Positions 1 through 40,962 of a stretch of DNA of 40,962 bases are shown here, one piece after another. A program made the translations under genes and the position numbers. Each line of letters begins with the position of its first letter. Positions within the stretch are counted from its first letter, which is position 1. This DNA comes from a virus. The notes beneath the pieces are model-generated. The model was not told the origin of the DNA. It made no database searches and saw only the letters and a program-made list of their open reading frames with translations. Location: IMG/VR virus record IMGVR_UViG_3300017782_000052, one strand, 5' to 3'.

Positions 1-73
1 GCTGGTCTGCTGTGCCAGTGAGTTATAGACAACGTAAATGTCATCTGTGGCTGCTACGCTATATCCTACTAGA
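1..73. repeat. Terminal overlap, copy 1. Identical to 40890-40962; a circularisation or assembly overlap rather than a physical terminal repeat.
   Basis: Read directly: gctggtctgctgtgccagtgagttatagac...atatcctactaga is present at both window ends. It lies inside an open minus-strand frame that continues seamlessly from 40889 into 264..1. Confidence 0.95.
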
Positions 74-264
74 TTAACTGTAGTACCATCTGTGGTATAC
101 GATTCAGTAGGTTCCTGACGCACGTTGTTGATAAAAAGGTCTATGCTTTCTGGACTAGATACAGCATTAGACAGAGTTAGGGTTGTGCCTGTAGCCCCTG
201 TCAAATCCTGCTTTGGGGGTATCTTAGAAAACCCTTCAGTTTGTTGATTACCTACGTAACCCAT
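1..264 (-). CDS. N-terminal 88 codons of a wrap-around tail-fibre-like protein, 289 aa in total; it continues at 40889.
   Basis: ATG at 264-262. Translation is MGYVGNQQTEGFSKIPPKQDLTGATGTTLTLSNAVSSPESIDLFINNVRQEPTESYTTDGTTVNLVGYSVAATDDIYVVYNSLAQQTS. The frame stays open to position 1 and is in phase with 40889 downward. The N-terminal pattern resembles those of ORFs 38605-39069 and 626-1885. Confidence 0.75.
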   Translation of the reverse strand, partial: MGYVGNQQTEGFSKIPPKQDLTGATGTTLTLSNAVSSPESIDLFINNVRQEPTESYTTDGTTVNLVGYSVAATDDIYVVYNSLAQQTS

Positions 265-275
265 AGTAAACCCCC

Positions 276-611
276 TTATGTACTAATAGCATCAACGGCA
301 GATACCCACACGTCTAGTGAGCTTGCTGTGTCTGACTGTACCCACAGTCTGTCACCATTTGCTACGACTTCCTTTGCACCACCATCAAGAAGCTGTAACG
401 CACCGCCAGCAGCGATTGGCGCACCTTTGATAAGATAGTGGTTAGTTCCACCGTTAGAAATGTAACAATCTACTGTGATTGCATTTGTTGTCGTATTAGT
501 CATGTGGATACCCACGATGGTATCATAACTGTCAAAGTCTGCGCCATCAGGTATATCAGCCGCTGCTGTGCCTACGCCCTGTAGCATATATCGTCTAAAA
601 TTTTGTGCCAT
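276..611 (-). CDS. Hypothetical small beta-rich protein (111 aa) in the tail-fibre module.
   Basis: ATG with a GAGGA Shine-Dalgarno upstream. It sits between the gp17-like fibre gene and the next fibre-like gene. I recognised no motif. Confidence 0.7.
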   Translation of the reverse strand: MAQNFRRYMLQGVGTAAADIPDGADFDSYDTIVGIHMTNTTTNAITVDCYISNGGTNHYLIKGAPIAAGGALQLLDGGAKEVVANGDRLWVQSDTASSLDVWVSAVDAIST

Positions 612-625
612 AATAATCCTCTAAA

Positions 626-1885
626 CTATAGGGCGATTGCCATTGCGATTGCAAAACCGTTTGTAGCAAGGTTTGTTGTGTCTGCTGCTACGTCATTCCA
701 ACCAGAAAATGATCGCACTCGCATCACATTGTCTGAACTGTTGAAGTACAGATCACCAACATTCACAGAGCCTTGATTATCATTTATCTGGTAATCTTCA
801 GCAGCCGTGTCTGAAGTGAACGCACCATAGTAAGTATCCACAAAATCTTGAGCAGAGTTAGCTGCTTGGTTTGCCCAGTACCTTGCCGAATATTCAGCAG
901 TGAGGCCGGAGCCAGTAACAGCCGTGTCACGGTCAAAACCTGTGCCGCCACCCAGTGACCACTGCTTTGCAGAGCCAGAAGTGTTACTAGCTTGTGCGCC
1001 AACAGCATACTCCTTCGCAGAATACTCTGTACCATCTACTTGACCAGTGGTTTCTGTTGCCCAATCTTTAGCAGGGCCAGCACCAGCAGTATCGGTAACG
1101 CCAGTACCGCCTACAGCCCAAGCCTTAGAAGAATAACCTTCACTAGCTACAGCTTCACCGTCAGTCTTTTGCGCCCATGCCTCAGCTTCATCAGCAAACC
1201 CACTAGCTTCACTAGCTTTAGTTGTAGCTGTTGTAGCATTAGCTGATGCGTTCTGAATGTCTGTAATGTTAGCAGCGTTAGTGTTGATTGAGGCTATGTT
1301 AGTAGCGTTAGTGCTTACATCAGCAATATCTGTGGCTACAGTACCAATGTCTGTAGCGTCTGCTACTACTGCTGTAACATCAGAGGCAATACCAGCCACA
1401 TCTGTAACATCCTGTGCAATACCTGCAACAGTGTTGATGTCAGGCAAGTTGGTAGCTAAGAATTGTTTGTTTACAGCGTCCGTATTGTTTACTGGGTCTC
1501 CAACATTCTTAATGACATTGCCACCAGCATCCCAACGATTGGTAGTATCTAGACCAATAGTATCACCAACTCTGTCGTTAGCTTCCTGTGCAGCGTGGAA
1601 GACCTGAATACTACTATCATCCAAGTCTTCTTCTGTTAGGACTGAGCCTGAGGCAAAGTCAACTGCACGTGCTGTCAGGTCTGTTGTACGTCTTACTTGT
1701 ACAACTGCACCAGTTGATGGGGCAGAAGTCAGTTGCACACTAGAAGTAGAAGGAAAGGTCAGGCCTGTTTCAGCCACACCATCTACAGTGACGCTAATCT
1801 CACTAGTATTTTGAAATGTGAACGGAATAGCAAACTGAGTAGTTGTGTTATTCGTAGTTATGTAGTTTTGATATGAAAGAGCCAT
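626..1885 (-). CDS. Tail fibre protein, T7 gp17-like N-terminal tail-attachment domain plus a repeat-rich shaft.
   Basis: RRTTDLTARAVDFASGSVLTEEDLDDSSIQVFHAAQEANDRVGDTIGLD..DAVNKQFL parallels T7 gp17 [48 protein letters not shown]. It is followed by heptad-like and SAK.WA-type repeats. Confidence 0.85.
   Translation of the reverse strand: MALSYQNYITTNNTTTQFAIPFTFQNTSEISVTVDGVAETGLTFPSTSSVQLTSAPSTGAVVQVRRTTDLTARAVDFASGSVLTEEDLDDSSIQVFHAAQEANDRVGDTIGLDTTNRWDAGGNVIKNVGDPVNNTDAVNKQFLATNLPDINTVAGIAQDVTDVAGIASDVTAVVADATDIGTVATDIADVSTNATNIASINTNAANITDIQNASANATTATTKASEASGFADEAEAWAQKTDGEAVASEGYSSKAWAVGGTGVTDTAGAGPAKDWATETTGQVDGTEYSAKEYAVGAQASNTSGSAKQWSLGGGTGFDRDTAVTGSGLTAEYSARYWANQAANSAQDFVDTYYGAFTSDTAAEDYQINDNQGSVNVGDLYFNSSDNVMRVRSFSGWNDVAADTTNLATNGFAIAMAIAL
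1241..1441 (-). repeat. Heptad-like (about 21-nt period) coding repeat in the fibre shaft.
   Basis: Residues ~149-215 read VAGIAQD VTDVAGI ASDVTAV VADATDI GTVATDI ADVSTNA TNIASIN TNAANIT DIQNASA. The periodicity is also visible in the DNA. Confidence 0.6.
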
Positions 1886-1906
1886 CTCTTTTCCTTGTGT
1901 TTGTAT

Positions 1907-1925
1907 CTAATGATGTAACTTTAGG
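1907..1925 (-). promoter_or_regulatory. Copy A of the conserved motif; candidate phage-RNAP promoter upstream of the tail-fibre gene.
   Basis: Minus strand reads CCTAAAGTTACATCATTAG. It lies directly after the stop of 1926-5297 and 21 nt before the fibre ATG. The core CTAAAGTTACA is shared with four other sites. Confidence 0.45.
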
Positions 1926-4900
1926 TTAGTCTGCCATTGAAGCCGTAGCGTTAAGTAGCTGCCTTGCACCATATAAAGAACTGAATGGTAAAATCCTAAG
2001 TAAACTTCTAAGTTCATTCTCAGTTAGATCATTACCAGCTATCATCTCTCCTAAGTCTTTTGCACCAGCAGCACCACTAACTATCCAAGAGGCAACAGCA
2101 GGTGTTAGGCCTTTTGTTTGTCCATCTAGGATGCCTGTTGATACTTGGTACAAATAAGCAAACAAAGATGCTGAACCTATTTGACCTAAAGAACCAAGCC
2201 AAAAACGGTCAGCTTGCATTTGTCTTTCTACGTAAGAATCTCTGTCACTACGTCCTAAAGAATTTAGATGTGTACGAGCAGTATACATAAGCATGCCTAA
2301 ACCAGCAGCAGATGTTAAGATTTTAGCTACATCTACAGCATCACCATTAGCTGCTCTAACAGCCAAGCGTCCTGCTTGTTGCTCTAAAGAGGCCATAGGA
2401 AAAGACAAGAACTGAAAAGCTGATTTACCTACTTCACTACGAAGCAAGTAATTTACAGAACCGTTGTTCACTTCTTGTACAGACTGAGTAGCTTCACGTC
2501 TGGCAGCACGTAAGAAAACATTACGTGCGTCTATGTTTTTCCACTTGTGTAAGTTTAGTACATCAAGCACACCTGTCTGTGGATTTATTTCAGCCCACTT
2601 CTGTATCTCTTTATTTATAGCTACACCCATAGCATCATCAATACCCATCTGTTCACGTTTAATACGTGAGAAGGGTAGCTTACCGCCAACAGCTTTTGCT
2701 TGCCATTCTGTAGCAAAGTTGTACATAGACAACCTACGTAGCATATCAGTCACGCCTTGTAGACCAGAAGCTACTGATACAAAGATACGAGCCTTGCCTA
2801 ACCATTCGTCAAGTTGTGTTACATCACCCTGAATAGTACCATACTCTTCAAAGATAGAACCCTCAGTTCTACTACGCACTGATGTAACTTTGGTCATAAG
2901 ACCGTCACCACCAGTACCAGTAAATACCATCATCTCATGGGCAGCTTTGTTTTTTAACTGCCCTGTACGTGCATCAATAACAAGTTTATTTAATTGTGGT
3001 ACTGTTTTCAGTAGAGTTCCCATAGATGTTTCAAATAAGACATTGGTAAGTTCCATTACTGCTGACATACCAGCCATGCCCATGTTAGCAGCAAAGCTAA
3101 CTTCTCTAAACCTATTAAACCCTCTACGAGTACCGTATGACCAGTCTTCTCTGTAAGGTAGTCTACCTGTTACGCTATCATAAAGAAACTCAGCAGCCCT
3201 AATTTCTTTTGCTACCTTATCAGGATCAGCACCACCTTTTACCTTGCCAATAATGGTTTGAAAACCCGAACCTGCTTTGTTTGTATCAATACCATTTGCA
3301 GCTAGTGATGTTGCTCCTGCTGTCTGAAACAAGTACTTTTCGTACAGAGTTCTACCGTTTGTTTCTAACAAGTCTACAAAACGAAGAGTAAAGATATTGC
3401 CAGCATCGTCCCTAGCTAAAACTTCAGCAGTCTCATCAAGTTGCATACGATGTCTAGCACGTGGATTACCTTTAACTTTCTTTGGTGTTTGTGCAGCAAC
3501 CTCTAGAATAATATCTATTTGTTCTTTCGTAAATTCACCTGAATCTTTTAGTGCTAGACGTGCTTCATCTTCACTAGCTAACCCATCTCCAAGTTTACGT
3601 ATGTTGTTATTCTTTGGGTTGAGTAGAGTACGCATGTAACCACGTGCAAGCTGTGTAATAGCAGCTTTGACAGCTTTAGGGCCAGCAGGTTTACCTTTAG
3701 CTTTAAGTGCTTTAGCCATATTTAGTTCGATGTCTGGCTGACCACCACGAATAGCTGCCTCACCTAAATCTAGGAAGGCATCGTTAATATCTCCGTCAGC
3801 CTTATCGCTTAACTTAGCGGCTTGGCCTTGATTACCAAAGCGTAGTATTGAAACTTGTTGCCTATTGACAATACGTGGTAAATAGTTTTGTATCTTACCA
3901 AACATCTCAGGAACAAAACCAGCAGCATTAGCTTCGATTGCTGTCTTGAACATTCTGTCCATGTTAGCACTATACATGTTAGCTATCTCTCTAACCTCAG
4001 GTATTACCCTAGCGTTAGGATTACGCATAGCCTCACCAACCATAAACTCTACGTCTGTTTCTTTTACATTAAGCTTTTTAGTTGCAGTCTTATACAATTT
4101 AGATAGTTTTGTGGCATCTTTAAGTATAGTTGAGGATACTAACGTATCTCTTAGTTCCAAGGCATTACTGCCCACTTCACGTCCTGATTTGTTACCTAGA
4201 CTATTTAAGGCTAGGCCATCACCCAGCCACCGCAGTACAGGGTCTTCTGAGTTTTTTAACTGAACAATAGTAGAAATGACACCACGTGCGCTGGCAAACT
4301 CACCCCTTTGCTTAGATGTCTCTGCTAACTCTTCTGGTGTCATATCCGTAAAGTCTTTACGTGTAAGACCAGCTATAAGTGAATCACTATCAAAGTCAGC
4401 ATCAGTGCGTGGGGTGTCTAGGTTAAACTCATCAGCCTCATCTACCATTCTGGTAAATTGTTCTGCAATCACATCATCTGAAAACTGTTTTACAAGTGCT
4501 TCTTGCTCTACGTTAAGAGGCTTGCCTTCTGCTTTCAACTGTTGAATTTCATGGAAGGCTTTACGCTTTTGCATATACCTACCATACTTGGTAAATCCAC
4601 CAGTTATGCCACCACCTAAAGCGGTAGCTAACATAAGCTGATTACCAGTAATATCATGTACAGTCTGTGCGCGAAGAAGTTCTAGACCACCCATTGTGGC
4701 AGCACCTGCACCTGTAGCAAATAAGGCTGGGGCTTTCTGAAACTTTCTAAATAACTGTGTACCTCTAACACCTAGTAGAGTAGCAGTACCAGTGAAAGGA
4801 GCAAGCGGTGGGGTTGCAGCAGATACAGCAGCAGCCATACCTAAGGCAGCAGCAGTATCTACAGGGTCAAGAAAAGCTGATGTCATGTAAGCTGCAAAGC

Positions 4901-5297
4901 CTGACATACCTGCATTAGCCATATCACTATATAACTTTTGACTTAGCTTAATCTCATGTGCAACTTTCTTAGCACCACCTGTACCACGCTCTTCACCAGC
5001 CTTGAGAACTTTCTGTACTAGCATCTCATCATCAATGCCATCTAGAAGCTCAGTAGCCACCTCTTGAGTAAATGGTCTTTTATCATCAAAGTCAGGAGCA
5101 AAAAATCTGTAGGCAGATGCAGCAGTACCCTGAGTATACTGTGATTGTCCCACTAGCTGAAAGAAATTCTTACTATCTTTTTCTGCTTCTGCCTGTGCTT
5201 GCCGTACTTGGTATTTGTTAAATTGAGGAGTTTCAGGTGAAGTAGGTAAGGGAGAAAACCCTAACTCCATCTGAATAGCCTCTAGTGATTTAGCCAT
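1926..5297 (-). CDS. Internal virion (ejection) protein, T7 gp16-like, without an N-terminal transglycosylase domain.
   Basis: 1123 aa at the gp16 position. The C-terminal region (SAFQFLSFPMASLEQQ...AAGLGMLMYTARTHLNSLGRSDRDSYVERQ) parallels the T7 gp16 C-terminus (MVMQFKSFTIKSLNS...GLAGGFYAMAAHVKAYALPKEKRKEYLER). Confidence 0.7.
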   Translation of the reverse strand: MAKSLEAIQMELGFSPLPTSPETPQFNKYQVRQAQAEAEKDSKNFFQLVGQSQYTQGTAASAYRFFAPDFDDKRPFTQEVATELLDGIDDEMLVQKVLKAGEERGTGGAKKVAHEIKLSQKLYSDMANAGMSGFAAYMTSAFLDPVDTAAALGMAAAVSAATPPLAPFTGTATLLGVRGTQLFRKFQKAPALFATGAGAATMGGLELLRAQTVHDITGNQLMLATALGGGITGGFTKYGRYMQKRKAFHEIQQLKAEGKPLNVEQEALVKQFSDDVIAEQFTRMVDEADEFNLDTPRTDADFDSDSLIAGLTRKDFTDMTPEELAETSKQRGEFASARGVISTIVQLKNSEDPVLRWLGDGLALNSLGNKSGREVGSNALELRDTLVSSTILKDATKLSKLYKTATKKLNVKETDVEFMVGEAMRNPNARVIPEVREIANMYSANMDRMFKTAIEANAAGFVPEMFGKIQNYLPRIVNRQQVSILRFGNQGQAAKLSDKADGDINDAFLDLGEAAIRGGQPDIELNMAKALKAKGKPAGPKAVKAAITQLARGYMRTLLNPKNNNIRKLGDGLASEDEARLALKDSGEFTKEQIDIILEVAAQTPKKVKGNPRARHRMQLDETAEVLARDDAGNIFTLRFVDLLETNGRTLYEKYLFQTAGATSLAANGIDTNKAGSGFQTIIGKVKGGADPDKVAKEIRAAEFLYDSVTGRLPYREDWSYGTRRGFNRFREVSFAANMGMAGMSAVMELTNVLFETSMGTLLKTVPQLNKLVIDARTGQLKNKAAHEMMVFTGTGGDGLMTKVTSVRSRTEGSIFEEYGTIQGDVTQLDEWLGKARIFVSVASGLQGVTDMLRRLSMYNFATEWQAKAVGGKLPFSRIKREQMGIDDAMGVAINKEIQKWAEINPQTGVLDVLNLHKWKNIDARNVFLRAARREATQSVQEVNNGSVNYLLRSEVGKSAFQFLSFPMASLEQQAGRLAVRAANGDAVDVAKILTSAAGLGMLMYTARTHLNSLGRSDRDSYVERQMQADRFWLGSLGQIGSASLFAYLYQVSTGILDGQTKGLTPAVASWIVSGAAGAKDLGEMIAGNDLTENELRSLLRILPFSSLYGARQLLNATASMAD

Positions 5298-5318
5298 AAT
5301 AACTCCTCAATTTAATAT

Positions 5319-8300
5319 TTATCCAAATATATTATCGTACATACTGGTAAACAAGTTCTTAACTTTTTCTGTTGCCTTGTTTGTGTACATACCTGCTTTT
5401 AGTTGTAGCATTGAAGGTAGTGATTCAGTAGGAATGTCTGATGCACCATCAATACGTCTTACCTTAACGTCTTCTTCAGTCATGTTGTAGGAAGACATGC
5501 GAACTTTATCACCAGTGTTACCACCTATAAAGTATACTTCATCGCCCTCTACTTTGACTACTACACCAACGTGCGCTACACCCAGCTTGTGCTTCTTACG
5601 GTCTGCCGCACTATGCATCTTAATCATGATGTCACCAGCTTTAGCTTGTGTAGTCTGTACTTCATTACCTACCTTGAGATAAGAAGCAGCACGTATCTGG
5701 TTGAACTTATCTTTACCAAGTAAAGACTTAGCATCTATACCAGAATCACGCAGTACTTGTGCTAGGAAAGCACCACACCACGCTTGGTTAGTAGCAAACT
5801 CTTCTACTGTCTGTTGTTGTGGGTTCCAATCTCCTACGGAGTTTTCAAAGAAACCTTTAACAGCAGCAGCACCTTCTCTAGTATGTTCACTCATACCCAT
5901 GTATGCAAAGGCTGCATCAGCAGGGTTCTTGTTTAGTGCTATGTCTACGACAACAGCAGCTTGAGGAACCTCGCCTACCTTTACCTGTTGTTCATCTGGC
6001 ACTACAAGGGAAGCGTTAGCTTTTGGTATGACAGATTCAAACACAGAAGAACCAAAGTCTGCCACATCAACAGCAACCTCGTTAGCTACTTTCATAGCTC
6101 TATCTGCTGTCTGTGTAGCCCACTTGGTGGCTCTGACAGTACCATCCTCTGCTACATTGTAAAGCATGTTGAACTTAGCTTTAGCCAGAGCAGTACCCTG
6201 TTCAATAGAACCTTCGGCATACTGTGCAGCTTCCTTGAGTGATGCCATAAACTTAGGCCACTCTTTAGATACGTTGAACCTACCAAGTTGGTAGCCCATC
6301 TGTATGACACCAGAGCGTGTAGATTCAGGTAAGTTCTCAAAGCCATCAACCTCACTAGAAAAGAAGTCATTAGTTTTAGCTACTTTCAAGGCAACAACAG
6401 CAGCAGATTCCTCTGGCTGTACGTTGTTGATGTCAGCAATAAGAGCCTTCTCATCATCTTCTAGTGATTCAATCTGTAAGCCATGGCCTACTGATTGCTT
6501 ACCCATGTCATCGTATGGTGTGTATGAAAAACCTTCGTCTTCCATGATTGTGGTAGCAGCGTTGGCTGGTGCTACAACAGCATCACCTACACTACCAACC
6601 ACATCTTTAAGTTCTTGTCCAACATCTTCAAACATCTGTTCTGCTGGGAACTCTTCAAAGATGTTAGGCATACTTAAACTAGGTGTTAGGTTAGGTGTTT
6701 CATCATCCTCTGTTGGTTCTGCAATTTCTTTACCTGCTTTAACGTCAGCGTTATAAGCTTTGACTGTATCTTCTATGAACTTAGACTTACGCCCTTCAGC
6801 AATGCTAGGTAAACTAACTCCCATAGGAATAAACCATGTGTTAGAGTAATCACGTTCACCGTCTTCTATAGCTATGGCTCGTACATCTAGCATATTATCA
6901 TTGTTAGGGTTTGTTTCGTATTCTAAGACAAAACTAGGAAGAAAAGCTTCACCACCTAAAGGAAGTTCTAGGTCTTTAGTATTTAACTTTAAGTTTATGG
7001 CACTACGAAAGTCTTTATTAGCCATAGCTTCTTCGTTTAATGCCCCTAATACTGCGATACCTTTATCTACTTTAGCTGATGTAAGGTTTTTAGCACGTTT
7101 AATAACTGTAAACTCCCCATCACTTGCAGGGGCAGCTACATAGCCATCAGACACTTCCTTTACAGCTTGTACAAATACATCGTCATCGTCCCTAAAAGGG
7201 TCAACACTTTTTAGTATTCCAAACCTTTTTTGTACGGCTGGGCGCATTGCTTCTACGTTAATAGATTCTGCAACATCATCATTAACAAATGGAAGAAACG
7301 TAAACCAACTCGTATCAATAGTATCTTTTAGGTCTTCCTTTGTAAAGGTATATTTAGGCGCATCTTCTGGTTTATACCTACGAGCATACTGTAAAGAACT
7401 CTTAAAGTCTTCATTACCTACCTTCATGTTAGACCTAATGGTGTGAAACATTGTTCTTTGGTCTTCGTCTTCTAAGAAGGTTTGTAAACCAGCTTCACCC
7501 TGATAAGCATACACTTCTTCAAACAACAAGTAAGCATCTTTGGCTGCTTCCAAAGATTGGTTATATTTAGTGCCATCTTCTTTTTCTGCGTCTAATGTAT
7601 CTATGTCCCCAGAAGACCATATCTTTACACCTGAGCGTTTTGCTTCAGCGATTTGTGGTGTATCTGCCCCTACACTAGCATACATCTCAAGCTTTTTTCT
7701 TTTTAAGTCAACTAGTCTAGCTTCAAATATAGCTTTTTGCTCTGGTGTTTCTTTAGGTAACTGAGATACTTTATCAAATTCTTTTGCATATACTATTTCA
7801 GCTACGTTAGCGTAATCTGTTCTAGAAAACTTATGCGTAGTGCTTTTACCATTAACAGTAAAGGAAACATCTGTCTCCATGTTAATGCCAGAGGCGTCAC
7901 CATTAAAGGCTCTTGACATGGCATCAGTTGCCATAGTAGTTACAGCATTATCTTTTGCAACAGAAAAGCCAACACTAGCAGAAGAGGCTTGTGCTTTTTT
8001 AATGTCAGTATACTTATCTAAATGTCTAGGAATACCAAATTGATTGTTTGATAAAGCACTATCTAAGTACTGAACCAGTGCGCTATTAGGATTTGTTTCT
8101 CGTTGTTCGTGTGCTATTCTTACAAGTTCATCGTTTACTTCTGCTTTAGTAAAGTTAGAACCATAGGCAGTCATAAAACCATCAACAAGAGTTTTGATAG
8201 ATTCTGCACCGTTGTTGTAAGCTTGTGGGTCTGTTGTTAACGCAGTCTCACTAAGTTTTACTTGACTAATTATAGATGTGCCAAGAGTTTGTAAATTTAC

Positions 8301-8801
8301 TCTTTTGTTTTCTTTAATCTTAGCAGGTTCGTAAACAGTCTTGCCCCATACATTTGTCAGGGCTTCCATGTTTATAGAAAACTGATCCAAAAGCATAGGG
8401 TCAATGTCTGTGCTTTTTAACTTGTCTAGCTCATCACTAACAAAATCTCTGCGCTTTTGAAGAACATCTGCCGTATTCATCTGCAAATATTCTTGCTCGT
8501 TTGTTGTCCAATCTCTATCTAGTTCTGCTTCAATAATCTTAGCTTGTTGGTCTAGCTGTGAAGCATGTATACGTCTTTGTCCAGTTTCTATCTCACGCTC
8601 ACGCTTTAGTCTTTCAGCTTTACGTAGGTTAGCATCTGCTTCTATAGCAGGAGTTATAGCTGTGAGGAATTGTGACAACTGACTAGGTTGTTGCTGTGTC
8701 TCTGGTGGTCTTACGTAAGTCTCAACAGGAGCAGCTTGTGGACGTAAATTAGACTGTGTAGGAGCGTTAAGCCTACCTACTTGTACTCTAGTTTGTGCCA
8801 T
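5319..8801 (-). CDS. Internal virion protein (gp15 position) carrying a lysozyme-like domain and a CHAP/NlpC-P60-like domain.
   Basis: 1160 aa. IMEDEGFSYTPYDDMGKQSVGHG (about nt 6087-6548) fits the GH24 E..EG..Y.D..G..T/S.G.G signature. NQAWCGAFLAQVL...HVGVVV...FIGGNTGDKV (about nt 5457-5789) fits the Cys/His peptidase pattern of TIGR02594-type CHAP-like domains. Confidence 0.7.
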   Translation of the reverse strand: MAQTRVQVGRLNAPTQSNLRPQAAPVETYVRPPETQQQPSQLSQFLTAITPAIEADANLRKAERLKREREIETGQRRIHASQLDQQAKIIEAELDRDWTTNEQEYLQMNTADVLQKRRDFVSDELDKLKSTDIDPMLLDQFSINMEALTNVWGKTVYEPAKIKENKRVNLQTLGTSIISQVKLSETALTTDPQAYNNGAESIKTLVDGFMTAYGSNFTKAEVNDELVRIAHEQRETNPNSALVQYLDSALSNNQFGIPRHLDKYTDIKKAQASSASVGFSVAKDNAVTTMATDAMSRAFNGDASGINMETDVSFTVNGKSTTHKFSRTDYANVAEIVYAKEFDKVSQLPKETPEQKAIFEARLVDLKRKKLEMYASVGADTPQIAEAKRSGVKIWSSGDIDTLDAEKEDGTKYNQSLEAAKDAYLLFEEVYAYQGEAGLQTFLEDEDQRTMFHTIRSNMKVGNEDFKSSLQYARRYKPEDAPKYTFTKEDLKDTIDTSWFTFLPFVNDDVAESINVEAMRPAVQKRFGILKSVDPFRDDDDVFVQAVKEVSDGYVAAPASDGEFTVIKRAKNLTSAKVDKGIAVLGALNEEAMANKDFRSAINLKLNTKDLELPLGGEAFLPSFVLEYETNPNNDNMLDVRAIAIEDGERDYSNTWFIPMGVSLPSIAEGRKSKFIEDTVKAYNADVKAGKEIAEPTEDDETPNLTPSLSMPNIFEEFPAEQMFEDVGQELKDVVGSVGDAVVAPANAATTIMEDEGFSYTPYDDMGKQSVGHGLQIESLEDDEKALIADINNVQPEESAAVVALKVAKTNDFFSSEVDGFENLPESTRSGVIQMGYQLGRFNVSKEWPKFMASLKEAAQYAEGSIEQGTALAKAKFNMLYNVAEDGTVRATKWATQTADRAMKVANEVAVDVADFGSSVFESVIPKANASLVVPDEQQVKVGEVPQAAVVVDIALNKNPADAAFAYMGMSEHTREGAAAVKGFFENSVGDWNPQQQTVEEFATNQAWCGAFLAQVLRDSGIDAKSLLGKDKFNQIRAASYLKVGNEVQTTQAKAGDIMIKMHSAADRKKHKLGVAHVGVVVKVEGDEVYFIGGNTGDKVRMSSYNMTEEDVKVRRIDGASDIPTESLPSMLQLKAGMYTNKATEKVKNLFTSMYDNIFG

Positions 8802-8813
8802 GATTACTCCTCA

Positions 8814-9494
8814 TTATGTATTAGGCATACCAGTAATTAAAGCGTACCGTGAAGTTGAGTTTAAACCTGATTGCACTGCTCTTAAAGTACTTTGTTGAAG
8901 TGGGCTTGCTGCTACAGACTGACCCATTTGACCTACAACTGGCATAGTAGCACCAGTAGCAGTCATAGGATTTGCGGAACTACTGAATGGACTTTTACCT
9001 GTCATCATAGTTTCGGTAGCATACATATTAGCAGCAGTGCTAAGTGCGTGTGCTAGGACATTAGGTTTATAACCACGTGGAAGTGAGTTAATCCTGTTTA
9101 ACATCTCTGTATTAAAGCCCTGCTTTTCGTCTTCTAGTTGGTCTAGTACCATACGTAAGTTATCGTTTAGAACTGTAGCACCACGTAGTTCACGTGCAGT
9201 AACCATATCTTCCTGAGCTTCAAATGTTCTTCCTGATAGACCTGATTCACCAGCAGCTACCTTACGTGCTTCTCTAGTCTCTAGGGCTTGGATAGCTAAG
9301 TCAAACTTTTGACCTGCTGTTGCTTCTGCTTCCTGTACTGCCCTTTGATTTAAAGAGTTTATCTTTAGGTCACGTGCAGCAGCAGCGTTAATCCTGTTCT
9401 GTTGGTAACGTGCCTCTGTTCTTTTAGCTTCACCTTCTGCTTGAAAGTAATTAGCTACACCCTGTACACCAACAGCAATAGTCATTGGATCCAT
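8814..9494 (-). CDS. Internal virion protein, T7 gp14-like.
   Basis: 226 aa at the gp14 position. It has a hydrophobic N-terminus followed by a Q/A/E-rich helical region, as in T7 gp14. Its start overlaps the upstream stop as TAATG. Confidence 0.55.
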   Translation of the reverse strand: MDPMTIAVGVQGVANYFQAEGEAKRTEARYQQNRINAAAARDLKINSLNQRAVQEAEATAGQKFDLAIQALETREARKVAAGESGLSGRTFEAQEDMVTARELRGATVLNDNLRMVLDQLEDEKQGFNTEMLNRINSLPRGYKPNVLAHALSTAANMYATETMMTGKSPFSSSANPMTATGATMPVVGQMGQSVAASPLQQSTLRAVQSGLNSTSRYALITGMPNT

Positions 9495-9952
9495 TATCGT
9501 ATCCTCACAAATTCTAGAAATGGTTTATTACCTACGCCCCATTTCTCATGTTTCTTGATAAACGTGAAACCAACAAAACGTAGCCAGTTGATAGCTACAG
9601 TATAGTCTGCATCTACTGCATTAGTAAGTAGGGGGTATTTTTGATTAGCTTTTTCTACCCATTTACGTGAGCCACGTAGGAATGGTAGCCATACTTTTTT
9701 AATAGCAGGTGTAGTTAACAGCCACGGCACAGCCATAGTCTTATCGTATTCTGATAGACCATAAATACCAGCTATCTCATCTGTATCTGTTACTACAATA
9801 GTCCAGCACTCTTCTGATTCATCAAAGCCTACCTGCAACGCTTCTCTTGTAGTACCATGTGAGGCAAGTACCTCTTCCCTATCCTCAGGGCGTAAGTTGT
9901 CACAAAGATATTCAACATCTGATTGGGTACTTTGTCTCACATGGACTTTCAT
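9494..9952 (-). CDS. gp13-position internal virion/assembly protein; tentatively of the GNAT-like DUF2833-type phage family.
   Basis: 152 aa between the nozzle gene and the gp14-like gene. The pattern R..T..D...L...LR..D..E ... PWLL.T ... NW.RF.GF.F is reminiscent of the 'internal virion protein A' family. This is from memory only. Confidence 0.4.
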   Translation of the reverse strand: MKVHVRQSTQSDVEYLCDNLRPEDREEVLASHGTTREALQVGFDESEECWTIVVTDTDEIAGIYGLSEYDKTMAVPWLLTTPAIKKVWLPFLRGSRKWVEKANQKYPLLTNAVDADYTVAINWLRFVGFTFIKKHEKWGVGNKPFLEFVRIR

Positions 9953-12295
9953 TTACATTCTCCTAGAACGTAGAACATAGAAGCCTTCCCACTCTGCCGA
10001 TTGGAAAACGCAGGGCAGGTGACTACTGCTTTTTAGTACGATACTTGAATTGCTAGAGTTAGCCATAACGCCAAACTCATACGTACCAGAATCAATAGCT
10101 GCTCTATTAAGTATGTTTGCTGCACCGCCTACAAGTCGTCCTGTAAATTTACGATTGTATGTAGAGCGTCTAGATGGTGTGACATCTACCTCAAAGAAAC
10201 CTGTGTCGTTATACACTACTGCGTAGTTTCTCAGATTTAGAACACCTGTTGTTATTGGTTGATTGTTTTGTTTTACTACTGGTTCAGAGAACTGGTACTT
10301 GAAAGTGTAAGGTATCCCAGCGTACACCACCTCACTGTCAGCAAGCTTACCTGCTACACTAGTTAAAGGTATAAGCTTACCTGTCTGGTCTACGTAAATA
10401 GTAGCTGCATCAGTATAAGGTACTGTCGTTAGGCCACCTGTCTCTAACCGTACTCGCCTGTCTAAGTGAATAGAGAACTGACCAGTAGTATAATTTGTTG
10501 CGTCATCCACGGATAGATTAATACGCTCAAGGTACAAGTTAGTACCTCTCTTAATAAGTATTGTTATGTCTGCACGGTTGAACGAACAACCAATGATGTC
10601 ACCACCAAACACCCAGCGTGACCACGATGACTGTAGCTTCTCTCTACCAGCCCAATAGTATCTGTATACATATAGAGCCTGAGGGTCATTGTTAGTCTGT
10701 ACTAGTAGCATGTCTTCGTTAGACGATGCTTGTATGTTAATGACTTCACCATTTAGGTACTCAGGTACGTGTGCTGTAATCTCTGTAGCATCGTTAGTAT
10801 CTGTGTCACTATCTACAAAGTATTCCCACATTCCAGACCATGCACCACGTGCTGAAGCAAAGTACACAAACCTACCAGCCTGTGCTGGCTTGGCTCTAAG
10901 TGATGCCTCAAACTCTGTGGTATTAGCAATGTTGACTGTCTCAGGTGTAAGCACAGGGTCAGCCGTTAGCTTAAACTGTGTTAGGTCAGAGAACAATAAC
11001 AGCGATTCGTTAAAGGGTACAGCATGTTTAAGTATGCTAACCTTGTTTGACGATACTGCCACATCAATGGGATCACTGTCAACTATGGTTAGCGTAGACT
11101 TACGGAAGAAGTCAAAGTTTACATACTCACCTGCACGTGCAAAGATTACATTCTCATCTGCTAGTACACCTAGTCTGTCACGATGAAAGAAAATGTCTGA
11201 CAGAGTATATCCTATAAAAGATGGATAGTCGTTAGTACCATCATCACCAACAGTTCTATCTGCATAACTTACTACATCAAATATAAAGCTACCATCTGGT
11301 TGCTTGGACAGTTTGTGTGGTAAGGTAGAGGCATCTAAGTCTATTAGGATGTTAGGTTCGATAGTTTCTTTCCATACACCGTCACCAGTAAACTTAACGT
11401 AATAATCGTCTTGTGCTTTCTGGTTGTCGCCTGATACTTTAATATTAAAATCTACTGGCCCCTCTGATGGGAGCTTTTTAAAGTCACCAGTCTCACCCTT
11501 GAATAGTAATAGGTGGTCTCCACCGTGAGAATCACCAACCTCTACAGTAAAGTCTGTACTGTCAGTAGACCTAATCCACAACACAGAACCATACCTAGTT
11601 ATGTTAATACCTGTTATAGCACCACTGTTTGATGTAACGTCATAATAAGTAGTACTAACAGTAGAACCACTAAACTTAGCTAAATTTTTAGCAATAATAT
11701 CAGTTGATGCACCACGCTCTGCGTTCTGTGTTAAAGCTGTGCTAGACTGTGTAGAAGATTTAGTAGCAAACTCGATTGTACCTGTACTACCACCCTTCGT
11801 AATTTTCAATCTATATGTCGAAGAATAGTCAGCCTGTTTAACATATACTAATGCCTCAGGGTTACGTACAGGAGATGTGGTAGTACCCTTGGCTATTACT
11901 TTAGTTTTATTTACAATGAAGGTTGTGTCAGCAATAGACACAGCAGCTAACTCTTTACTAGGGTCAGTTAGACCTGTCACGTAAGAGGCTGCATTATTAG
12001 TTACTGTTTTTGATACACCATCTTTGTCAAACACCCTAATCGTACCAGTAGTATCTACCACCATAGAGTAAAACTCGTTCTCATCTCTACGAATAGTATG
12101 TATAAAAGCTTTGTCTAGATTACTAATTACTCCTAAGTCAGCAATATGTTTAGAACTAGGACGCTTAGACAATCCTGTTACAACATTGGATAATCCGTTT
12201 TCTTGTAACTCTGCCTGTGTGTTAAGACGTAGAGAGGGTGGTTGTTGTGATACACCGTTAATCAGATTGGGGATAGATTGACTGATGAGTGCCAT
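9953..12295 (-). CDS. Tail tubular protein B (nozzle), T7 gp12-like.
   Basis: The N-terminus MALISQSIPNLINGVSQQPPSLRLNTQAELQENG...GLSKRP matches T7 gp12 MALISQSIKNLKGGISQQPDILRYPDQG...GLQKRP. The protein is 780 aa. Confidence 0.9.
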   Translation of the reverse strand: MALISQSIPNLINGVSQQPPSLRLNTQAELQENGLSNVVTGLSKRPSSKHIADLGVISNLDKAFIHTIRRDENEFYSMVVDTTGTIRVFDKDGVSKTVTNNAASYVTGLTDPSKELAAVSIADTTFIVNKTKVIAKGTTTSPVRNPEALVYVKQADYSSTYRLKITKGGSTGTIEFATKSSTQSSTALTQNAERGASTDIIAKNLAKFSGSTVSTTYYDVTSNSGAITGINITRYGSVLWIRSTDSTDFTVEVGDSHGGDHLLLFKGETGDFKKLPSEGPVDFNIKVSGDNQKAQDDYYVKFTGDGVWKETIEPNILIDLDASTLPHKLSKQPDGSFIFDVVSYADRTVGDDGTNDYPSFIGYTLSDIFFHRDRLGVLADENVIFARAGEYVNFDFFRKSTLTIVDSDPIDVAVSSNKVSILKHAVPFNESLLLFSDLTQFKLTADPVLTPETVNIANTTEFEASLRAKPAQAGRFVYFASARGAWSGMWEYFVDSDTDTNDATEITAHVPEYLNGEVINIQASSNEDMLLVQTNNDPQALYVYRYYWAGREKLQSSWSRWVFGGDIIGCSFNRADITILIKRGTNLYLERINLSVDDATNYTTGQFSIHLDRRVRLETGGLTTVPYTDAATIYVDQTGKLIPLTSVAGKLADSEVVYAGIPYTFKYQFSEPVVKQNNQPITTGVLNLRNYAVVYNDTGFFEVDVTPSRRSTYNRKFTGRLVGGAANILNRAAIDSGTYEFGVMANSSNSSIVLKSSSHLPCVFQSAEWEGFYVLRSRRM

Positions 12296-12879
12296 TAGAG
12301 TGTTCTCCGTCCCTGCCTGTCGATAATACTAAAGGTGTCATAGTTGTCAAAGATGTTGTGGTCATCAGCAGCCTTATCGAACTCTTTAAGTTCTGTCAGT
12401 GCTTGTGCCTCATCTTGTATTTGGAAATCATGTAATGTGTTAGAACCTACAACTCTATCTTGAAAGATACGTGTGGCTCTCATTACTATGTAGCGTTTAG
12501 CCACCTCTGGTAAATCTGCAAAGTTTAGCTGTACGACAACATCAAGTGCTGCCTCTGCATTGATTGTAAATGTATGGTTTTTTCTATCATACATCTTCAG
12601 ACCACGCTGTACTAGGTCTGGACTGTCTGGTTTTTGTGTTGCATCTGCGCGTAGGATGTCAGTGCCTAATATAATCTCACCGTTAGTGTCCTGTGCGTAT
12701 GACTTATTTAATTCTGTATTAAAGTGCCAGCCCATAGACTGCACTTCACGGTCAACTGTATCTACAATAGTTTCTGCTACCTCTGCCTCAAGCAAGCCAG
12801 ATGATAGACTACTAACTGGTGCTTCGCCAATGGCAGAGAGCATCGTGTTGACCGCATCTAATTTAGTTGTTCCTGCCAT
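12295..12879 (-). CDS. Tail tubular protein A (gatekeeper), T7 gp11-like.
   Basis: AVNTMLSAIGEAPVSSL...VQSMGWHFN parallels T7 gp11 AVNDILASIGEPPVSTL...IQSRGWTFN. The protein is 194 aa. Confidence 0.85.
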   Translation of the reverse strand: MAGTTKLDAVNTMLSAIGEAPVSSLSSGLLEAEVAETIVDTVDREVQSMGWHFNTELNKSYAQDTNGEIILGTDILRADATQKPDSPDLVQRGLKMYDRKNHTFTINAEAALDVVVQLNFADLPEVAKRYIVMRATRIFQDRVVGSNTLHDFQIQDEAQALTELKEFDKAADDHNIFDNYDTFSIIDRQGRRTL

Positions 12880-12888
12880 GTCATTTAC

Positions 12889-13146
12889 CTATGCTTTCCA
12901 CTTAACCTTATTAGCCCAGTAAGCTGCGCTTGACGGCCCTTTGGCTATGTTCTTCCTATGCCTGTCTTTAAAAGCTTTGCGCTGTTTTTCTGACTGATTA
13001 GTTTTAGCACCTTGTTGACCAAATCTTTTTATTTTAGGTTTATCAGCAGTACCTAGTAAAACTGCATGAGATTTAGTAGGGTGCTTGGGTGTTCTTTTAG
13101 GTATCTTCATACCTTCAAAGGTTTCACCTGCGTGTGTAATAGCCAT
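12889..13146 (-). CDS. Small basic hypothetical protein (85 aa).
   Basis: ATG start. The protein is lysine/arginine-rich and ends ...KAFKDRHRKNIAKGPSSAAYWANKVKWKA. It lies between the capsid gene and the tail genes. Confidence 0.6.
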   Translation of the reverse strand: MAITHAGETFEGMKIPKRTPKHPTKSHAVLLGTADKPKIKRFGQQGAKTNQSEKQRKAFKDRHRKNIAKGPSSAAYWANKVKWKA

Positions 13147-13147
13147 A

Positions 13148-13258
13148 TCATTTCTTCTTCTTATACTTTATGGTAGCACCAGTCTTCTTAGCCGCAGCTT
13201 TAGCCTGTGCCATACCTTTTTTAGTATACTTGTATTCTTTACCTGCTACATTTGGCAT
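13148..13258 (-). CDS. Very small lysine-rich ORF (36 aa), below the ORF-track size cutoff.
   Basis: My translation is MPNVAGKEYKYTKKGMAQAKAAAKKTGATIKYKKKK. It starts just downstream of the capsid terminator, and its TGA stop is 1 nt before the next ATG. Confidence 0.4.
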   Translation of the reverse strand: MPNVAGKEYKYTKKGMAQAKAAAKKTGATIKYKKKK

Positions 13259-13270
13259 ATCTTACTCCAA

Positions 13271-13305
13271 ATAAAAAAGGAGAGAGGCTCTAGAAACCTC
13301 TCCCC
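13271..13305 (-). terminator. Intrinsic-type terminator hairpin after the major capsid gene (a T-phi-like position).
   Basis: Minus strand reads GGGGAGAGG-UUUCUAGAG-CCUCUCUCC-UUUUUUAU. The stem is 9 bp with one G.U pair and is followed by a U6 run. It begins 8 nt after the capsid stop. Confidence 0.75.
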
Positions 13306-13313
13306 TCGTTAGA

Positions 13314-14429
13314 TTACTGTTCGATCAAGCCGATGCAGCAAGCAGGACGCAGGACGTTATGTCCCATTGCATACTTGGCTACCATCAGTGTACCTTGACG
13401 ATTAATCTGATACTCTGATTCCATGCCCAAGTCAAGCAACTTGACAGTAGCAACGGCATCAGGAGTAAAGACGAATCCACGGAACTGCTTGGCTTCTGCA
13501 ACCATGTCACGACTATCTACAGCAGCAGTTGGCAGGTCATAATGAGTTGTACGGCCTGAACCAGCAGTGTTTGCTAGTGGTGCGTTGTCAGAAGTCTCAC
13601 CTTCCGCAGCATTACCTGTTACCAGTGAAGAATACAGGTTGTTTACGTTAGCATGGTTTGACATGATAACTGGCATACCAGCGATTGATGGTACTGTAGC
13701 ACCTGCTACTGAACCTGTGCCACCAAAGTCACGGTTCATGTAAACAAGCTTACTACCGTCAGTAACATCAAGCAGTGCGTAGTACTGGTCAGGAGCCAGA
13801 ACAACGGTTGCACCTTCAGTTGGTACGTTCTTGACTTCCATCTCTTTACGAGCATCAAAGATAGCTTTAGCAATCTTAGCTGGGTCAAGTGAATCAGCGG
13901 TAGCTGTACCGATGTCTACGTTGGCTGTAAAGTCTTCCTCAGTAAACGCTTTGTAGTCTTGGATAAGACCAGCAGCAGCAGTTGCGTTGGTTGCCAGAGC
14001 AGCCTTAACGAGCATACGTGCTACGTTACGGTCAGCTTCGTTAGCCAATGCGATACCAGCTTCTTTAGAGTAGATGCTACGTACATCGTAGTGGTTAATT
14101 GCTTCATCAATGTTAGCAATGAACTGGCTTGAGATAAGCAAGTCATCAATCGTGACGATACGCTCACCTGCACGAATAGAACCACCAGTAATCTCGTTTC
14201 CGGGGGTCAGGTATTCAGCAGTTGCACGGCCTGTCATTGGGAATGATGCAGACTTACCTTTGGAAATTGTGCGAGTACGCACCTTATCCATAATTACTTT
14301 CTTTTCCTCAAAGGCGGTAAGGACTTCCCCAGCATACAGCTTTAGGAATAGGTCACGTACGTCACCTGAGAGGTTATTCTGACCCTGAAAGCTTACGCTG
14401 TAAGCAGGGTTTGAAGCAGCTTGTGCCAT
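13314..14429 (-). CDS. Major capsid protein, T7 gp10-like.
   Basis: DLFLKLYAGEVLTAFEEKKV...ISKGKSASFPMTGRATAEYLTPG...ERIVTIDDLLISSQFIANIDEAINHYDVRSIYSKE parallels T7 gp10 LALFLKVFGGEVLTAF...ISSGKSAQFPVLGRTQAAYLAPG...KVITIDGLLTADVLIYDIEDAMNHYDVRSEYTSQ. Confidence 0.92.
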   Translation of the reverse strand: MAQAASNPAYSVSFQGQNNLSGDVRDLFLKLYAGEVLTAFEEKKVIMDKVRTRTISKGKSASFPMTGRATAEYLTPGNEITGGSIRAGERIVTIDDLLISSQFIANIDEAINHYDVRSIYSKEAGIALANEADRNVARMLVKAALATNATAAAGLIQDYKAFTEEDFTANVDIGTATADSLDPAKIAKAIFDARKEMEVKNVPTEGATVVLAPDQYYALLDVTDGSKLVYMNRDFGGTGSVAGATVPSIAGMPVIMSNHANVNNLYSSLVTGNAAEGETSDNAPLANTAGSGRTTHYDLPTAAVDSRDMVAEAKQFRGFVFTPDAVATVKLLDLGMESEYQINRQGTLMVAKYAMGHNVLRPACCIGLIEQ

Positions 14430-14638
14430 TTTAAATTACCTCTTAGTAATGTTAATGTTGAGTTGTAGTTACACTCTGCATTACATTACATCCTTTCTCC
14501 AAGATTGTCCCTCGCAAGGGGTCAGGGGTAATCGTTTGTATGTGTGCTTTCGTGTATAGGGCGTCCCCTATTAAATACACCCACGTTAGGTGTACTTAAA
14601 AGGAGAGGGGAGCAAGCCCCCCAATCCCATGCAACAAT
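14430..14638 (-). promoter_or_regulatory. 209-nt structured untranslated leader between the scaffold and capsid genes.
   Basis: No ORF longer than 14 codons. It contains several short hairpins, for example ATAGGG-cgtc-CCCTAT at 14556-14571, 14576-14594, GGGG-agcaag-CCCC at 14607-14620, and CCCT-cgca-AGGG at 14509-14520. A strong AAGAGG Shine-Dalgarno precedes the capsid ATG. Confidence 0.5.
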
Positions 14639-15391
14639 TTAGAACAGACTAGACTTAGCCAACTTATCAGCTATGCTTTGCCTGTAGGCAGGGTCTTTAG
14701 CGTATCTAGGGTCACTCATAGCAGCAGTAAGTTCCGCCGTACTTTCAAAACGCCCACCTGAGGATACAGCACCTGTGCCACCTTGCATCAGTGTCGGCTC
14801 TGCCTCAGAACGATAACGTGCATTAAGACCTTGGACAGCAAACTTAATTAAGTCTGTGTTTCCACTTTCCATAGTTGCATTGTAGGCTTCTACCTCACTC
14901 TCAGGTAGATTATCAGAAGCCCACTGTACCATCTGAGCGTACTCTTCTCCACCGCCAGCATATTCGTGCATCTCTGCTGTCACCTGTGCAGTGATAGCAT
15001 TTTGTCCTTCAATCCACGAATCTACCATAGCTTCAGAGAAGCCAGCCTCTGCCAAGGCTTCATACGCTTCTTCTGTTAGACCACCTAGTTCCTGATACTC
15101 TTGTTGAAAAGCATCAAAGTCTAGGCCTCTATCATCTAGTAACTGTGTTACATCTTCAGTACTTTCGTTACCAGAAACTTCTACTTCTTCGGTAGTCTCT
15201 TCCTGCTGTGGCTTACCTAGCTTACCCTCTAATTCTGAGTAGGCTTTAGCCATGTCTTCAGCAGATTTAAATTTCTCAGGCAACCAGTCAGGACGTTCTT
15301 CTGTTTCTGTTCGCTCTTTGTTGAGCATTTCTTGAACATGTTCCTGTGATTCTGGTGCTTCTTCTTGATAAGTATTTAAGGCATCTGCCAT
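14639..15391 (-). CDS. Scaffolding protein (T7 gp9 position).
   Basis: 250 aa, strongly acidic (E/D-rich), located between the portal and capsid genes. Confidence 0.7.
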   Translation of the reverse strand: MADALNTYQEEAPESQEHVQEMLNKERTETEERPDWLPEKFKSAEDMAKAYSELEGKLGKPQQEETTEEVEVSGNESTEDVTQLLDDRGLDFDAFQQEYQELGGLTEEAYEALAEAGFSEAMVDSWIEGQNAITAQVTAEMHEYAGGGEEYAQMVQWASDNLPESEVEAYNATMESGNTDLIKFAVQGLNARYRSEAEPTLMQGGTGAVSSGGRFESTAELTAAMSDPRYAKDPAYRQSIADKLAKSSLF

Positions 15392-15394
15392 CTG

Positions 15395-16930
15395 TTACTC
15401 CGATTCTACTACGCCTTTAGCTACTTGTGGTGCTGCTGCTTGCATTGCACCCATAGCTGCTTGCTGTTCCATCTGTTGTTGCATCATCATTTGTTGTTGC
15501 ATCATCTCTTGTTGTTTCTGCTCTGGTGATTTAATCAGGCCAGAGGTATCAATACCAAGTGATGCAGCCAAACGGTCTATGTAGTCACCTAGATTCATCT
15601 CACTAGCAATAACTTCTTGACCCAAGGGCTGTAAGTATTGCAGAAATGCTGCTAGTTTATTCAAGTCTTGTCCACGTCCAAGTGCTTCGATACCTGTAAC
15701 GACAGTGGGTTTAACACTATCCTTAGGCATACGAGGCATCTTGCCCTGCTTAGTCAATGATTCAAGTAGCAGGTTGATGAGTGGTAGTTGGAACTCTTGA
15801 GACAGGATGGAATATACACCACCCAAAGCAGTCTCAAGTTCCTGTGCCATGTACCTAATCTCTTCGGCAGTCACACGTTCTGCTGGACGCTGAATGGAAG
15901 AGTTAAGTAGAAACGCAGCAGCCAGACGCTCGTTAATCATACGCATAGTCTCAAGGGCTACACGGAAATCGCTGGACTTCTGCACTTGCAGTGTTGATAC
16001 ATCGTTAGCATCACCTGTTAGGAACGCACCATTAGCTGCTTTAGCTAGGTTCGCTGACTTAGTAGTACCGTTAGGACGTACCAAGAATAATACTTTAGAT
16101 GATGCAGCACTACCCTGCACAATAGCTTGGGTCAATGCCTCTAGTGAACGCAAGTCACCGATGTATTCTTCGATGAAACCACGTCCATAATCTTCACCAT
16201 CAATGCGGATAAAACGTAATGGGATAAATGGGTTCTGGTCTTCTTTGAATGTACCACGTGAATTAGGTACTTCGATACCAGCTACCTCTTGATGCACCTC
16301 AAAGCCTTTTTCTGTACGCTTGAGACATGTGTACAGGTCATAGTTTTTCTTTGGTGTATCTGATGGGGGTATCATATCCTTGACTGCATCAGGCAGCATC
16401 ATAGCTGCAACACTTTCCTTGGTGATAATCTCTAGGATATTACCCATAGCATCACGCTTGGTAGTGTAGCGGTCAGGTCTATATACTTTCATTCCGCCCT
16501 GTTTAGGCATGTATACCAAAGCATTGCCTGTCACAATAAGCAACTTTAGTGCCTCAAAGACAGGCACACGTATGGCTTTGCTTTCAATCTCTTGCATAGC
16601 TGCACGTTCAATACGTGCTAGACCTTCTTCTACTTGACCACGATTATCACCAGCAATAGTTTGCAAGTCAAAGTCGTCAATGGTCAGGCGAAAGAAAGGG
16701 CTGTTGGGTGGCAAGAGTGCCATCAATAATTTGGATGCAAGGTTATTTACACCCCTTGCCCCAATGCCTTGATACGGTGTAGCATATACAGATGAACTGC
16801 TATGCCCTTCGTCTGGCAAAAGAGTAGGGATAGTCAGCCTTGCTGCTTCACGTCCACGTTCTAGGAACGTATCACGCTCACTTTCTAATTGACTGTAGCG
16901 TTTAGCTACTGTTCCTACTTCTTGTTCCAT
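15395..16930 (-). CDS. Portal (head-to-tail connector) protein, T7 gp8-like.
   Basis: GARGVNNLASKLLMALLP, DGEDYGRGFIEEYIGDLRSLE, ERVTAEEIRYMAQELETALGGVYSILSQEFQLPL and GIEALGRGQDLNKL closely parallel T7 gp8. Confidence 0.93.
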   Translation of the reverse strand: MEQEVGTVAKRYSQLESERDTFLERGREAARLTIPTLLPDEGHSSSSVYATPYQGIGARGVNNLASKLLMALLPPNSPFFRLTIDDFDLQTIAGDNRGQVEEGLARIERAAMQEIESKAIRVPVFEALKLLIVTGNALVYMPKQGGMKVYRPDRYTTKRDAMGNILEIITKESVAAMMLPDAVKDMIPPSDTPKKNYDLYTCLKRTEKGFEVHQEVAGIEVPNSRGTFKEDQNPFIPLRFIRIDGEDYGRGFIEEYIGDLRSLEALTQAIVQGSAASSKVLFLVRPNGTTKSANLAKAANGAFLTGDANDVSTLQVQKSSDFRVALETMRMINERLAAAFLLNSSIQRPAERVTAEEIRYMAQELETALGGVYSILSQEFQLPLINLLLESLTKQGKMPRMPKDSVKPTVVTGIEALGRGQDLNKLAAFLQYLQPLGQEVIASEMNLGDYIDRLAASLGIDTSGLIKSPEQKQQEMMQQQMMMQQQMEQQAAMGAMQAAAPQVAKGVVESE

Positions 16931-16940
16931 TAGTTATTCC

Positions 16941-17264
16941 TTACGAAGTTGGAATGTTTAAGCCACTTGCGCCTGAACCACCGACATTAGCAGCAGCAGA
17001 GTTAGAAGTTACCTTGAGAGCCTTCTTACCCTTTTTCTTTTTCTGCATTTGAGTGCCAGTAGTTTCTACTTCTGTATCATCATACTGCTCTGTATCTTTT
17101 GCAGCAGCAGTGGCTGAAGTATCGACAGCAGCAGCAGTCTTTGCTGGTGCAGCCTTATATTTCTTTGGTGCTATAGGTTTTGTTATTGCTTTTGTAATTT
17201 TCTTAATTGGTTTCTTTACTGCTCTAACAATTTTCTTAATTGGTTTTGGTGCTGGGCCGCCCAT
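16941..17264 (-). CDS. Small basic virion-type protein, T7 gp7.3-like.
   Basis: MGGPAPKPIKKIVRAVKKPIKKITKAITKP...KKKKGKKALKV...SGASGLNIPTS resembles my recollection of T7 gp7.3 (MGKKVKKAVKKVTKSVKKV...GGKKSLSVARSSGGGINI). It is a paralogue of the upstream ORF. Confidence 0.55.
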   Translation of the reverse strand: MGGPAPKPIKKIVRAVKKPIKKITKAITKPIAPKKYKAAPAKTAAAVDTSATAAAKDTEQYDDTEVETTGTQMQKKKKGKKALKVTSNSAAANVGGSGASGLNIPTS

Positions 17265-17497
17265 TAGTTGCCTCCACTTGGTATTTGTAGTCCTGATGCA
17301 GAACTACCTGTCTGTACTGTTGTGTCTGTCAGTGGTGTTTTCAGAGCTTTCTTACCTTTTTTCTTTTTGGTAAGCTGTTCTGATTCCAACTCTGTATCTT
17401 CTAGTTCAATGTCAGGTGACTTTTGAACTGCTGTTACAGGACGAGCAGGGGTAGGCATAACTGGTGGGGGTTTTGGCCCACGAAATATAGATCCCAT
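17264..17497 (-). CDS. Small proline- and lysine-rich protein, T7 gp6.7-like.
   Basis: MGSIFRGPKPPPVMPTPARP...EDTELESEQLTKKKKGKKALKT...SSASGLQIPSGGN. It sits at the gp6.7 position and shares the KKKKGKKALK and SASGL.IP motifs with 16941-17264. Confidence 0.5.
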   Translation of the reverse strand: MGSIFRGPKPPPVMPTPARPVTAVQKSPDIELEDTELESEQLTKKKKGKKALKTPLTDTTVQTGSSASGLQIPSGGN

Positions 17498-17500
17498 AAT

Positions 17501-17680
17501 CTATTCCTCAAAATCTGTGTGTTGTAACTCTATCAACTTGTCGATGACTGATTGTTGCCCCTGAAGAAAGCTTAGTTCCTCAGGGGTAACGTGTCCAAGC
17601 GGCAGTTTGTTAGGATACAACTCTTTAAGGTGGTTAAGTAATCCATCTGTAATGTTAAAATCGTTGCCTAATACTTTCAT
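17501..17680 (-). CDS. Hypothetical protein (59 aa from the ATG; the ORF track begins at a TTG at 17689).
   Basis: ATG AAA GTA at 17680. It is the first ORF after motif copy B. No Shine-Dalgarno is visible. Confidence 0.5.
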   Translation of the reverse strand: MKVLGNDFNITDGLLNHLKELYPNKLPLGHVTPEELSFLQGQQSVIDKLIELQHTDFEE

Positions 17681-17696
17681 GGAAAACAAACTTTCG

Positions 17697-17715
17697 CTAA
17701 TGTTGTAACTTTAGA
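17697..17715 (-). promoter_or_regulatory. Copy B of the conserved motif; candidate phage promoter ahead of the structural genes.
   Basis: Minus strand reads TCTAAAGTTACAACATTAG. It overlaps the RNR stop codon (the TAA inside the motif) and lies 16 nt before the next ATG. Confidence 0.45.
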
Positions 17716-19609
17716 TGTCTACCAACTCACATGCACCTGCTGTACAGGCTAATGTTTGGCTACCAGAAGTAGTATCTTCCTTCTCATACAGGGATAAAGC
17801 AGTCCAGTCAATAGCTTCAGGCATCTGCTTTTTAAATTCCTCGTACTGTTCCTTGTCAATCTCTTGATAGGGAGCTTGAGCATACGTGTGGTCACTGTGT
17901 GGTAAGAACGATATACCTGAACATATGTCAAAGTTCTCGTAGACCCATGCACCTACTGCCATCCACTCTGCATCCTTAACTGTAATAGTTACTGATGGTT
18001 TGTGTTCACACCAGTTGAGTGCATAGTTCTTCCACAGTTCTAGCTGTTGTAGTGCAGTCATATCGTTACGAGTAACAGCACCAGATGGTGACTTAGTAGG
18101 AAAGCTAAACACTGTAGTAGAATCAGGCTTCATCACACACGGTTCAGCAGGGATACCACTGTCCTTCATAAACTGTGTTAGTGGGTCTTTGTTATCGCCA
18201 CGTACAGTGCGGATGTAGTACTCACTGTGTCGTGCATGAATACCTGAAGCTGTATCCGTTAACTGTGATACAGTACCTGATGGTTTGACACAAGTAATAG
18301 CAGCAGAAGTAGGTACACCTAGTTTGTCAGCATAGATACGGTTGACATCAACGGCATGTTCTTTTAATTTTTTCAACCATATTGAACTGTCGGTAGTCTT
18401 AGATAGTAAGTAGTTATCCATGATACCTGTTAGTGATACACCAAGCAGACGCTCTTCTTCTGTATTCTTCTGCCATATCTTACGTAAGTAAGGCATCTTA
18501 GTAAAGGTAGACTGTGCTGTACCAAGGATAGTAGCTATTCGTACCTTACGGCGTAGGCTTTCTAGGTCATCACCGTGCCTAACAACCACCTCTGTTAGAT
18601 TACAGAATTGATAAGGGCGAAGGATAATCTCAGAACAAGGGTTAGTTCCCCACTCATGTCCTGTCTCTCTACGTCCATTCATCTTAACGTGCTTGTCTGC
18701 TGCTACACGTGAGAAGATACCACGTTCACCAGACTTAGATTCTACAAGAGACAACCACTCACGCATGAACCCTTCCATATCAGGCTTATCTGTGTAGGCT
18801 ACAGAGTTATTAGCCAACGCACGTTGACCCTCGTTCTCCCACCATTGACCTGACTTAGCGTGTGCCATGCGTCCGTCACTAAGGTTAGACAGGCTAATCA
18901 TAGCTGAACGGCGAACACCACCCACTACCACAACCTCACCAATCTTACACATAATGTCGTGACACTCAATGCTGGTCAGCTTACGTCCTGCTGCTGCCTT
19001 AAACTTATCTACCACAAAGTTAAACAAGTCATTCAGTGGTTCAGGGCCACTAGCCCTACCACCAAAAGTCTTGAGCCTAGCACCTGCTGGCCTGATCTTA
19101 GACAAGTCCCACTTAGGAATGTCACCTGAGTACAGGTGTGATAGCAGCTTATGCAATGCCCTAGCCCAGCCTTCCTTGCTGTCCTTGACTGAAATGATGT
19201 CATCACTTATTTCTAGTGTATCAGGTACATCAGGAAGCTTGGCAATAGACTGACGTTCTACACTAAAGCCAACACCAGTACCACACAGTAGAATAAACAT
19301 AGCCTCATCAAAGGCACGTATGTGGTCTACTGGCAGGTAGCTACAGTTGTAGATGCAGGTGTTGTCACGGTCTGCTGCTACCCCTGCTGTCATCAAGGCT
19401 CTCATGCTGGGCATAACTTCAAGGTTGAGAATAGCTTCCTCAATTTCTTTTAGGTCTTTAGCAGGTAGGCCAGTGGTAGCAATGTAATTGATGTATCGTT
19501 GTACTGTCTCAGGCCAAGTCTCTCGCCTGTTCTCATCCTCTAACCATCGTGCGTACCTGCTAGTAGCAATAAATGTTTGGTAGTCTGTTGGTAAGTAGTT
19601 GCTACTCAT
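17711..19609 (-). CDS. Ribonucleotide reductase catalytic chain; probably class II-like (NrdJ-type), since I saw no beta-subunit gene in the genome.
   Basis: 632 aa. It contains TNPCSEIIL (the NPC.E catalytic-Cys motif of class I/II RNRs), GTGVGFS, and a C-terminal cysteine pair, CTAGAC. Confidence 0.75.
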   Translation of the reverse strand: MSSNYLPTDYQTFIATSRYARWLEDENRRETWPETVQRYINYIATTGLPAKDLKEIEEAILNLEVMPSMRALMTAGVAADRDNTCIYNCSYLPVDHIRAFDEAMFILLCGTGVGFSVERQSIAKLPDVPDTLEISDDIISVKDSKEGWARALHKLLSHLYSGDIPKWDLSKIRPAGARLKTFGGRASGPEPLNDLFNFVVDKFKAAAGRKLTSIECHDIMCKIGEVVVVGGVRRSAMISLSNLSDGRMAHAKSGQWWENEGQRALANNSVAYTDKPDMEGFMREWLSLVESKSGERGIFSRVAADKHVKMNGRRETGHEWGTNPCSEIILRPYQFCNLTEVVVRHGDDLESLRRKVRIATILGTAQSTFTKMPYLRKIWQKNTEEERLLGVSLTGIMDNYLLSKTTDSSIWLKKLKEHAVDVNRIYADKLGVPTSAAITCVKPSGTVSQLTDTASGIHARHSEYYIRTVRGDNKDPLTQFMKDSGIPAEPCVMKPDSTTVFSFPTKSPSGAVTRNDMTALQQLELWKNYALNWCEHKPSVTITVKDAEWMAVGAWVYENFDICSGISFLPHSDHTYAQAPYQEIDKEQYEEFKKQMPEAIDWTALSLYEKEDTTSGSQTLACTAGACELVDI

Positions 19610-19929
19610 CTATCGTCACCCTCTCCGTGTAGTGTTCCAGCTTCTTGTCGCTTCTTTAGTTTTTCTATGTTCATCTCTGCAATAGTCTGTAGTGATAGAC
19701 CACAGTCATGTGCTAATGCAGCCAACATCCACAGTACGTCACCCATCTCTGCTGCAATAGCTTGCTTCTGATCCTGCATTGGTATCCCATCACGCATAAT
19801 CTTAGCAATCTTACCTGCTGTCTCACCAGCCTCTTCAGCTAGACCCAAGGCAGGGTATGAGATAGCATATTTCTTAGGGTACACGGCTGTCTTTAACGCA
19901 CCTATCTGGTACTCATAGAAGTTTATCAT
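19606..19929 (-). CDS. mazG: MazG-like nucleoside triphosphate pyrophosphohydrolase.
   Basis: GLAEEAGETAGKIAKIMRDG...EMGDVLWMLAALA...NIEKLKKR matches the EE.GE...K / E.GD.LW MazG pattern. Confidence 0.8.
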   Translation of the reverse strand: MINFYEYQIGALKTAVYPKKYAISYPALGLAEEAGETAGKIAKIMRDGIPMQDQKQAIAAEMGDVLWMLAALAHDCGLSLQTIAEMNIEKLKKRQEAGTLHGEGDDR

Positions 19930-20243
19930 TACCAGTTCACTCCATCTGTTTTCTTCATTAGTTCTATCATCTTATCTAGATACCATCTGGCTTTTTCAGC
20001 ATCCTGAATAGGATTATCCTTGTTCCATAGGCGTGAGCCTAGATACTTTAGTACCTGTGCATGTGCCACTGATATAGATTCATACTCACCAATCACATCT
20101 ACAATGTAATCCCAAGTCTCAATCTTACCTGTGGTGTAATGTTCTGGACTGTTAACCATGTCATCAATGCGTGGCTGTTCTGTGTTAGCTAAGTCTTTCA
20201 TGTAAGCCTCATGTCTTATTGGGATACCGAAGCTGGTTTCCAT
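19929..20243 (-). CDS. DUF3310-like phage protein.
   Basis: VNSPEHYTTGKIETWDYI...VLKYLGSRLWNKD...DAEKARWYL fits the P.HY...IE..D / KY..R / KA.WYL pattern of that family (from memory). Confidence 0.55.
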   Translation of the reverse strand: METSFGIPIRHEAYMKDLANTEQPRIDDMVNSPEHYTTGKIETWDYIVDVIGEYESISVAHAQVLKYLGSRLWNKDNPIQDAEKARWYLDKMIELMKKTDGVNW

Positions 20244-20944
20244 AGCTTTACTTCTCCTGTATCTGTATCGTACTCACCGTTGCGTAGAATACGTGCTAGT
20301 CGTGCGTTCTCTAGGGCTACTTCTTCAGATAGACCTTTACTCTTAAACGCAGTAACCACTGTATCCCAGCCACAACCAGATGATAAAAGTTTATTAGCAG
20401 TCTTGGGGCCAACAGTTGGACAGCCGCTATAGTTATCTGTACTATCCCCAACCAGAGTTTGGTAAGCGAAATTGTAGTTAGCCTCTGCTTCAGAGATTGT
20501 AACCACTTCGCCGTTAATCCAGTGCCTTGCTGGTATAGTGAGTAGGTCTTTGTCTTCAGACCAGATAATAGTGTCAGGGTTTGATGTACCCAATATTCCA
20601 AGAACATCATCAGCTTCTAGTCTCCTATATATAACTGTATTGTATTCGCTCATCATAAACTCTCTAGCCCATGTGAGCAGCATAGGTTTACGAGTGTTCT
20701 TCCTGTTAGCCTTGTAGTGTGGGGCTAACTCTTTACGAAAGTTTTCTTTATCTGACAAAGCCACGATGCAATCTTTTACAGGTGCTTCATCAACCAGCTT
20801 TTGTATCTGGTCTTTGATACGTATCGCTACGTCAGATTCAAAACTATGCAGTGTCCACAGACCATCACCCCAATCAATGGATGTCTCTGCTGATGCTGCC
20901 GCTTTGTATGCTATGATGTCACCATCAATAAGCAGTAGGGTCAT
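20216..20944 (-). CDS. 5'-3' exonuclease (FEN/PIN type), T7 gp6-like.
   Basis: LLIDGDIIAYKAA, HYKANRK, LEADDVLGILG, DKDLLTIP, GDSTDNYSGCPTVG and ARILRNGEY parallel T7 gp6 (VMDGDWLVFQA, NYKANRK, LEGDDVMGVIA, DKDFKTIP, GDITDGYSGIAGWG, ARILRFNEY). Confidence 0.9.
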   Translation of the reverse strand: MTLLLIDGDIIAYKAAASAETSIDWGDGLWTLHSFESDVAIRIKDQIQKLVDEAPVKDCIVALSDKENFRKELAPHYKANRKNTRKPMLLTWAREFMMSEYNTVIYRRLEADDVLGILGTSNPDTIIWSEDKDLLTIPARHWINGEVVTISEAEANYNFAYQTLVGDSTDNYSGCPTVGPKTANKLLSSGCGWDTVVTAFKSKGLSEEVALENARLARILRNGEYDTDTGEVKLWKPASVSQ

Positions 20945-21107
20945 CGTTTATATCCTCTTCTTTCTCAGTCTTGCGTAGTATGCGTAGTCCTGTTTGTACC
21001 TGTATGTAATCTAGGTAAGCTTCCACAATCCACTTAACACTTAGGCATATGCTTACACTCAGGAATGAACAGGTTAATATCAGCTTCCATACAAAATCAA
21101 AGTCCAT
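20925..21107 (-). CDS. Small membrane protein (60 aa), hypothetical.
   Basis: ATG with GGAG upstream. It has one hydrophobic segment (KLILTCSFLSVSICLSV) and overlaps both neighbouring genes by 11 and 20 nt. Confidence 0.5.
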   Translation of the reverse strand: MDFDFVWKLILTCSFLSVSICLSVKWIVEAYLDYIQVQTGLRILRKTEKEEDINDDPTAY

Positions 21108-21690
21108 GTTGGATGCACTCCTTTGCCTGTCCTACTGACATCTTGAACCACTCACCCTTACGCTCTGCTATCTTCTCAGCAGCTTTGTGTGCAGCAGCCT
21201 CAGCCTTGCGTCTGTCGTTAGTAGACACAGAGTACCTTACCTTGTAATCACGGAAAGGACTACTGGTTTGATAACCACTACACCTATCCTCTGCATCTAC
21301 AGCCATACCTATCTTAACCCACTCAGGCCACGCTGAGTTAGTAATAATGTAGACCTGCCCCTCAGTACTACGCTCATAGTTTTGAAGACCAGAGAAAGCA
21401 GCTTCATCAAAGGACTTGTATCTACCTGCCTTCCACAAAGGATGGGACTGTGGTACGTACTTACCATTCACAAACATTCTGTTATTATTCTTTTTATTAT
21501 GTGCTGTCACTCTTCGTCTTCCATCAGCCTGTCCATAATACCACCACTCACCATCTTCAAAGACTGTGTTAATGTTAGTGGGTGTCTGACCAGTTGCTTC
21601 CGTACTTGTACTCACTGTCGAGTTGACATCTGAATCTGAAGTGCTGTTCGACATCTCGCATACACTGTTGAATAAGTCTTCCTGTTGCAT
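21097..21690 (-). CDS. T5orf172 / MUG113-type (GIY-YIG clan) domain protein; possibly a homing-endonuclease-like selfish gene. The start codon is uncertain.
   Basis: GQVYIITNSAWPEWVKIGMAVDAEDR...P...AEAAAHKAAEK...GEWFKMS fits G.VYI...KIG...R...E..H...GEWF. The longest ORF overlaps the DNAP 3' end by 116 nt. Alternative ATGs lie at 21654 and 21480. Confidence 0.6.
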   Translation of the reverse strand: MQQEDLFNSVCEMSNSTSDSDVNSTVSTSTEATGQTPTNINTVFEDGEWWYYGQADGRRRVTAHNKKNNNRMFVNGKYVPQSHPLWKAGRYKSFDEAAFSGLQNYERSTEGQVYIITNSAWPEWVKIGMAVDAEDRCSGYQTSSPFRDYKVRYSVSTNDRRKAEAAAHKAAEKIAERKGEWFKMSVGQAKECIQHGL

Positions 21691-23281
21691 CCTCTTGTCC
21701 CTTCTTTACTACTACCTGAACTTCATCATGGATGAACGCTACAATCTGTGCGTCCAAGTTTGCTTTCTTGATAGCACGTGCAATGAACACATACCATGTC
21801 TTACAGATTATAGCACCAGCACTTTGTAGTAAAGTGTTGAGTGCAGCATGACTATGCCTGATTGGAATGATACGTCCATCCAATCCCTTGACCCAGCCAC
21901 GCTCGTCAGCAGCTTTGGACACTGCATCCTTTAGATACTTGAGGGCAGGTAGCTTAGATAAGAACTTCTTCTTGATAGCCTTACCTTCCTTCGCACCCTT
22001 GCCTATGATCTTGCCTGTCTTCTCATCACCTGAACCATACAGGAATCCATAGATGAATGTCTTGGCATTAGAACGTGTAGGTAAACCAGCAGCTTCCTGA
22101 TTCTGTGTGTGTATGTCACCACTAACTACTGTGGTAGCATAGGCACCATCGTCATAAGCTGCCATATAATGACCAAGGCACCGCAACTCAAGGCCAGAAG
22201 CATCAGCCCCCAAGAGACTGTAGCCAGCAGGTGCTTTGAATAAGGCTCTACACTCCTCACCATAAGGCGCACCAACACTAGGAACTTGAGCCATGTTGGG
22301 GTTGCTGTGTGTACACCTAGACGTGACAGCCCCCATGTGATTAACTCTACCATGTAACTTACCACCCTTCTCCATCTTCAGCCAAGCCTGTTTGCCTGTG
22401 GCTATTTGACCTATGCGTTTATTCAGTAGTAGGTATTCGCTCAATAGTCTAGCCTCTGGCATATCAATACCCGACAGCACAGTCTCATCCACCTTAGGTA
22501 TACCAGTGTCAGTAAATACCTTGGGCTTCCAACCCCTGCTCATTAGTCTGTCGCCAATCTGCTGACGTGATGCAGGGTTGAATGGGATAGTCTTGGTCTT
22601 AGTCTTTAACTCTACTATCGTAGGCTCAAAGGTTGCAACCAACTCTGCTTCGATGTCTGCTCTGCGTTGGGCTAGTGTGCTATACAACTCTTGAGCAGCT
22701 TTAACATCAAAGTCAAACCCATGTTCCTGCTGTTGTATCAGCAGTGTGTGTATCTCAGCTTCAAGGTCTAGTGCCTGTTGACTAAAATTTTTTTCAGTAA
22801 TTTTACGATGCAGTTTACCTGTGACTGTTGTGTCTTGGATGCAGTAGTCGAGCATCTCAGGGGTATATGCTGCAAAGCTTTCGCTACCATTATTGAAGTC
22901 ACCTTTTAATTCTCCTAGTCTGTATCCCCATGCCTTGAGGCTATGGCTACCAATTAGTTTCTGTGGTAGTAAACCTTTAGCATGTAGCTTGAAGTCAATC
23001 TCTTTGACATCAGGCCAGATTGTTCTAGAGTATACCAACGTATCTACAATGTTACCCTTGAAGGTGTAACCGTGTAGCTTTTTAACCACAGGTAAGTCAT
23101 AGCTAGTAATGTTATGACCTATCAAAGTCTTGGCGTTGTCCATAAACTCCAAGGCTTCTTGTGTCTGTGTTGGGTCAAAGGTGTGAACCTCATCTGTGTG
23201 TACATCCCTAAAGACATGACACCATATCTGTGTCACCTCTTCTAATAGGTTGTCTGATTCTAAGTCCCATATATATTCCAT
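21575..23281 (-). CDS. DNA polymerase, family A, T7 gp5-like, with an N-terminal 3'-5' exonuclease.
   Basis: MEYIWDLESDNLLE (Exo I), DASGLELR (motif A), RSNAKTFIYGFLYGSG (motif B), FIHDEV (motif C), and the end FRCQLDSEYKYGSNWSDTH versus T7 FRCLLDTEGKMGPNWAICH. I chose the ATG at 23281 (GGAG Shine-Dalgarno) over the track's GTG at 23296. Confidence 0.92.
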   Translation of the reverse strand: MEYIWDLESDNLLEEVTQIWCHVFRDVHTDEVHTFDPTQTQEALEFMDNAKTLIGHNITSYDLPVVKKLHGYTFKGNIVDTLVYSRTIWPDVKEIDFKLHAKGLLPQKLIGSHSLKAWGYRLGELKGDFNNGSESFAAYTPEMLDYCIQDTTVTGKLHRKITEKNFSQQALDLEAEIHTLLIQQQEHGFDFDVKAAQELYSTLAQRRADIEAELVATFEPTIVELKTKTKTIPFNPASRQQIGDRLMSRGWKPKVFTDTGIPKVDETVLSGIDMPEARLLSEYLLLNKRIGQIATGKQAWLKMEKGGKLHGRVNHMGAVTSRCTHSNPNMAQVPSVGAPYGEECRALFKAPAGYSLLGADASGLELRCLGHYMAAYDDGAYATTVVSGDIHTQNQEAAGLPTRSNAKTFIYGFLYGSGDEKTGKIIGKGAKEGKAIKKKFLSKLPALKYLKDAVSKAADERGWVKGLDGRIIPIRHSHAALNTLLQSAGAIICKTWYVFIARAIKKANLDAQIVAFIHDEVQVVVKKGQEDATGRLIQQCMRDVEQHFRFRCQLDSEYKYGSNWSDTH

Positions 23282-23299
23282 GCTGTGTCTCCGCACTAG

Positions 23300-24904
23300 C
23301 TAAAATTCTATGTCGTCATCTTCCTCAGAGAAGTAAGCCTCAGTCATGCGTCCTGTCTCTGCCGTATATTCTAATGAGCAACATAATCCTGTATCGCCAG
23401 ACCATCTGTTCTTCAACACCCTGACCTGACTAACGTGTGGGTTCTTCTTGTCTTGTTGGTTCCTTTCTAATCCTATTACGATGTCACTAAGCTGACCGAT
23501 TGCAGCACTACCACGTAGTTGTGACATGCTAGTCTGTGCGCCATCCTCATGTCCTCTGTCACCAGAGGGACGCTTGAGGTGTGAGATGAGGATCATACCA
23601 CAGTTCAACTCTTCAACCAAAGCACGAAGCTTGGTCATAGTGTTGTCAATAATCCTACGCTCATCACCCCCTTCCATACCAGATACAACGATACTAATAT
23701 GGTCAAGGATAATATAGTGGCAGCCGCAACCACGAACAAGATAGCGTATCTTGGATAGAAGATTATCGCTATCAGTGCTGCCCCAATGGTCATACAGGTA
23801 AACCCTGCCAGAACCAACTGTAGCATCGAAAGCATTACGCATCTCCTCTTCAGGTACATCATTGTTGTGTAGGTGTAGTGGCTTGTTGAGTTCGATGGAC
23901 ATCAGGCCTAGAGCAGTACGCTTGACGTTTTCCTCTAGTGCTATATATCCAATAGTCTCCCCATGTTTGATAAAGTTATGGGCAAACTCTCTAGCCAACT
24001 GTGACTTACCAATACCTGACCCTGCTGTAAGCGTTACAATCTCACCCTTACGACAACCACCAGTCTTCATCTGTACCCCAGCATATGGGTAGGCTACTGA
24101 AACCTTGTCATCATTCTTGATTACAATGTCCCATACATCCGTACCTGCTACGATACCATCTGGTCTAAAGGTCTTGGCTTCCCACATACAGTCAAGCAAT
24201 TCCCTAACACGTCCAGCCACCAGCATTTCGTTGGCATCCTTTAGTGGTAGGGTAGCTATCCTACACTTGTTGGGTGGTAGCACAGAGGCACATTCTTTAG
24301 CTGCCCTCTGTCCTGCCTCATCGTTGTCGAACATAAGTACAACGTACTCGTAGTTGGACAACCATTCGATGGCCTTGCCTACTGCTTTCTTGGCTGACGT
24401 ACAGCCAGAGGGCAGTGAAACCACAGGCCACTTGTGGTCTAGTGCTTGGCTAAGAGAGAGGGCATCTAGTTCCCCCTCTGTGATAGTAACAAACTTACCA
24501 CTATCACGCCACAGGTGTTCGCCGTACAGTGCTACGTCTTTAAGATTACCAATGACAGAGAAGTCTTTGTTAAGGAATCGTACCTTCTGTGCCTTCAGTT
24601 CACCATCACGACTACGGTAGTTAGCTACCTGTACTGTCTGACCTTTGTAAGATGAGACACCATAGCCCCAAACCTTACAGGTCTTTTCAGTGATACCACG
24701 CTTGGCTAGTTCTTGAAACCCCAAGTCGAGGAATACTGTACCATCTGTCTCAAACATAGCTACTGCCTCATCTGTTTTATCAGCAGGGGTCAGTGTCTCA
24801 CAAGAGAAGCAGAAGTGATTACCGTCTGCATACAAAGCATTGGCATCACTACTGCCGCAGTGAGGACAGGCTTCATGCCTAATGAACTCACTATCCTCTT
24901 GCAT
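23300..24904 (-). CDS. Bifunctional primase-helicase, T7 gp4-like.
   Basis: It has an N-terminal zinc ribbon CPHCGSSD..CFSC, a TOPRIM-like region (EGELDALS, FDNDEAG), Walker A GSGIGKS and Walker B ILDHIS. Confidence 0.9.
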   Translation of the reverse strand: MQEDSEFIRHEACPHCGSSDANALYADGNHFCFSCETLTPADKTDEAVAMFETDGTVFLDLGFQELAKRGITEKTCKVWGYGVSSYKGQTVQVANYRSRDGELKAQKVRFLNKDFSVIGNLKDVALYGEHLWRDSGKFVTITEGELDALSLSQALDHKWPVVSLPSGCTSAKKAVGKAIEWLSNYEYVVLMFDNDEAGQRAAKECASVLPPNKCRIATLPLKDANEMLVAGRVRELLDCMWEAKTFRPDGIVAGTDVWDIVIKNDDKVSVAYPYAGVQMKTGGCRKGEIVTLTAGSGIGKSQLAREFAHNFIKHGETIGYIALEENVKRTALGLMSIELNKPLHLHNNDVPEEEMRNAFDATVGSGRVYLYDHWGSTDSDNLLSKIRYLVRGCGCHYIILDHISIVVSGMEGGDERRIIDNTMTKLRALVEELNCGMILISHLKRPSGDRGHEDGAQTSMSQLRGSAAIGQLSDIVIGLERNQQDKKNPHVSQVRVLKNRWSGDTGLCCSLEYTAETGRMTEAYFSEEDDDIEF

Positions 24905-25142
24905 CCAACTCTTCCTCTAAGATTGTAGCCATCATACGTAACCCATCTGCAATTCTAGATAGCTCAGGATCAGGGTACTTATCAGCATCATGGCACATCA
25001 TGTAAGCCATGTCATCATAGTCTACTTCTTCTTTAAGTTCCACGTCATCCATATAGACTGAGAAACTTAGACCATGCTTAGTAAACTCAGCCTGTAGGTC
25101 AACCTCAGATACAATCTCTTCTGCTGTATCTATGATACTCAT
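24891..25142 (-). CDS. Highly acidic small protein (83 aa), hypothetical.
   Basis: The ATG at 25142 overlaps the endonuclease TGA as ATGA, with AAGGAG upstream. I count about 23 D/E against about 6 K/R. Confidence 0.6.
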   Translation of the reverse strand: MSIIDTAEEIVSEVDLQAEFTKHGLSFSVYMDDVELKEEVDYDDMAYMMCHDADKYPDPELSRIADGLRMMATILEEELDARG

Positions 25143-25504
25143 AACAACCACTCCTTAGGTACTGTACTCTCTGCCCATTGAAAACCATTACGGTCTGCCC
25201 ATTCTTTACAGGTCATCTTGCTTCCATCCTTACGCTTCTTGGCACCCTGTATTGTAGCACTGGCGTTTTGGAATATAAACCTGATGTCCAACTCTGGATG
25301 TTGTGCCTTGACAGCCTTCATCTTTCGTTGGGCATCCTGTCTGAAGTATCCCTTTAGTTCTACAATCATTGTACCTACTGCTAGGTCAGGGATGTAGTGA
25401 CGTTCCACATAGTAGGCCAGCTTCTCTGGTTCATACTTATATGAAACGCCACGTTCATCAAGGTCACTGATGACCCTCGCCTCAAAAGTCCCCTTCGTTG
25501 GCAT
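25139..25504 (-). CDS. Endonuclease I (Holliday-junction resolvase), T7 gp3-like.
   Basis: FEARVISDLDERGVSYKYE...YIPDL...ELKGYF...KAQHPELDIRFIFQN...WADRNGFQWA...PKEW parallels T7 gp3 (LEDKVSKQLESKGIKFEYE...YTPDF...ETKGLW...REQHPELDIRIVFSS...FCEKHGIKFA...PAEW). Confidence 0.9.
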   Translation of the reverse strand: MPTKGTFEARVISDLDERGVSYKYEPEKLAYYVERHYIPDLAVGTMIVELKGYFRQDAQRKMKAVKAQHPELDIRFIFQNASATIQGAKKRKDGSKMTCKEWADRNGFQWAESTVPKEWLL

Positions 25505-26102
25505 TGGCTACACCGTCCTCGTTACCGAATACATCTGCTGCATTATCTTTCGATACTGCTGCTGACACATAGCCTTCCTCTTCATCAAAGATAGCTGATG
25601 AATTGCTGGCGTACTCGACAAGGTTGATAACCTGCACTGCTTTAAGACGTAGTGATACACCCACTTGCTTAGTTGATTGCATCACATAGGGGATAGGTTC
25701 AGCCGCTACATTAACGAGTGATCCATTACCTACAAGAACATTCTGTGTCATAGGTGTGCGCTTGGCATCTACAACCATAGGCTTTTGTTCAAAGGTCTGA
25801 CCGTCACGTGACTTAACACGTGCCTTCAGTTTAGTCTTGAAGACAATGTTACCTGTTGGGTTACCGTTGTCGTCAACTTCCTGCTTGTATGATTTACGTG
25901 TGGACAGGACAGTCTTTAGTTTTGGATTGTCCTTGACAGCTTCTTCAAGCTTGTTCTGAGCCAAGCTATCTAACTGTTCACACACGTCTGCTGCTTGTTC
26001 TTCTGGCAGTGAGACTTCAATAGAGTATTCACCCTCAGGTACAAACTTTGTATCTGGTTCAAATACTTTTGCCCACTGTGCATTACCTTTAATCTTCAGC
26101 AT
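25482..26102 (-). CDS. Single-stranded DNA-binding protein, T7 gp2.5-like.
   Basis: 206 aa, positioned right after the RNAP gene. It has an acidic C-terminal tail ending ...NEDGVANANEGDF, with a terminal Phe as in T7 gp2.5 (...EDGDF). Confidence 0.75.
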   Translation of the reverse strand: MLKIKGNAQWAKVFEPDTKFVPEGEYSIEVSLPEEQAADVCEQLDSLAQNKLEEAVKDNPKLKTVLSTRKSYKQEVDDNGNPTGNIVFKTKLKARVKSRDGQTFEQKPMVVDAKRTPMTQNVLVGNGSLVNVAAEPIPYVMQSTKQVGVSLRLKAVQVINLVEYASNSSAIFDEEEGYVSAAVSKDNAADVFGNEDGVANANEGDF

Positions 26103-26137
26103 ATTTGTAACTCCTGTTCTATGCTAATTATACTTGG

Positions 26138-26155
26138 CTAGGATGTAACTTTAGA
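26138..26155 (-). promoter_or_regulatory. Copy C of the conserved motif; candidate phage promoter immediately after the RNAP gene (phi1.1-like position).
   Basis: Minus strand reads TCTAAAGTTACATCCTAG. It starts 2 nt after the RNAP TGA and lies 35 nt before the SSB ATG. Confidence 0.45.
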
Positions 26156-26157
26156 AA

Positions 26158-27807
26158 TCACGCAAAGAAATACTCTGATTGTAGTATCTCACGCAAATTT
26201 AATTCACCCCTAGCTGGTGGCACTGGTACATCTTCAGTACCTAGTACCTTGATAGCATGTTGCCTCAACTCTGTCAACACATCATGCTGCTCATACATAT
26301 TAACAAACTCCTCACGTAATACCTCAGACAACAATGGCATCATACTACTGTGTGTACCGTAGCTGTCGTGTACCATAGCAAAGTCTTGGATGCCTAGCTT
26401 GCTTGCCTTGTTGATAGTCTTGGTCATAGCTGACGCATCCAGACTGTGGATAAAGTTAGGGCTGCTGCCCAACCCTGTCCTCTGCCTGTTAACAGAGTTT
26501 GGTTTGTCTCTAGGAAAGGACAACGACACGATGCCCCCATTGATATGTGTCTTGATTCTTTTCTGCTGCACCTCACTGTATTGTTGTAACACTAACCATC
26601 CTGTAGGTGTGACCCACTCCATGTGCCTGTTCATCTGAGCATACACATCAGCCACATCTTTAATGTAATCCATCACCTTACGTGCTGATACAATTACCTC
26701 ACTGATTGAATCCCATACGTGACCAGCTAGGTAATTGGATGCCTCAAACAAATCATCACCGAATGGGTTAGGCTCACCACCATCTATCTTCTCACGCATA
26801 GCTTCCTCTATGTAACCACGACAGGCGTGGCGTGTACCACTGTAGGGTACGATCATTACTGGACGCTTGGCAAGCTTCCTGTCTACGCCAAAGGCCAAGC
26901 ACTTACGTGCTAGTTCTGTGTCGTCCTGCTCCACACGTGCGATAGTCTTGTCTGCCACCTGTGTGTAGATGTCTTGAGGTATACCTGATGGTACTAAGTT
27001 AGTAGCAAGGCCACCCTGCCTGTCCCGCAGTATGGCAGAGAGGTGCTGTAGCCCATTGCAGCTACCATCTGCTGACACAGGTAGGCGTGTCTCATACCCC
27101 CAGCTATGCTTCATCAGGCCTGACATCTCGTAGCACCATGCCAAGAACTGAAATGGTTTGTCTGCCTCAAGCCAGACCAAGCACTCGTATGGGTTGGACA
27201 CAATGCGGTGCGCCCACATCTCTGCGTACTCCCATGCCCATGTCTCACGCTGGTCTAGTGTAACCTTGTCGTTACCGTACAGGTTGGCACCATGAATACA
27301 CAACCATCGTGCATCGTCCCAGCTATTGATAGCCATAGGGTAGCCAAACTCTAGCAGTGCCTTACTCCAATCGGCAGACTGAGGTGAGAGGAACGTGCTG
27401 CTTGCATACTTGCGAGAACGGAAGTCGTTCTGCCACACATAATAGAACTTGTCATACTTAGAAAACTGTTCTGCTATCTGTAGAGTACGCTCTACTTGTA
27501 TGCGCTTGCTCACGCTGCGGTTGTTGAGAGAGTAGATGTGATTACGCTTGCGTGACCATGCACGAAAGTCATCCCTCTCAGCCTCAGTCAACTGCTTGGG
27601 GTCACGGTCAAAGGGATACTCAGGTAATGGTATATCCTCTTTGGCTGGTAGCTTACCCCACTCATGTCCGTTGTCCCATATGGTACGCATCACCTCAAGC
27701 AATGGCTTGTTGATACGCCACTCTGTCCGTTGCAGTGTGTTAAGACAGGCATACTCTTGGCTCAAGTCTTCCTGCTTTAGTCTGCGTAAGTGTGTCTTCA
27801 AACTCAT
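26158..27807 (-). CDS. Single-subunit (T7-like) RNA polymerase, C-terminal part: thumb, palm and fingers (549 aa).
   Basis: NTLQRTEWRINKPLLEV (T7 NIAQNTAWKINKKVLAV), DGSCNGLQHLSAILRD (T7 DGSCSGIQHFSAMLRD), RPVMIVPYSGT, PNFIHSLDAS, VHDSYGT (T7 IHDSFGT), and the C-terminus LQSEYFFA (T7 LESDFAFA). Confidence 0.92.
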   Translation of the reverse strand: MSLKTHLRRLKQEDLSQEYACLNTLQRTEWRINKPLLEVMRTIWDNGHEWGKLPAKEDIPLPEYPFDRDPKQLTEAERDDFRAWSRKRNHIYSLNNRSVSKRIQVERTLQIAEQFSKYDKFYYVWQNDFRSRKYASSTFLSPQSADWSKALLEFGYPMAINSWDDARWLCIHGANLYGNDKVTLDQRETWAWEYAEMWAHRIVSNPYECLVWLEADKPFQFLAWCYEMSGLMKHSWGYETRLPVSADGSCNGLQHLSAILRDRQGGLATNLVPSGIPQDIYTQVADKTIARVEQDDTELARKCLAFGVDRKLAKRPVMIVPYSGTRHACRGYIEEAMREKIDGGEPNPFGDDLFEASNYLAGHVWDSISEVIVSARKVMDYIKDVADVYAQMNRHMEWVTPTGWLVLQQYSEVQQKRIKTHINGGIVSLSFPRDKPNSVNRQRTGLGSSPNFIHSLDASAMTKTINKASKLGIQDFAMVHDSYGTHSSMMPLLSEVLREEFVNMYEQHDVLTELRQHAIKVLGTEDVPVPPARGELNLREILQSEYFFA

Positions 27808-28601
27808 TTGCGCCTCACTATAGGTAGTTCATCTATATCGTGACCATGAAACCCACCACCCTGTACATCTGTCCAGTCTTTGGGTGGTACTATGCAGGGT
27901 AGATAGCGTGGCCTTGATACTTCCATGTATTCGTTGAACGCTTGGATAAACTCTAGCGTACCATCAGTAGGTTTAACGTAGGTAGCCCTGCGTTTACGTT
28001 CAGTCTGCTGTGTGTCCAGCTTAACAATACCTGTGTGCTGGATGATGATGTCCACCATCTTAAATCCTACATGCACACGCTCTGACTTTAGCCATGCTGA
28101 TTCTTCGTACCCATCCTTGTTCATCTTGTGTGTCAGACCGTAGCGTCTAGCACCATAGGCTTTCTTCATAGCCTCTTTGATTGTGTTCTTTGCTACACCA
28201 CCTTCTGCGTGTACCCATCTGTCTAGTCTATCCTGCATCTCAATGTTAGTACCAATGGTACGTGCCACATGCAGCAGTGTGTTCTTCCTGCTGATGCTGT
28301 CAACCAACGACACCACTGAGAGGTAGGCTACCTGCTCTGCATCCATATCCCTGACACGCTTCCATGCTATGTCTCTTGATGGATTGCTAGGGTTGGCTAG
28401 GTACTGTTCTATACCCTGTGCTACCTGCCCCACAACTGTACCCACAATGGCTCTACCATGTGGCAGGTGTGATTCCCTACCCTTTTCAATGGCCTTGTCT
28501 CTGGCCTTCCTGAAGCGATTAACACCACCTGTCAGCATGTCTGCCTCAAGTTCAAGCTGGTGTTCAAATAGGTCTTGGTTAGTTTCTAAAGTTACAACCA
28601 T
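27804..28601 (-). CDS. Single-subunit RNA polymerase, N-terminal domain, encoded as a separate ORF (265 aa).
   Basis: GVNRFRK (T7 GEARFRK), ERVHVGFKMVDIIIQHTGIV (T7 DSIHVGVRCIEMLIESTGMV), and YLPCIVPPKDWTDVQGGGFH (T7 FQPCVVPPKPWTGITGGGYW). It ends ...ELPIVRRK with a TGA that overlaps the ATG of 26158-27807. Confidence 0.88.
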   Translation of the reverse strand: MVVTLETNQDLFEHQLELEADMLTGGVNRFRKARDKAIEKGRESHLPHGRAIVGTVVGQVAQGIEQYLANPSNPSRDIAWKRVRDMDAEQVAYLSVVSLVDSISRKNTLLHVARTIGTNIEMQDRLDRWVHAEGGVAKNTIKEAMKKAYGARRYGLTHKMNKDGYEESAWLKSERVHVGFKMVDIIIQHTGIVKLDTQQTERKRRATYVKPTDGTLEFIQAFNEYMEVSRPRYLPCIVPPKDWTDVQGGGFHGHDIDELPIVRRK

Positions 28602-28633
28602 GATAAGACCCCCTTTACTATATCTTTAAGATA
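28583..28633 (+). repeat. Inverted-repeat arm E, which pairs with 32309-32360.
   Basis: Plus strand reads tttctaaagttacaaccATgaTaagaccccc-tttactatatctttaagata. The reverse complement of 32309-32360 reads tttctaaagttacaaccTAgaCaagacccccctttactatatctttaagata. That is 48 matches, 3 mismatches and 1 gap. Confidence 0.9.
28585..28602 (+). promoter_or_regulatory. Copy E of the conserved motif, in the OPPOSITE orientation (plus strand) and overlapping RNAP codons 1-6. It is a candidate antisense or leftward promoter.
   Basis: Plus strand reads TCTAAAGTTACAACCATG. If it functions like copies A-D, it would fire into the early genes in antisense. Confidence 0.3.
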
Positions 28634-28784
28634 CGGTCAGCATCCCTGCTATACCAATGGTGAATACACCTGTTAACATAACTACAAATTGTATACCTGT
28701 TACTGATTCATAGTCACCTATCATACCTACTACTGCTACTGCTATCATAGCTACAATCCATACTATAAGTAGTACATCCATCAT
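28626..28784 (-). CDS. Small two-transmembrane-segment protein (52 aa), below the ORF-track cutoff.
   Basis: My translation is MMDVLLIVWIVAMIAVAVVGMIGDYESVTGIQFVVMLTGVFTIGIAGMLTVS. Its ATG overlaps the upstream TGA. Confidence 0.5.
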   Translation of the reverse strand: MMDVLLIVWIVAMIAVAVVGMIGDYESVTGIQFVVMLTGVFTIGIAGMLTVS

Positions 28785-28960
28785 GCTTCTCCATAATTAA
28801 TCAGTAACCATGTCTCCAATGGTGACTGTTGGACTGCTGTTGGTTCTTCTGCCCACTGCATTTGACACTCAGGGCAGTAGTATTCAATCATCCCATCCAC
28901 TGCGTACAAGGCTTCAGCCTCACCACTACAGTGCATACAGTTCTTATACCCCATGCTCAT
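28781..28960 (-). CDS. Small zinc-ribbon protein (59 aa), below the ORF-track cutoff.
   Basis: My translation is MSMGYKNCMHCSGEAEALYAVDGMIEYYCPECQMQWAEEPTAVQQSPLETWLLINYGEA. It has a C-x2-C...C-x2-C arrangement and an ATGA overlap with the upstream ORF. Confidence 0.55.
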   Translation of the reverse strand: MSMGYKNCMHCSGEAEALYAVDGMIEYYCPECQMQWAEEPTAVQQSPLETWLLINYGEA

Positions 28961-29190
28961 TGCTCTGTCCCCTCATTGGTACGCAACAATTCCCCAGCTA
29001 CATACCCCATCTTAAACTTGATATGATACTGAGCCTGTTTGTTCTTATCATACTGGTTGTCATAAGTCAAGCCATGATAGCCATTGTGATAGCCCATAAT
29101 GTAGGCATCATCATACTTGTTACGTCCCTGATTCATTGTCTGTCTCCGCCTAGTCTGCATCACTGCTCTGTGTACTGGTGTTACCTTCAT
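28957..29190 (-). CDS. Early hypothetical protein (77 aa), Tyr/Gly-rich.
   Basis: It is coupled to the upstream ORF by a TAATG overlap. It contains YIMGYHNGYHGLTYDNQYDKN...KMGYVAG. Confidence 0.6.
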   Translation of the reverse strand: MKVTPVHRAVMQTRRRQTMNQGRNKYDDAYIMGYHNGYHGLTYDNQYDKNKQAQYHIKFKMGYVAGELLRTNEGTEQ

Positions 29191-29390
29191 TAGAACCTTG
29201 GCGTAAACTCTACGCCATCCCCATGCTGTTGCTTTAGGGTGCGTAGCTGCTGCCGCATAGCTGTTACATCCTCACCATCCCACTCTGCATCCTGTATCTT
29301 GATGGATAGTGCTGTCAATTTTTTGACAGTATATTCTAGCCTGTCGTCAGAGTATACGTCCTTGCAGTATGTATCAATATACATGCTCAT
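29190..29390 (-). CDS. Early hypothetical protein (66 aa).
   Basis: ATG with GGGAG upstream, within an unbroken chain of overlapping minus-strand ORFs. Confidence 0.6.
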   Translation of the reverse strand: MSMYIDTYCKDVYSDDRLEYTVKKLTALSIKIQDAEWDGEDVTAMRQQLRTLKQQHGDGVEFTPRF

Positions 29391-29592
29391 CTTCTACTCC
29401 CTGTGCATACAGAAATTCCCCTGTGTCACGAATAGTATTACAATTTATACCGATGGTTGCATTATGCCAAGACTTTAACTTGTGTAACACATCAAGTGCT
29501 TGTTCTTTTGTGAGCCAGTCACACTCTATCATTACATCCTCAACAGACCACACGATTGCAATCTCATCGTCTTTTAGTTCAAGCTTTGTCAT
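29374..29592 (-). CDS. Early hypothetical protein (72 aa from the ATG; the ORF track begins at a TTG at 29598).
   Basis: ATG at 29592, preceded by GAGGAG. Confidence 0.6.
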   Translation of the reverse strand: MTKLELKDDEIAIVWSVEDVMIECDWLTKEQALDVLHKLKSWHNATIGINCNTIRDTGEFLYAQGVEDEHVY

Positions 29593-29887
29593 TGTCAATC
29601 TCCTCTACGTCATTGTCTATGATAAGACTTAGCATAGGTTCGTTGTCGTTGTCAATGTCTAACGACACCACGTACTGGTTTGTCCAGATAGACAAGTCAC
29701 CACGGTACGCCTCGTATAGTAGGTCATACATTTCCTGTGCCTCGTATACTTCGATGGCCTCAACAATCACATAACCCTTACGCTGCTTGTCGTATTCCAT
29801 TAGGGTCATGGTGTGTGCGCCTTCACCGTCCTGTGTTATGTCCAGCCTGTAGCTGTCGTCTAAGTGTAGCTGTAATGTTCTCATCAT
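29579..29887 (-). CDS. Strongly acidic early protein (102 aa from the ATG at 29887).
   Basis: AGGAG lies 8 nt upstream, and the ATG overlaps the upstream TGA as ATGA. I count about 24 D/E against about 7 K/R. The C-terminus is DIDNDNEPMLSLIIDNDVEEIDNDKA. Confidence 0.65.
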   Translation of the reverse strand: MMRTLQLHLDDSYRLDITQDGEGAHTMTLMEYDKQRKGYVIVEAIEVYEAQEMYDLLYEAYRGDLSIWTNQYVVSLDIDNDNEPMLSLIIDNDVEEIDNDKA

Positions 29888-30108
29888 TTTACAAACTCCT
29901 CGCTTGGTATCTTGTCCCACTCACTGCGTCTGATCTTCCACTTGTCTCGCTGTATGGGTGTGCAAAACCTCACCCACTTCCTGCCTACTACTACCCACAC
30001 TAAACGTGTGCCGCATACAGGCCAGCGTGTGTCGTATAGGTCACACCTAAACAGCTTGGCATTAGCCCATGTTTTTTCTGGTGGTTTTTCTATGCAATGT
30101 CCAGTCAT
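29884..30108 (-). CDS. Early hypothetical protein (74 aa), Trp/Arg/Cys-rich.
   Basis: It has an ATGA overlap with the upstream ORF. The sequence includes CIEK..., RCDLYDTRWPVCGTRLVWVVVGRKWVRFC. Confidence 0.6.
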   Translation of the reverse strand: MTGHCIEKPPEKTWANAKLFRCDLYDTRWPVCGTRLVWVVVGRKWVRFCTPIQRDKWKIRRSEWDKIPSEEFVK

Positions 30109-30326
30109 TTATATACCCCTTCCATCATGTCCATGCCTACAATCAGGCCATCAAGATAGGTTAACATCTCGCGTGGTGCTAGTCTATGCTGTATGACAGT
30201 GCTGCCCTCATTACAAGTTAGCTGCCAGCCACCATAGTGTGGTGCGTTGTTCAGTGCATAGTTTACACTTAGTCTGCGATTGATGCGTGATAGTCTGTTT
30301 TCTAACATACGCTTTGTGGTTCTCAT
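30105..30326 (-). CDS. Early hypothetical protein (73 aa).
   Basis: ATG with AAGGA/TAGGA upstream. I recognised no motif. Confidence 0.6.
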   Translation of the reverse strand: MRTTKRMLENRLSRINRRLSVNYALNNAPHYGGWQLTCNEGSTVIQHRLAPREMLTYLDGLIVGMDMMEGVYK

Positions 30327-30330
30327 AATC

Positions 30331-30441
30331 CTAATCCTTATGCGCTTGGTTAATCATGTCAGCATATGCCAACCCTGCTAGTCCTAGTGCTATGCCTATA
30401 AGCATTACCACGATTACTAATGCTAAGTCAATGATAAACAT
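30331..30441 (-). CDS. Very small single-transmembrane-segment ORF (36 aa), below the ORF-track cutoff.
   Basis: My translation is MFIIDLALVIVVMLIGIALGLAGLAYADMINQAHKD. It fills the gap between two early ORFs. Confidence 0.4.
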   Translation of the reverse strand: MFIIDLALVIVVMLIGIALGLAGLAYADMINQAHKD

Positions 30442-30450
30442 TCCTGTCCC

Positions 30451-31035
30451 CTATGTAATGTTGTGTATTCTACGCCATGCTACCCATGTGATAGCTTGCA
30501 TCTCATAAGCTTTGATACCACACTGCTTTGCCGCATGTCTATATAAATCCTGCAACATGGCATATTCTTTTTTGCCTATGTTAGTCTTGTCATCTGTCAA
30601 GCCTACTCGCTCACCATACGCAATGTTTCTGGCATGTCCGTCTATGGTGCATGTGTCCTCGCCCATGATGTTCTCATAAAAGCATACTATCTTTTGCCCA
30701 TTGAGTATAGCCTTGGTCTCTGAATAGTCTGGCATGTCTTGCAGTATGCGCCACGCCTTGGCTCGCATGGTGTGGTATGTGCTAACCTTTACCGATTCGA
30801 TATGGTCACCACGCATGAACGCACCGATCAAGTCATCTGCATTGGTCACGTTTCTGTGCCACTTGTTGTTGGGTGATAGTGCCGCCACAACACCCACTGC
30901 AATGTGCAACGATATGTCGTGTTTGTCTGCTATCTTTTGGCACTCGCACTTGGCTACATGATACCATGTCATGCCGTGCTTGACCTCTTCTGGATTGGCA
31001 AGTTTATAGATTGCCAGTATGTTTGCTACAGTCAT
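30451..31035 (-). CDS. Early protein (194 aa), function unknown.
   Basis: ATG with GGGAG upstream. The sequence looks helical (e.g. ...AITWVAWRRIHNIT at the C-terminus). I cannot name the family. Confidence 0.7.
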   Translation of the reverse strand: MTVANILAIYKLANPEEVKHGMTWYHVAKCECQKIADKHDISLHIAVGVVAALSPNNKWHRNVTNADDLIGAFMRGDHIESVKVSTYHTMRAKAWRILQDMPDYSETKAILNGQKIVCFYENIMGEDTCTIDGHARNIAYGERVGLTDDKTNIGKKEYAMLQDLYRHAAKQCGIKAYEMQAITWVAWRRIHNIT

Positions 31036-31046
31036 TGGTACTACTC

Positions 31047-31063
31047 CCTAGCTATTACAAGGT
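31047..31063. repeat. 17-bp perfect inverted repeat, arm 1 (partner 31334-31350).
   Basis: Plus strand reads cctagctattacaaggt, the exact reverse complement of 31334-31350 (accttgtaatagctagg). Confidence 0.95.
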
Positions 31064-31096
31064 ACAACAATGACTAGCACTGTTGTCCCCTATATG

Positions 31097-31297
31097 TCAA
31101 GTGCGTGTAATGTCTGCAACACCACCGAAACCACGGTTAGCCAATGCTGGCACATGCAAGTACCGACTAACTTTGCCTGTATGCAGTCCCATAAACGTGC
31201 TGCCACTGCTAACACCGAAACGATACTTGTTAACACGTGGACGCTTGCCTACTACTGCCACAGTCTTACCGAACATTTTGATAGTTTTGGTTTTCAT
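31097..31297 (-). CDS. First early ORF (66 aa), basic, hypothetical.
   Basis: ATG with GAGAGAGGA upstream. The product is MKTKTIKMFGKTVAVVGKRPRVNKYRFGV.... It is bracketed by the 17-bp inverted repeat. Confidence 0.6.
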   Translation of the reverse strand: MKTKTIKMFGKTVAVVGKRPRVNKYRFGVSSGSTFMGLHTGKVSRYLHVPALANRGFGGVADITRT

Positions 31298-31314
31298 AGT
31301 CTTAGTCCTCTCTC

Positions 31315-31343
31315 AATATAGGCGCACTATTGCACCTTGTAAT
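31315..31343 (-). promoter_or_regulatory. Candidate sigma70-type host promoter for the early genes.
   Basis: Minus strand has ATTACA (-35, 4/6), a 17-nt spacer and TATATT (-10, 5/6), about 18 nt before the first early ATG. The host is unknown, so this call is weak. Confidence 0.3.
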
Positions 31344-31350
31344 AGCTAGG
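31334..31350. repeat. 17-bp perfect inverted repeat, arm 2.
   Basis: See 31047-31063. Confidence 0.95.
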
Positions 31351-31417
31351 CGTTTTTACGGTTGCTATCCCGCCCACGCCTAGCTTGGCCTAGCATCCTC
31401 GCAGCACATAGCCTAGC
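31345..31417. repeat. Cluster of four GCCTAGC heptamers (one inverted, three direct).
   Basis: gctaggc at 31345-31351 (inverted); gcctagc at 31378-31384, 31388-31394 and 31411-31417. The first two direct copies are 10 bp apart. Confidence 0.7.
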
Positions 31418-31756
31418 GGTACTGTCTATGGCTTGGGCTTCCCTTGCATATGGCAGGACTGCAAACCTTATCCTTTATAGTGCTATCCATTAGGCTAGTA
31501 CACTGCAAGCTTTAGGTGCTTCGTAACCTTTAGTCTCTAAACGGTATTCTCTTTTTATTCGGTAGTCAATCCATATTCGTATTCGGTATGCATATTCTTT
31601 TTTAGTCTGTGACCTAGCAAGGTTGAGCGTATCGCTTATGCGCTTTCTTTCGGTCTATCAAAAGTTTCTTGCTATTGCTCTTGCGAGTAAGTCGGTACGT
31701 TTTCTTTCGATGCTTAAACCTAGCATGGAATAATTGAGAAAGTAAACAACGGATAT

Positions 31757-31808
31757 TTGACACTTGTAGCGTCAGAATATTGACAGGTGTCAGGTTTTTG
31801 ACAGGTGT
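31757..31808. repeat. TTGACA(G/C)(G/T)TGT repeat cluster, including the palindrome TGACAggTGTCA.
   Basis: ttgacacttgt at 31757-31767; ttgacaggtgt at 31780-31790 and 31798-31808. TGACAGGTGTCA at 31781-31792 is a 5+2+5 palindrome. aggtgtcagg recurs at about 31994-32003. Confidence 0.7.
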
Positions 31809-31837
31809 TTATATATACTTAAAGTGTCCAGTAGTTT

Positions 31838-31888
31838 GTTCTGGTTATGTTCTAGGTCTTTAAGGTTTGTTAAGAACAGAACAAGAAC
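31838..31888. repeat. Imperfect 16-bp inverted repeat (GTTCT-rich).
   Basis: gttctggttatgttct (31838-31853) against agaacagaacaagaac (31873-31888). 14 of 16 positions are complementary, with a 19-nt spacer. Confidence 0.5.
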
Positions 31889-31920
31889 AGATAGAGAGAG
31901 ACACACAAAAGATTCTAAAA

Positions 31921-31981
31921 GACCCCAAAGAATCTTAGCCATGCCTAACATTTAAAGGCACCCTGAAGAATCTTTGGGGTC
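31921..31981. terminator. Long hairpin (61 nt); candidate bidirectional terminator or structural element in the non-coding region.
   Basis: gaccccaaagaatctt (31921-31936) pairs with aagaatctttggggtc (31966-31981) at 15 of 16 positions. There is an inner 5-bp stem, tgcct/aggca. A U4 run follows immediately on the minus strand, and a UUUU run follows 7 nt downstream on the plus strand. Confidence 0.45.
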
Positions 31982-32024
31982 GCATAGATTTTAAGGTGTC
32001 AGGGGGTCACGCGCATCTACTAAT

Positions 32025-32054
32025 ATTATATACCCCCTCAGATTTTTTCGTCAT
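32025..32054 (-). promoter_or_regulatory. Candidate sigma70-type promoter.
   Basis: Minus strand has ATGACG (-35, 4/6), an 18-nt spacer and TATAAT (perfect -10). However, the 31921-31981 hairpin lies only about 40 nt downstream. Confidence 0.25.
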
Positions 32055-32056
32055 TT

Positions 32057-32245
32057 TTAGGCCTGTTTAGCACCCTTAATGGTACATACAAAGTCTACAG
32101 TCTTCCAATGACCATCTGGTGGATACTCCTCATGTACTATCTTCATCTCAATACAAGCAGGTTCAGTATCAAACCACTGTACATCTTGTGTCAAACAATT
32201 GACAGGAGAACATACAGTAAGCATTAGTGTCCATATTACTTCCAT
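32057..32245 (-). CDS. Small Cys-containing hypothetical protein (62 aa) at the gp19.5 position, after the terminase gene.
   Basis: ATG with AAGG upstream and a hydrophobic N-terminus (MEVIWTLMLTVCSPVNC). It is the last ORF before the non-coding region. Confidence 0.55.
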   Translation of the reverse strand: MEVIWTLMLTVCSPVNCLTQDVQWFDTEPACIEMKIVHEEYPPDGHWKTVDFVCTIKGAKQA

Positions 32246-32299
32246 AATCTTGCCTTATTCTCATAGCCGAAGCATAAGCAGCATACCTAAAGACCCTTA

Positions 32300-32338
32300 A
32301 AGACCCCCTATCTTAAAGATATAGTAAAGGGGGGTCTT
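32300..32338 (-). terminator. Hairpin immediately downstream of terL and motif copy D; candidate terminator or attenuator.
   Basis: aagaccccc (32300-32308) pairs with gggggtctt (32330-32338), giving a 9-bp GC-rich stem and a 21-nt loop. On the minus strand it is followed by UAAGGGUCUUUAGG, which is not a clean U-run. Confidence 0.4.
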
Positions 32339-32360
32339 GTCTAGGTTGTAACTTTAGAAA
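32309..32360 (-). repeat. Inverted-repeat arm D (pairs with 28583-28633).
   Basis: See 28583-28633. This arm covers the last two terL codons plus the stop, motif copy D, and most of the downstream hairpin. Confidence 0.9.
32341..32358 (-). promoter_or_regulatory. Copy D of the conserved motif; candidate phage promoter after terL (phiOR-like position).
   Basis: Minus strand reads TCTAAAGTTACAACCTAG. The terL stop codon is the TAA inside the motif. Confidence 0.45.
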
Positions 32361-34039
32361 GCTATCCATCCATCCTGCTTGTTACTAATACCAGAAACAT
32401 TCATGTTAGACATAAACTTTTCTAGTTCACTATCCAGTAGTTCTTCTTTTCTTGTTCGTATTTCTGTATCTGCATCAGCAGCCATTTGCTCTGTCCAGTA
32501 CTGCACTGCCATAGCAAGTACGTCAAGTCTATCGTCATGTGCTAATGCTCCACGTTGTTTAGTTATCCTAGTCATCTGATAGGTAAGCATGTACTTGATA
32601 CCCTTTTCAGGGGGCATGTTCTGTACACTGTCATAGTCCTTTTGTATGACCTTAGGGTCTACTACAAGTCTATGCTGGTTCATTACAGGCTCTAACGTAT
32701 CAATGATACGCATTTCCTTTTGTGTATTATGCCTAACCTCTTCCAGCGTAACTGGATAAGTCTTCAACATGTACGGCTTGAGCAACTCAGTAAACATACC
32801 GTCACCAAAGTTACTCTCTATGAGTACCGTGTTTACCTGATGTATCTTGGCGAGGTCTGTAAGATGCTGTAGTGTAGTGTCAGAGTAACCACCCTCAACA
32901 CCACCACAGTCCACCACGTACAGATAACCATTCAACATCTTCACAATCGAGTAGGCAGTCTCGTCACTACCTCTACCTGATGGGTCAATAGCCATCACTG
33001 AGCCTGTGTATTTAGCCCTACCTACTGTATCTTCTGGCGCATAGTACTTATCGCCACTTAAACCCACGTTAGGAATCTCTGACATGGGCTTCATTATTCC
33101 GTACACCATCTTTTCTGGTGCTGTATCCTTGTCACAGGAGTATATAATAAGGTCACTCAGTTTAAGCGGATATTTGTTTGCGTCACTGAGACTAGTATCC
33201 AACATAAATTGCAGAGCAAAACCGCTTCTACCATAACTAAGTTCTCTTTCTAATAAGTCTTCATCATCAAATCGTTTAGCGTCCGTAGGATGACCGTACA
33301 CGGCCTCTAACTTTTCCTGTAGGGTTTCATACAAGAAGGGTGCTAGACGCCCCCCATAGGCCTTCTCTGCGCGTTCTAGGCTAGGATAACGAGCAGGCCA
33401 TACTCTCATGGCGTATCCACGCCCCAACAGTACGTTATACAGGCTCATTTCATTCTGAGGTGTACCAAGATAAATAATCTTACCCTCAGGCTTCAAGACA
33501 GCGTCAAATTCCTTAACAGTCTCCCCTAGCTTCTCACGCATCATGTGGGTCATGGAGTTGTTAGGGACTTCTACGTCATCAGCAATAATAATGTCAGCAC
33601 GTGAACCTGTAAGCTGCCCTGTGACCCCTACAGACTTCACTGAGGGGCTACCAGATGCTTTAGTTGGTGCTACATCAAAGGCTATCTTAGACCATCTCTG
33701 CCCCTCTTTAGCCACCAAATGCTGGCAAATAGGCAGTTCCATGATAATACGCTGCGTAAACGTAGAGAAGTCGTCAGCACGTGCCTTAGATGCAGACACC
33801 ACCATAAACTTTAACTGTGGGTCTAGCAGTAACTGGTGTACCACGTAGGCAGCAGTAATGTAAGACTTACCTACACCACGGAAAGCTTCGATAATACAAC
33901 GCTTGGGACTATGTTGCAGATAGTTCGCAATATCATATTGTACTGGCGTAGGTTCTGGTAGACCCAGATGTTGCCATACTAAGTACGTAAAGTTCCTAAA
34001 GTCTCTCAGAGCCTCAGGAACGGCGTTTGGTTGTTGCAT
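32354..34039 (-). CDS. terL: Terminase large subunit, T7 gp19-like.
   Basis: EAFRGVGKSYITAAYVVHQLLLDPQLKFMVVSASKARAD, SPSVKSVGVTGQLTGSRADIIIADDVEVPNNS, YLGTPQ, IDPSGRGSDETAY, ESNFGDGMF and GALAHDDRLD closely parallel T7 gp19. Confidence 0.95.
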   Translation of the reverse strand: MQQPNAVPEALRDFRNFTYLVWQHLGLPEPTPVQYDIANYLQHSPKRCIIEAFRGVGKSYITAAYVVHQLLLDPQLKFMVVSASKARADDFSTFTQRIIMELPICQHLVAKEGQRWSKIAFDVAPTKASGSPSVKSVGVTGQLTGSRADIIIADDVEVPNNSMTHMMREKLGETVKEFDAVLKPEGKIIYLGTPQNEMSLYNVLLGRGYAMRVWPARYPSLERAEKAYGGRLAPFLYETLQEKLEAVYGHPTDAKRFDDEDLLERELSYGRSGFALQFMLDTSLSDANKYPLKLSDLIIYSCDKDTAPEKMVYGIMKPMSEIPNVGLSGDKYYAPEDTVGRAKYTGSVMAIDPSGRGSDETAYSIVKMLNGYLYVVDCGGVEGGYSDTTLQHLTDLAKIHQVNTVLIESNFGDGMFTELLKPYMLKTYPVTLEEVRHNTQKEMRIIDTLEPVMNQHRLVVDPKVIQKDYDSVQNMPPEKGIKYMLTYQMTRITKQRGALAHDDRLDVLAMAVQYWTEQMAADADTEIRTRKEELLDSELEKFMSNMNVSGISNKQDGWIAF

Positions 34040-34193
34040 AGTGGGTACATACCTCTCAAGGCTCTAAGGCCTGTCAGTGGGCTTCTATGAGCGATTAAAC
34101 ACTATTTTATTTGTACATATATAGCATAGTAGTTTTACATTCTCAAATAGCTTCGGAATGTACTGGACAGTCTTACAATGTTTACACACATGT

Positions 34194-34505
34194 TTAGTCA
34201 TCGTATATCACTTCGATGTCGTGTGCGTGTGAATCGTTTACCTTTGCCCATATAGCGTTTATAGGTGCTACTGAGAACTCCCACGTAGCTGCCTTGTCCC
34301 CTACGGTAGCAGAGCCATCAAGATTAAGACCGCTTGTAGGTGCTGTAGTGTTATTACTAAAGCCTATAGTAATAGAATGGTTGTCGTGGTCATTTTGAAT
34401 ACACAGGTACATACGAGATGGGTTGTCATCTAATAGCTTTACCCAAGACTGGTCAGCAGGTAGCGTGACGTTCTTAGATGCTAAACTAGCATTATGTCCT
34501 CTCAT
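34194..34505 (-). CDS. Hypothetical beta-rich protein (103 aa).
   Basis: It has an ATGA overlap with the upstream ORF. There is no lipobox, so it is not an obvious o-spanin. A 154-nt non-coding gap separates it from terL. Confidence 0.6.
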   Translation of the reverse strand: MRGHNASLASKNVTLPADQSWVKLLDDNPSRMYLCIQNDHDNHSITIGFSNNTTAPTSGLNLDGSATVGDKAATWEFSVAPINAIWAKVNDSHAHDIEVIYDD

Positions 34506-34810
34506 GACCTAACCCCTGCTAAAAAAAGCTTCATCTTTTCTATTTCTATTTCTAACTGATGCACACGCTTAACAGTGTCCTGCACAGATTTAGGTGGTTG
34601 AAAGTTATCAATCCACTCATCGTTTTCTTCAACCTCTTGCATAGTTAAATCAAGGTTGTGTTCTAGAAAGCTAATGCGTTCTGTTAAGCCGAAGTATGCC
34701 CACGTAGCAATACTAGCTGCTGCAATCATAGATACAAGATTACGTAAAGGTATTGTAATCTCTGTGCTGTCATTCATTCTGGCAGCTACTACTTTTTCTA
34801 CTTTAGTCAC
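34502..34810 (-). CDS. Membrane-anchored coiled-coil protein (102 aa), possibly i-spanin-like (Rz-like).
   Basis: A GTG start overlaps the terS TGA as GTGA, with GGAGAG upstream. It has an N-proximal hydrophobic segment (LVSMIAAASIATWAYFGL) followed by a charged helical region. Confidence 0.4.
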   Translation of the reverse strand: MTKVEKVVAARMNDSTEITIPLRNLVSMIAAASIATWAYFGLTERISFLEHNLDLTMQEVEENDEWIDNFQPPKSVQDTVKRVHQLEIEIEKMKLFLAGVRS

Positions 34811-35022
34811 TGTACACTCTCCGCTACGTCAAACGGTAGGTTCTCAAGCAGGTTAGCCATAGGACTTTCAGCAGTAATGACATCCAGTGATGCACCATTA
34901 TCTTTCAAAAATTTGACAGCTACTGAAAGCTCACTTGCAGTTGCCTCTCCGCTACGTACACGTGCTAGTAAATCAACAGTAACAGCAGCATGTAAATCGT
35001 CCATCTGTTGTTTTTGGCTCAT
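34807..35022 (-). CDS. Terminase small subunit, T7 gp18-like (71 aa from the ATG at 35022).
   Basis: The ATGA overlap with the lysozyme stop, with AGGAGAG upstream, favours this start over the track's GTG. ...ASELSVAVKFLKDNGASLD... resembles small-terminase (maturase A) proteins of T7/SP6-type phages (from memory). The position is just upstream of terL. Confidence 0.5.
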   Translation of the reverse strand: MSQKQQMDDLHAAVTVDLLARVRSGEATASELSVAVKFLKDNGASLDVITAESPMANLLENLPFDVAESVQ

Positions 35023-35438
35023 TGCCACTCTCCTGTGCGTATCTGCTCCGCAACTTCTACCGCACGTTGGCCTACTTGTTTAGCCCACCTGCTGTTCAGA
35101 AATTCGTCTGCTGCCATATCGTAGTTTTCGTCCTTTAGCAGAGCCATTGCGTTTACGAACTTGCCCACTGTCCCTATCCCTACGTTGAAGGTGAAGTTGA
35201 TAAGGGCTTGAAAACGTGCCGTGTCTAGGTCTTCTGTCCACGGAAAGGTCAACACCAACTGGTTTGTTGCCCTCTCTATGTCGTTTACTAGCAACATCTC
35301 TGCTTCTTCTTCTGAGATGCCTACATCTTCCAAGTTTCTTCCAACACCGATAGTAAGCTTGTCTGCTGTGCATTTGTAAGGCTTTAACCTCAATCCTTCG
35401 TGACGTTTAAGTTGTTGAATTAACTGTGAATAGTTCAT
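35019..35438 (-). CDS. Endolysin, T4-type lysozyme (GH24).
   Basis: LKRHEGLRLKPYKCTADKLTIGVGRNL matches the hEG..l.pY.D..G..TIG.G catalytic signature. The protein is 139 aa. Confidence 0.88.
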   Translation of the reverse strand: MNYSQLIQQLKRHEGLRLKPYKCTADKLTIGVGRNLEDVGISEEEAEMLLVNDIERATNQLVLTFPWTEDLDTARFQALINFTFNVGIGTVGKFVNAMALLKDENYDMAADEFLNSRWAKQVGQRAVEVAEQIRTGEWQ

Positions 35439-35578
35439 GTTTTTTTCTTATACTTATTTGTCTTTTTAGGAAAACCAGCCTTCATGTTGGCATAGGATTT
35501 AGCACTGATAGTAGACTTACTCTTAGGTCTGCTAGTACCAGCTTTTTTACGTTTGTTAATGTTTTCGTATAGGCTCAT
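35435..35578 (-). CDS. Very small lysine-rich ORF (47 aa), below the ORF-track cutoff.
   Basis: My translation is MSLYENINKRKKAGTSRPKSKSTISAKSYANMKAGFPKKTNKYKKKT. Its TGA overlaps the lysozyme ATG as ATGA. The C-terminal KYKKK is shared with 13148-13258. Confidence 0.45.
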   Translation of the reverse strand: MSLYENINKRKKAGTSRPKSKSTISAKSYANMKAGFPKKTNKYKKKT

Positions 35579-35586
35579 AGTTACCT

Positions 35587-35931
35587 CTATTTCTTGAACA
35601 TCTTAGTAAGTTGTTGAACACCAAAGCTTGCAGCAAACACAACGCCTACGGCAGTCTTATAAAAATCTGGCATACTATCTAACGCCTCAAAGCCACGTTG
35701 AACAATGTCTTCGTGTCCTGTGAAGGCTAGTATCAGGGGTATGCTCACCAAAATTGTAAGCCATTCATCCTTCCAGCTTGACGCAGAAGCCTGTGCCATA
35801 GTCTGGTTCCACTCCATTTCACCAGCAGCAACTTTTTTTGCTACTGCTACTTTGGCTTTTTGTGTTTCAACCTTACCTTCCATCCATGTACTGGCTAGAC
35901 CAGCCACGGCTTGTACTACTCCTAGTATCAC
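35587..35931 (-). CDS. Putative holin (multi-transmembrane; reminiscent of the 3-TM holin family).
   Basis: A GTG start overlaps the upstream TGA, with AAGGAGAG 8 nt upstream. Hydrophobic segments are ILGVVQAVAGLAS, WLTILVSIPLILAF and TAVGVVFAASFGV. It contains an SSWKDEW motif and lies adjacent to the endolysin. Confidence 0.45.
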   Translation of the reverse strand: MILGVVQAVAGLASTWMEGKVETQKAKVAVAKKVAAGEMEWNQTMAQASASSWKDEWLTILVSIPLILAFTGHEDIVQRGFEALDSMPDFYKTAVGVVFAASFGVQQLTKMFKK

Positions 35932-36395
35932 TTTATACTCTCCTTAACAACCCACAGGATAATACCCAGCATTGCTAGTCCTAGTCCTATACATACTGCC
36001 CAATAAAAAGTTACAATACAGTTGTCAATAAATTGTTGTCGTTCTTTTTCCGCTTGCTTTTGTGCAGCAATTCTTTTACTACGTGCTTCTGCCTGAAACT
36101 TAACCCAATCCTGCCACAGTCCTGCCCTACCGTAAAGCTGCATAGCCTCACGTAGTTCGTTTTCCTGCTGCTTGATTTTTTCTAAAGCCATAAACTCTTC
36201 TAAGTCATTACCAGACTTACCGCCTACTTGGTTCCAGAAAGAATTTTTCTTTTTGTTGGCTCTAGATTGCAAAGTTTCTTTGGCATCTACGTATTGAGAG
36301 ATAGCCGTGCCAGCATCAACTAGTTCCTTACCATTGGCTAGAGTTTGCTTTATAATGGCAAAGGCAGCGTTAGCCGCCGCTAGTTCCGCTAACAT
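35928..36395 (-). CDS. Coiled-coil protein with a C-terminal transmembrane anchor (155 aa), hypothetical.
   Basis: ATG with AGGAG upstream. It has a long charged helical region followed by IVTFYWAVCIGLGLAMLGIILWVV near the C-terminus. Confidence 0.6.
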   Translation of the reverse strand: MLAELAAANAAFAIIKQTLANGKELVDAGTAISQYVDAKETLQSRANKKKNSFWNQVGGKSGNDLEEFMALEKIKQQENELREAMQLYGRAGLWQDWVKFQAEARSKRIAAQKQAEKERQQFIDNCIVTFYWAVCIGLGLAMLGIILWVVKESIK

Positions 36396-36405
36396 GGCTA
36401 TTCTC

Positions 36406-36609
36406 CTACAGTTTCATTAGTAAGGATGCTGCGAGGCCAACAACAATAACCGTTGACCCCATAATCATTGCTTCTAAACGCCACAGACGTTTGTCTAAGC
36501 CAGATAGTTTGTCTTCTACAGACGCATAACGTACTGCACATTCTTTCTCGTGTGCCTCAAGTTCCAAGGCTACACGCAACTCTGGGGTGACTTCCTGTGC
36601 CATCTTCAT
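36406..36609 (-). CDS. Small tail-anchored membrane protein (67 aa), hypothetical.
   Basis: It has a TAATG overlap with the upstream ORF and a C-terminal hydrophobic segment, MIMGSTVIVVGLAASLLMKL. Confidence 0.6.
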   Translation of the reverse strand: MKMAQEVTPELRVALELEAHEKECAVRYASVEDKLSGLDKRLWRLEAMIMGSTVIVVGLAASLLMKL

Positions 36610-37076
36610 TACCCTGCGATCTCCATGATTTCTATGTGACTAAAATTCACGTTTTCATGTAGTTCGTTGACTGCTATTGCATTTGCGCCAGCGGCGGCAT
36701 AAGACCGAAATTGCATTTTGATGGTTTTTGATGCTGTGGAGGTATTTGTATAAAACCAACAGGGCGAAGTTGTTTGTCTCTCTGAGTTGCTAAAAGAAGA
36801 TGTTTGGCTGTCTATGCCAAAGAACATATAGTTACTAGTTGGATCGCCTAACGACACGTTATCAACTAAACATCTAAAAGAGCCTTGTCCACTAATGTGA
36901 AATACTGATGAAATTCTCAACACGCTATCGGAACTTTTTGGAGTATAGTTAATAGTTGCAGTATCAGTAAAAGTTGTAGTTCCCTGAAGGTCATTTTTGG
37001 TTGTGTAATAAGATTTTACATGTCCAATTACAGACCCACTAGGAAGACTGCTTGATTGTAATCGTATTAATCCCAT
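36609..37076 (-). CDS. Fibre-module protein (155 aa), jelly-roll-like; a divergent member of the head-domain array.
   Basis: It ends ...VNFSHIEIMEIAG, similar to the F.G.L/I.G endings of its neighbours. It is beta-rich and S/T-rich and is the last gene of the array. Confidence 0.55.
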   Translation of the reverse strand: MGLIRLQSSSLPSGSVIGHVKSYYTTKNDLQGTTTFTDTATINYTPKSSDSVLRISSVFHISGQGSFRCLVDNVSLGDPTSNYMFFGIDSQTSSFSNSERQTTSPCWFYTNTSTASKTIKMQFRSYAAAGANAIAVNELHENVNFSHIEIMEIAG

Positions 37077-37082
37077 GTCTAG

Positions 37083-37595
37083 TTACCCCAGAAACTTTAT
37101 AGTCATATTGTTATGTGCGTTATTGCTTCCATAAATATCCCCAGCAACAAGATATGTGAGGTGAACATCTAACAAATCGTTTACTGCACATTCAACAATC
37201 GTTGATGCAGATAGATTTAACTCAGTACCACTGGCAAATAATGACCAAACTAGAGAAGCATTAACGTTGCTTGAATCGATCCCCTGATTGACACCATTTT
37301 TCCTTACATTTGTTCGGTGTCCGCCAGTCATACTTCTGGCAAGATAATTGAACGAAACCTCATAATACCCTGCTTTCGGACAAGTAAACTGACCAGTAGA
37401 ATGATCGTAGGCATTTGCAGTGTCGATGACTTCGTTGTTCCATATGAATATGCCAGTAGATGTCATATCGGTTGTCATATATGCTTGAACGAGAATTGGA
37501 TTGGCAAATCCCACACGACCATCACTATCAATGGTCAACGCTGTGTTGCTGTTGGTGGGATCTTGCAGGGTACTAACTTTAAGTATGCTTGTCAT
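37083..37595 (-). CDS. C1q/TNF-like head-domain protein (170 aa), putative receptor-binding protein.
   Basis: YDHSTGQFTCPKAGYYEVSFNY...VRKNGVN...TIKFLG resembles the C1q globular-domain pattern Y...TG.FT.P..G.Y.F.....v.L.kNG....FsGfLl. The N-terminus MTSILKV...LTIDSDGRV is shared with 37605-38096. Confidence 0.6.
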   Translation of the reverse strand: MTSILKVSTLQDPTNSNTALTIDSDGRVGFANPILVQAYMTTDMTSTGIFIWNNEVIDTANAYDHSTGQFTCPKAGYYEVSFNYLARSMTGGHRTNVRKNGVNQGIDSSNVNASLVWSLFASGTELNLSASTIVECAVNDLLDVHLTYLVAGDIYGSNNAHNNMTIKFLG

Positions 37596-37604
37596 ATCGC
37601 TATC

Positions 37605-38096
37605 CTATCCTATTAAGTACCCGCCAAAACCACTATAATTTGGAAAATATGCGCCAAAATTTCCTTTAATAGTGACTGTCTGATTTGCGGTAAGTTGTAT
37701 AACTTCACTAAAAGTTGATGACTGGTCTAGACTGGTAGATTCGCTGGCGTGCCAATAAAGAGAACCATCAAACGAACCGTCATCTATACTAATAAAAAAA
37801 TCAGAAGTGGAAGTCGTGTTATTAATATAAAGACGACCAAAGAAATGATACAACCCATCAATAGGTGCCACAAATTCGTGGTCTGTAGTGTTGTAATAAT
37901 TACCAATGTTGTAATCAACTGAAGTCAACAAACTAAGTTTTGTATTAGCGACAAAGCTTGTCCACGTTGTCGATGTTCCGTGAACACGAAACGCTGGTCT
38001 TGCAGGAGTAGTCACACGACCACTGCTGTCTACTGTTAATCCTGTGATGCCTGATGTGCTGTGACCGATCTGGTCTACGTTTAGTATAGATGCCAT
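37605..38096 (-). CDS. C1q/TNF-like head-domain protein (163 aa), putative receptor-binding protein.
   Basis: N-terminus MASILNV...LTVDSSGRV, then YYNTTDHEFVAPIDGLYHFFGRLY, with the C-terminus SGFGGYLIG. Confidence 0.6.
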   Translation of the reverse strand: MASILNVDQIGHSTSGITGLTVDSSGRVTTPARPAFRVHGTSTTWTSFVANTKLSLLTSVDYNIGNYYNTTDHEFVAPIDGLYHFFGRLYINNTTSTSDFFISIDDGSFDGSLYWHASESTSLDQSSTFSEVIQLTANQTVTIKGNFGAYFPNYSGFGGYLIG

Positions 38097-38105
38097 ATCA
38101 GTCTC

Positions 38106-38627
38106 CTATCCTAAGTGTGTGAATGTGACGTGTGAGTATAGAGCGGCAGTGTAAACATCATGGGCATTGTCCCTCTGAATGAATTTAAGAGTGTCATTTG
38201 CGTTAAGCAGAGCAGTTAGCGAACCGTGCCAACCACGTTCATTGTTTTGGAAAAACCTTTGGTAGAGAACGCCGTTTTTCAATAATTGGAAATCTGAACT
38301 TGTTGCGGCTTCAATTAATACTGAGAAGGAGGCAAAGTAGATACCTCCTACTGGAGCGGTGAATAACCCTGTACTAGTGTTGTAGTAGGAACTCGCGTTT
38401 CCATCGCCATCTTCCGCAATGACAGACATAGGCAATCCATCATTAATGTTATTGTTATGATAAACTGCCGTTTCATCACCTATCGCACGAATGTGGATGC
38501 GATTTGGCGTAAATACATTGCCAGTGAAAGACACATCTCCATCACTTTGTATGTTCAATGCTTCTGACGCACCAGTCTTAGAGTAAATGTTGTTTACATA
38601 TAATTTAGACAATTGTAAGCTCCCCAT
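38106..38627 (-). CDS. C1q/TNF-like head-domain protein (173 aa), putative receptor-binding protein.
   Basis: N-terminus MGSLQLS...LNIQSDGDV, then YYNTSTGLFTAPVGGIYFASFSV...QLLKNGV, with the C-terminus VTFTHLG. It overlaps the upstream gene by 23 nt. Confidence 0.6.
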   Translation of the reverse strand: MGSLQLSKLYVNNIYSKTGASEALNIQSDGDVSFTGNVFTPNRIHIRAIGDETAVYHNNNINDGLPMSVIAEDGDGNASSYYNTSTGLFTAPVGGIYFASFSVLIEAATSSDFQLLKNGVLYQRFFQNNERGWHGSLTALLNANDTLKFIQRDNAHDVYTAALYSHVTFTHLG

Positions 38628-39069
38628 TTACTGTAAGTACGACATTGTTATCTATTGTCAACGCACCAGCAATCATGCCCCGCTCTGACGCAGCAATGGT
38701 TGTGTTTGTTGACAGTGTGCCTGTGTTGATACGGATACCATTACGAATTAAATTGCTAGATACTTTACTAGCTGTGATTGTTCCATCGCTAACAGAACCC
38801 ACATCAAAGACATCTCCAAGAGCAACAATAAAGTCTATTGTGTCGCTAGTGGTTAGAGCCTCAGCAAATACAAGGTTACTGCCGCTGATTGTAAAGCTGT
38901 CTTGAGGAGCTTGAATAATACCGTTGAGAGATACGATTAAATGATTTGCAGTCTCTGGAAAGTATGCTGCACCACCTAGCGTAAGAGCGTAGGTGTCCGT
39001 AGCAGAGGCAGCAGGGAATGATAGTTTATTAAACCCACCGCCTACAGGTCTTTTTCCTATATATGGCAT
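38605..39069 (-). CDS. Fibre-like protein (154 aa) with an N-terminal anchor-type domain.
   Basis: MPYIGKRPVGGGFNKLSFPAASATDTYALTLGG...LIVSLNGIIQAPQDSFTISGSNLVFAEALTTSDTIDFIVALG has the same layout as the N-terminus of the wrap-around protein (MGYVGNQQTEGFSKI...TLTLSN...LFINNVRQEPTESYTTDGTTVNLVGY...DDIYVVYN). Confidence 0.6.
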   Translation of the reverse strand: MPYIGKRPVGGGFNKLSFPAASATDTYALTLGGAAYFPETANHLIVSLNGIIQAPQDSFTISGSNLVFAEALTTSDTIDFIVALGDVFDVGSVSDGTITASKVSSNLIRNGIRINTGTLSTNTTIAASERGMIAGALTIDNNVVLTVNGELTIV

Positions 39070-39239
39070 TAATCAGCCTCCGCTATGGTGTTGCCTTCAG
39101 ATACCCAAGCCATAACAGCTTGGTATTTTGTGTCTGATTCATCTATCTGGATAAACCATACAACATCATCAATAGTAACCTTTATGTTATCTAAGTTTCC
39201 ATCTTCATTATTTTGATACTGTGCGCTTGTTACAATCAT
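39069..39239 (-). CDS. Small acidic protein (56 aa from the ATG at 39239), possibly a fibre chaperone or assembly factor.
   Basis: The ATG lies 1 nt after the upstream TAA, with AAAGAG upstream. The product is MIVTSAQYQNNEDG...VMAWVSEGNTIAEAD. Its stop overlaps the next ATG as TAATG. The function is a guess from context. Confidence 0.5.
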   Translation of the reverse strand: MIVTSAQYQNNEDGNLDNIKVTIDDVVWFIQIDESDTKYQAVMAWVSEGNTIAEAD

Positions 39240-39240
39240 T

Positions 39241-40284
39241 TTATAACTCTTTTTCTGCAATAACTTGGCTTACTTGCGTACCTTGATTTGCGCCGGGTGC
39301 GGTGGCAAATAGTCTTACTGAATATATAGACGCATCGCTGGTGGTTTCAGAAGAACCAGCACTTGTAAAACTGACGTTTGGAGTATCTCGCATTGCAACA
39401 GGCCAGAACATATTTAAGCGTCTTTGTGTTTGACTTGTTGTGCTATTTTGCCAAGCATACATATCTAGTGAAGCATCTATTTGATAATAATACCGCTGAC
39501 ACTTTGTAAGCGTAGTGCCGTAGTCCTCGTGTTCAAACGGCGTGGCTGTCTCGCCTACTTCAAACTGTACGCCTGTAATGTATAGAGTTGCACCAGAATT
39601 TTCAGGTAAATAAACACTGTTTGGGGCTAATCGGTATGTGCTAGAGGTAGTCCACTCATTTAATGTACCTGTCTCAGCGTCACTGCCAACACCTATTAGC
39701 CATTCGATTCTAGTTCCAAAACTGTTACTATCCCTTTCATTGCCGCCAAGGGTGGGGCCAGCCACAGTTATTGTTTTTTTCTCCCAAGTGTTTGCCGAAT
39801 CAATCGTGTAATTTGTATAGTAATAGTAAGTTGCAGTGCTGCCACCAAAACCGCCATAATGTGCGAACGAAAAACCATAAGTACCTGTGATACTACCTTT
39901 TACCCAAAACGACAAAGTACAGGTTTTAGCTGCTGATGTACCCCAGTCTAGGTGAAATGTGTTTTGTTTTTCTAATAAAGTATAAAACTGATGCCTGTTA
40001 CTTTCACTAGTTGGTTGTGCTGCTTGAGTGACTGTTGTTATTTTAGAAGCATATCTAAAGCCTTGTCCTAACGGAGCATCTTCAACTTGAGCGTGAGAAA
40101 AATCTCCGCCGCCAGAGCCATCTATATCTGATTTGAATCGATCTACAGAAAGATATGAAGCAGAGGTAGTTGCAGTACCCCCCGCCGCACCACGCTGCGC
40201 GACGTTTTGTGCGCCATTGAAAATCATATTTCTCGCGCCAGTATATTGTTCTTGCGAGGCTGGTAGTATCTTTGAAAGTGCCAT
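39241..40284 (-). CDS. Putative receptor-binding or tail-fibre protein (347 aa) with a lectin/jelly-roll-like core.
   Basis: ITGVQFEVGETATPFEHEDYGTTLTKCQRYYY resembles the vQlE.G..aT.FE.....EL..C.RYy motif I recall from many phage tail-fibre or host-specificity proteins. It has a TAATG overlap with the upstream gene. Confidence 0.55.
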   Translation of the reverse strand: MALSKILPASQEQYTGARNMIFNGAQNVAQRGAAGGTATTSASYLSVDRFKSDIDGSGGGDFSHAQVEDAPLGQGFRYASKITTVTQAAQPTSESNRHQFYTLLEKQNTFHLDWGTSAAKTCTLSFWVKGSITGTYGFSFAHYGGFGGSTATYYYYTNYTIDSANTWEKKTITVAGPTLGGNERDSNSFGTRIEWLIGVGSDAETGTLNEWTTSSTYRLAPNSVYLPENSGATLYITGVQFEVGETATPFEHEDYGTTLTKCQRYYYQIDASLDMYAWQNSTTSQTQRRLNMFWPVAMRDTPNVSFTSAGSSETTSDASIYSVRLFATAPGANQGTQVSQVIAEKEL

Positions 40285-40889
40285 TACGCTATCCTAACTA
40301 TTGACAGAAATGTACAACGTGCAGTGCTGCTACCTGTCGGACTATTATCAGTGTTTAGGTTTAAGTCATCAGATATTGACCAGTCATCACTACCAGCCAT
40401 ATCACAATATGCTTGCATATCTATTTTTGTCGTTGCAGTTGTAGCTTTATAAATGAAGCTACCAGAATAAGCCATGGAACCAACTTCATCAGACCCGCTG
40501 TCTTGTATATGTGAGCCGCTACCTATAATGGGTGTAAAAGTTGAGCCATCTGTTGCAACTCTTATTTGCACCGCCGCATCTTTTATGGTTTCTGTTGAGA
40601 TACTTTGTGACCTCATACCTACACTAAAACTTATTAGATAAACACCGTCACTGCTATCTAATAAATATGCGTCATTTGCACTATCGAATTTTGACTTAGT
40701 GTCATATTTAACTGTACCGCTACCACCAAAATCTACTGTAACTGTACTTTGTGATGACAACCCGCTTTGAGCGGTTGTTAAATCAACGTGAAAGTATTCT
40801 TTGCCAGTAGGCTTAAAATCACCTGTAGTTGAAACGTCGCCACTAAACGTACCAGTAGTAGCTTGCAGTGCTTGATTACTTGGATGTGT
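40284..40889 (-). CDS. C-terminal 201 codons of the wrap-around fibre-like protein (the N-terminus is at 264..1). The C-terminal domain is C1q-like.
   Basis: It is in frame with 1-264 across the circular junction. DGVYLISFSVGMRS ... TKIDMQAY ... CTFLSIVRIA has the same layout as the 37083-38627 proteins. The ORF track shows only the part from an internal TTG at 40760. Confidence 0.7.
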   Translation of the reverse strand, partial: THPSNQALQATTGTFSGDVSTTGDFKPTGKEYFHVDLTTAQSGLSSQSTVTVDFGGSGTVKYDTKSKFDSANDAYLLDSSDGVYLISFSVGMRSQSISTETIKDAAVQIRVATDGSTFTPIIGSGSHIQDSGSDEVGSMAYSGSFIYKATTATTKIDMQAYCDMAGSDDWSISDDLNLNTDNSPTGSSTARCTFLSIVRIA

Positions 40890-40962
40890 GCTGGTCTGCT
40901 GTGCCAGTGAGTTATAGACAACGTAAATGTCATCTGTGGCTGCTACGCTATATCCTACTAGA
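40890..40962. repeat. Terminal overlap, copy 2 (identical to 1-73).
   Basis: Exact 73/73 match to the window start. Confidence 0.95.

Follow-up and report, generated by a model that had tools for sequence, protein, structure and literature searches.

A T7-type RNA polymerase encoded by two adjacent genes in a clade of uncultured podoviruses

Organization of the locus

The window analysed here, a 40,962-nt stretch of viral DNA, carries on its minus strand a T7-type RNA polymerase (RNAP) locus composed of two ORFs that overlap by 4 nt as ATGA (Table 1). The gene for the N-subunit ends at a TGA (27806–27804), and the gene for the C-subunit starts at an ATG (27807–27805). The C frame is closed by a TGA (27831–27829) eight codons 5' of this ATG. 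The coordinates, the ORF lengths, the ATGA overlap and the upstream TGA in the downstream frame had been given in a first-pass annotation, and all were verified on the minus strand. Its reading of the locus as a T7-type RNAP encoded by two coupled ORFs was also supported, by the Pfam RPOL_N and RNA_pol matches described below and by the presence of the split throughout the relatives. No second N- or C-subunit paralogue was found within the window.

Table 1. Coordinates of the RNAP genes and associated features in the window
Feature	Positions	Strand	Description or basis
RNAP N-subunit gene	27804..28601	(-)	265 aa, 30.2 kDa, pI 9.0; ends ...ELPIVRRK
RNAP C-subunit gene	26158..27807	(-)	549 aa, 63.6 kDa, pI 6.3; MSLKTHLRRLKQEDLSQEY...YFFA
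ATGA stop/start overlap (N-gene TGA and C-gene ATG)	27804..27807	(-)	seen in 41/51 complete related loci
Internal Shine–Dalgarno-like GTGAGG (Val-Arg codons of N gene)	27813..27818	(-)	synonymous-site constraint
Conserved C-terminal tail of N-subunit, residues 231–265, RPRYLPCIVPPKDW..GGG..LPIVRRK	27807..27911	(-)	conservation
Predicted β-hairpin of N-subunit, residues 193–211	27969..28025	(-)	DSSP strands E193–201 and E204–211 in AF2 model
DxxGR-type motif, D128-F-R-S-R132 of C-subunit	27412..27426	(-)	aligned to T7 D421-W-R-G-R425
Motif A catalytic Asp, D247 of C-subunit = T7 D537	27067..27069	(-)	alignment; invariant D247-G-S-C-N-G
Motif B, K314...Y322 = T7 K631...Y639	26842..26868	(-)	alignment; K314, R315, Y322 invariant
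Specificity-loop equivalent, C-subunit residues ~410–440 (T7 739–770)	26488..26580	(-)	alignment
Motif C His-Asp, H480-D481 = T7 H811-D812	26365..26370	(-)	alignment; invariant V479-H-D-S-Y-G-T-H
Candidate phage promoter TCTAAAGTTACATC	26142..26155	(-)	2 nt past RNAP stop; putative function
Antisense exact copy of candidate promoter	28585..28598	(+)	across codons 2–6 of N-subunit gene

The gene order is early genes, RNAP-N, RNAP-C, gp2.5-like SSB, endonuclease, primase-helicase and DNA polymerase. PHROGs assignments follow one strand from SSB gp2.5, endonuclease, primase-helicase and DNA polymerase through exonuclease, portal, scaffold, capsid, tail tube, internal virion proteins and fibre to TerL. 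This combination of a phage RNAP with colinear T7 gene order is that of a T7-like (Autographiviridae-type) podovirus. The largest ORFs of the window, of 1160 and 1123 aa, encode an endolysin-domain protein and an internal virion protein.

The motif TCTAAAGTTACAAC occurs seven times in the window at two or fewer mismatches, compared to 0.48 occurrences expected. Six of the copies, with the form TCTAAAGTTACA(A/T)C, are in coding-strand orientation, and four of these directly follow the stop codon of a large ORF. The candidate promoter that follows the RNAP gene is kept at the same place in related loci, with lineage-specific variants. The antisense copy in the first RNAP codons covaries with the candidate promoter of the lineage. 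A scan of 25.8–34.2 kb for sigma-70 promoters and terminators yielded 23 promoters (16.5 expected from shuffles) and 6 terminators (5.4 expected), counts so near the shuffle expectation that they provide weak context at most.

Domain content of the subunits and position of the cut

The first ORF matches Pfam RPOL_N (PF14700; 5e-13, with 49.6 bits where the cut-off is 30.1) and aligns to residues 31–300 of T7 RNAP. Its product is a homologue of the promoter-binding N-terminal domain over about T7 residues 30–300. In the AF2 model of the N-subunit (pLDDT 80.7), core residues 7–230 are modelled with high confidence. Foldseek matched this model to N-terminal domain chains of T7 RNAP (TMq 0.74–0.76), in agreement with the Pfam assignment of an RPOL_N-type domain. 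The AT-rich recognition loop and intercalating hairpin of T7 RNAP align within the N-subunit, whose predicted β-hairpin corresponds to the intercalating hairpin region (T7 ~227–245, with the register taken from the T7 alignment). The conserved tail has P231, P235, C236, P240, W243, G248–250 and R263 invariant in 33 sequences, and its pLDDT is only 37–49 when the N-subunit is modelled alone. This tail probably anchors the N-subunit on the C-subunit.

The second ORF matches Pfam RNA_pol (PF00940; 2e-97) and aligns to T7 301–883. The C-subunit spans the end of the N-terminal domain, the thumb, palm and fingers, every catalytic motif and the specificity loop. Motifs A, B and C and the DxxGR-type motif of the T7-like polymerase domain are all in this ORF, with their catalytic residues intact. 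The DxxGR-type motif reads DFRSR, with a Gly to Ser change, and its residues D128, F129, R130 and R132 are invariant. Arg310 is aligned to T7 R627 and is invariant, as are K314 and Y322. The specificity-loop equivalent is a predicted β-hairpin (E413–422 and E425–434 in the C-subunit model), and the C-terminal end, YFFA, is aligned to T7 FAFA. Alignment to T7 and invariance among relatives confirm the earlier statement that the halves carry all catalytic motifs. Modelled alone (AF2), the C-subunit has a pLDDT of 86.7 and a pTM of 0.83. The two models indicate that each half is a competent folding unit.

A conceptual fusion of the two subunits aligns end to end with T7 RNAP (PDB phmmer E=3e-104). 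The junction, ...PIVRRK/MSLKTH, is aligned to T7 L294-A-L-V-R-T299-H300/S301-K302, which places the cut at ~299–301 and agrees with the break at about residue 300 given in the first-pass annotation. In T7 structures, the N-terminal domain extends to about residue 325, and the cut therefore falls inside the last segment of this domain. The linker between the N-terminal domain and the thumb, where the cut had been placed, is thus near but is not its exact position.

Unbiased transposon bisection of T7 RNAP revealed five surface-exposed seams (Segall-Shapiro, Meyer, Ellington, Sontag, Voigt 2014, Mol Syst Biol 10:742; PMC4299498). T7 RNAP split with 301 or 302 as the last residue of the N-fragment is active in E. 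coli (PMC4299498 source data), and the natural cut thus corresponds to one of the five permissive seams. It is this 301/302 seam, rather than the 179/180 site named at first, that is the relevant engineered precedent. Reporter activity of the 301/302 splits was ~530–790 AU, compared to ~2490 AU for the 179 split (PMC4299498). This lower activity suggests that a naive split at the seam is costly, and compensating interface changes are assumed in the natural pair.

Conservation of the split and its interpretation

The RNAP is split in 80/80 related IMG/VR loci (N-half identity 45–99%). There are 102 protein clusters of the N-half, with 48–99% identity, and the complete ones are nearly all 255–272 aa long, a few reaching 290 aa. 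The best 120 C-half clusters have 54–97% identity, and the complete ones are all 546–554 aa. Among the N-half clusters and the best 120 C-half clusters, no fused member of the close clade was found. Whether homologues are fused or split at this point was a question raised by the first-pass annotation; the related loci are split, with the same homologous start of the C-half. Independent contigs with the split number in the hundreds and come from JGI, ENA, Tara, Logan and NCBI, exact 265-aa proteins are present on up to 21 contigs across these five sources, and 13 contigs of 98–99% identity have the same junction.

Synonymous sites are saturated between members (pS 0.6–0.8), and dN/dS is 0.03–0.24 for the N-half and 0.07–0.21 for the C-half. 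Both halves are under purifying selection, and the split is ubiquitous and old in the clade. The T7-like RNAP family is defined by a single chain, whereas two ORFs are found in the window and throughout the clade. By these comparisons the enzyme is homologous to the T7-like single-subunit family yet not 'single-subunit' in architecture.

The locus had no megablast match among 50,697 phage records. Searches of the same records by tblastn, with the fusion and two deep N-halves, gave single-piece matches only, at ≤35% identity, among the matches listed. For the fusion, 2,737 records of cultured or deposited phages matched, of which the best 40 were all single-piece and ≤35% identical; the matches listed thus include no cultured member of the split clade. 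In an N-domain NJ tree, the split forms all fall in one clade (bootstrap 69), with two fused proteins, P0152 and P0200, inside it at low support. In the C-domain tree, the core split clade has a bootstrap of 93, relatives L088 and L089 group with fused P0200 at 60, and the whole has 53. P0152, the fused form nearest by N-half, lies on a single Logan contig, has IMG/VR relatives of only 36–40% and is a candidate re-fusion. Single-protein scans gave no match for P0156 (viral and metagenome collections) or P0158 (metagenome), and the encoding contigs were then retrieved. As the placement of P0152 and P0200 inside or beside the split clade is weakly supported, the split may have arisen once or twice, with or without re-fusion.

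The junction itself varies. Besides the ATGA overlap, the 51 complete loci include +1-nt spacers (4), TAATG/TGATG (4), an 11-nt overlap (1) and TTGA (1). Six loci carry the C gene in the +1 frame, following 'TAA g' or 'TAG c', with an AAGGGG Shine–Dalgarno sequence (SD) of its own. Deeper relatives have spacers of 1 nt (L092–94), 3 nt (L097–99) or 58 nt (L089–91, three samples), and in L088 a Dam-like methyltransferase gene (Pfam PF05869, 2e-15) lies between the halves. The C-halves of the deeper relatives begin at the same homologous position. The last sense codon of the N gene is AAA, AGA, GCA or TCA by lineage, and neither this AAA codon nor the frame relation is conserved among relatives. 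Judged by this census, the junction is an ordinary, evolving gene boundary. Stop-codon read-through was rejected as a route across it: relatives also use TAA and TAG, and in the N frame the TGA is followed by GTT TGA, so that read-through cannot reach the C frame.

The GAGG core of the SD-like sequence is 5 nt 5' of the C-gene ATG. Among unique loci, GTG is present in 44/47 and AGG in 43/48, compared to genome-wide shares of 17.6% of Val codons for GTG and 16.7% of Arg codons for AGG, and to a mean top-codon share of 0.61 at comparable columns. Lineages that lack GTGAGG have AGAAGGGGA ahead of their own start. The stop/start overlap and an SD within the upstream ORF are the sequence features of termination-reinitiation, and they point to coupling.

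We propose that these two separate, conserved and selected genes, with their variable junction, constrained SD and defined cut position, specify an obligate heterodimeric T7-type RNAP through translational coupling, a reading to which we assign a probability of about 0.88. A natural two-subunit enzyme was the first of three explanations in the first-pass annotation, next to a frameshift and an assembly error, and comparative data support it. From sequence, we infer the physical heterodimerisation, stoichiometry, activity, coupling mechanism and promoter identity as follows. The N and C genes would be on one mRNA. Ribosomes ending the N gene at its TGA would reinitiate at the overlapping ATG, or fresh ribosomes would load there, with initiation aided by the GAGG within the last N-gene codons. 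Coupled translation would provide roughly equimolar N- and C-subunit, and the two chains would associate by non-covalent contacts to form the equivalent of single-chain T7 RNAP, with the 35-residue tail of the N-subunit probably packing against the C-subunit. The assembled enzyme would transcribe from TTTCTAAAGTTACA(A/T)C-type promoters (the candidate TTTCTAAAGTTACAAC promoter).

A bolder version, which we hold to be unlikely, is that the N-terminal domain is a separable sigma-like initiation subunit that docks by its 35-residue tail and, being untethered, rearranges or exchanges at promoter escape. Synthesis from the N gene, and from the C gene via coupling, would then be feedback-controlled by the enzyme through the antisense promoter in codons 2–6. 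If so, the locus would encode a naturally occurring T7-type transcription system that has two components and regulates itself.

The subunits might also form no obligate stable heterodimer: the C-subunit would be the core polymerase, and the N-subunit a factor for initiation or regulation that can separate from it and may act only transiently. By prediction the C-half folds well on its own, the N core is modelled as an autonomous fold with a flexible conserved tail, and some lineages tolerate intervening sequence. The massive refolding of the T7 N-terminal domain at promoter escape also counts for such a factor; in the Foldseek results, 1MSW/1H38 and 1CEZ appear as distinct T7 RNAP conformers. 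However, the N and C genes are adjacent or at most one gene apart in the window and in relatives with full context, most lineages are tightly coupled, and no paralogous N-subunits are present within the window. The T7 N-terminal domain also contributes to the RNA exit path during elongation, which argues for permanent N/C association. We regard a separable factor as quite improbable.

Even less can be said for a programmed −1 frameshift or slip-at-stop on CGC-AAA-TGA, in which a ~94-kDa fusion would be the real enzyme and the separate ORFs by-products. A −1 slip on AAA in the window and close relatives would produce ...IVRRKMSLK..., colinear with T7 RNAP, and the stop codon might serve as a pause. 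This is very unlikely given the changing last sense codon, the six loci with the C gene in the +1 frame and its own SD, and the 3-nt and 58-nt spacers or Dam-like gene of other relatives. The sequence GTG AGG CGC AAA TGA lacks a slippery X XXY YYZ heptamer, and the 121-nt junction RNA is unstructured (z=+1.21; 183/200 shuffles fold at least as well). Of heptamer, downstream structure and conserved frame relation, none is found; what is conserved instead is an initiation signal, the ATG and its constrained GAGG. The −1 slip on AAA suggested earlier is thus excluded as a conserved mechanism, and slippage at a low level may occur at CGC-AAA-TGA in ATGA lineages.

An ordinary single-chain RNAP gene in which AAAA was misread or misassembled as AAA is highly improbable. 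One additional A would join the frames, but the split in 80 loci from many samples and on hundreds of independent contigs, the junction shared by 13 contigs, the exact 265-aa proteins from five sources and a close clade with no fused member exclude this 1-nt error, the last of the original three explanations. A decaying pseudogene in a phage dependent on host RNAP, of which a broken ORF is the usual sign, is just as improbable: both halves show dN/dS values far under 1 at saturated synonymous divergence, catalytic residues are all invariant, promoter-like motifs are conserved, and no further stops or frameshifts were found in 51/51 complete loci. Joining of the halves by protein trans-splicing has a negligible probability, although 'fractured genes' with split inteins are described from marine metagenomes (PMC2677866) and a gene lies between the halves in one relative: the N-half end and C-half start are contiguous on T7 with only 2 residues unaligned, leaving no room for a ~100-aa N-intein and a ~35-aa C-intein, no Hint-domain blocks are present at the junction, and the inserted gene encodes the Dam-like methyltransferase, not a homing endonuclease or intein.

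Comparison with known polymerases

N4 RNAPII (gp15 and gp16; PDB 6DT7/6DT8/6DTA) is the sole natural heterodimeric T7-family RNAP described so far, and it qualifies the view of the first-pass annotation that a natural split would be unusual: a precedent exists, cut ~155 residues further downstream. Our literature search, with most subscription journals outside its coverage, found N4 RNAPII and engineered splits only and no description of the present natural split. In a 2015 review, the only heterodimers counted are homologues of the N4 enzyme (24 of >500), and nearly every phage with a virion RNAP also encodes an N4 RNAPII-type heterodimer (PMC4496689). As here, N4 RNAPII is a heterodimer from two adjacent same-strand genes for non-overlapping parts of a T7-like RNAP, and it needs both subunits (PMC4496689).

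The N4 gp15 subunit (269 aa) contains a truncated N-terminal region, the thumb and DxxGR (DKRGR, ~30 residues before the C-terminus), and the N4 cut is therefore at about T7 455, between DxxGR and motif A. In contrast, the thumb and DFRSR are here in the second subunit, with the cut at ~T7 300. N4 RNAPII has a minimal N-terminal domain and requires gp2/gp1 for specificity (PMC4496689), whereas the domain here is full-size (TM 0.75 to T7). The N4 genes are 47 nt apart instead of overlapping as ATGA, and N4, a schitovirus of 70 kb, has a giant virion RNAP, unlike the 41-kb T7-like podovirus described here.

The engineered 301/302 split shares the seam of the natural cut (T7 299–301). It is artificial, made in T7 RNAP itself, expressed from Ptac and weaker than the 179 split, and it was left undeveloped in favour of 67, 179 and 601 (PMC4299498). 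The natural split differs in the long co-evolution of its two chains and in its putative coupled translation signal. T7 RNAP that is nicked or split at 179/180 (Ikeda & Richardson 1987; Shis & Bennett 2013, both as cited in PMC4299498), whose fragments can remain associated and active with no covalent bond between them (PMC4299498), is cut at another site, inside the refolding part of the N-terminal domain, and is proteolytic or engineered, not genomic. The match between the natural cut and one of five laboratory seams offers independent evolutionary validation of the bisection map. The ~100 clusters are a library from which co-evolved fragment pairs may be drawn to build logic gates and resource allocators based on split polymerases; present split polymerases rely on added leucine zippers or inteins to associate well. 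They also provide a natural system to ask if covalent linkage of the N-terminal domain matters for initiation-to-elongation refolding. Virome annotation should leave standalone ORFs of ~260 aa (RPOL_N) and ~550 aa (RNA_pol) as they are instead of 'repairing' them as frameshift errors.

T7 gp1-type single-chain RNAPs (Autographiviridae-type) resemble the present enzyme in their domains, motifs, FAFA-like end, genomic position and promoter directly after the gene. The canonical enzymes are one polypeptide of ~800–880 aa; here, a full-size T7-type enzyme is maintained in two-chain form across a widespread clade of uncultured, apparently marine podoviruses, a state that has lasted long enough for synonymous saturation.

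The two halves of the RNA polymerase

The 265-aa ORF (N-half) carries the Pfam domain RPOL_N (5e-13) and the 549-aa ORF (C-half) carries RNA_pol (2e-97). A conceptual fusion of the two aligns with T7 RNA polymerase (RNAP) over its full length (E about 1e-104), with the junction aligned to L294-ALVRT-H300 / S301-K302. By alignment, the C-half holds all catalytic residues, the equivalents of T7 D537, R627/K631/Y639 and H811-D812, which are invariant among its relatives, and it also ends in aromatic-Ala, as in T7 RNAP. Our analysis confirmed every factual statement of the first-pass annotation: the ORF coordinates, the ATGA overlap, the closure of the downstream frame and the position on T7 RNAP. 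Two motifs differ from T7 across the clade at positions that are otherwise conserved, each invariant in 33 C-half sequences. The DxxGR motif reads D-F-R-S-R, with Gly changed to Ser, and motif B has Y-S-G where T7 has Y639-G640-S.

Both genes are under purifying selection. Pairwise Nei–Gojobori comparison of the window with 13 relatives gave dN/dS of 0.03–0.24 for the N-half and 0.07–0.21 for the C-half, with synonymous differences saturated (pS 0.6–0.8). The Val-Arg pair lying 6–11 nt upstream of the C-gene start is encoded by GTG in 44 of 47 and by AGG in 43 of 48 unique loci, although these are minority codons genome-wide in the window (17.6% and 16.7%); at similarly conserved degenerate columns, the commonest codon has a mean share of 0.61. 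As judged from codon usage, this constancy is the signature of a Shine-Dalgarno sequence (GAGG, 5-nt spacer) selected within the N coding sequence, and thus initiation at the second ATG would itself be under selection.

Coordinates of features in the window and in two related contigs
Feature	Coordinates	Strand	Details
RNAP N-subunit ORF	28601..27804	-	265 aa, C-terminus ...ELPIVRRK then TGA
RNAP C-subunit ORF	27807..26158	-	549 aa, MSLKTHLRRLKQEDLSQEY...YFFA
Stop/start overlap ATGA	27807-27804	-	N-gene stop and C-gene start
TGA blocking the C-gene reading frame	27831-27829
DxxGR motif (D-F-R-S-R)	27412-27426	-
Motif B (Y-S-G)	26842-26868	-
Predicted sigma-70-like promoters	32194-32165 and 32054-32025	-	Early-region start; 10/12 matches, overall scan counts near chance
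Candidate phage-promoter copy	32345-32358		Sigma-70-like pair just downstream
Antisense copy of candidate promoter	28585-28598	+	Exact TCTAAAGTTACAAC, antisense to N-gene codons 2-6
Inverted repeat, ~54 nt	28583-28636 and 32306-32360		Arms bracket the early region
Ribonucleotide reductase	17711-19609	-	632 aa, PHROG 367, 1e-191; between replication and structural modules
Tail-fibre-like gene	39241-40284
Six consecutive ORFs	35928-39069	-	154-173 aa each; between tail-fibre-like gene and terminase
Dam-like DNA adenine methyltransferase gene, locus L088 (contig logan:SRR26280457_5401)	1703-2119		138 aa, Pfam PF05869 2e-15
Fused RNAP P0152, locus L096	1179-3551		790 aa, single chain

Junction, distribution and origin of the split

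The first-pass annotation had left three explanations standing: a two-subunit enzyme, a programmed frameshift and a 1-nt assembly error. On sequence evidence the feature is real, a natural two-subunit T7-type RNAP, as two genes both under low dN/dS, intact motifs and a varying junction indicate. A programmed frameshift would join the halves during translation, yet the junction type, the relative frame and the last codon all vary. Both genes are complete in 51 loci, of which 41 have ATGA, four a stop plus 1 nt plus ATG, four TAATG/TGATG, one an 11-nt overlap and one TTGA. The last sense codon of the N gene can be AAA, AGA, GCA or TCA, and the lineage with a 1-nt spacer has its C gene in the other relative frame, with a separate AGAAGGGGA Shine-Dalgarno. 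No slippery heptamer is found at the junction, and RNA structure in the 121 nt around it is no better than in shuffles (z=+1.21). Taken together, these results argue strongly against a frameshift as the conserved mechanism.

Deeper relatives, found by exact-protein look-up, show still wider variation. The halves are separated by a 1-nt spacer in L092 and L093/94, by 3 nt in L097-99 (three samples), where genes for T7-type SSB, endonuclease I and primase-helicase follow, and by a 58-nt non-coding spacer in L089-91 (three samples). In L088 the methyltransferase gene separates the N-half from a C-half of 580 aa, and the N/C boundary has there become an insertion-tolerant intergenic site. The start of the C-half is homologous in all these deeper relatives (M..K..L..DLS.E...LN.LQ.T.WRIN). 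In its variation the junction looks like any gene boundary that drifts over time.

An assembly error would have broken a single ORF by one nucleotide, and this artefact is ruled out by the recurrence of the split in independent assemblies. A back-translated scan found it in 80/80 IMG/VR loci with N-half identities of 45–99%, and the CGC-AAA-TGA junction is identical in 13/13 contigs that are 98–99% identical to the window. In a collection of 5.8 billion proteins, the N-half forms 102 clusters at 90% identity, ranging from 99% down to 48% identical, whose complete members nearly all measure 255–272 aa; a few are longer, reaching 290 aa. The clade is represented in JGI, ENA, Tara, Logan and NCBI assemblies, and some of its members occur on 10–47 contigs. 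Comparison with homologues, which had been proposed as a check, showed relatives split at the homologous position; complete members of the best 120 C-half clusters (97–54% identity) are all 546–554 aa, and none of these 120 clusters is fused. TGA read-through fails at the next TGA, two codons on, and a split intein has no space for its halves, since the N and C ends abut within two residues in the T7 alignment.

In a set of 1.84 billion cluster representatives, the N-half has best matches at 46–33% identity that are almost all 255–281 aa long and terminate at a common ...[LIVF][VIM][RK]xx position; below about 33%, fused enzymes of 800–870 aa predominate. No cultured or deposited phage was found in the split clade; the matches listed reach at most 35% identity and are single-piece throughout. 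One locus, L102 (NCBI GCA_002691125.1, contig NZGW01000100.1, 45,238 bp; C-half 72% identical), belongs to a MAG bin with the label 'Alteromonas sp.', and Tara Oceans assemblies supplied other members, together a weak hint at a host among marine gammaproteobacteria.

Neighbour-joining trees place all split forms together for the N-domain (bootstrap 69) and recover a core split clade for the C-domain (bootstrap 93, or 53 once the L088/L089 pair is included). The single-chain relatives P0152, found on one contig only, and P0200 (808 aa) fall, one or both, inside or beside this clade with low support. The data are compatible with a single ancient split, perhaps followed by a re-fusion that P0152 and P0200 may represent, or with a split that arose twice, independently, at one seam.

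Genome context and candidate promoters

The window is a complete, circularly permuted T7-like podovirus genome with every gene on one strand. TerL is followed by early small ORFs (32.3 to 28.6 kb), RNAP-N, RNAP-C, a gp2.5-like SSB, endonuclease and primase-helicase, and then by DNA polymerase, exonuclease, ribonucleotide reductase, portal, scaffold, capsid, tail tube, internal virion proteins and fibre. Two of the six 154–173-aa ORFs were scanned and matched only PHROGs of unknown function; the run may be a paralogous cassette array. At the early-region start, the sigma-70-like pair and the phage-promoter copy resemble the arrangement at the left end of T7, with its A promoters and phiOL.

The candidate phage promoter motif (TTTCTAAAGTTACAACCTAGCC), in the form TCTAAAGTTACA(A/T)C, has six coding-strand copies, four of which directly follow the stop codon of a large ORF. 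Of these four, one lies 2 nt past the RNAP stop; phi1.1A likewise directly follows T7 gene 1. A seventh copy, on the opposite strand, falls in one arm of an inverted repeat. The arms of this repeat flank the entire early region, a block of 3.7 kb, and the repeat extends over the ribosome-binding site and start codon of the RNAP. Relatives whose N-half identity is as low as 55–70% retain the core GTAACTTTAGAAA of the antisense copy, even at synonymous sites. Where lineages differ in the promoter variant that lies downstream of the RNAP gene (GTTACAAC, GTTACCCTC, GTACCCCTC, GTTCCCCT), the antisense copy varies with it, at the expense of RNAP residues 2–3, which change. The conserved core and this covariation suggest a functional antisense promoter or operator that would shut off the early genes and RNAP synthesis. 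Alternatively, the inverted repeat may form a long-range RNA duplex.

Predicted assembly and known split polymerases

Modelled separately with AlphaFold2, both halves gave confident structures (N-half, pLDDT 80.7; C-half, pLDDT 86.7 and pTM 0.83). The N-half model superposes on the T7 RNAP N-terminal domain (TMq 0.74–0.76, rmsd 3.2–3.8 Å), with a predicted β-hairpin, residues 193–211, at the position of the T7 intercalating hairpin. The N-subunit is particularly well conserved in its final 35 residues, with P231, P235, C236, P240, W243, G248-250 and R263 invariant, yet these residues have pLDDT <50 when modelled in isolation. We infer that this tail is a strap docking on the C-subunit. The equivalent of the specificity loop, residues ~410–440, belongs to the catalytic C-subunit, so both chains would add to promoter recognition if the enzyme works like T7 RNAP. 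The isolated N-subunit model (27807-28601, minus strand) fits the T7 elongation-complex conformation of this domain (1MSW, 1H38, 8DH*; TMq 0.74–0.76) and matches the initiation/apo forms 1CEZ, 1ARO and 3E2E much more poorly (TMq 0.43–0.46), which may reflect either a bias of the modelling or a genuine preference.

The proposed mechanism starts from two genes whose domains and motifs are intact, a cut at a seam known from experiment to be permissive, and an internal ribosome-binding site under selection. Ribosomes terminating at the TGA would reinitiate on the overlapping ATG, or ribosomes would load on GAGG, giving near-equimolar subunits that would assemble via the N-tail. The heterodimer would then recognise TTTCTAAAGTTACA(A/T)C promoters and, like T7 RNAP, would transcribe the middle and late genes. 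Upkeep of the split may be neutral once the interface has adapted, or may permit regulation.

Unbiased transposon bisection of T7 RNAP yielded five seams, 67–74, 160–206, 301–302, 564–607 and 763–770, all surface-exposed according to the authors, with active in-frame splits whose last N-fragment residue is 301 or 302 (PMC4299498, source data Fig 2B). The natural cut, at T7 299–301, corresponds to the 301–302 seam, and this match with an engineered split gives it practical value. A full-text literature search found no published description of the present split, and the only natural heterodimeric relative described so far is RNAPII of phage N4. There, gp15 (269 aa) comprises a truncated N-terminus, thumb and DxxGR, and gp16 (404 aa) carries motifs A–C (PMC4496689); we located DKRGR close to the C-terminal end of gp15, and a structure of the enzyme has been solved (6DT7). 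Heterodimers made up 24 of >500, counted only among N4-enzyme homologues, and nearly every virion-RNAP phage also had a heterodimeric N4-type homologue (PMC4496689). In contrast to N4, the N-terminal domain here is full-size, and the thumb and DFRSR belong to the second subunit, which puts the cut ~155 residues upstream of the N4 cut. N4 RNAPII is a precedent in principle for the two-subunit design, but the position of the cut, the clade and the scale are new.

Follow-up and report, generated by a model that had tools for sequence, protein, structure and literature searches.

A conserved inverted repeat at the RNA polymerase start and terL end of a phage genome carries two facing predicted promoters, one of them antisense

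Phages produce antisense RNAs over a ribosome-binding site (RBS) or a neighbouring gene, such as sar of P22 and OOP of lambda, which are transcribed by the host RNA polymerase (RNAP) from sigma-70 promoters. In T7, the promoters phiOR and phiOL reportedly both point rightward and neither lies on a coding start (Dunn and Studier 1983). The closest precedent for the locus described here is P001 of LUZ19 and other phiKMV-like Autographiviridae. In the published account of P001, it is an antisense phage-specific promoter in the early region whose start site was mapped experimentally, and 15 Phikmvvirus species have kept it (Putzeys et al. 2024, PMC10914365). The authors proposed that P001 stops transcription from entering the early genes on the circularised or concatemeric genome (PMC10914365); the passages describing P001 make no mention of an inverted-repeat partner. 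Another phage, LUZ100, has a sense phage promoter in front of its RNAP gene (PMC10134795).

In this study, a stretch of 40,962 nucleotides of viral DNA (IMG/VR record IMGVR_UViG_3300017782_000052; hereafter the window) was analysed, in which all ORFs lie on the minus strand. Realignment bore out the ~52-nt inverted repeat reported in a preliminary description: positions 28583-28633 of the plus strand (TTTCTAAAGTTACAACCATGATAAGACCCCCTTTACTATATCTTTAAGATA) and 32360-32309 of the minus strand (TTTCTAAAGTTACAACCTAGACAAGACCCCCCTTTACTATATCTTTAAGATA) give 48 matching positions against 3 mismatches (TA/AT and C/T) and a single gap within the C-run. Local alignment widened the repeat a little, to 28576-28636 and 32306-32368. 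The labels first given to the arms were swapped, because all genes are on the minus strand: the terL stop is in the 32.3-kb arm, while the RNAP Shine-Dalgarno sequence, ATG and codons 1-7 are in the 28.6-kb arm (Table 1). Since the window was assembled from metagenomic data and its ends overlap by 73 nt, chance similarity or an assembly artefact was considered as the source of the repeat. However, the 23-mer CCCTTTACTATATCTTTAAGATA occurs 2 times in the window and in 0 of 100 shuffles, none of which reproduced the repeat, and the same arrangement recurs in over 20 independent IMG/VR contigs, which come from different samples and each carry lineage-specific sequence. This explanation is thus refuted, including the assembly chimera that had been named as a possible refutation, and the earlier view that the identity exceeds chance and reflects a shared function holds. 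The remaining inverted repeats of the window are 21-37 nt long with 70-88% complementarity.

Table 1. Positions of the repeat, the predicted signals and the genes around them in the window
Feature	Position	Strand	Remarks
Repeat arm, terL end	32306..32368	-	Last terL codons, TAA stop (32354-32356), promoter, leader
Repeat arm, RNAP start	28576..28636		Plus-strand reading: promoter and leader
Same arm, minus-strand reading	28576..28636		Stop of 52-aa ORF, RNAP 5'UTR and Shine-Dalgarno sequence, ATG, codons 1-7 or so
Predicted phage-RNAP promoter after terL, TCTAAAGTTACAACCTA	32341..32358	-	-17 to -1; +1 = G at 32341
Predicted antisense phage-RNAP promoter, TCTAAAGTTACAACCAT	28585..28602	+	+1 = G at 28602; complement of RNAP codons 1-6
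Shared leader, copy 1	28603..28636	+	Exact antisense of RNAP 5'UTR, including Shine-Dalgarno sequence
Shared leader, copy 2, ACAAGACCCCCCTTTACTATATCTTTAAGATA	32306..32340	-	Restricted to these two promoters
Hairpin, AAGACCCCCC-loop-GGGGGTCTT	32300..32338	-	Directly after terL promoter
Predicted promoter, sense copy	26138..26155	-	Directly after RNAP stop codon
Predicted promoter, sense copy	17697..17715	-	Overlaps stop of ORF 17711..19609; ahead of portal and structural genes
Predicted promoter, sense copy	1907..1925	-	After ORF 1926..5297
Large terminase gene terL	32354..34039	-	Pfam Terminase-T7_RNaseH-like
RNAP N-terminal ORF, 265 aa	27804..28601	-	Pfam RPOL_N; aligns to T7 RNAP residues 31-298
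RNAP C-terminal ORF, 549 aa	26158..27807	-	Pfam RNA_pol; includes specificity loop
Bracketed block	28626..32245	-	62-aa ORF, 760-nt non-coding region (31298-32056), ~11 small early ORFs
Sigma-70-like promoter (candidate), ATGACG-18-TATAAT	32025..32054	-	Conserved in L047; downstream of terL arm

About 45 related metagenomic lineages were compared, as the preliminary description had advised. The repeat is conserved and is already present in lineages with only ~48-50% RNAP N-terminal identity, which does not bear out the recent duplication first suggested; in L026 and L058 it shrinks to ~20 nt, the promoter alone. A further possibility is that the 3.7-kb early block flips or moves, with the arms as its recombination sites or terminal inverted repeats, given that an inverted repeat of at least 52 nt surrounds a gene block whose size varies between lineages (2.9-5.3 kb). 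However, tblastn of the early proteins against related contigs gave 345 of 345 matches oriented like RNAP and terL and 0 inverted. In every lineage, one arm is placed at the terL stop and the other at the RNAP start, so the element does not move. No recombinase, invertase or transposase between the arms emerged when the early ORFs were scanned with Pfam and PHROG: DUF7178 was the sole Pfam match above the curated cut-off, the PHROG matches were families of unknown function, and the 59-aa ORF had three sub-threshold matches. The inversion raised earlier for the 3.7-kb segment was therefore not confirmed, and this explanation, largely refuted, is very improbable. Two specific candidates were rejected, namely a Hin/Gin/Cin-like invertible segment (no recombinase, no inverted orientation) and an IS, transposon or MITE (no transposase, arms at fixed sites).

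The first ~18 nt of each arm form the motif TCTAAAGTTACAWC, and the 13-mer CTAAAGTTACAWC is found in 5 exact copies in the genome, which supports the promoter-like element previously noticed in both arms. Four are sense copies, on the coding strand, and each marks a gene end: they follow terL, RNAP and ORF 1926..5297 or precede the structural genes. The fifth is on the opposite strand within RNAP codons 1-6; the proposed overprinting of RNAP codons 1-7 on such an element thus finds support. RNAP residues 1-9 are outside the region alignable to T7 RNAP, which leaves their codons free to carry a signal in the DNA. The antisense copy (28585-28602, plus strand) matches the sense copies fully at -17 to -5 and differs at -2 and -1 (AT or AA vs TA), because those bases belong to the RNAP start codon; judged from these bases, it may therefore be a weak promoter. 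Transcription from it is predicted to begin 0-2 nt upstream of where RNAP translation starts. Aligned without gaps to the SP6 promoter ATTTAGGTGACACTATAG, the motif has 10 of 18 matches.

Among the lineages the motif varies (AGTTACAAC, AGTTACCCTC, AGTGTACC, AGTACCCC, AGTTCCCC), and the antisense copy in the RNAP codons tracks each lineage's own promoter variant. The 4-5 motif variants are each paired with a distinct RNAP specificity loop (e.g. VSLSFPRDK, ILTLTYLQDK, QLIFNSD, VRLNIVED). Because the motif and its antisense copy change together with the specificity loop, the motif is read as the predicted promoter of the phage's own single-subunit RNAP (T7/SP6 type). The look-alike within terL, which codes for ESNFGD, showed no co-variation with the lineage promoter. 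In L083, the usual place of the RNAP start lacks a canonical start codon, and even so 26 nt of the antisense copy are identical to the post-RNAP promoter. Every ingroup lineage examined has the antisense copy at the RNAP start, and it is absent from the outgroup lineages (44-49% RNAP N-terminal identity), from Roseobacter phage CRP-125 and from a pelagiphage. CRP-125, whose terL is related, possesses an equivalent motif, TAGGTTGCACCATAG, in 5 exact copies that are all sense and occupy positions matching those in the window, such as behind terL and RNAP and in front of the portal gene; one copy is 53 nt upstream of RNAP, and the genome contains no inverted repeat.

The repeat may be best explained as two facing copies of a promoter (~18 bp) with a shared leader, acting in antisense shut-off of RNAP and the early genes; a rough probability of 0.55 is assigned to this reading. 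In support of the preliminary description, the copies point towards one another over the early genes and the non-coding region, and transcription from one of them would be antisense to every early gene. The terL-side predicted promoter aims at the 62-aa ORF, the non-coding region (likely the genome-end site) and the early genes; the sigma-70-like element is a candidate for the early promoter used by host RNAP. We infer that both copies are transcribed. The terL-stop copy would fire sense-ward, like T7 phiOR. After RNAP has built up, it would initiate at the antisense copy inside its own codons 1-6, and transcription would pass back through the RNAP 5'UTR and Shine-Dalgarno sequence and then through all the early genes, yielding an RNA perfectly antisense to the early mRNAs. 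The antisense-transcribing polymerase would also collide head-on with host-RNAP transcription, and with phage-RNAP read-through from the terL promoter across the concatemer junction. The expected outcome is that RNAP synthesis is held back by negative feedback, that the early genes are shut off, and that late transcription is kept out of the early region, an insulating role like the one proposed for P001. If, as proposed below, the RNAP 5'UTR region is copied into the terL-side leader, the first bases of the terL-promoter transcript would also form an anti-RBS sequence to RNAP, and this may strengthen the shut-off.

The same arrangement could also serve replication or junction processing, if each arm is a promoter with an AT-rich origin-like element, as in T7 phiOR, phiOL and phi1.1A/B. 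From both sides, transcription or DNA synthesis primed by transcripts would then enter the terminal-repeat region, and could expose or duplicate the repeat or recruit terminase. The modules indeed face each other over the non-coding region, the expected place of the genome ends. The leader is strongly AT-rich after the C-run (TTTACTATATCTTTAAGATA), and its proximal 40 nt give a consensus common to both arms across lineages (between-genome identity 0.68 vs 0.38 shuffled). T7 reportedly has promoters with AT-rich regions behind them at both genome ends (Dunn and Studier 1983), and plasmid packaging by T7 reportedly requires an origin as well as the concatemer junction (Chung and Hinkle 1990). 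However, the antisense copy is 2.7-3.5 kb from the presumed left end, and at least 2.7 kb from the non-coding region. In every lineage its position coincides with the RNAP start codon, so that a tie to the expression of RNAP and the early genes seems likelier than one to the ends. Identity between two copies is not something an origin needs, and the known replication promoters of T7 are all co-directional, which counts against the replication reading. It is considered improbable, and among shut-off, replication priming and concatemer processing, shut-off is placed first.

Beyond the promoter, a leader of 30-100 nt is common to only the terL-side and antisense promoters and is the reverse complement of the RNAP 5'UTR. 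In the window, CCCCC at 28609-28613 of leader copy 1 is opposite the Shine-Dalgarno sequence, and this copy is also antisense to the last codons of the 52-aa ORF. The remaining promoters share the core and not the leader; the P2 leader has 0.39-0.41 identity with either arm, which is the random level, and the within-genome leader match exceeds all 5000 label permutations. The shut-off model alone has no need for the terL-side leader to resemble the RNAP-side leader.

The selected feature could instead be RNA-RNA pairing, wherein RNAs from the terL-side arm bind the RNAP translation-initiation region and block late RNAP synthesis. Such RNAs could be the 3' end of the late terL mRNA or a short terL-promoter transcript ending at the hairpin, acting in trans, or in cis on read-through transcripts over the concatemer junction. 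The predicted duplex of the terL-promoter leader (+1 to +48) with the RNAP mRNA (-45 to +21) has an energy of -51.3 kcal/mol, compared with -19 +/- 3.5 for shuffled leaders and ~-16 kcal/mol for other promoter leaders. The leader C-run is opposite the Shine-Dalgarno GGGGG in 13 of 16 lineages, and the intergenic region upstream of RNAP, whether 24 or up to ~70 nt long, is mirrored in full by the terL-side arm. The terL-side leader folds into a stem-loop in the window, L020 (where a U-run is next) and L063. As in classical antisense RNAs, the complementary part is the 5' stem and loop; the 5' half and loop of the window's hairpin are within the repeat and its 3' half is beyond it. The series L016 (G/G), L012 (G/A) and L098 (A/A) resembles a compensatory change via a sense G-U pair.

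However, the leader mismatches comprise 61 transversions, 37 gap columns and 30 transitions (19 sense-wobble, 11 antisense-wobble), a spectrum unlike that of a selected helix. The positive control, a second inverted repeat flanking a 66-aa ORF in the same genomes, showed 33 sense-wobble changes, 4 antisense-wobble changes and 6 transversions. The pattern of a selected long-range helix, with compensatory changes and a one-strand G-U bias, was not found among the leader mismatches. In L025, L026 and L040, a G-run replaces the terL-side C-run, so that the local hairpin is kept and the anti-Shine-Dalgarno pairing is lost; the promoter-only repeats of L026 and L058 also speak against pairing. The spectrum lowers the claim of a selected helix and is compatible with a short anti-Shine-Dalgarno seed. 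RNA pairing as the selected feature is thus doubtful, with perhaps one chance in four.

The mismatch pattern looks, from the sequences, like drift and gene conversion rather than an RNA helix. Between lineages, the terL-side leaders are less conserved than the RNAP-side leaders (0.64 vs 0.72), and in L047 the terL-side arm contains ~55 nt of coding sequence from the upstream ORF, inverted and decayed. We think that identity past the promoter is kept mainly by repeated copying from the constrained RNAP 5'UTR into the unconstrained terL-side leader. Only this leader pair is homogenised and the other promoters sharing the core are not, indicating that unselected conversion seeded by the core is not a full explanation.

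Antisense shut-off by the phage's own polymerase, the preferred reading, has partial parallels in the known systems. Like P001 as described in LUZ19, the locus has a copy of a predicted own-RNAP promoter in the early region, on the strand opposite all genes and conserved among relatives. The start of P001 was mapped, whereas the antisense start here is predicted. Unlike P001 as described, the promoter here is overprinted on RNAP codons 1-6 with its predicted start beside the start codon, and is paired with a terL-side promoter that shares the 30-100 nt leader, thus forming the inverted repeat. As with T7 phiOR and phiOL, one predicted promoter follows the terminase gene close to the presumed right end, a second is beyond the presumed genome ends, and AT-rich sequence comes after both; here, however, the predicted promoters converge, share a leader, and one overlaps a coding start. 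Like CRP-125 and LUZ100, the window has a predicted phage promoter copy right at the RNAP gene and, like CRP-125, another after terL. In CRP-125 and LUZ100, the RNAP-proximal copy points into RNAP, allowing positive feedback, whereas the copy here points away from the RNAP gene, predicting negative feedback. As with P22 sar and lambda OOP, the translation-initiation region of a regulator would be complementary to a short transcript, divergent or antisense, which is predicted in this case; unlike them, it would be made by the regulated enzyme itself. If the locus is read correctly, the polymerase would direct antisense RNA at the early genes and at the start of its own gene.

The window holds a T7-like podovirus genome of about 40.9 kb, assembled as a circle, with every gene on the minus strand. 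Bases 1-73 and 40890-40962 form a 73-nt direct repeat (100% identical) inside a gene; this is the assembly overlap of the circular path, and the unique length is 40,889 bp. The long inverted repeat reported in the preliminary description was recovered, with 28583-28633 on the plus strand matching 32309-32360 on the minus strand except for three substitutions and one C in a C-run. Local alignment widened the arms to 28576-28636 and 32306-32368, and shuffled sequence reproduced the repeat 0 times. The labels of the arms had been swapped: the terL stop codon lies in the 32.3-kb arm and the start of the RNA polymerase (RNAP) gene in the 28.6-kb arm. In coding order, the interval between the arms opens with a hairpin and a 62-aa ORF, continues with a non-coding region of 760 nt and ends with about eleven small early ORFs. 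Several contigs start or stop inside the non-coding region, which is consistent with physical genome ends at this place. The same region, presumed to hold the genome ends, contains a 34-nt imperfect inverted repeat (74% complementary, 29-nt spacer) that includes AAGACCCCAAAGAATCTT / AAGAATCTTTGGGGTC. A sigma-70-like promoter directly follows the 62-aa ORF and is a candidate for the early promoter of the host RNAP; the string around it, AAAAATGACSAAAAAATCTGAGGGGGTRTATAAT, is kept in the distant lineage L047. One of the early genes encodes a 194-aa protein of DUF7178 / phrog_3842, a family of unknown function that occurs in many marine viral contigs, some of them, at 54-58 kb, larger than this phage type.

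Positions and sequences of the features discussed in the text
Feature	Coordinates	Strand	Sequence or content	Basis
terL	32354..34039	minus		Pfam T7 terminase family match
28.6-kb arm		minus-strand reading	stop of 52-aa ORF, RNAP Shine-Dalgarno sequence, ATG, codons 1-7	
RNAP N-terminal ORF	27804..28601	minus		Pfam RPOL_N match
Antisense promoter	28585-28601 (-17 to -1); G at 28602 (+1)	plus		predicted
Motif at terL stop		coding strand	TTTCTAAAGTTACAACCTAGAC	intergenic reading
Motif at RNAP stop		coding strand	TTTCTAAAGTTACATCCTAGCC	intergenic reading
Motif at 17.7 kb		coding strand	CATCTAAAGTTACAACATTAGCG	intergenic reading
Motif at 1.9 kb		coding strand	AACCTAAAGTTACATCATTAGAT	intergenic reading
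194-aa early ORF	30451-31035	minus		
66-aa ORF	31097..31297			
Repeat flanking 66-aa ORF	31047-31072 and 31325-31350			
Imperfect inverted repeat	31903-31999			
Sigma-70-like promoter	32025-32054	minus	ATGACG-18-TATAAT	

Related loci were gathered from IMG/VR with the RNAP N-terminal ORF and the 194-aa early protein as queries. About 24 distinct contigs spanned both the terL end and the RNAP start, with RNAP N-terminal identities from 99% to 50%, and almost all showed a match between the sequence that follows the terL stop and the reverse complement of the RNAP start region; the repeat is conserved across a large uncultured clade. The length of the match varied from about 20 nt (lineages L026 and L058) through 45-76 nt in others to 90 nt in the L016 group and about 120 nt in L047. 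This conservation with varied lengths excludes an assembly artefact, and it also excludes the recent duplication that had been proposed, since the repeat is present down to 50% identity. No close isolates were found, the best RNAP N-terminal identity in INPHARED being about 32%, and the repeat is absent from the Roseobacter phage CRP-125 and from pelagiphage Jormungand. The arms had also been suggested to permit inversion of the bracketed segment. This is not supported: in a tblastn search with 11 early proteins against all related loci, 345 of 345 matches were co-oriented with RNAP and terL and 0 were inverted, and Pfam and PHROG scans revealed no recombinase or transposase between the arms.

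The preliminary description had raised the possibility that the arms carry a phage promoter in two copies, firing convergently. The 13-mer CTAAAGTTACAWC has five exact copies in the window, four on the coding strand and the fifth on the plus strand at 28586-28598, within RNAP codons. CRP-125, the nearest isolate by terL DNA, has a related motif, TAGGTTGCACCATAG, in five exact copies, all sense, at sites upstream and downstream of RNAP, ahead of the portal gene and downstream of terL. In an ungapped alignment with the SP6 promoter, the window motif matched at 10 of 18 positions, which places +1 at the G of CCTAG. Among lineages the motif appears as AGTTACAAC, AGTTACCCTC, AGTGTACC, AGTACCCC or AGTTCCCC; the post-RNAP, terL and antisense copies vary in concert from lineage to lineage, and each variant goes with a distinct sequence of the RNAP specificity loop. 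A look-alike, CACCAAAGTTACTCTC, on the terL antisense strand (window ~32790-32830 (-)) was used as the negative control; it does not vary along with the promoter of its lineage. Because the three copies change together, are paired with the loop and differ in this from the look-alike, the promoter reading is strong; the proximal 18 nt of each arm are very probably the phage's promoter, and the comparative evidence backs the proposal of an embedded promoter firing convergently. Within the arm, the promoter is the TCTAAAGTTACA part and not TTTACTATA. The latter was rejected as a multi-copy promoter motif, as it occurs only twice and is not in excess of chance expectation. The look-alike encodes a conserved ESNFGD motif and has an equivalent place in every locus, about 450 nt before the terL stop. 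Both terL (32354-32356) and a 632-aa ORF at 17711..19609 (17711-17713) use the TAA within the promoter motif TCTAAAGT as their stop codon, so coding ends overlap promoter upstream elements at these two genes as well.

At the RNAP start, CAT at -3 to -1 of the predicted antisense promoter is the complement of the RNAP ATG; lineages with a TTG start have CAA at these positions, and in other lineages the ATG is shifted inward by one or two bases. Together with the coordinates, this overlap indicates that the antisense promoter is made wholly of RNAP codons 1-6. The predicted transcript would start where the RNAP 5'UTR does, with its first base, and continue antisense across the Shine-Dalgarno sequence and every early gene. 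Residues 10-263 of the RNAP ORF align to residues 31-298 of T7 RNAP, with residues 1-9 outside the alignment, and this fits a tail whose sequence may be set by the function of its DNA. The RNAP gene is flanked by two promoters, both directed away from it. A census of promoter copies, which includes chance matches, found this divergent pair, about 2.44 kb apart, in at least seven more IMG/VR contigs. In the distant lineage L083, 26 nt of the antisense copy agree perfectly with the post-RNAP promoter. The same lineage (1213-1262) has AAT at the usual RNAP start position, where the canonical start codon is gone, and in frame it offers a single candidate start, a GTG that precedes the G-run and has no obvious Shine-Dalgarno sequence. 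The antisense copy is absent from outgroup lineages (44-49% identity), CRP-125 and a pelagiphage. The RNAP itself is split into two ORFs within 26158-28601(-), an N-terminal one of 265 aa (Pfam RPOL_N) and a C-terminal one of 549 aa (Pfam RNA_pol), which meet in an ATGA stop/start overlap at 27804-27807 (TAAgATG in L075, a related contig), near T7 RNAP residue 298-300. The split was kept in 9 of the 9 lineages checked, down to 55% identity, and therefore represents a real two-subunit version of the single-subunit RNAP rather than a frameshift error.

Downstream of +1, both arms share a leader, GA-N-AAGACCCCC, T(T/G)T(A/T)AC-TATA, followed by lineage-specific sequence. It was not found at any other promoter, and the P2 leader matched either arm at a random level (0.39-0.41 identity). 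The RNAP-side leader complements the RNAP 5'UTR, with its Shine-Dalgarno GGGGG and the AT-rich sequence upstream of it, and the end of the preceding ORF. The terL-side leader is non-coding; many lineages have in it the 5' half and the loop of a hairpin with its 3' half beyond the repeat. A sigma-70 promoter within the leader and a T7-primase site (GGGTC) in the G/C run were both considered and dropped, neither being consistently conserved across lineages. A consensus scan for intrinsic terminators returned none in the region, though a loop as long as the hairpin's falls outside that scan. The sole Rfam hit in 28000-32800 was a meaningless match to an lncRNA (E = 0.55).

Leader identity could reflect selection for an RNA duplex between the terL-side leader and the RNAP initiation region, whose predicted pairing energy is -51 kcal/mol versus -19 for shuffled leaders; one G/G, G/A, A/A series across close relatives also favors this. 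However, arm mismatches comprised 61 transversions and 37 gap columns, with only 19 sense-wobble and 11 antisense-wobble transitions, and the transition asymmetry, counted twice and compared with an internal positive control, lacked the signature of a selected helix. The control was a second inverted repeat of 21-29 nt flanking the 66-aa ORF, which is conserved and shows compensatory changes across 17 distinct versions; its mismatches are 33 sense-wobble (G-U), 4 antisense-wobble and 6 transversions. This is the signature expected of a long-range sense-RNA stem with the entire ORF in its loop, which may be a structure for regulation or for RNase III-type processing, and the main repeat appears unlike it. 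A short anti-Shine-Dalgarno seed function of the leader would be compatible with the mismatch spectrum.

Leader identity was 0.77 within a genome versus 0.68 between genomes, and the similarity is owed in part to a consensus common to all lineages. Within-genome matching nevertheless exceeded all 5000 label permutations (672 matched cells vs 546 +/- 19), and close relatives differ in their matched extensions, with 11 specific nt in both arms of the window and about 45 in the L016 group. Three further features also speak against an RNA helix: in L047, about 55 nt from the coding part of the upstream ORF recur inverted and decayed within the terL-side arm; leaders on the terL side are conserved less well than those on the RNAP side; and in three lineages the C-run became a G-run on the terL side, which keeps the local hairpin and loses the anti-Shine-Dalgarno pairing. 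Along with the mismatch spectrum, these features fit a process in which the constrained RNAP-side sequence would be repeatedly copied into the free terL-side leader and then drift.

The reading we favor, at a probability of roughly 55%, is that the phage RNAP would drive antisense transcription for feedback on RNAP, early-gene shut-off and insulation, while gene conversion would largely keep the leaders identical. An origin or junction-processing device at the arms also fits the facing geometry and the AT-rich leaders, but leaves unexplained the exact placement of the left module on the start codon of RNAP, at least 2.7 kb from the non-coding region, in every lineage. In one rather improbable form, the facing promoter-plus-leader modules would bring the phage RNAP, and DNA synthesis primed by its transcripts, into the terminal-repeat region from either side; the concatemer junction would be locally re-replicated or unwound, each daughter genome would receive its own terminal-repeat copy, and the module on the start codon would tie these events to the shut-off of RNAP. 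To our knowledge, there is no settled account of how the terminal repeat is duplicated when T7-like phages package their DNA, and such a device, if true, would offer a testable sequence-level handle on it.

If the prediction of antisense feedback holds, a large clade of uncultured marine T7-like phages carries a negative-feedback circuit inside the polymerase gene: the DNA of the first six RNAP amino acids would be an opposite-strand promoter for the same RNAP, aimed at its own ribosome-binding site and the early genes. This would be a compact case of a coding sequence and a regulatory signal evolving jointly with the RNAP specificity loop. The shared leader that pairs the two promoters accounts for the long inverted repeat. 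The prediction, if it holds, further suggests that some long inverted repeats of phages may not be sites of recombination but may arise as by-products when regulatory modules are paired. The several natural promoter-RNAP pairs and the naturally split RNAP could serve as orthogonal expression parts.

T7 phiOR and phiOL are the positional analogues of the promoters in the two arms, but both T7 promoters are directed rightward. The closest precedent is P001 of LUZ19, described in the report on that phage as an antisense phage-specific promoter mapped by ONT-cappable-seq and conserved in 15 Phikmvvirus species, for which its authors suggest a role in keeping transcription out of the early genes on the circularised genome (PMC10914365). 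In LUZ100 (PMC10134795) and CRP-125 a sense promoter lies ahead of RNAP, whereas here an antisense one lies at the RNAP start. If true, this would add a different subgroup and a different position to the single mapped precedent. New here are three features: the promoter is written over the first codons of the polymerase itself, and its predicted start borders the start codon; it co-evolves with the specificity loop; and a shared leader pairs it with the promoter on the terL side.

What the first reader, a model, noticed from the sequence alone, without database searches (positions are those of the whole stretch)
37083..38627. Tandem array of three paralogous C1q/TNF-like head-domain proteins, with two more divergent copies nearby
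Three adjacent ORFs of 163-173 aa share an N-terminal tag (M-x-S-I/L-L-x-V ... L-T/N-I/V-D/Q-S-x-G-R/D-V). They also share a core resembling the C1q globular domain: YYNTSTGLFTAPVGGIYFASFSV, YYNTTDHEFVAPIDGLYHFFGRL, YDHSTGQFTCPKAGYYEVSFNY. Each has a later KNG-type strand and a C-terminal F/I-x-G/H-x-L-I/G ending (VTFTHLG, GFGGYLIG, TIKFLG). ORF 36609-37076 (ending HIEIMEIAG) and the C-terminal domain of the wrap-around fibre (GVYLISFSV...CTFLSIVRIA) look like further divergent members. Five trimeric-lectin-like heads in one 41-kb podovirus suggests a multivalent or swappable receptor-binding repertoire. I am not aware of a described T7-like tail architecture with such an array.
Basis: partly seen in the sequence, partly recalled or inferred. 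Interest (0 to 1): 0.7.

Follow-up and report, generated by a model that had tools for sequence, protein, structure and literature searches.

The report
Plug-in receptor heads on phage fibre
An uncultured marine T7-like phage carries three adjacent genes for small C1q-type (complement-like) receptor-binding heads, part of a cassette in which a headless anchor protein is followed by four proteins that keep position-specific N-terminal tags while their heads are swapped between related phages.

Summary
Three adjacent minus-strand genes (A 38627/38612-38106, B 38096-37605, C 37595-37083) each pass Pfam's own C1q threshold. A profile of their family matches solved C1q heads at E about 1e-17.

The wrap-around fibre's head is a distant relative with a predicted TNF/C1q fold. 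ORF D (37076-36609) is not a C1q homologue. It belongs to another very large fibre-tip family, homologous to the distal domain of the Legionella phage LME-1 tail fibre, and its predicted fold is also TNF-like.

In related contigs the array is a fixed cassette: a 154-aa headless anchor (G, 39069-38605) followed by four tagged proteins. Each position keeps its own N-terminal tag (81-84% identity in three positions, 58% in the first). Heads average 28-37% identity and move between positions and onto anchors. A headless anchor goes with exactly three tagged genes; a complete fibre goes with none.

The most likely reading is a branched, multi-headed tail fibre with exchangeable heads. Docking and virion presence are inferred, not shown.

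C1q proteins next to marine podovirus tail fibres were reported in 2014, so this is a new variant of a known kind.

The parts
626..1885 (-). T419: canonical T7 gp17-type tail fibre (419 aa). It is the first gene of the fibre module.
   Evidence: It hits many PHROG tail-fibre families, best phrog_21412 at 2.4e-41. Its 67%-identical homologue in L006 carries PF03906 Phage_T7_tail.
1..264 (-). E289, N-terminal part: E-type anchor domain of the wrap-around fibre (start ATG at 264).
   Evidence: Translation begins MGYVGNQQTEGF. It aligns with the E-type anchors of related loci.
40284..40962 (-). E289, C-terminal part: neck-like segment plus a TNF/C1q-fold head. The last 73 nt of the window repeat its first 73 nt.
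   Evidence: hhalign against the small C1q family gives 96.3%, E 1.7e-9. The AF2 model has pLDDT 88.6. Foldseek top hits are C1QL1, EDA-A1, BAFF, the Caprin-2 C1q domain, cyanophage A-1(L) short tail fibre CBD 8ke9 and cyanophage A4 tail 9k09. There is no Pfam hit.
39241..40284 (-). F347: 'MALSKI'-tagged fibre protein with no anchor domain.
   Evidence: phrog_4492 tail fibre, 5.4e-44. In other contigs the same MALSKI tag carries E-type heads (P0134, P0149, P0188) or small '..GDLA' heads.
39069..39260 (-). 63-aa ORF that accompanies F-type genes. It may be a fibre assembly factor.
   Evidence: A small ORF of about 60-74 aa follows F-like genes in many loci; in L056, L067, L078 and L082 it is 38-43% identical to this ORF. 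In phage Melnitz the equivalent 62-aa gene is annotated 'tail assembly chaperone'. The function was not tested.
38605..39069 (-). G154: headless anchor protein. It has a G-type anchor domain (about residues 1-100) and a neck-like end (..AGALTIDNNVVLTVNGELTIV).
   Evidence: phrog_18673 tail fibre, N-terminal 156 of 373 positions, 1e-30. It is 86-96% identical in all split-type loci. It aligns with complete 250-310-aa fibres but stops just after the neck. Anchor homologues occur in Pelagibacter phages HTVC019P gp43 and HTVC010P and in the OM43 phage Melnitz.
38106..38627 (-). A, position 1: tag MSKLYVNNIYSKTGASEA.. plus a C1q head. The probable start is the TTG at 38612 (168 aa).
   Evidence: Pfam C1q 32.1 bits against a cut-off of 23.7. 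The TTG start with GGGGAG upstream is conserved in nine loci. The head is unique among the loci examined and has no tblastn hit in GenBank phages.
37605..38096 (-). B, position 2: tag MASILNVDQIGHSTSG.. plus a C1q head ending FGGYLIG.
   Evidence: Pfam C1q 27.4 bits. It has 134 homologues, nearly all about 160-180 aa with PF00386. The profile hits C1QL3 at 6.6e-17. B is 96% identical in contigs with a different backbone.
37083..37595 (-). C, position 3: tag MTSILKVSTLQDPTNSNTA.. plus a C1q head.
   Evidence: Pfam C1q 27.8 bits, and BclA_C at 7.7e-4, below threshold. The same head, at about 80% identity, sits in position 1 of L009. At 78% identity it is fused to an E-type anchor in L015.
36609..37076 (-). 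D, position 4: tag MGLIRLQSSSLPSGSV.. plus a fibre-tip head ending ..MEIAG. It is not a C1q homologue, but its predicted fold is TNF-like.
   Evidence: No Pfam or PHROG hit for D itself. The family has 11,339 representative clusters, and 46 of 55 sampled members hit phrog_6942 'tail fiber'. The profile hits residues 495-658 of PDB 9efk orf22, the LME-1 tail fibre, at E 1.6e-17. The AF2 model has pLDDT 84.6. Foldseek's best match is the Pgp3 C-terminal domain.

Best explanation
A, B, C and D are four separately encoded receptor-binding heads of one branched tail-fibre assembly.

G154 is a fibre that has lost its head. It keeps the N-terminal anchor domain, which attaches to the virion, and the neck, and then stops. 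Each of the four downstream proteins consists of a short N-terminal tag specific to its position, directly followed by a trimeric jelly-roll head. The heads are C1q-type in A, B and C and LME-1-tip-type in D. The tag is homologous to the neck of complete fibres.

The proposal is that each head protein forms its own homotrimer and docks through its tag onto a defined site on the G-based adaptor, for positions 1 to 3. D's tagged protein also follows complete fibres, so it probably docks elsewhere on the fibre. A virion would then display several different heads at once.

Because the tag-head junction (..IDSSGRV|..) is conserved, recombination can exchange heads between positions, between phages and onto anchors without disturbing assembly.

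Shown here: the fold and family of the heads, tag conservation against head turnover, head movement between positions, and the rule linking headless anchors to three tagged genes. Inferred: virion incorporation, physical docking on G, homotrimeric state, and receptor binding.
For: (1) Location. The genes lie inside the tail-fibre module, between the T7-type fibre and the lysis and terminase genes. The gene order is syntenic with Pelagibacter phage HTVC019P gp38-gp43.

(2) Head identity. A, B and C are genuine C1q domains. D's family is homologous to the distal domain of a tail fibre seen by cryo-EM as six trimers on the Legionella phage LME-1.

(3) Anatomy. G154 aligns with complete 250-310-aa fibres through anchor and neck, then ends. 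The tags of the small proteins align with that same neck..LDLATIKDSTGTNTAMTIDSSGxV.

(4) Tags against heads. In nine split-type loci, mean tag identity is 81-84% for positions 2 to 4 and 58% for position 1, while mean head identity is 28-37%. Tags from different positions share only 13-46%.

(5) Heads move.
- The window's C head is in position 1 of L009 at 80% identity.
- The L009 position-2 head equals the L014 position-3 head at 90.5%.
- D-type heads occur in positions 1 and 4 at about 50% identity.
- The B-type head occurs fused to an E-type anchor (P0005) and to a G-type anchor (P0047).
- E-type heads occur free with MALSKI or MSKIYV tags.

(6) The one-to-three rule. For G-type anchors, 10 of 11 headless copies are followed by three tagged genes in order, and 0 of 39 complete fibres are. 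For E-type anchors the counts are 11 of 12 and 0 of 27. So two anchor families show the same rule.

(7) Independent assortment. The B-type head is found alongside five different partner sets. This argues that heads fold independently.

(8) Gene spacing. Genes are tightly packed or overlapping: TTG over the G stop in this cassette, and ATGA-type overlaps in the E-type arrays. This fits co-translated partners.

(9) Mobility. The G-B-D set is 88-96% identical in contigs with a different terminase and lysis module, so the cassette moves as a unit.
Against: There is no direct evidence that any of these proteins is in the virion or binds G. No multimer prediction, proteomics or structure was available.

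A C3-symmetric anchor trimer would offer three equivalent sites. Three distinct, order-conserved tags are therefore not obviously needed by a simple branched model. They fit a heterotrimeric or sequential assembly at least as naturally.

Where the E- and G-type anchors attach on the particle is unknown. G's anchor also gives weak hits to PHROGs labelled 'head and packaging: virion structural protein'.

The loci compared are related, so the counts are not independent events.

Position 1 uses a TTG start, which may mean unequal dosage.
Confidence: 0.5

Rival explanations
1. Heterotrimer model. One chain each of A, B and C assembles through the three paralogous tags into a single heterotrimeric neck and head that replaces the homotrimeric head of a complete fibre. 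This would parallel complement C1q, whose globular head is an A:B:C heterotrimer encoded by three tandem genes. G supplies the anchor and D is a separate unit.
For: It explains the strict arithmetic: one complete fibre has three identical chains, and it is replaced by a headless anchor plus exactly three tagged genes. This holds in two independent anchor families. It also explains why the three tags are paralogous yet distinct and fixed in order. In the window all three heads are C1q-type. In E-type arrays all three heads belong to one family ending ..GDLA.
Against: Heads assort freely and come from unrelated sequence families within one cassette, and their total protein lengths range from 140 to 190 aa. 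Examples are D-type/C1q/190-aa type in L006 and D-type/140-aa type/C1q in L016. The same head also sits in different positions with different partners. That is hard to reconcile with a co-adapted heterotrimer interface. The same heads also work as fused fibres, which would be homotrimeric. ATGA-type coupling suggests amounts equimolar with the anchor, not the 3:1:1:1 ratio this model needs.
Confidence: 0.18
2. Serial fibre model. G, A, B, C and D are consecutive segments of one long fibre joined end to end. This would resemble T4 gp34-35-36-37 and the multi-polypeptide fibres proposed for the marine podoviruses SIO1 and ICP2.
For: Gene order is fixed and each position has its own junction sequence. 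Multi-polypeptide fibres with an attachment domain on the first polypeptide have been proposed for marine podoviruses (PMC4819975).
Against: In C1q/TNF heads both chain termini lie at the base of the trimer (established knowledge of the fold). The proteins also end right at the last head strand..FSGYLVG. This leaves no distal connector for the next segment. Heads of any type can fill any position, so segment-to-segment contacts would have to be made by the tags alone.
Confidence: 0.08
3. The assembly is virion-borne but not on the tail. The E- and G-type anchors would attach to the capsid or collar, giving head fibres or decoration, and the heads would mediate reversible surface scanning rather than triggering infection.
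For: The anchor domain resembles a repeated domain found in giant 'virion structural proteins' (phrog_701, phrog_18802 and others, E 1e-6 to 1e-3). The phage already has a canonical T7-type fibre. The same anchor occurs in both podoviruses and a myovirus.
Against: PHROG and GenBank annotations of homologues are mostly 'tail fiber'. The genes sit directly after the T7-type fibre gene. D's homologous domain is on a tail fibre in LME-1.
Confidence: 0.1
4. The small ORFs are non-structural, for example fibre chaperones, secreted decoys or superinfection-exclusion lectins.
For: They are small and untested. Fibre modules often contain chaperones; the Melnitz annotations are one example.
Against: There are no chaperone-family hits (Caudo_TAP and similar) for A to D. 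The same heads occur covalently fused to fibre anchors. C1q and LME-1-tip domains are terminal binding domains.
Confidence: 0.04

Closest known systems
C1q-domain candidate receptor-binding proteins of marine podoviruses (Mizuno, Ghai and Rodriguez-Valera 2014, PMC3909814; Puniceispirillum phage HMO-2011 gp31)
   Same: These are small C1q-domain proteins encoded next to the tail fibre. The N-terminus is conserved and the head hypervariable, and they are interpreted as host-recognition proteins. B's N-terminal half is 42% identical to HMO-2011 gp31, which sits in an array of about 16 small tail-fibre genes.
   Different: In the passages retrieved, that work treats them as single variable genes. 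The position-specific tags, the headless anchor, the one-to-three rule and head movement between positions and anchors are not mentioned there. They were worked out here.
Anchor/adaptor-based branched receptor-binding systems of podoviruses (Klebsiella phage KP34 anchor gp49 plus RBP gp57; KP32 RBP1/RBP2; K1-5/SP6 adaptor)
   Same: A separately encoded anchor protein with no binding domain carries receptor-binding proteins that lack an anchor. Binding modules can be exchanged across phages (PMC8262889; the K1-5 analogy is in PMC4819975).
   Different: Those systems carry one or two large beta-helix depolymerases. Here there are three or four jelly-roll heads of about 110-150 aa, each with its own roughly 30-aa tag that is homologous to the fibre neck. 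The anchor is unrelated to the T7 gp17 N-terminus.
Complement C1q (A, B and C chains)
   Same: It has the same domain family. By established knowledge, it is encoded by three tandem paralogous genes whose heads together provide multivalent pattern recognition.
   Different: The phage proteins have no collagen-like Gly-X-Y stalk; a 30-aa tag takes its place (direct reading). A heterotrimeric state is not shown and is the less likely reading here.
Distal domain of the Legionella phage LME-1 tail fibre (PDB 9efk orf22; PMC12407071)
   Same: D's family profile matches residues 495-658, the C-terminal end of that fibre, at E 1.6e-17. The fibre is a trimer on a T7-like tail.
   Different: In LME-1 the domain is the tip of a 658-aa fibre, and its distal density was too weak to be modelled. 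Here it is a free-standing 155-aa tagged protein.
TNF-like heads of cyanophage tail fibres (A-1(L) short tail fibre CBD 8ke9; cyanophage A4 tail 9k09)
   Same: These are structural matches to the E head model, with E about 4e-6 to 5.5e-6 and TMq 0.55-0.56.
   Different: There is no detectable sequence similarity: the profile search of PDB sequences found nothing for the E family.

Membership tests
C1q domain (Pfam PF00386) | Score above Pfam's gathering threshold | tested here: met
   A scores 32.1, B 27.4 and C 27.8 bits against a cut-off of 23.7. D and the E head give no hit, so they are not filed here.
C1q domain (Pfam PF00386) | Alignment over the whole globular head to solved gC1q domains | tested here: met
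   Profile positions 32-165 align to C1QL3 residues 11-134 at E 6.6e-17. Cerebellin, adiponectin, C1q A/B/C and collagen X NC1 also match.
C1q domain (Pfam PF00386) | C-terminal F-S-G-[FY]-L-[LV] strand and the F-x-A-P-x-x-G-x-Y motif | tested here: met
   The family consensus is FTAPIxGxYxF ... FSGxLVG. B reads FVAPIDGLYHF ... FGGYLIG. A (..VTFTHLG) and C (..TIKFLG) are degenerate at the C-terminus.
Classical C1q-family proteins (collagen stalk plus gC1q) | Collagen-like Gly-X-Y region N-terminal to the head | tested here: not met
   The roughly 35 residues before the head contain no Gly-X-Y repeats. They form the conserved tag instead.
C1q/TNF jelly-roll trimers (fold level) | Predicted fold matches TNF/C1q jelly rolls | tested here: met
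   E head: pLDDT 88.6, with Foldseek hits to C1QL1, EDA, BAFF, RANKL and Caprin-2 at E 1e-6 to 5e-5 and TMt 0.6-0.76. D: pLDDT 84.6, with the best hits to the TNF-like C-terminal domain of Pgp3 at TM about 0.6 and weak hits to C1q heads at E 0.03. A, B and C were not modelled.
C1q/TNF jelly-roll trimers (fold level) | Trimeric assembly | not testable with these tools
   Only monomer prediction was available.
Adaptor-based branched receptor-binding systems | A separately encoded anchor protein without a binding head | tested here: met
   G154 aligns with complete fibres through anchor and neck and then ends. It is 86-96% conserved across split-type loci.
Adaptor-based branched receptor-binding systems | Receptor-binding proteins that lack an anchor but carry a conserved N-terminal docking segment | tested here: met
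   Position-specific tags are 81-84% identical (58% in position 1) while heads average 28-37%.
Adaptor-based branched receptor-binding systems | Physical attachment of the binding proteins to the adaptor, and their presence in virions | not testable with these tools
   This needs multimer modelling, pull-downs, proteomics or cryo-EM.
T7 gp17-type tail fibre | Phage_T7_tail N-terminal domain (PF03906) | tested here: not met
   No such hit was found in A to D, the C-terminal 158 aa of E, F or G. E's N-terminal anchor was not scanned against Pfam. The domain was seen only on T419's homologue.
Tail-fibre assembly chaperones | A match to chaperone families such as Caudo_TAP | tested here: not met
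   None was found for A to D at E up to 1.

The most novel reading that the evidence does not exclude
The three tagged genes encode one A:B:C heterotrimer. The three paralogous tags would form a chain-selective heterotrimeric neck, and the three different jelly-roll heads would pack into a single asymmetric head. The phage would then have arrived independently at the design of complement C1q: three tandem genes and one heterotrimeric recognition head. Each of the three faces could be swapped independently. This would explain why a headless anchor is always followed by exactly three tagged genes, in two unrelated anchor families.
Probability: 0.15. Interest if true: 0.85.

Novelty: new variant of a known kind. 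Interest (0 to 1): 0.55.

Why it matters
Host recognition by the abundant marine T7-like phages, the relatives of pelagiphages, is almost uncharacterised, because most of these phages and their hosts are uncultured.

This cassette provides a readable grammar for it. There are anchors, roughly 30-aa position tags and interchangeable jelly-roll heads. The rule is clear: a headless anchor goes with three tagged genes and a complete fibre with none.

If the tags are docking signals, three things follow:
- Heads could be assigned to virion positions from sequence alone.
- The variable 'metaviromic islands' reported in marine phages would have a mechanistic explanation, namely head exchange at a conserved junction.
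- There would be a compact scaffold for engineering multivalent phage particles.

The cassette also appears at 88-96% identity in contigs with a different backbone. Its anchor occurs in a myovirus too, so it behaves as a mobile host-range module.

Tried and rejected
- Megablast of the region and of 21 kb of the backbone against GenBank phages found nothing useful. The phage has no close cultured relative. The best TerL match is 61% identical, to Roseobacter RCA phages. The capsid is about 40% identical to HTVC019P-type pelagiphages. The host is therefore undetermined.
- tblastn of A against phages gave no hit.
- A first iterative search for D's family on whole proteins drifted into anchor domains through fused fibres and was discarded. 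The domain-restricted version was too shallow: 2 to 4 sequences, and the E head scored only 24% against C1q. Deeper alignments from the large databases replaced both.
- The idea that D is a divergent C1q homologue was rejected. hhalign gave 0.3% with both the shallow and the deep profile.
- A sequence search of the PDB with the E-head profile found nothing, so only the fold comparison was informative.
- The promoter and terminator scan of 35.8-41 kb gave counts no higher than shuffled sequence, so it yields no operon boundaries.
- Programmed frameshifting to fuse G with A was considered. A's frame is +1 relative to G across ATTGTCTAA. The conserved GGGGAG-N7-TTG makes coupled re-initiation the simpler reading, and frameshifting was not pursued.
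- Literature searches for a pelagiphage tail structure or virion proteomics covering these proteins found none in the library.
Full report
**1. The observation**

All genes in the window lie on the minus strand.
- A, 38627..38106, 173 aa
- B, 38096..37605, 163 aa
- C, 37595..37083, 170 aa

ORF D (37076..36609, 155 aa) is also present. The two window ends share 73 identical bases, so the contig is circular or terminally redundant with a true length of 40,889 bp. The 'wrap-around fibre' is a real 289-aa ORF, here called E289, running 264..1 and continuing at 40889..40284.

**2. Are A, B and C C1q domains?**

Yes. All three pass Pfam's own gathering threshold for PF00386: 32.1, 27.4 and 27.8 bits against 23.7. 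They are 27-31% identical to each other.

B has 134 database homologues. Nearly all are about 160-180 aa, come from marine metagenomes and carry PF00386. The family alignment shows the C1q hallmarks FTAPIxGxYxF and a C-terminal FSGxLVG. A profile built from it matches solved C1q heads over the whole globular domain: C1QL3 at 6.6e-17, plus cerebellin, adiponectin, C1q A/B/C and collagen X.

These proteins have no collagen-like stalk. The head is preceded only by a conserved segment of about 35 residues.

**3. The two 'further copies'**

*The E head.* It has no Pfam hit and no sequence hit in the PDB. A 43-sequence profile of its family nevertheless aligns with the small C1q family through the tag/neck and the first half of the head, with hhalign probability 96.3% and E 1.7e-9. 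Its AlphaFold model (pLDDT 88.6) matches TNF/C1q jelly rolls: C1QL1, EDA-A1, BAFF, RANKL and the Caprin-2 C1q domain. It also matches phage heads, namely the short tail fibre CBD of cyanophage A-1(L) and the tail of cyanophage A4. So E is a divergent relative.

*D.* It is different. Profile-profile comparison with the C1q family is negative, at 0.3%.

D belongs to a very large family: 11,339 representative clusters at E up to 1e-3. It has no Pfam model, but 46 of 55 sampled members hit phrog_6942 'tail fiber protein'. The family profile matches residues 495-658 of PDB 9efk orf22 at E 1.6e-17. That chain is the tail fibre of the T7-like Legionella phage LME-1, where it forms six trimers whose distal part was too weak to model (PMC12407071).

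D's model (pLDDT 84.6) best matches the trimeric C-terminal domain of Chlamydia Pgp3. PMC6370636 describes that domain as TNF-like.

D is therefore a fibre-tip head with a predicted TNF-like fold, but it is not a C1q homologue.

**4. Genomic setting**

The backbone is T7-like. It encodes a portal, scaffold, capsid, tail tube A and B, internal virion proteins, a T7-type TerL, DNA polymerase, primase-helicase and a T7-type RNA polymerase.

The fibre module reads, in order:
- T419, a T7 gp17-type fibre
- a 111-aa ORF
- E289
- F347
- a 63-aa ORF
- G154
- A, B, C and D
- the lysis genes and TerL

This order is syntenic with gp38-gp43 of Pelagibacter phage HTVC019P.

There is no close cultured relative. 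The G-type anchor occurs in pelagiphages and in the OM43 myovirus Melnitz. The host is not determined.

**5. What related contigs show**

I fetched 80 loci encoding relatives of G and six encoding relatives of B, then compared them. Two architectures alternate.

*Complete ('fused') fibres.* One protein of 250-310 aa carries the anchor (about residues 1-100), a neck (..TTELDLATIKDSTGTNTAMTIDSSGxV) and a head.

*Split cassettes.* The anchor protein ends just after its neck. G154 ends ..AGALTIDNNVVLTVNGELTIV. It is followed by small proteins whose N-terminal tags align with that same neck. The tags are specific to gene position:
- Position 1: M-SKLYVNNIYSKTG.. or M-SKLLVNELAPKTAG..
- Position 2: MASILNVDQIGHSTSGTTAL.IDSSGRV
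- Position 3: M[TS]SILKVS.[IL]QDPTNSNTA..
- Position 4: MGLIRLQSSSLPSGSV..

Within a position, tags average 81-84% identity (58% in position 1), while heads average 28-37%. Tags from different positions share 13-46%.

**6. Heads move**

- The window's C head is in position 1 of L009 at 80% identity, carrying a position-1 tag.
- The L009 position-2 head equals the L014 position-3 head at 90.5%.
- D-type heads occur in positions 1 and 4 at about 50% identity.
- The C head is fused to an E-type anchor in L015.
- The B head is fused to an E-type anchor in P0005 and to a G-type anchor in P0047.
- E-type heads occur as free 188-203-aa proteins carrying a MALSKI or an MSKIYV tag.

F347 in the window also begins MALSKI. 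It is therefore a tagged head protein of the same system.

G, B and D recur at 88-96% identity in 43-kb contigs with a different terminase (Terminase_6N), endolysin (GH108) and holin. So the cassette moves between phage backbones.

**7. The one-to-three rule**

Among non-redundant loci:
- G-type anchors: 10 of 11 headless copies are followed by three tagged genes in the canonical order. The exception is a 121-aa truncated copy. None of 39 complete fibres is followed by tagged genes.
- E-type anchors: headless copies are 164-166 aa and end ..VTVTVNGNLVIA. They are followed by their own triplet, MSELR.., MSEIKV.. and MAGKI.., with heads ending ..HGDLA. Here 11 of 12 follow the rule, and the twelfth only fails my pattern because its tags have diverged. 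None of 27 complete fibres does.

The loci are related, so these are not independent counts. Still, two different anchor families show the same rule. A D-type tagged gene (MGLIRL.. or MALIRL..) follows G-type fibres whether they are split or complete.

**8. Mechanism**

The reading I consider most likely (about 0.5) is a branched fibre. G is a headless adaptor. A, B and C are autonomous homotrimeric C1q heads that plug in through their tags. D is a further head that docks elsewhere on the fibre. The conserved tag-head junction is the recombination point that lets heads be exchanged.

Two observations favour autonomy of the heads. They assort freely with partners from unrelated families, and they also function fused to anchors, where they would be homotrimers.

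The main rival (about 0.18) is an A:B:C heterotrimer. It explains the one-to-three arithmetic and the three distinct paralogous tags better, and it would parallel complement C1q. Serial (T4-like) assembly, attachment to the capsid or collar, and non-structural roles are less likely.

No tool available here could test virion presence, docking or oligomeric state. Those steps are inferences.

**9. What is already known**

- C1q-domain proteins next to tail fibres of marine pelagiphage-like contigs were proposed as receptor-binding proteins in 2014, with a conserved N-terminus and a hypervariable head (PMC3909814).
- C1q-like putative receptor-binding proteins are also reported in cryoconite phages (PMC7468147) and in eCIS fibres (PMC12923769).
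- HMO-2011 gp31 is annotated as a C1q protein within an array of small fibre genes.
- Separately encoded anchors carrying anchorless binding proteins are known in Klebsiella podoviruses (PMC8262889).
- Multi-polypeptide or adaptor-based fibres have been proposed for marine podoviruses (PMC4819975).

What I did not find described in the searchable library: position-specific tags homologous to the fibre neck, the headless-anchor-to-three-genes rule in two anchor families, and the documented movement of heads between positions, tags and anchors.

**10. Verdict**

The feature is real and correctly recognised. The C1q heads are a new member of a known kind. The cassette logic is a new variant of adaptor-based branched receptor-binding systems. 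Interest is moderate to high for phage-host recognition in the ocean, and the model is testable with multimer modelling and recombinant proteins.

Noticed in passing
window 26158-28601 (- strand): The T7-type RNA polymerase is split into two ORFs that overlap by ATGA. The first, 28601..27804 (265 aa), matches phrog_414 positions 2-266 of 816. The second, 27807..26158 (549 aa), matches positions 271-816. This is either a naturally split polymerase or a frameshift or assembly error.
   Followed up: partly
window 1-73 and 40890-40962: The two ends are identical over 73 bp, so the contig is circular or terminally redundant with a unique length of 40,889 bp. An identical D protein is on record from a 40,962-bp contig in NCBI and JGI (P0121).
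   Followed up: yes
window 38605-38627: Gene A probably starts at the TTG at 38612, not the ATG at 38627. The TTG overlaps the stop of G by 8 nt, with GGGGAG 7 nt upstream. This arrangement is conserved in nine related loci.
   Followed up: yes
window 39241-40284 (F347) and 39069-39260 (63 aa): F347 begins MALSKI. This is another position tag which elsewhere carries E-type heads or small '..GDLA' heads. The order F-like gene, small ORF of about 62 aa, G-like gene is also found in the OM43 myovirus Melnitz, where the small ORF is annotated as a tail assembly chaperone.
   Followed up: partly
L033, L039, L042, L050, L073, L074, L077, L080 (about 3.2-7 kb in each): A second split array exists. 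An E-type headless anchor (164-166 aa) is followed by three tagged genes, MSELR.., MSEIKV.. and MAGKI.., with heads ending ..HGDLA. Then come two conserved non-fibre-like ORFs of about 154 and 120 aa, and then a MALSKI-tagged gene. The roles of the two conserved ORFs are unknown.
   Followed up: partly
L003, L005, L020: The G-x-B-x-D cassette, 88-96% identical to the window, sits in contigs of about 39-44 kb with a different backbone: a 526-aa Terminase_6N, a GH108 endolysin and a GTA-type holin. This indicates recent transfer of the fibre cassette between unrelated phages, presumably of the same host.
   Followed up: partly
L030 7001-7366: This is the one headless G-type anchor (121 aa) with no tagged genes after it. 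It looks like a truncated or decayed copy, or an assembly error.
   Followed up: no
window 17711-19609 (- strand): A 632-aa ribonucleotide reductase (phrog_367, 9.5e-192) is encoded in this 41-kb podovirus. By my own knowledge this is common in marine T7-like phages. It is unrelated to the finding.
   Followed up: no
window 28810-29193 (+ strand): This 127-aa ORF is one of only four of at least 120 aa on the plus strand, and it lies in a gap between minus-strand ORFs of that size. It has no PHROG hit.
   Followed up: no
G154 C-terminus, window 38605-38670, against position-1 tags in L003, L006, L009-L011, L014, L016, L020: G ends ..NGELTIV where the position-1 tag is ..VNNIYSKTGASEA. It ends ..NGEMTIV or ..NGEMSIV where the tag is ..VNELAPKTAGNKI. 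L014 is a partial exception: its G ends ..NGELTIV but its tag is ..VNQLAPKTAGNKI. This could be co-variation between the anchor end and the first tag, but it rests on only nine related loci.
   Followed up: no
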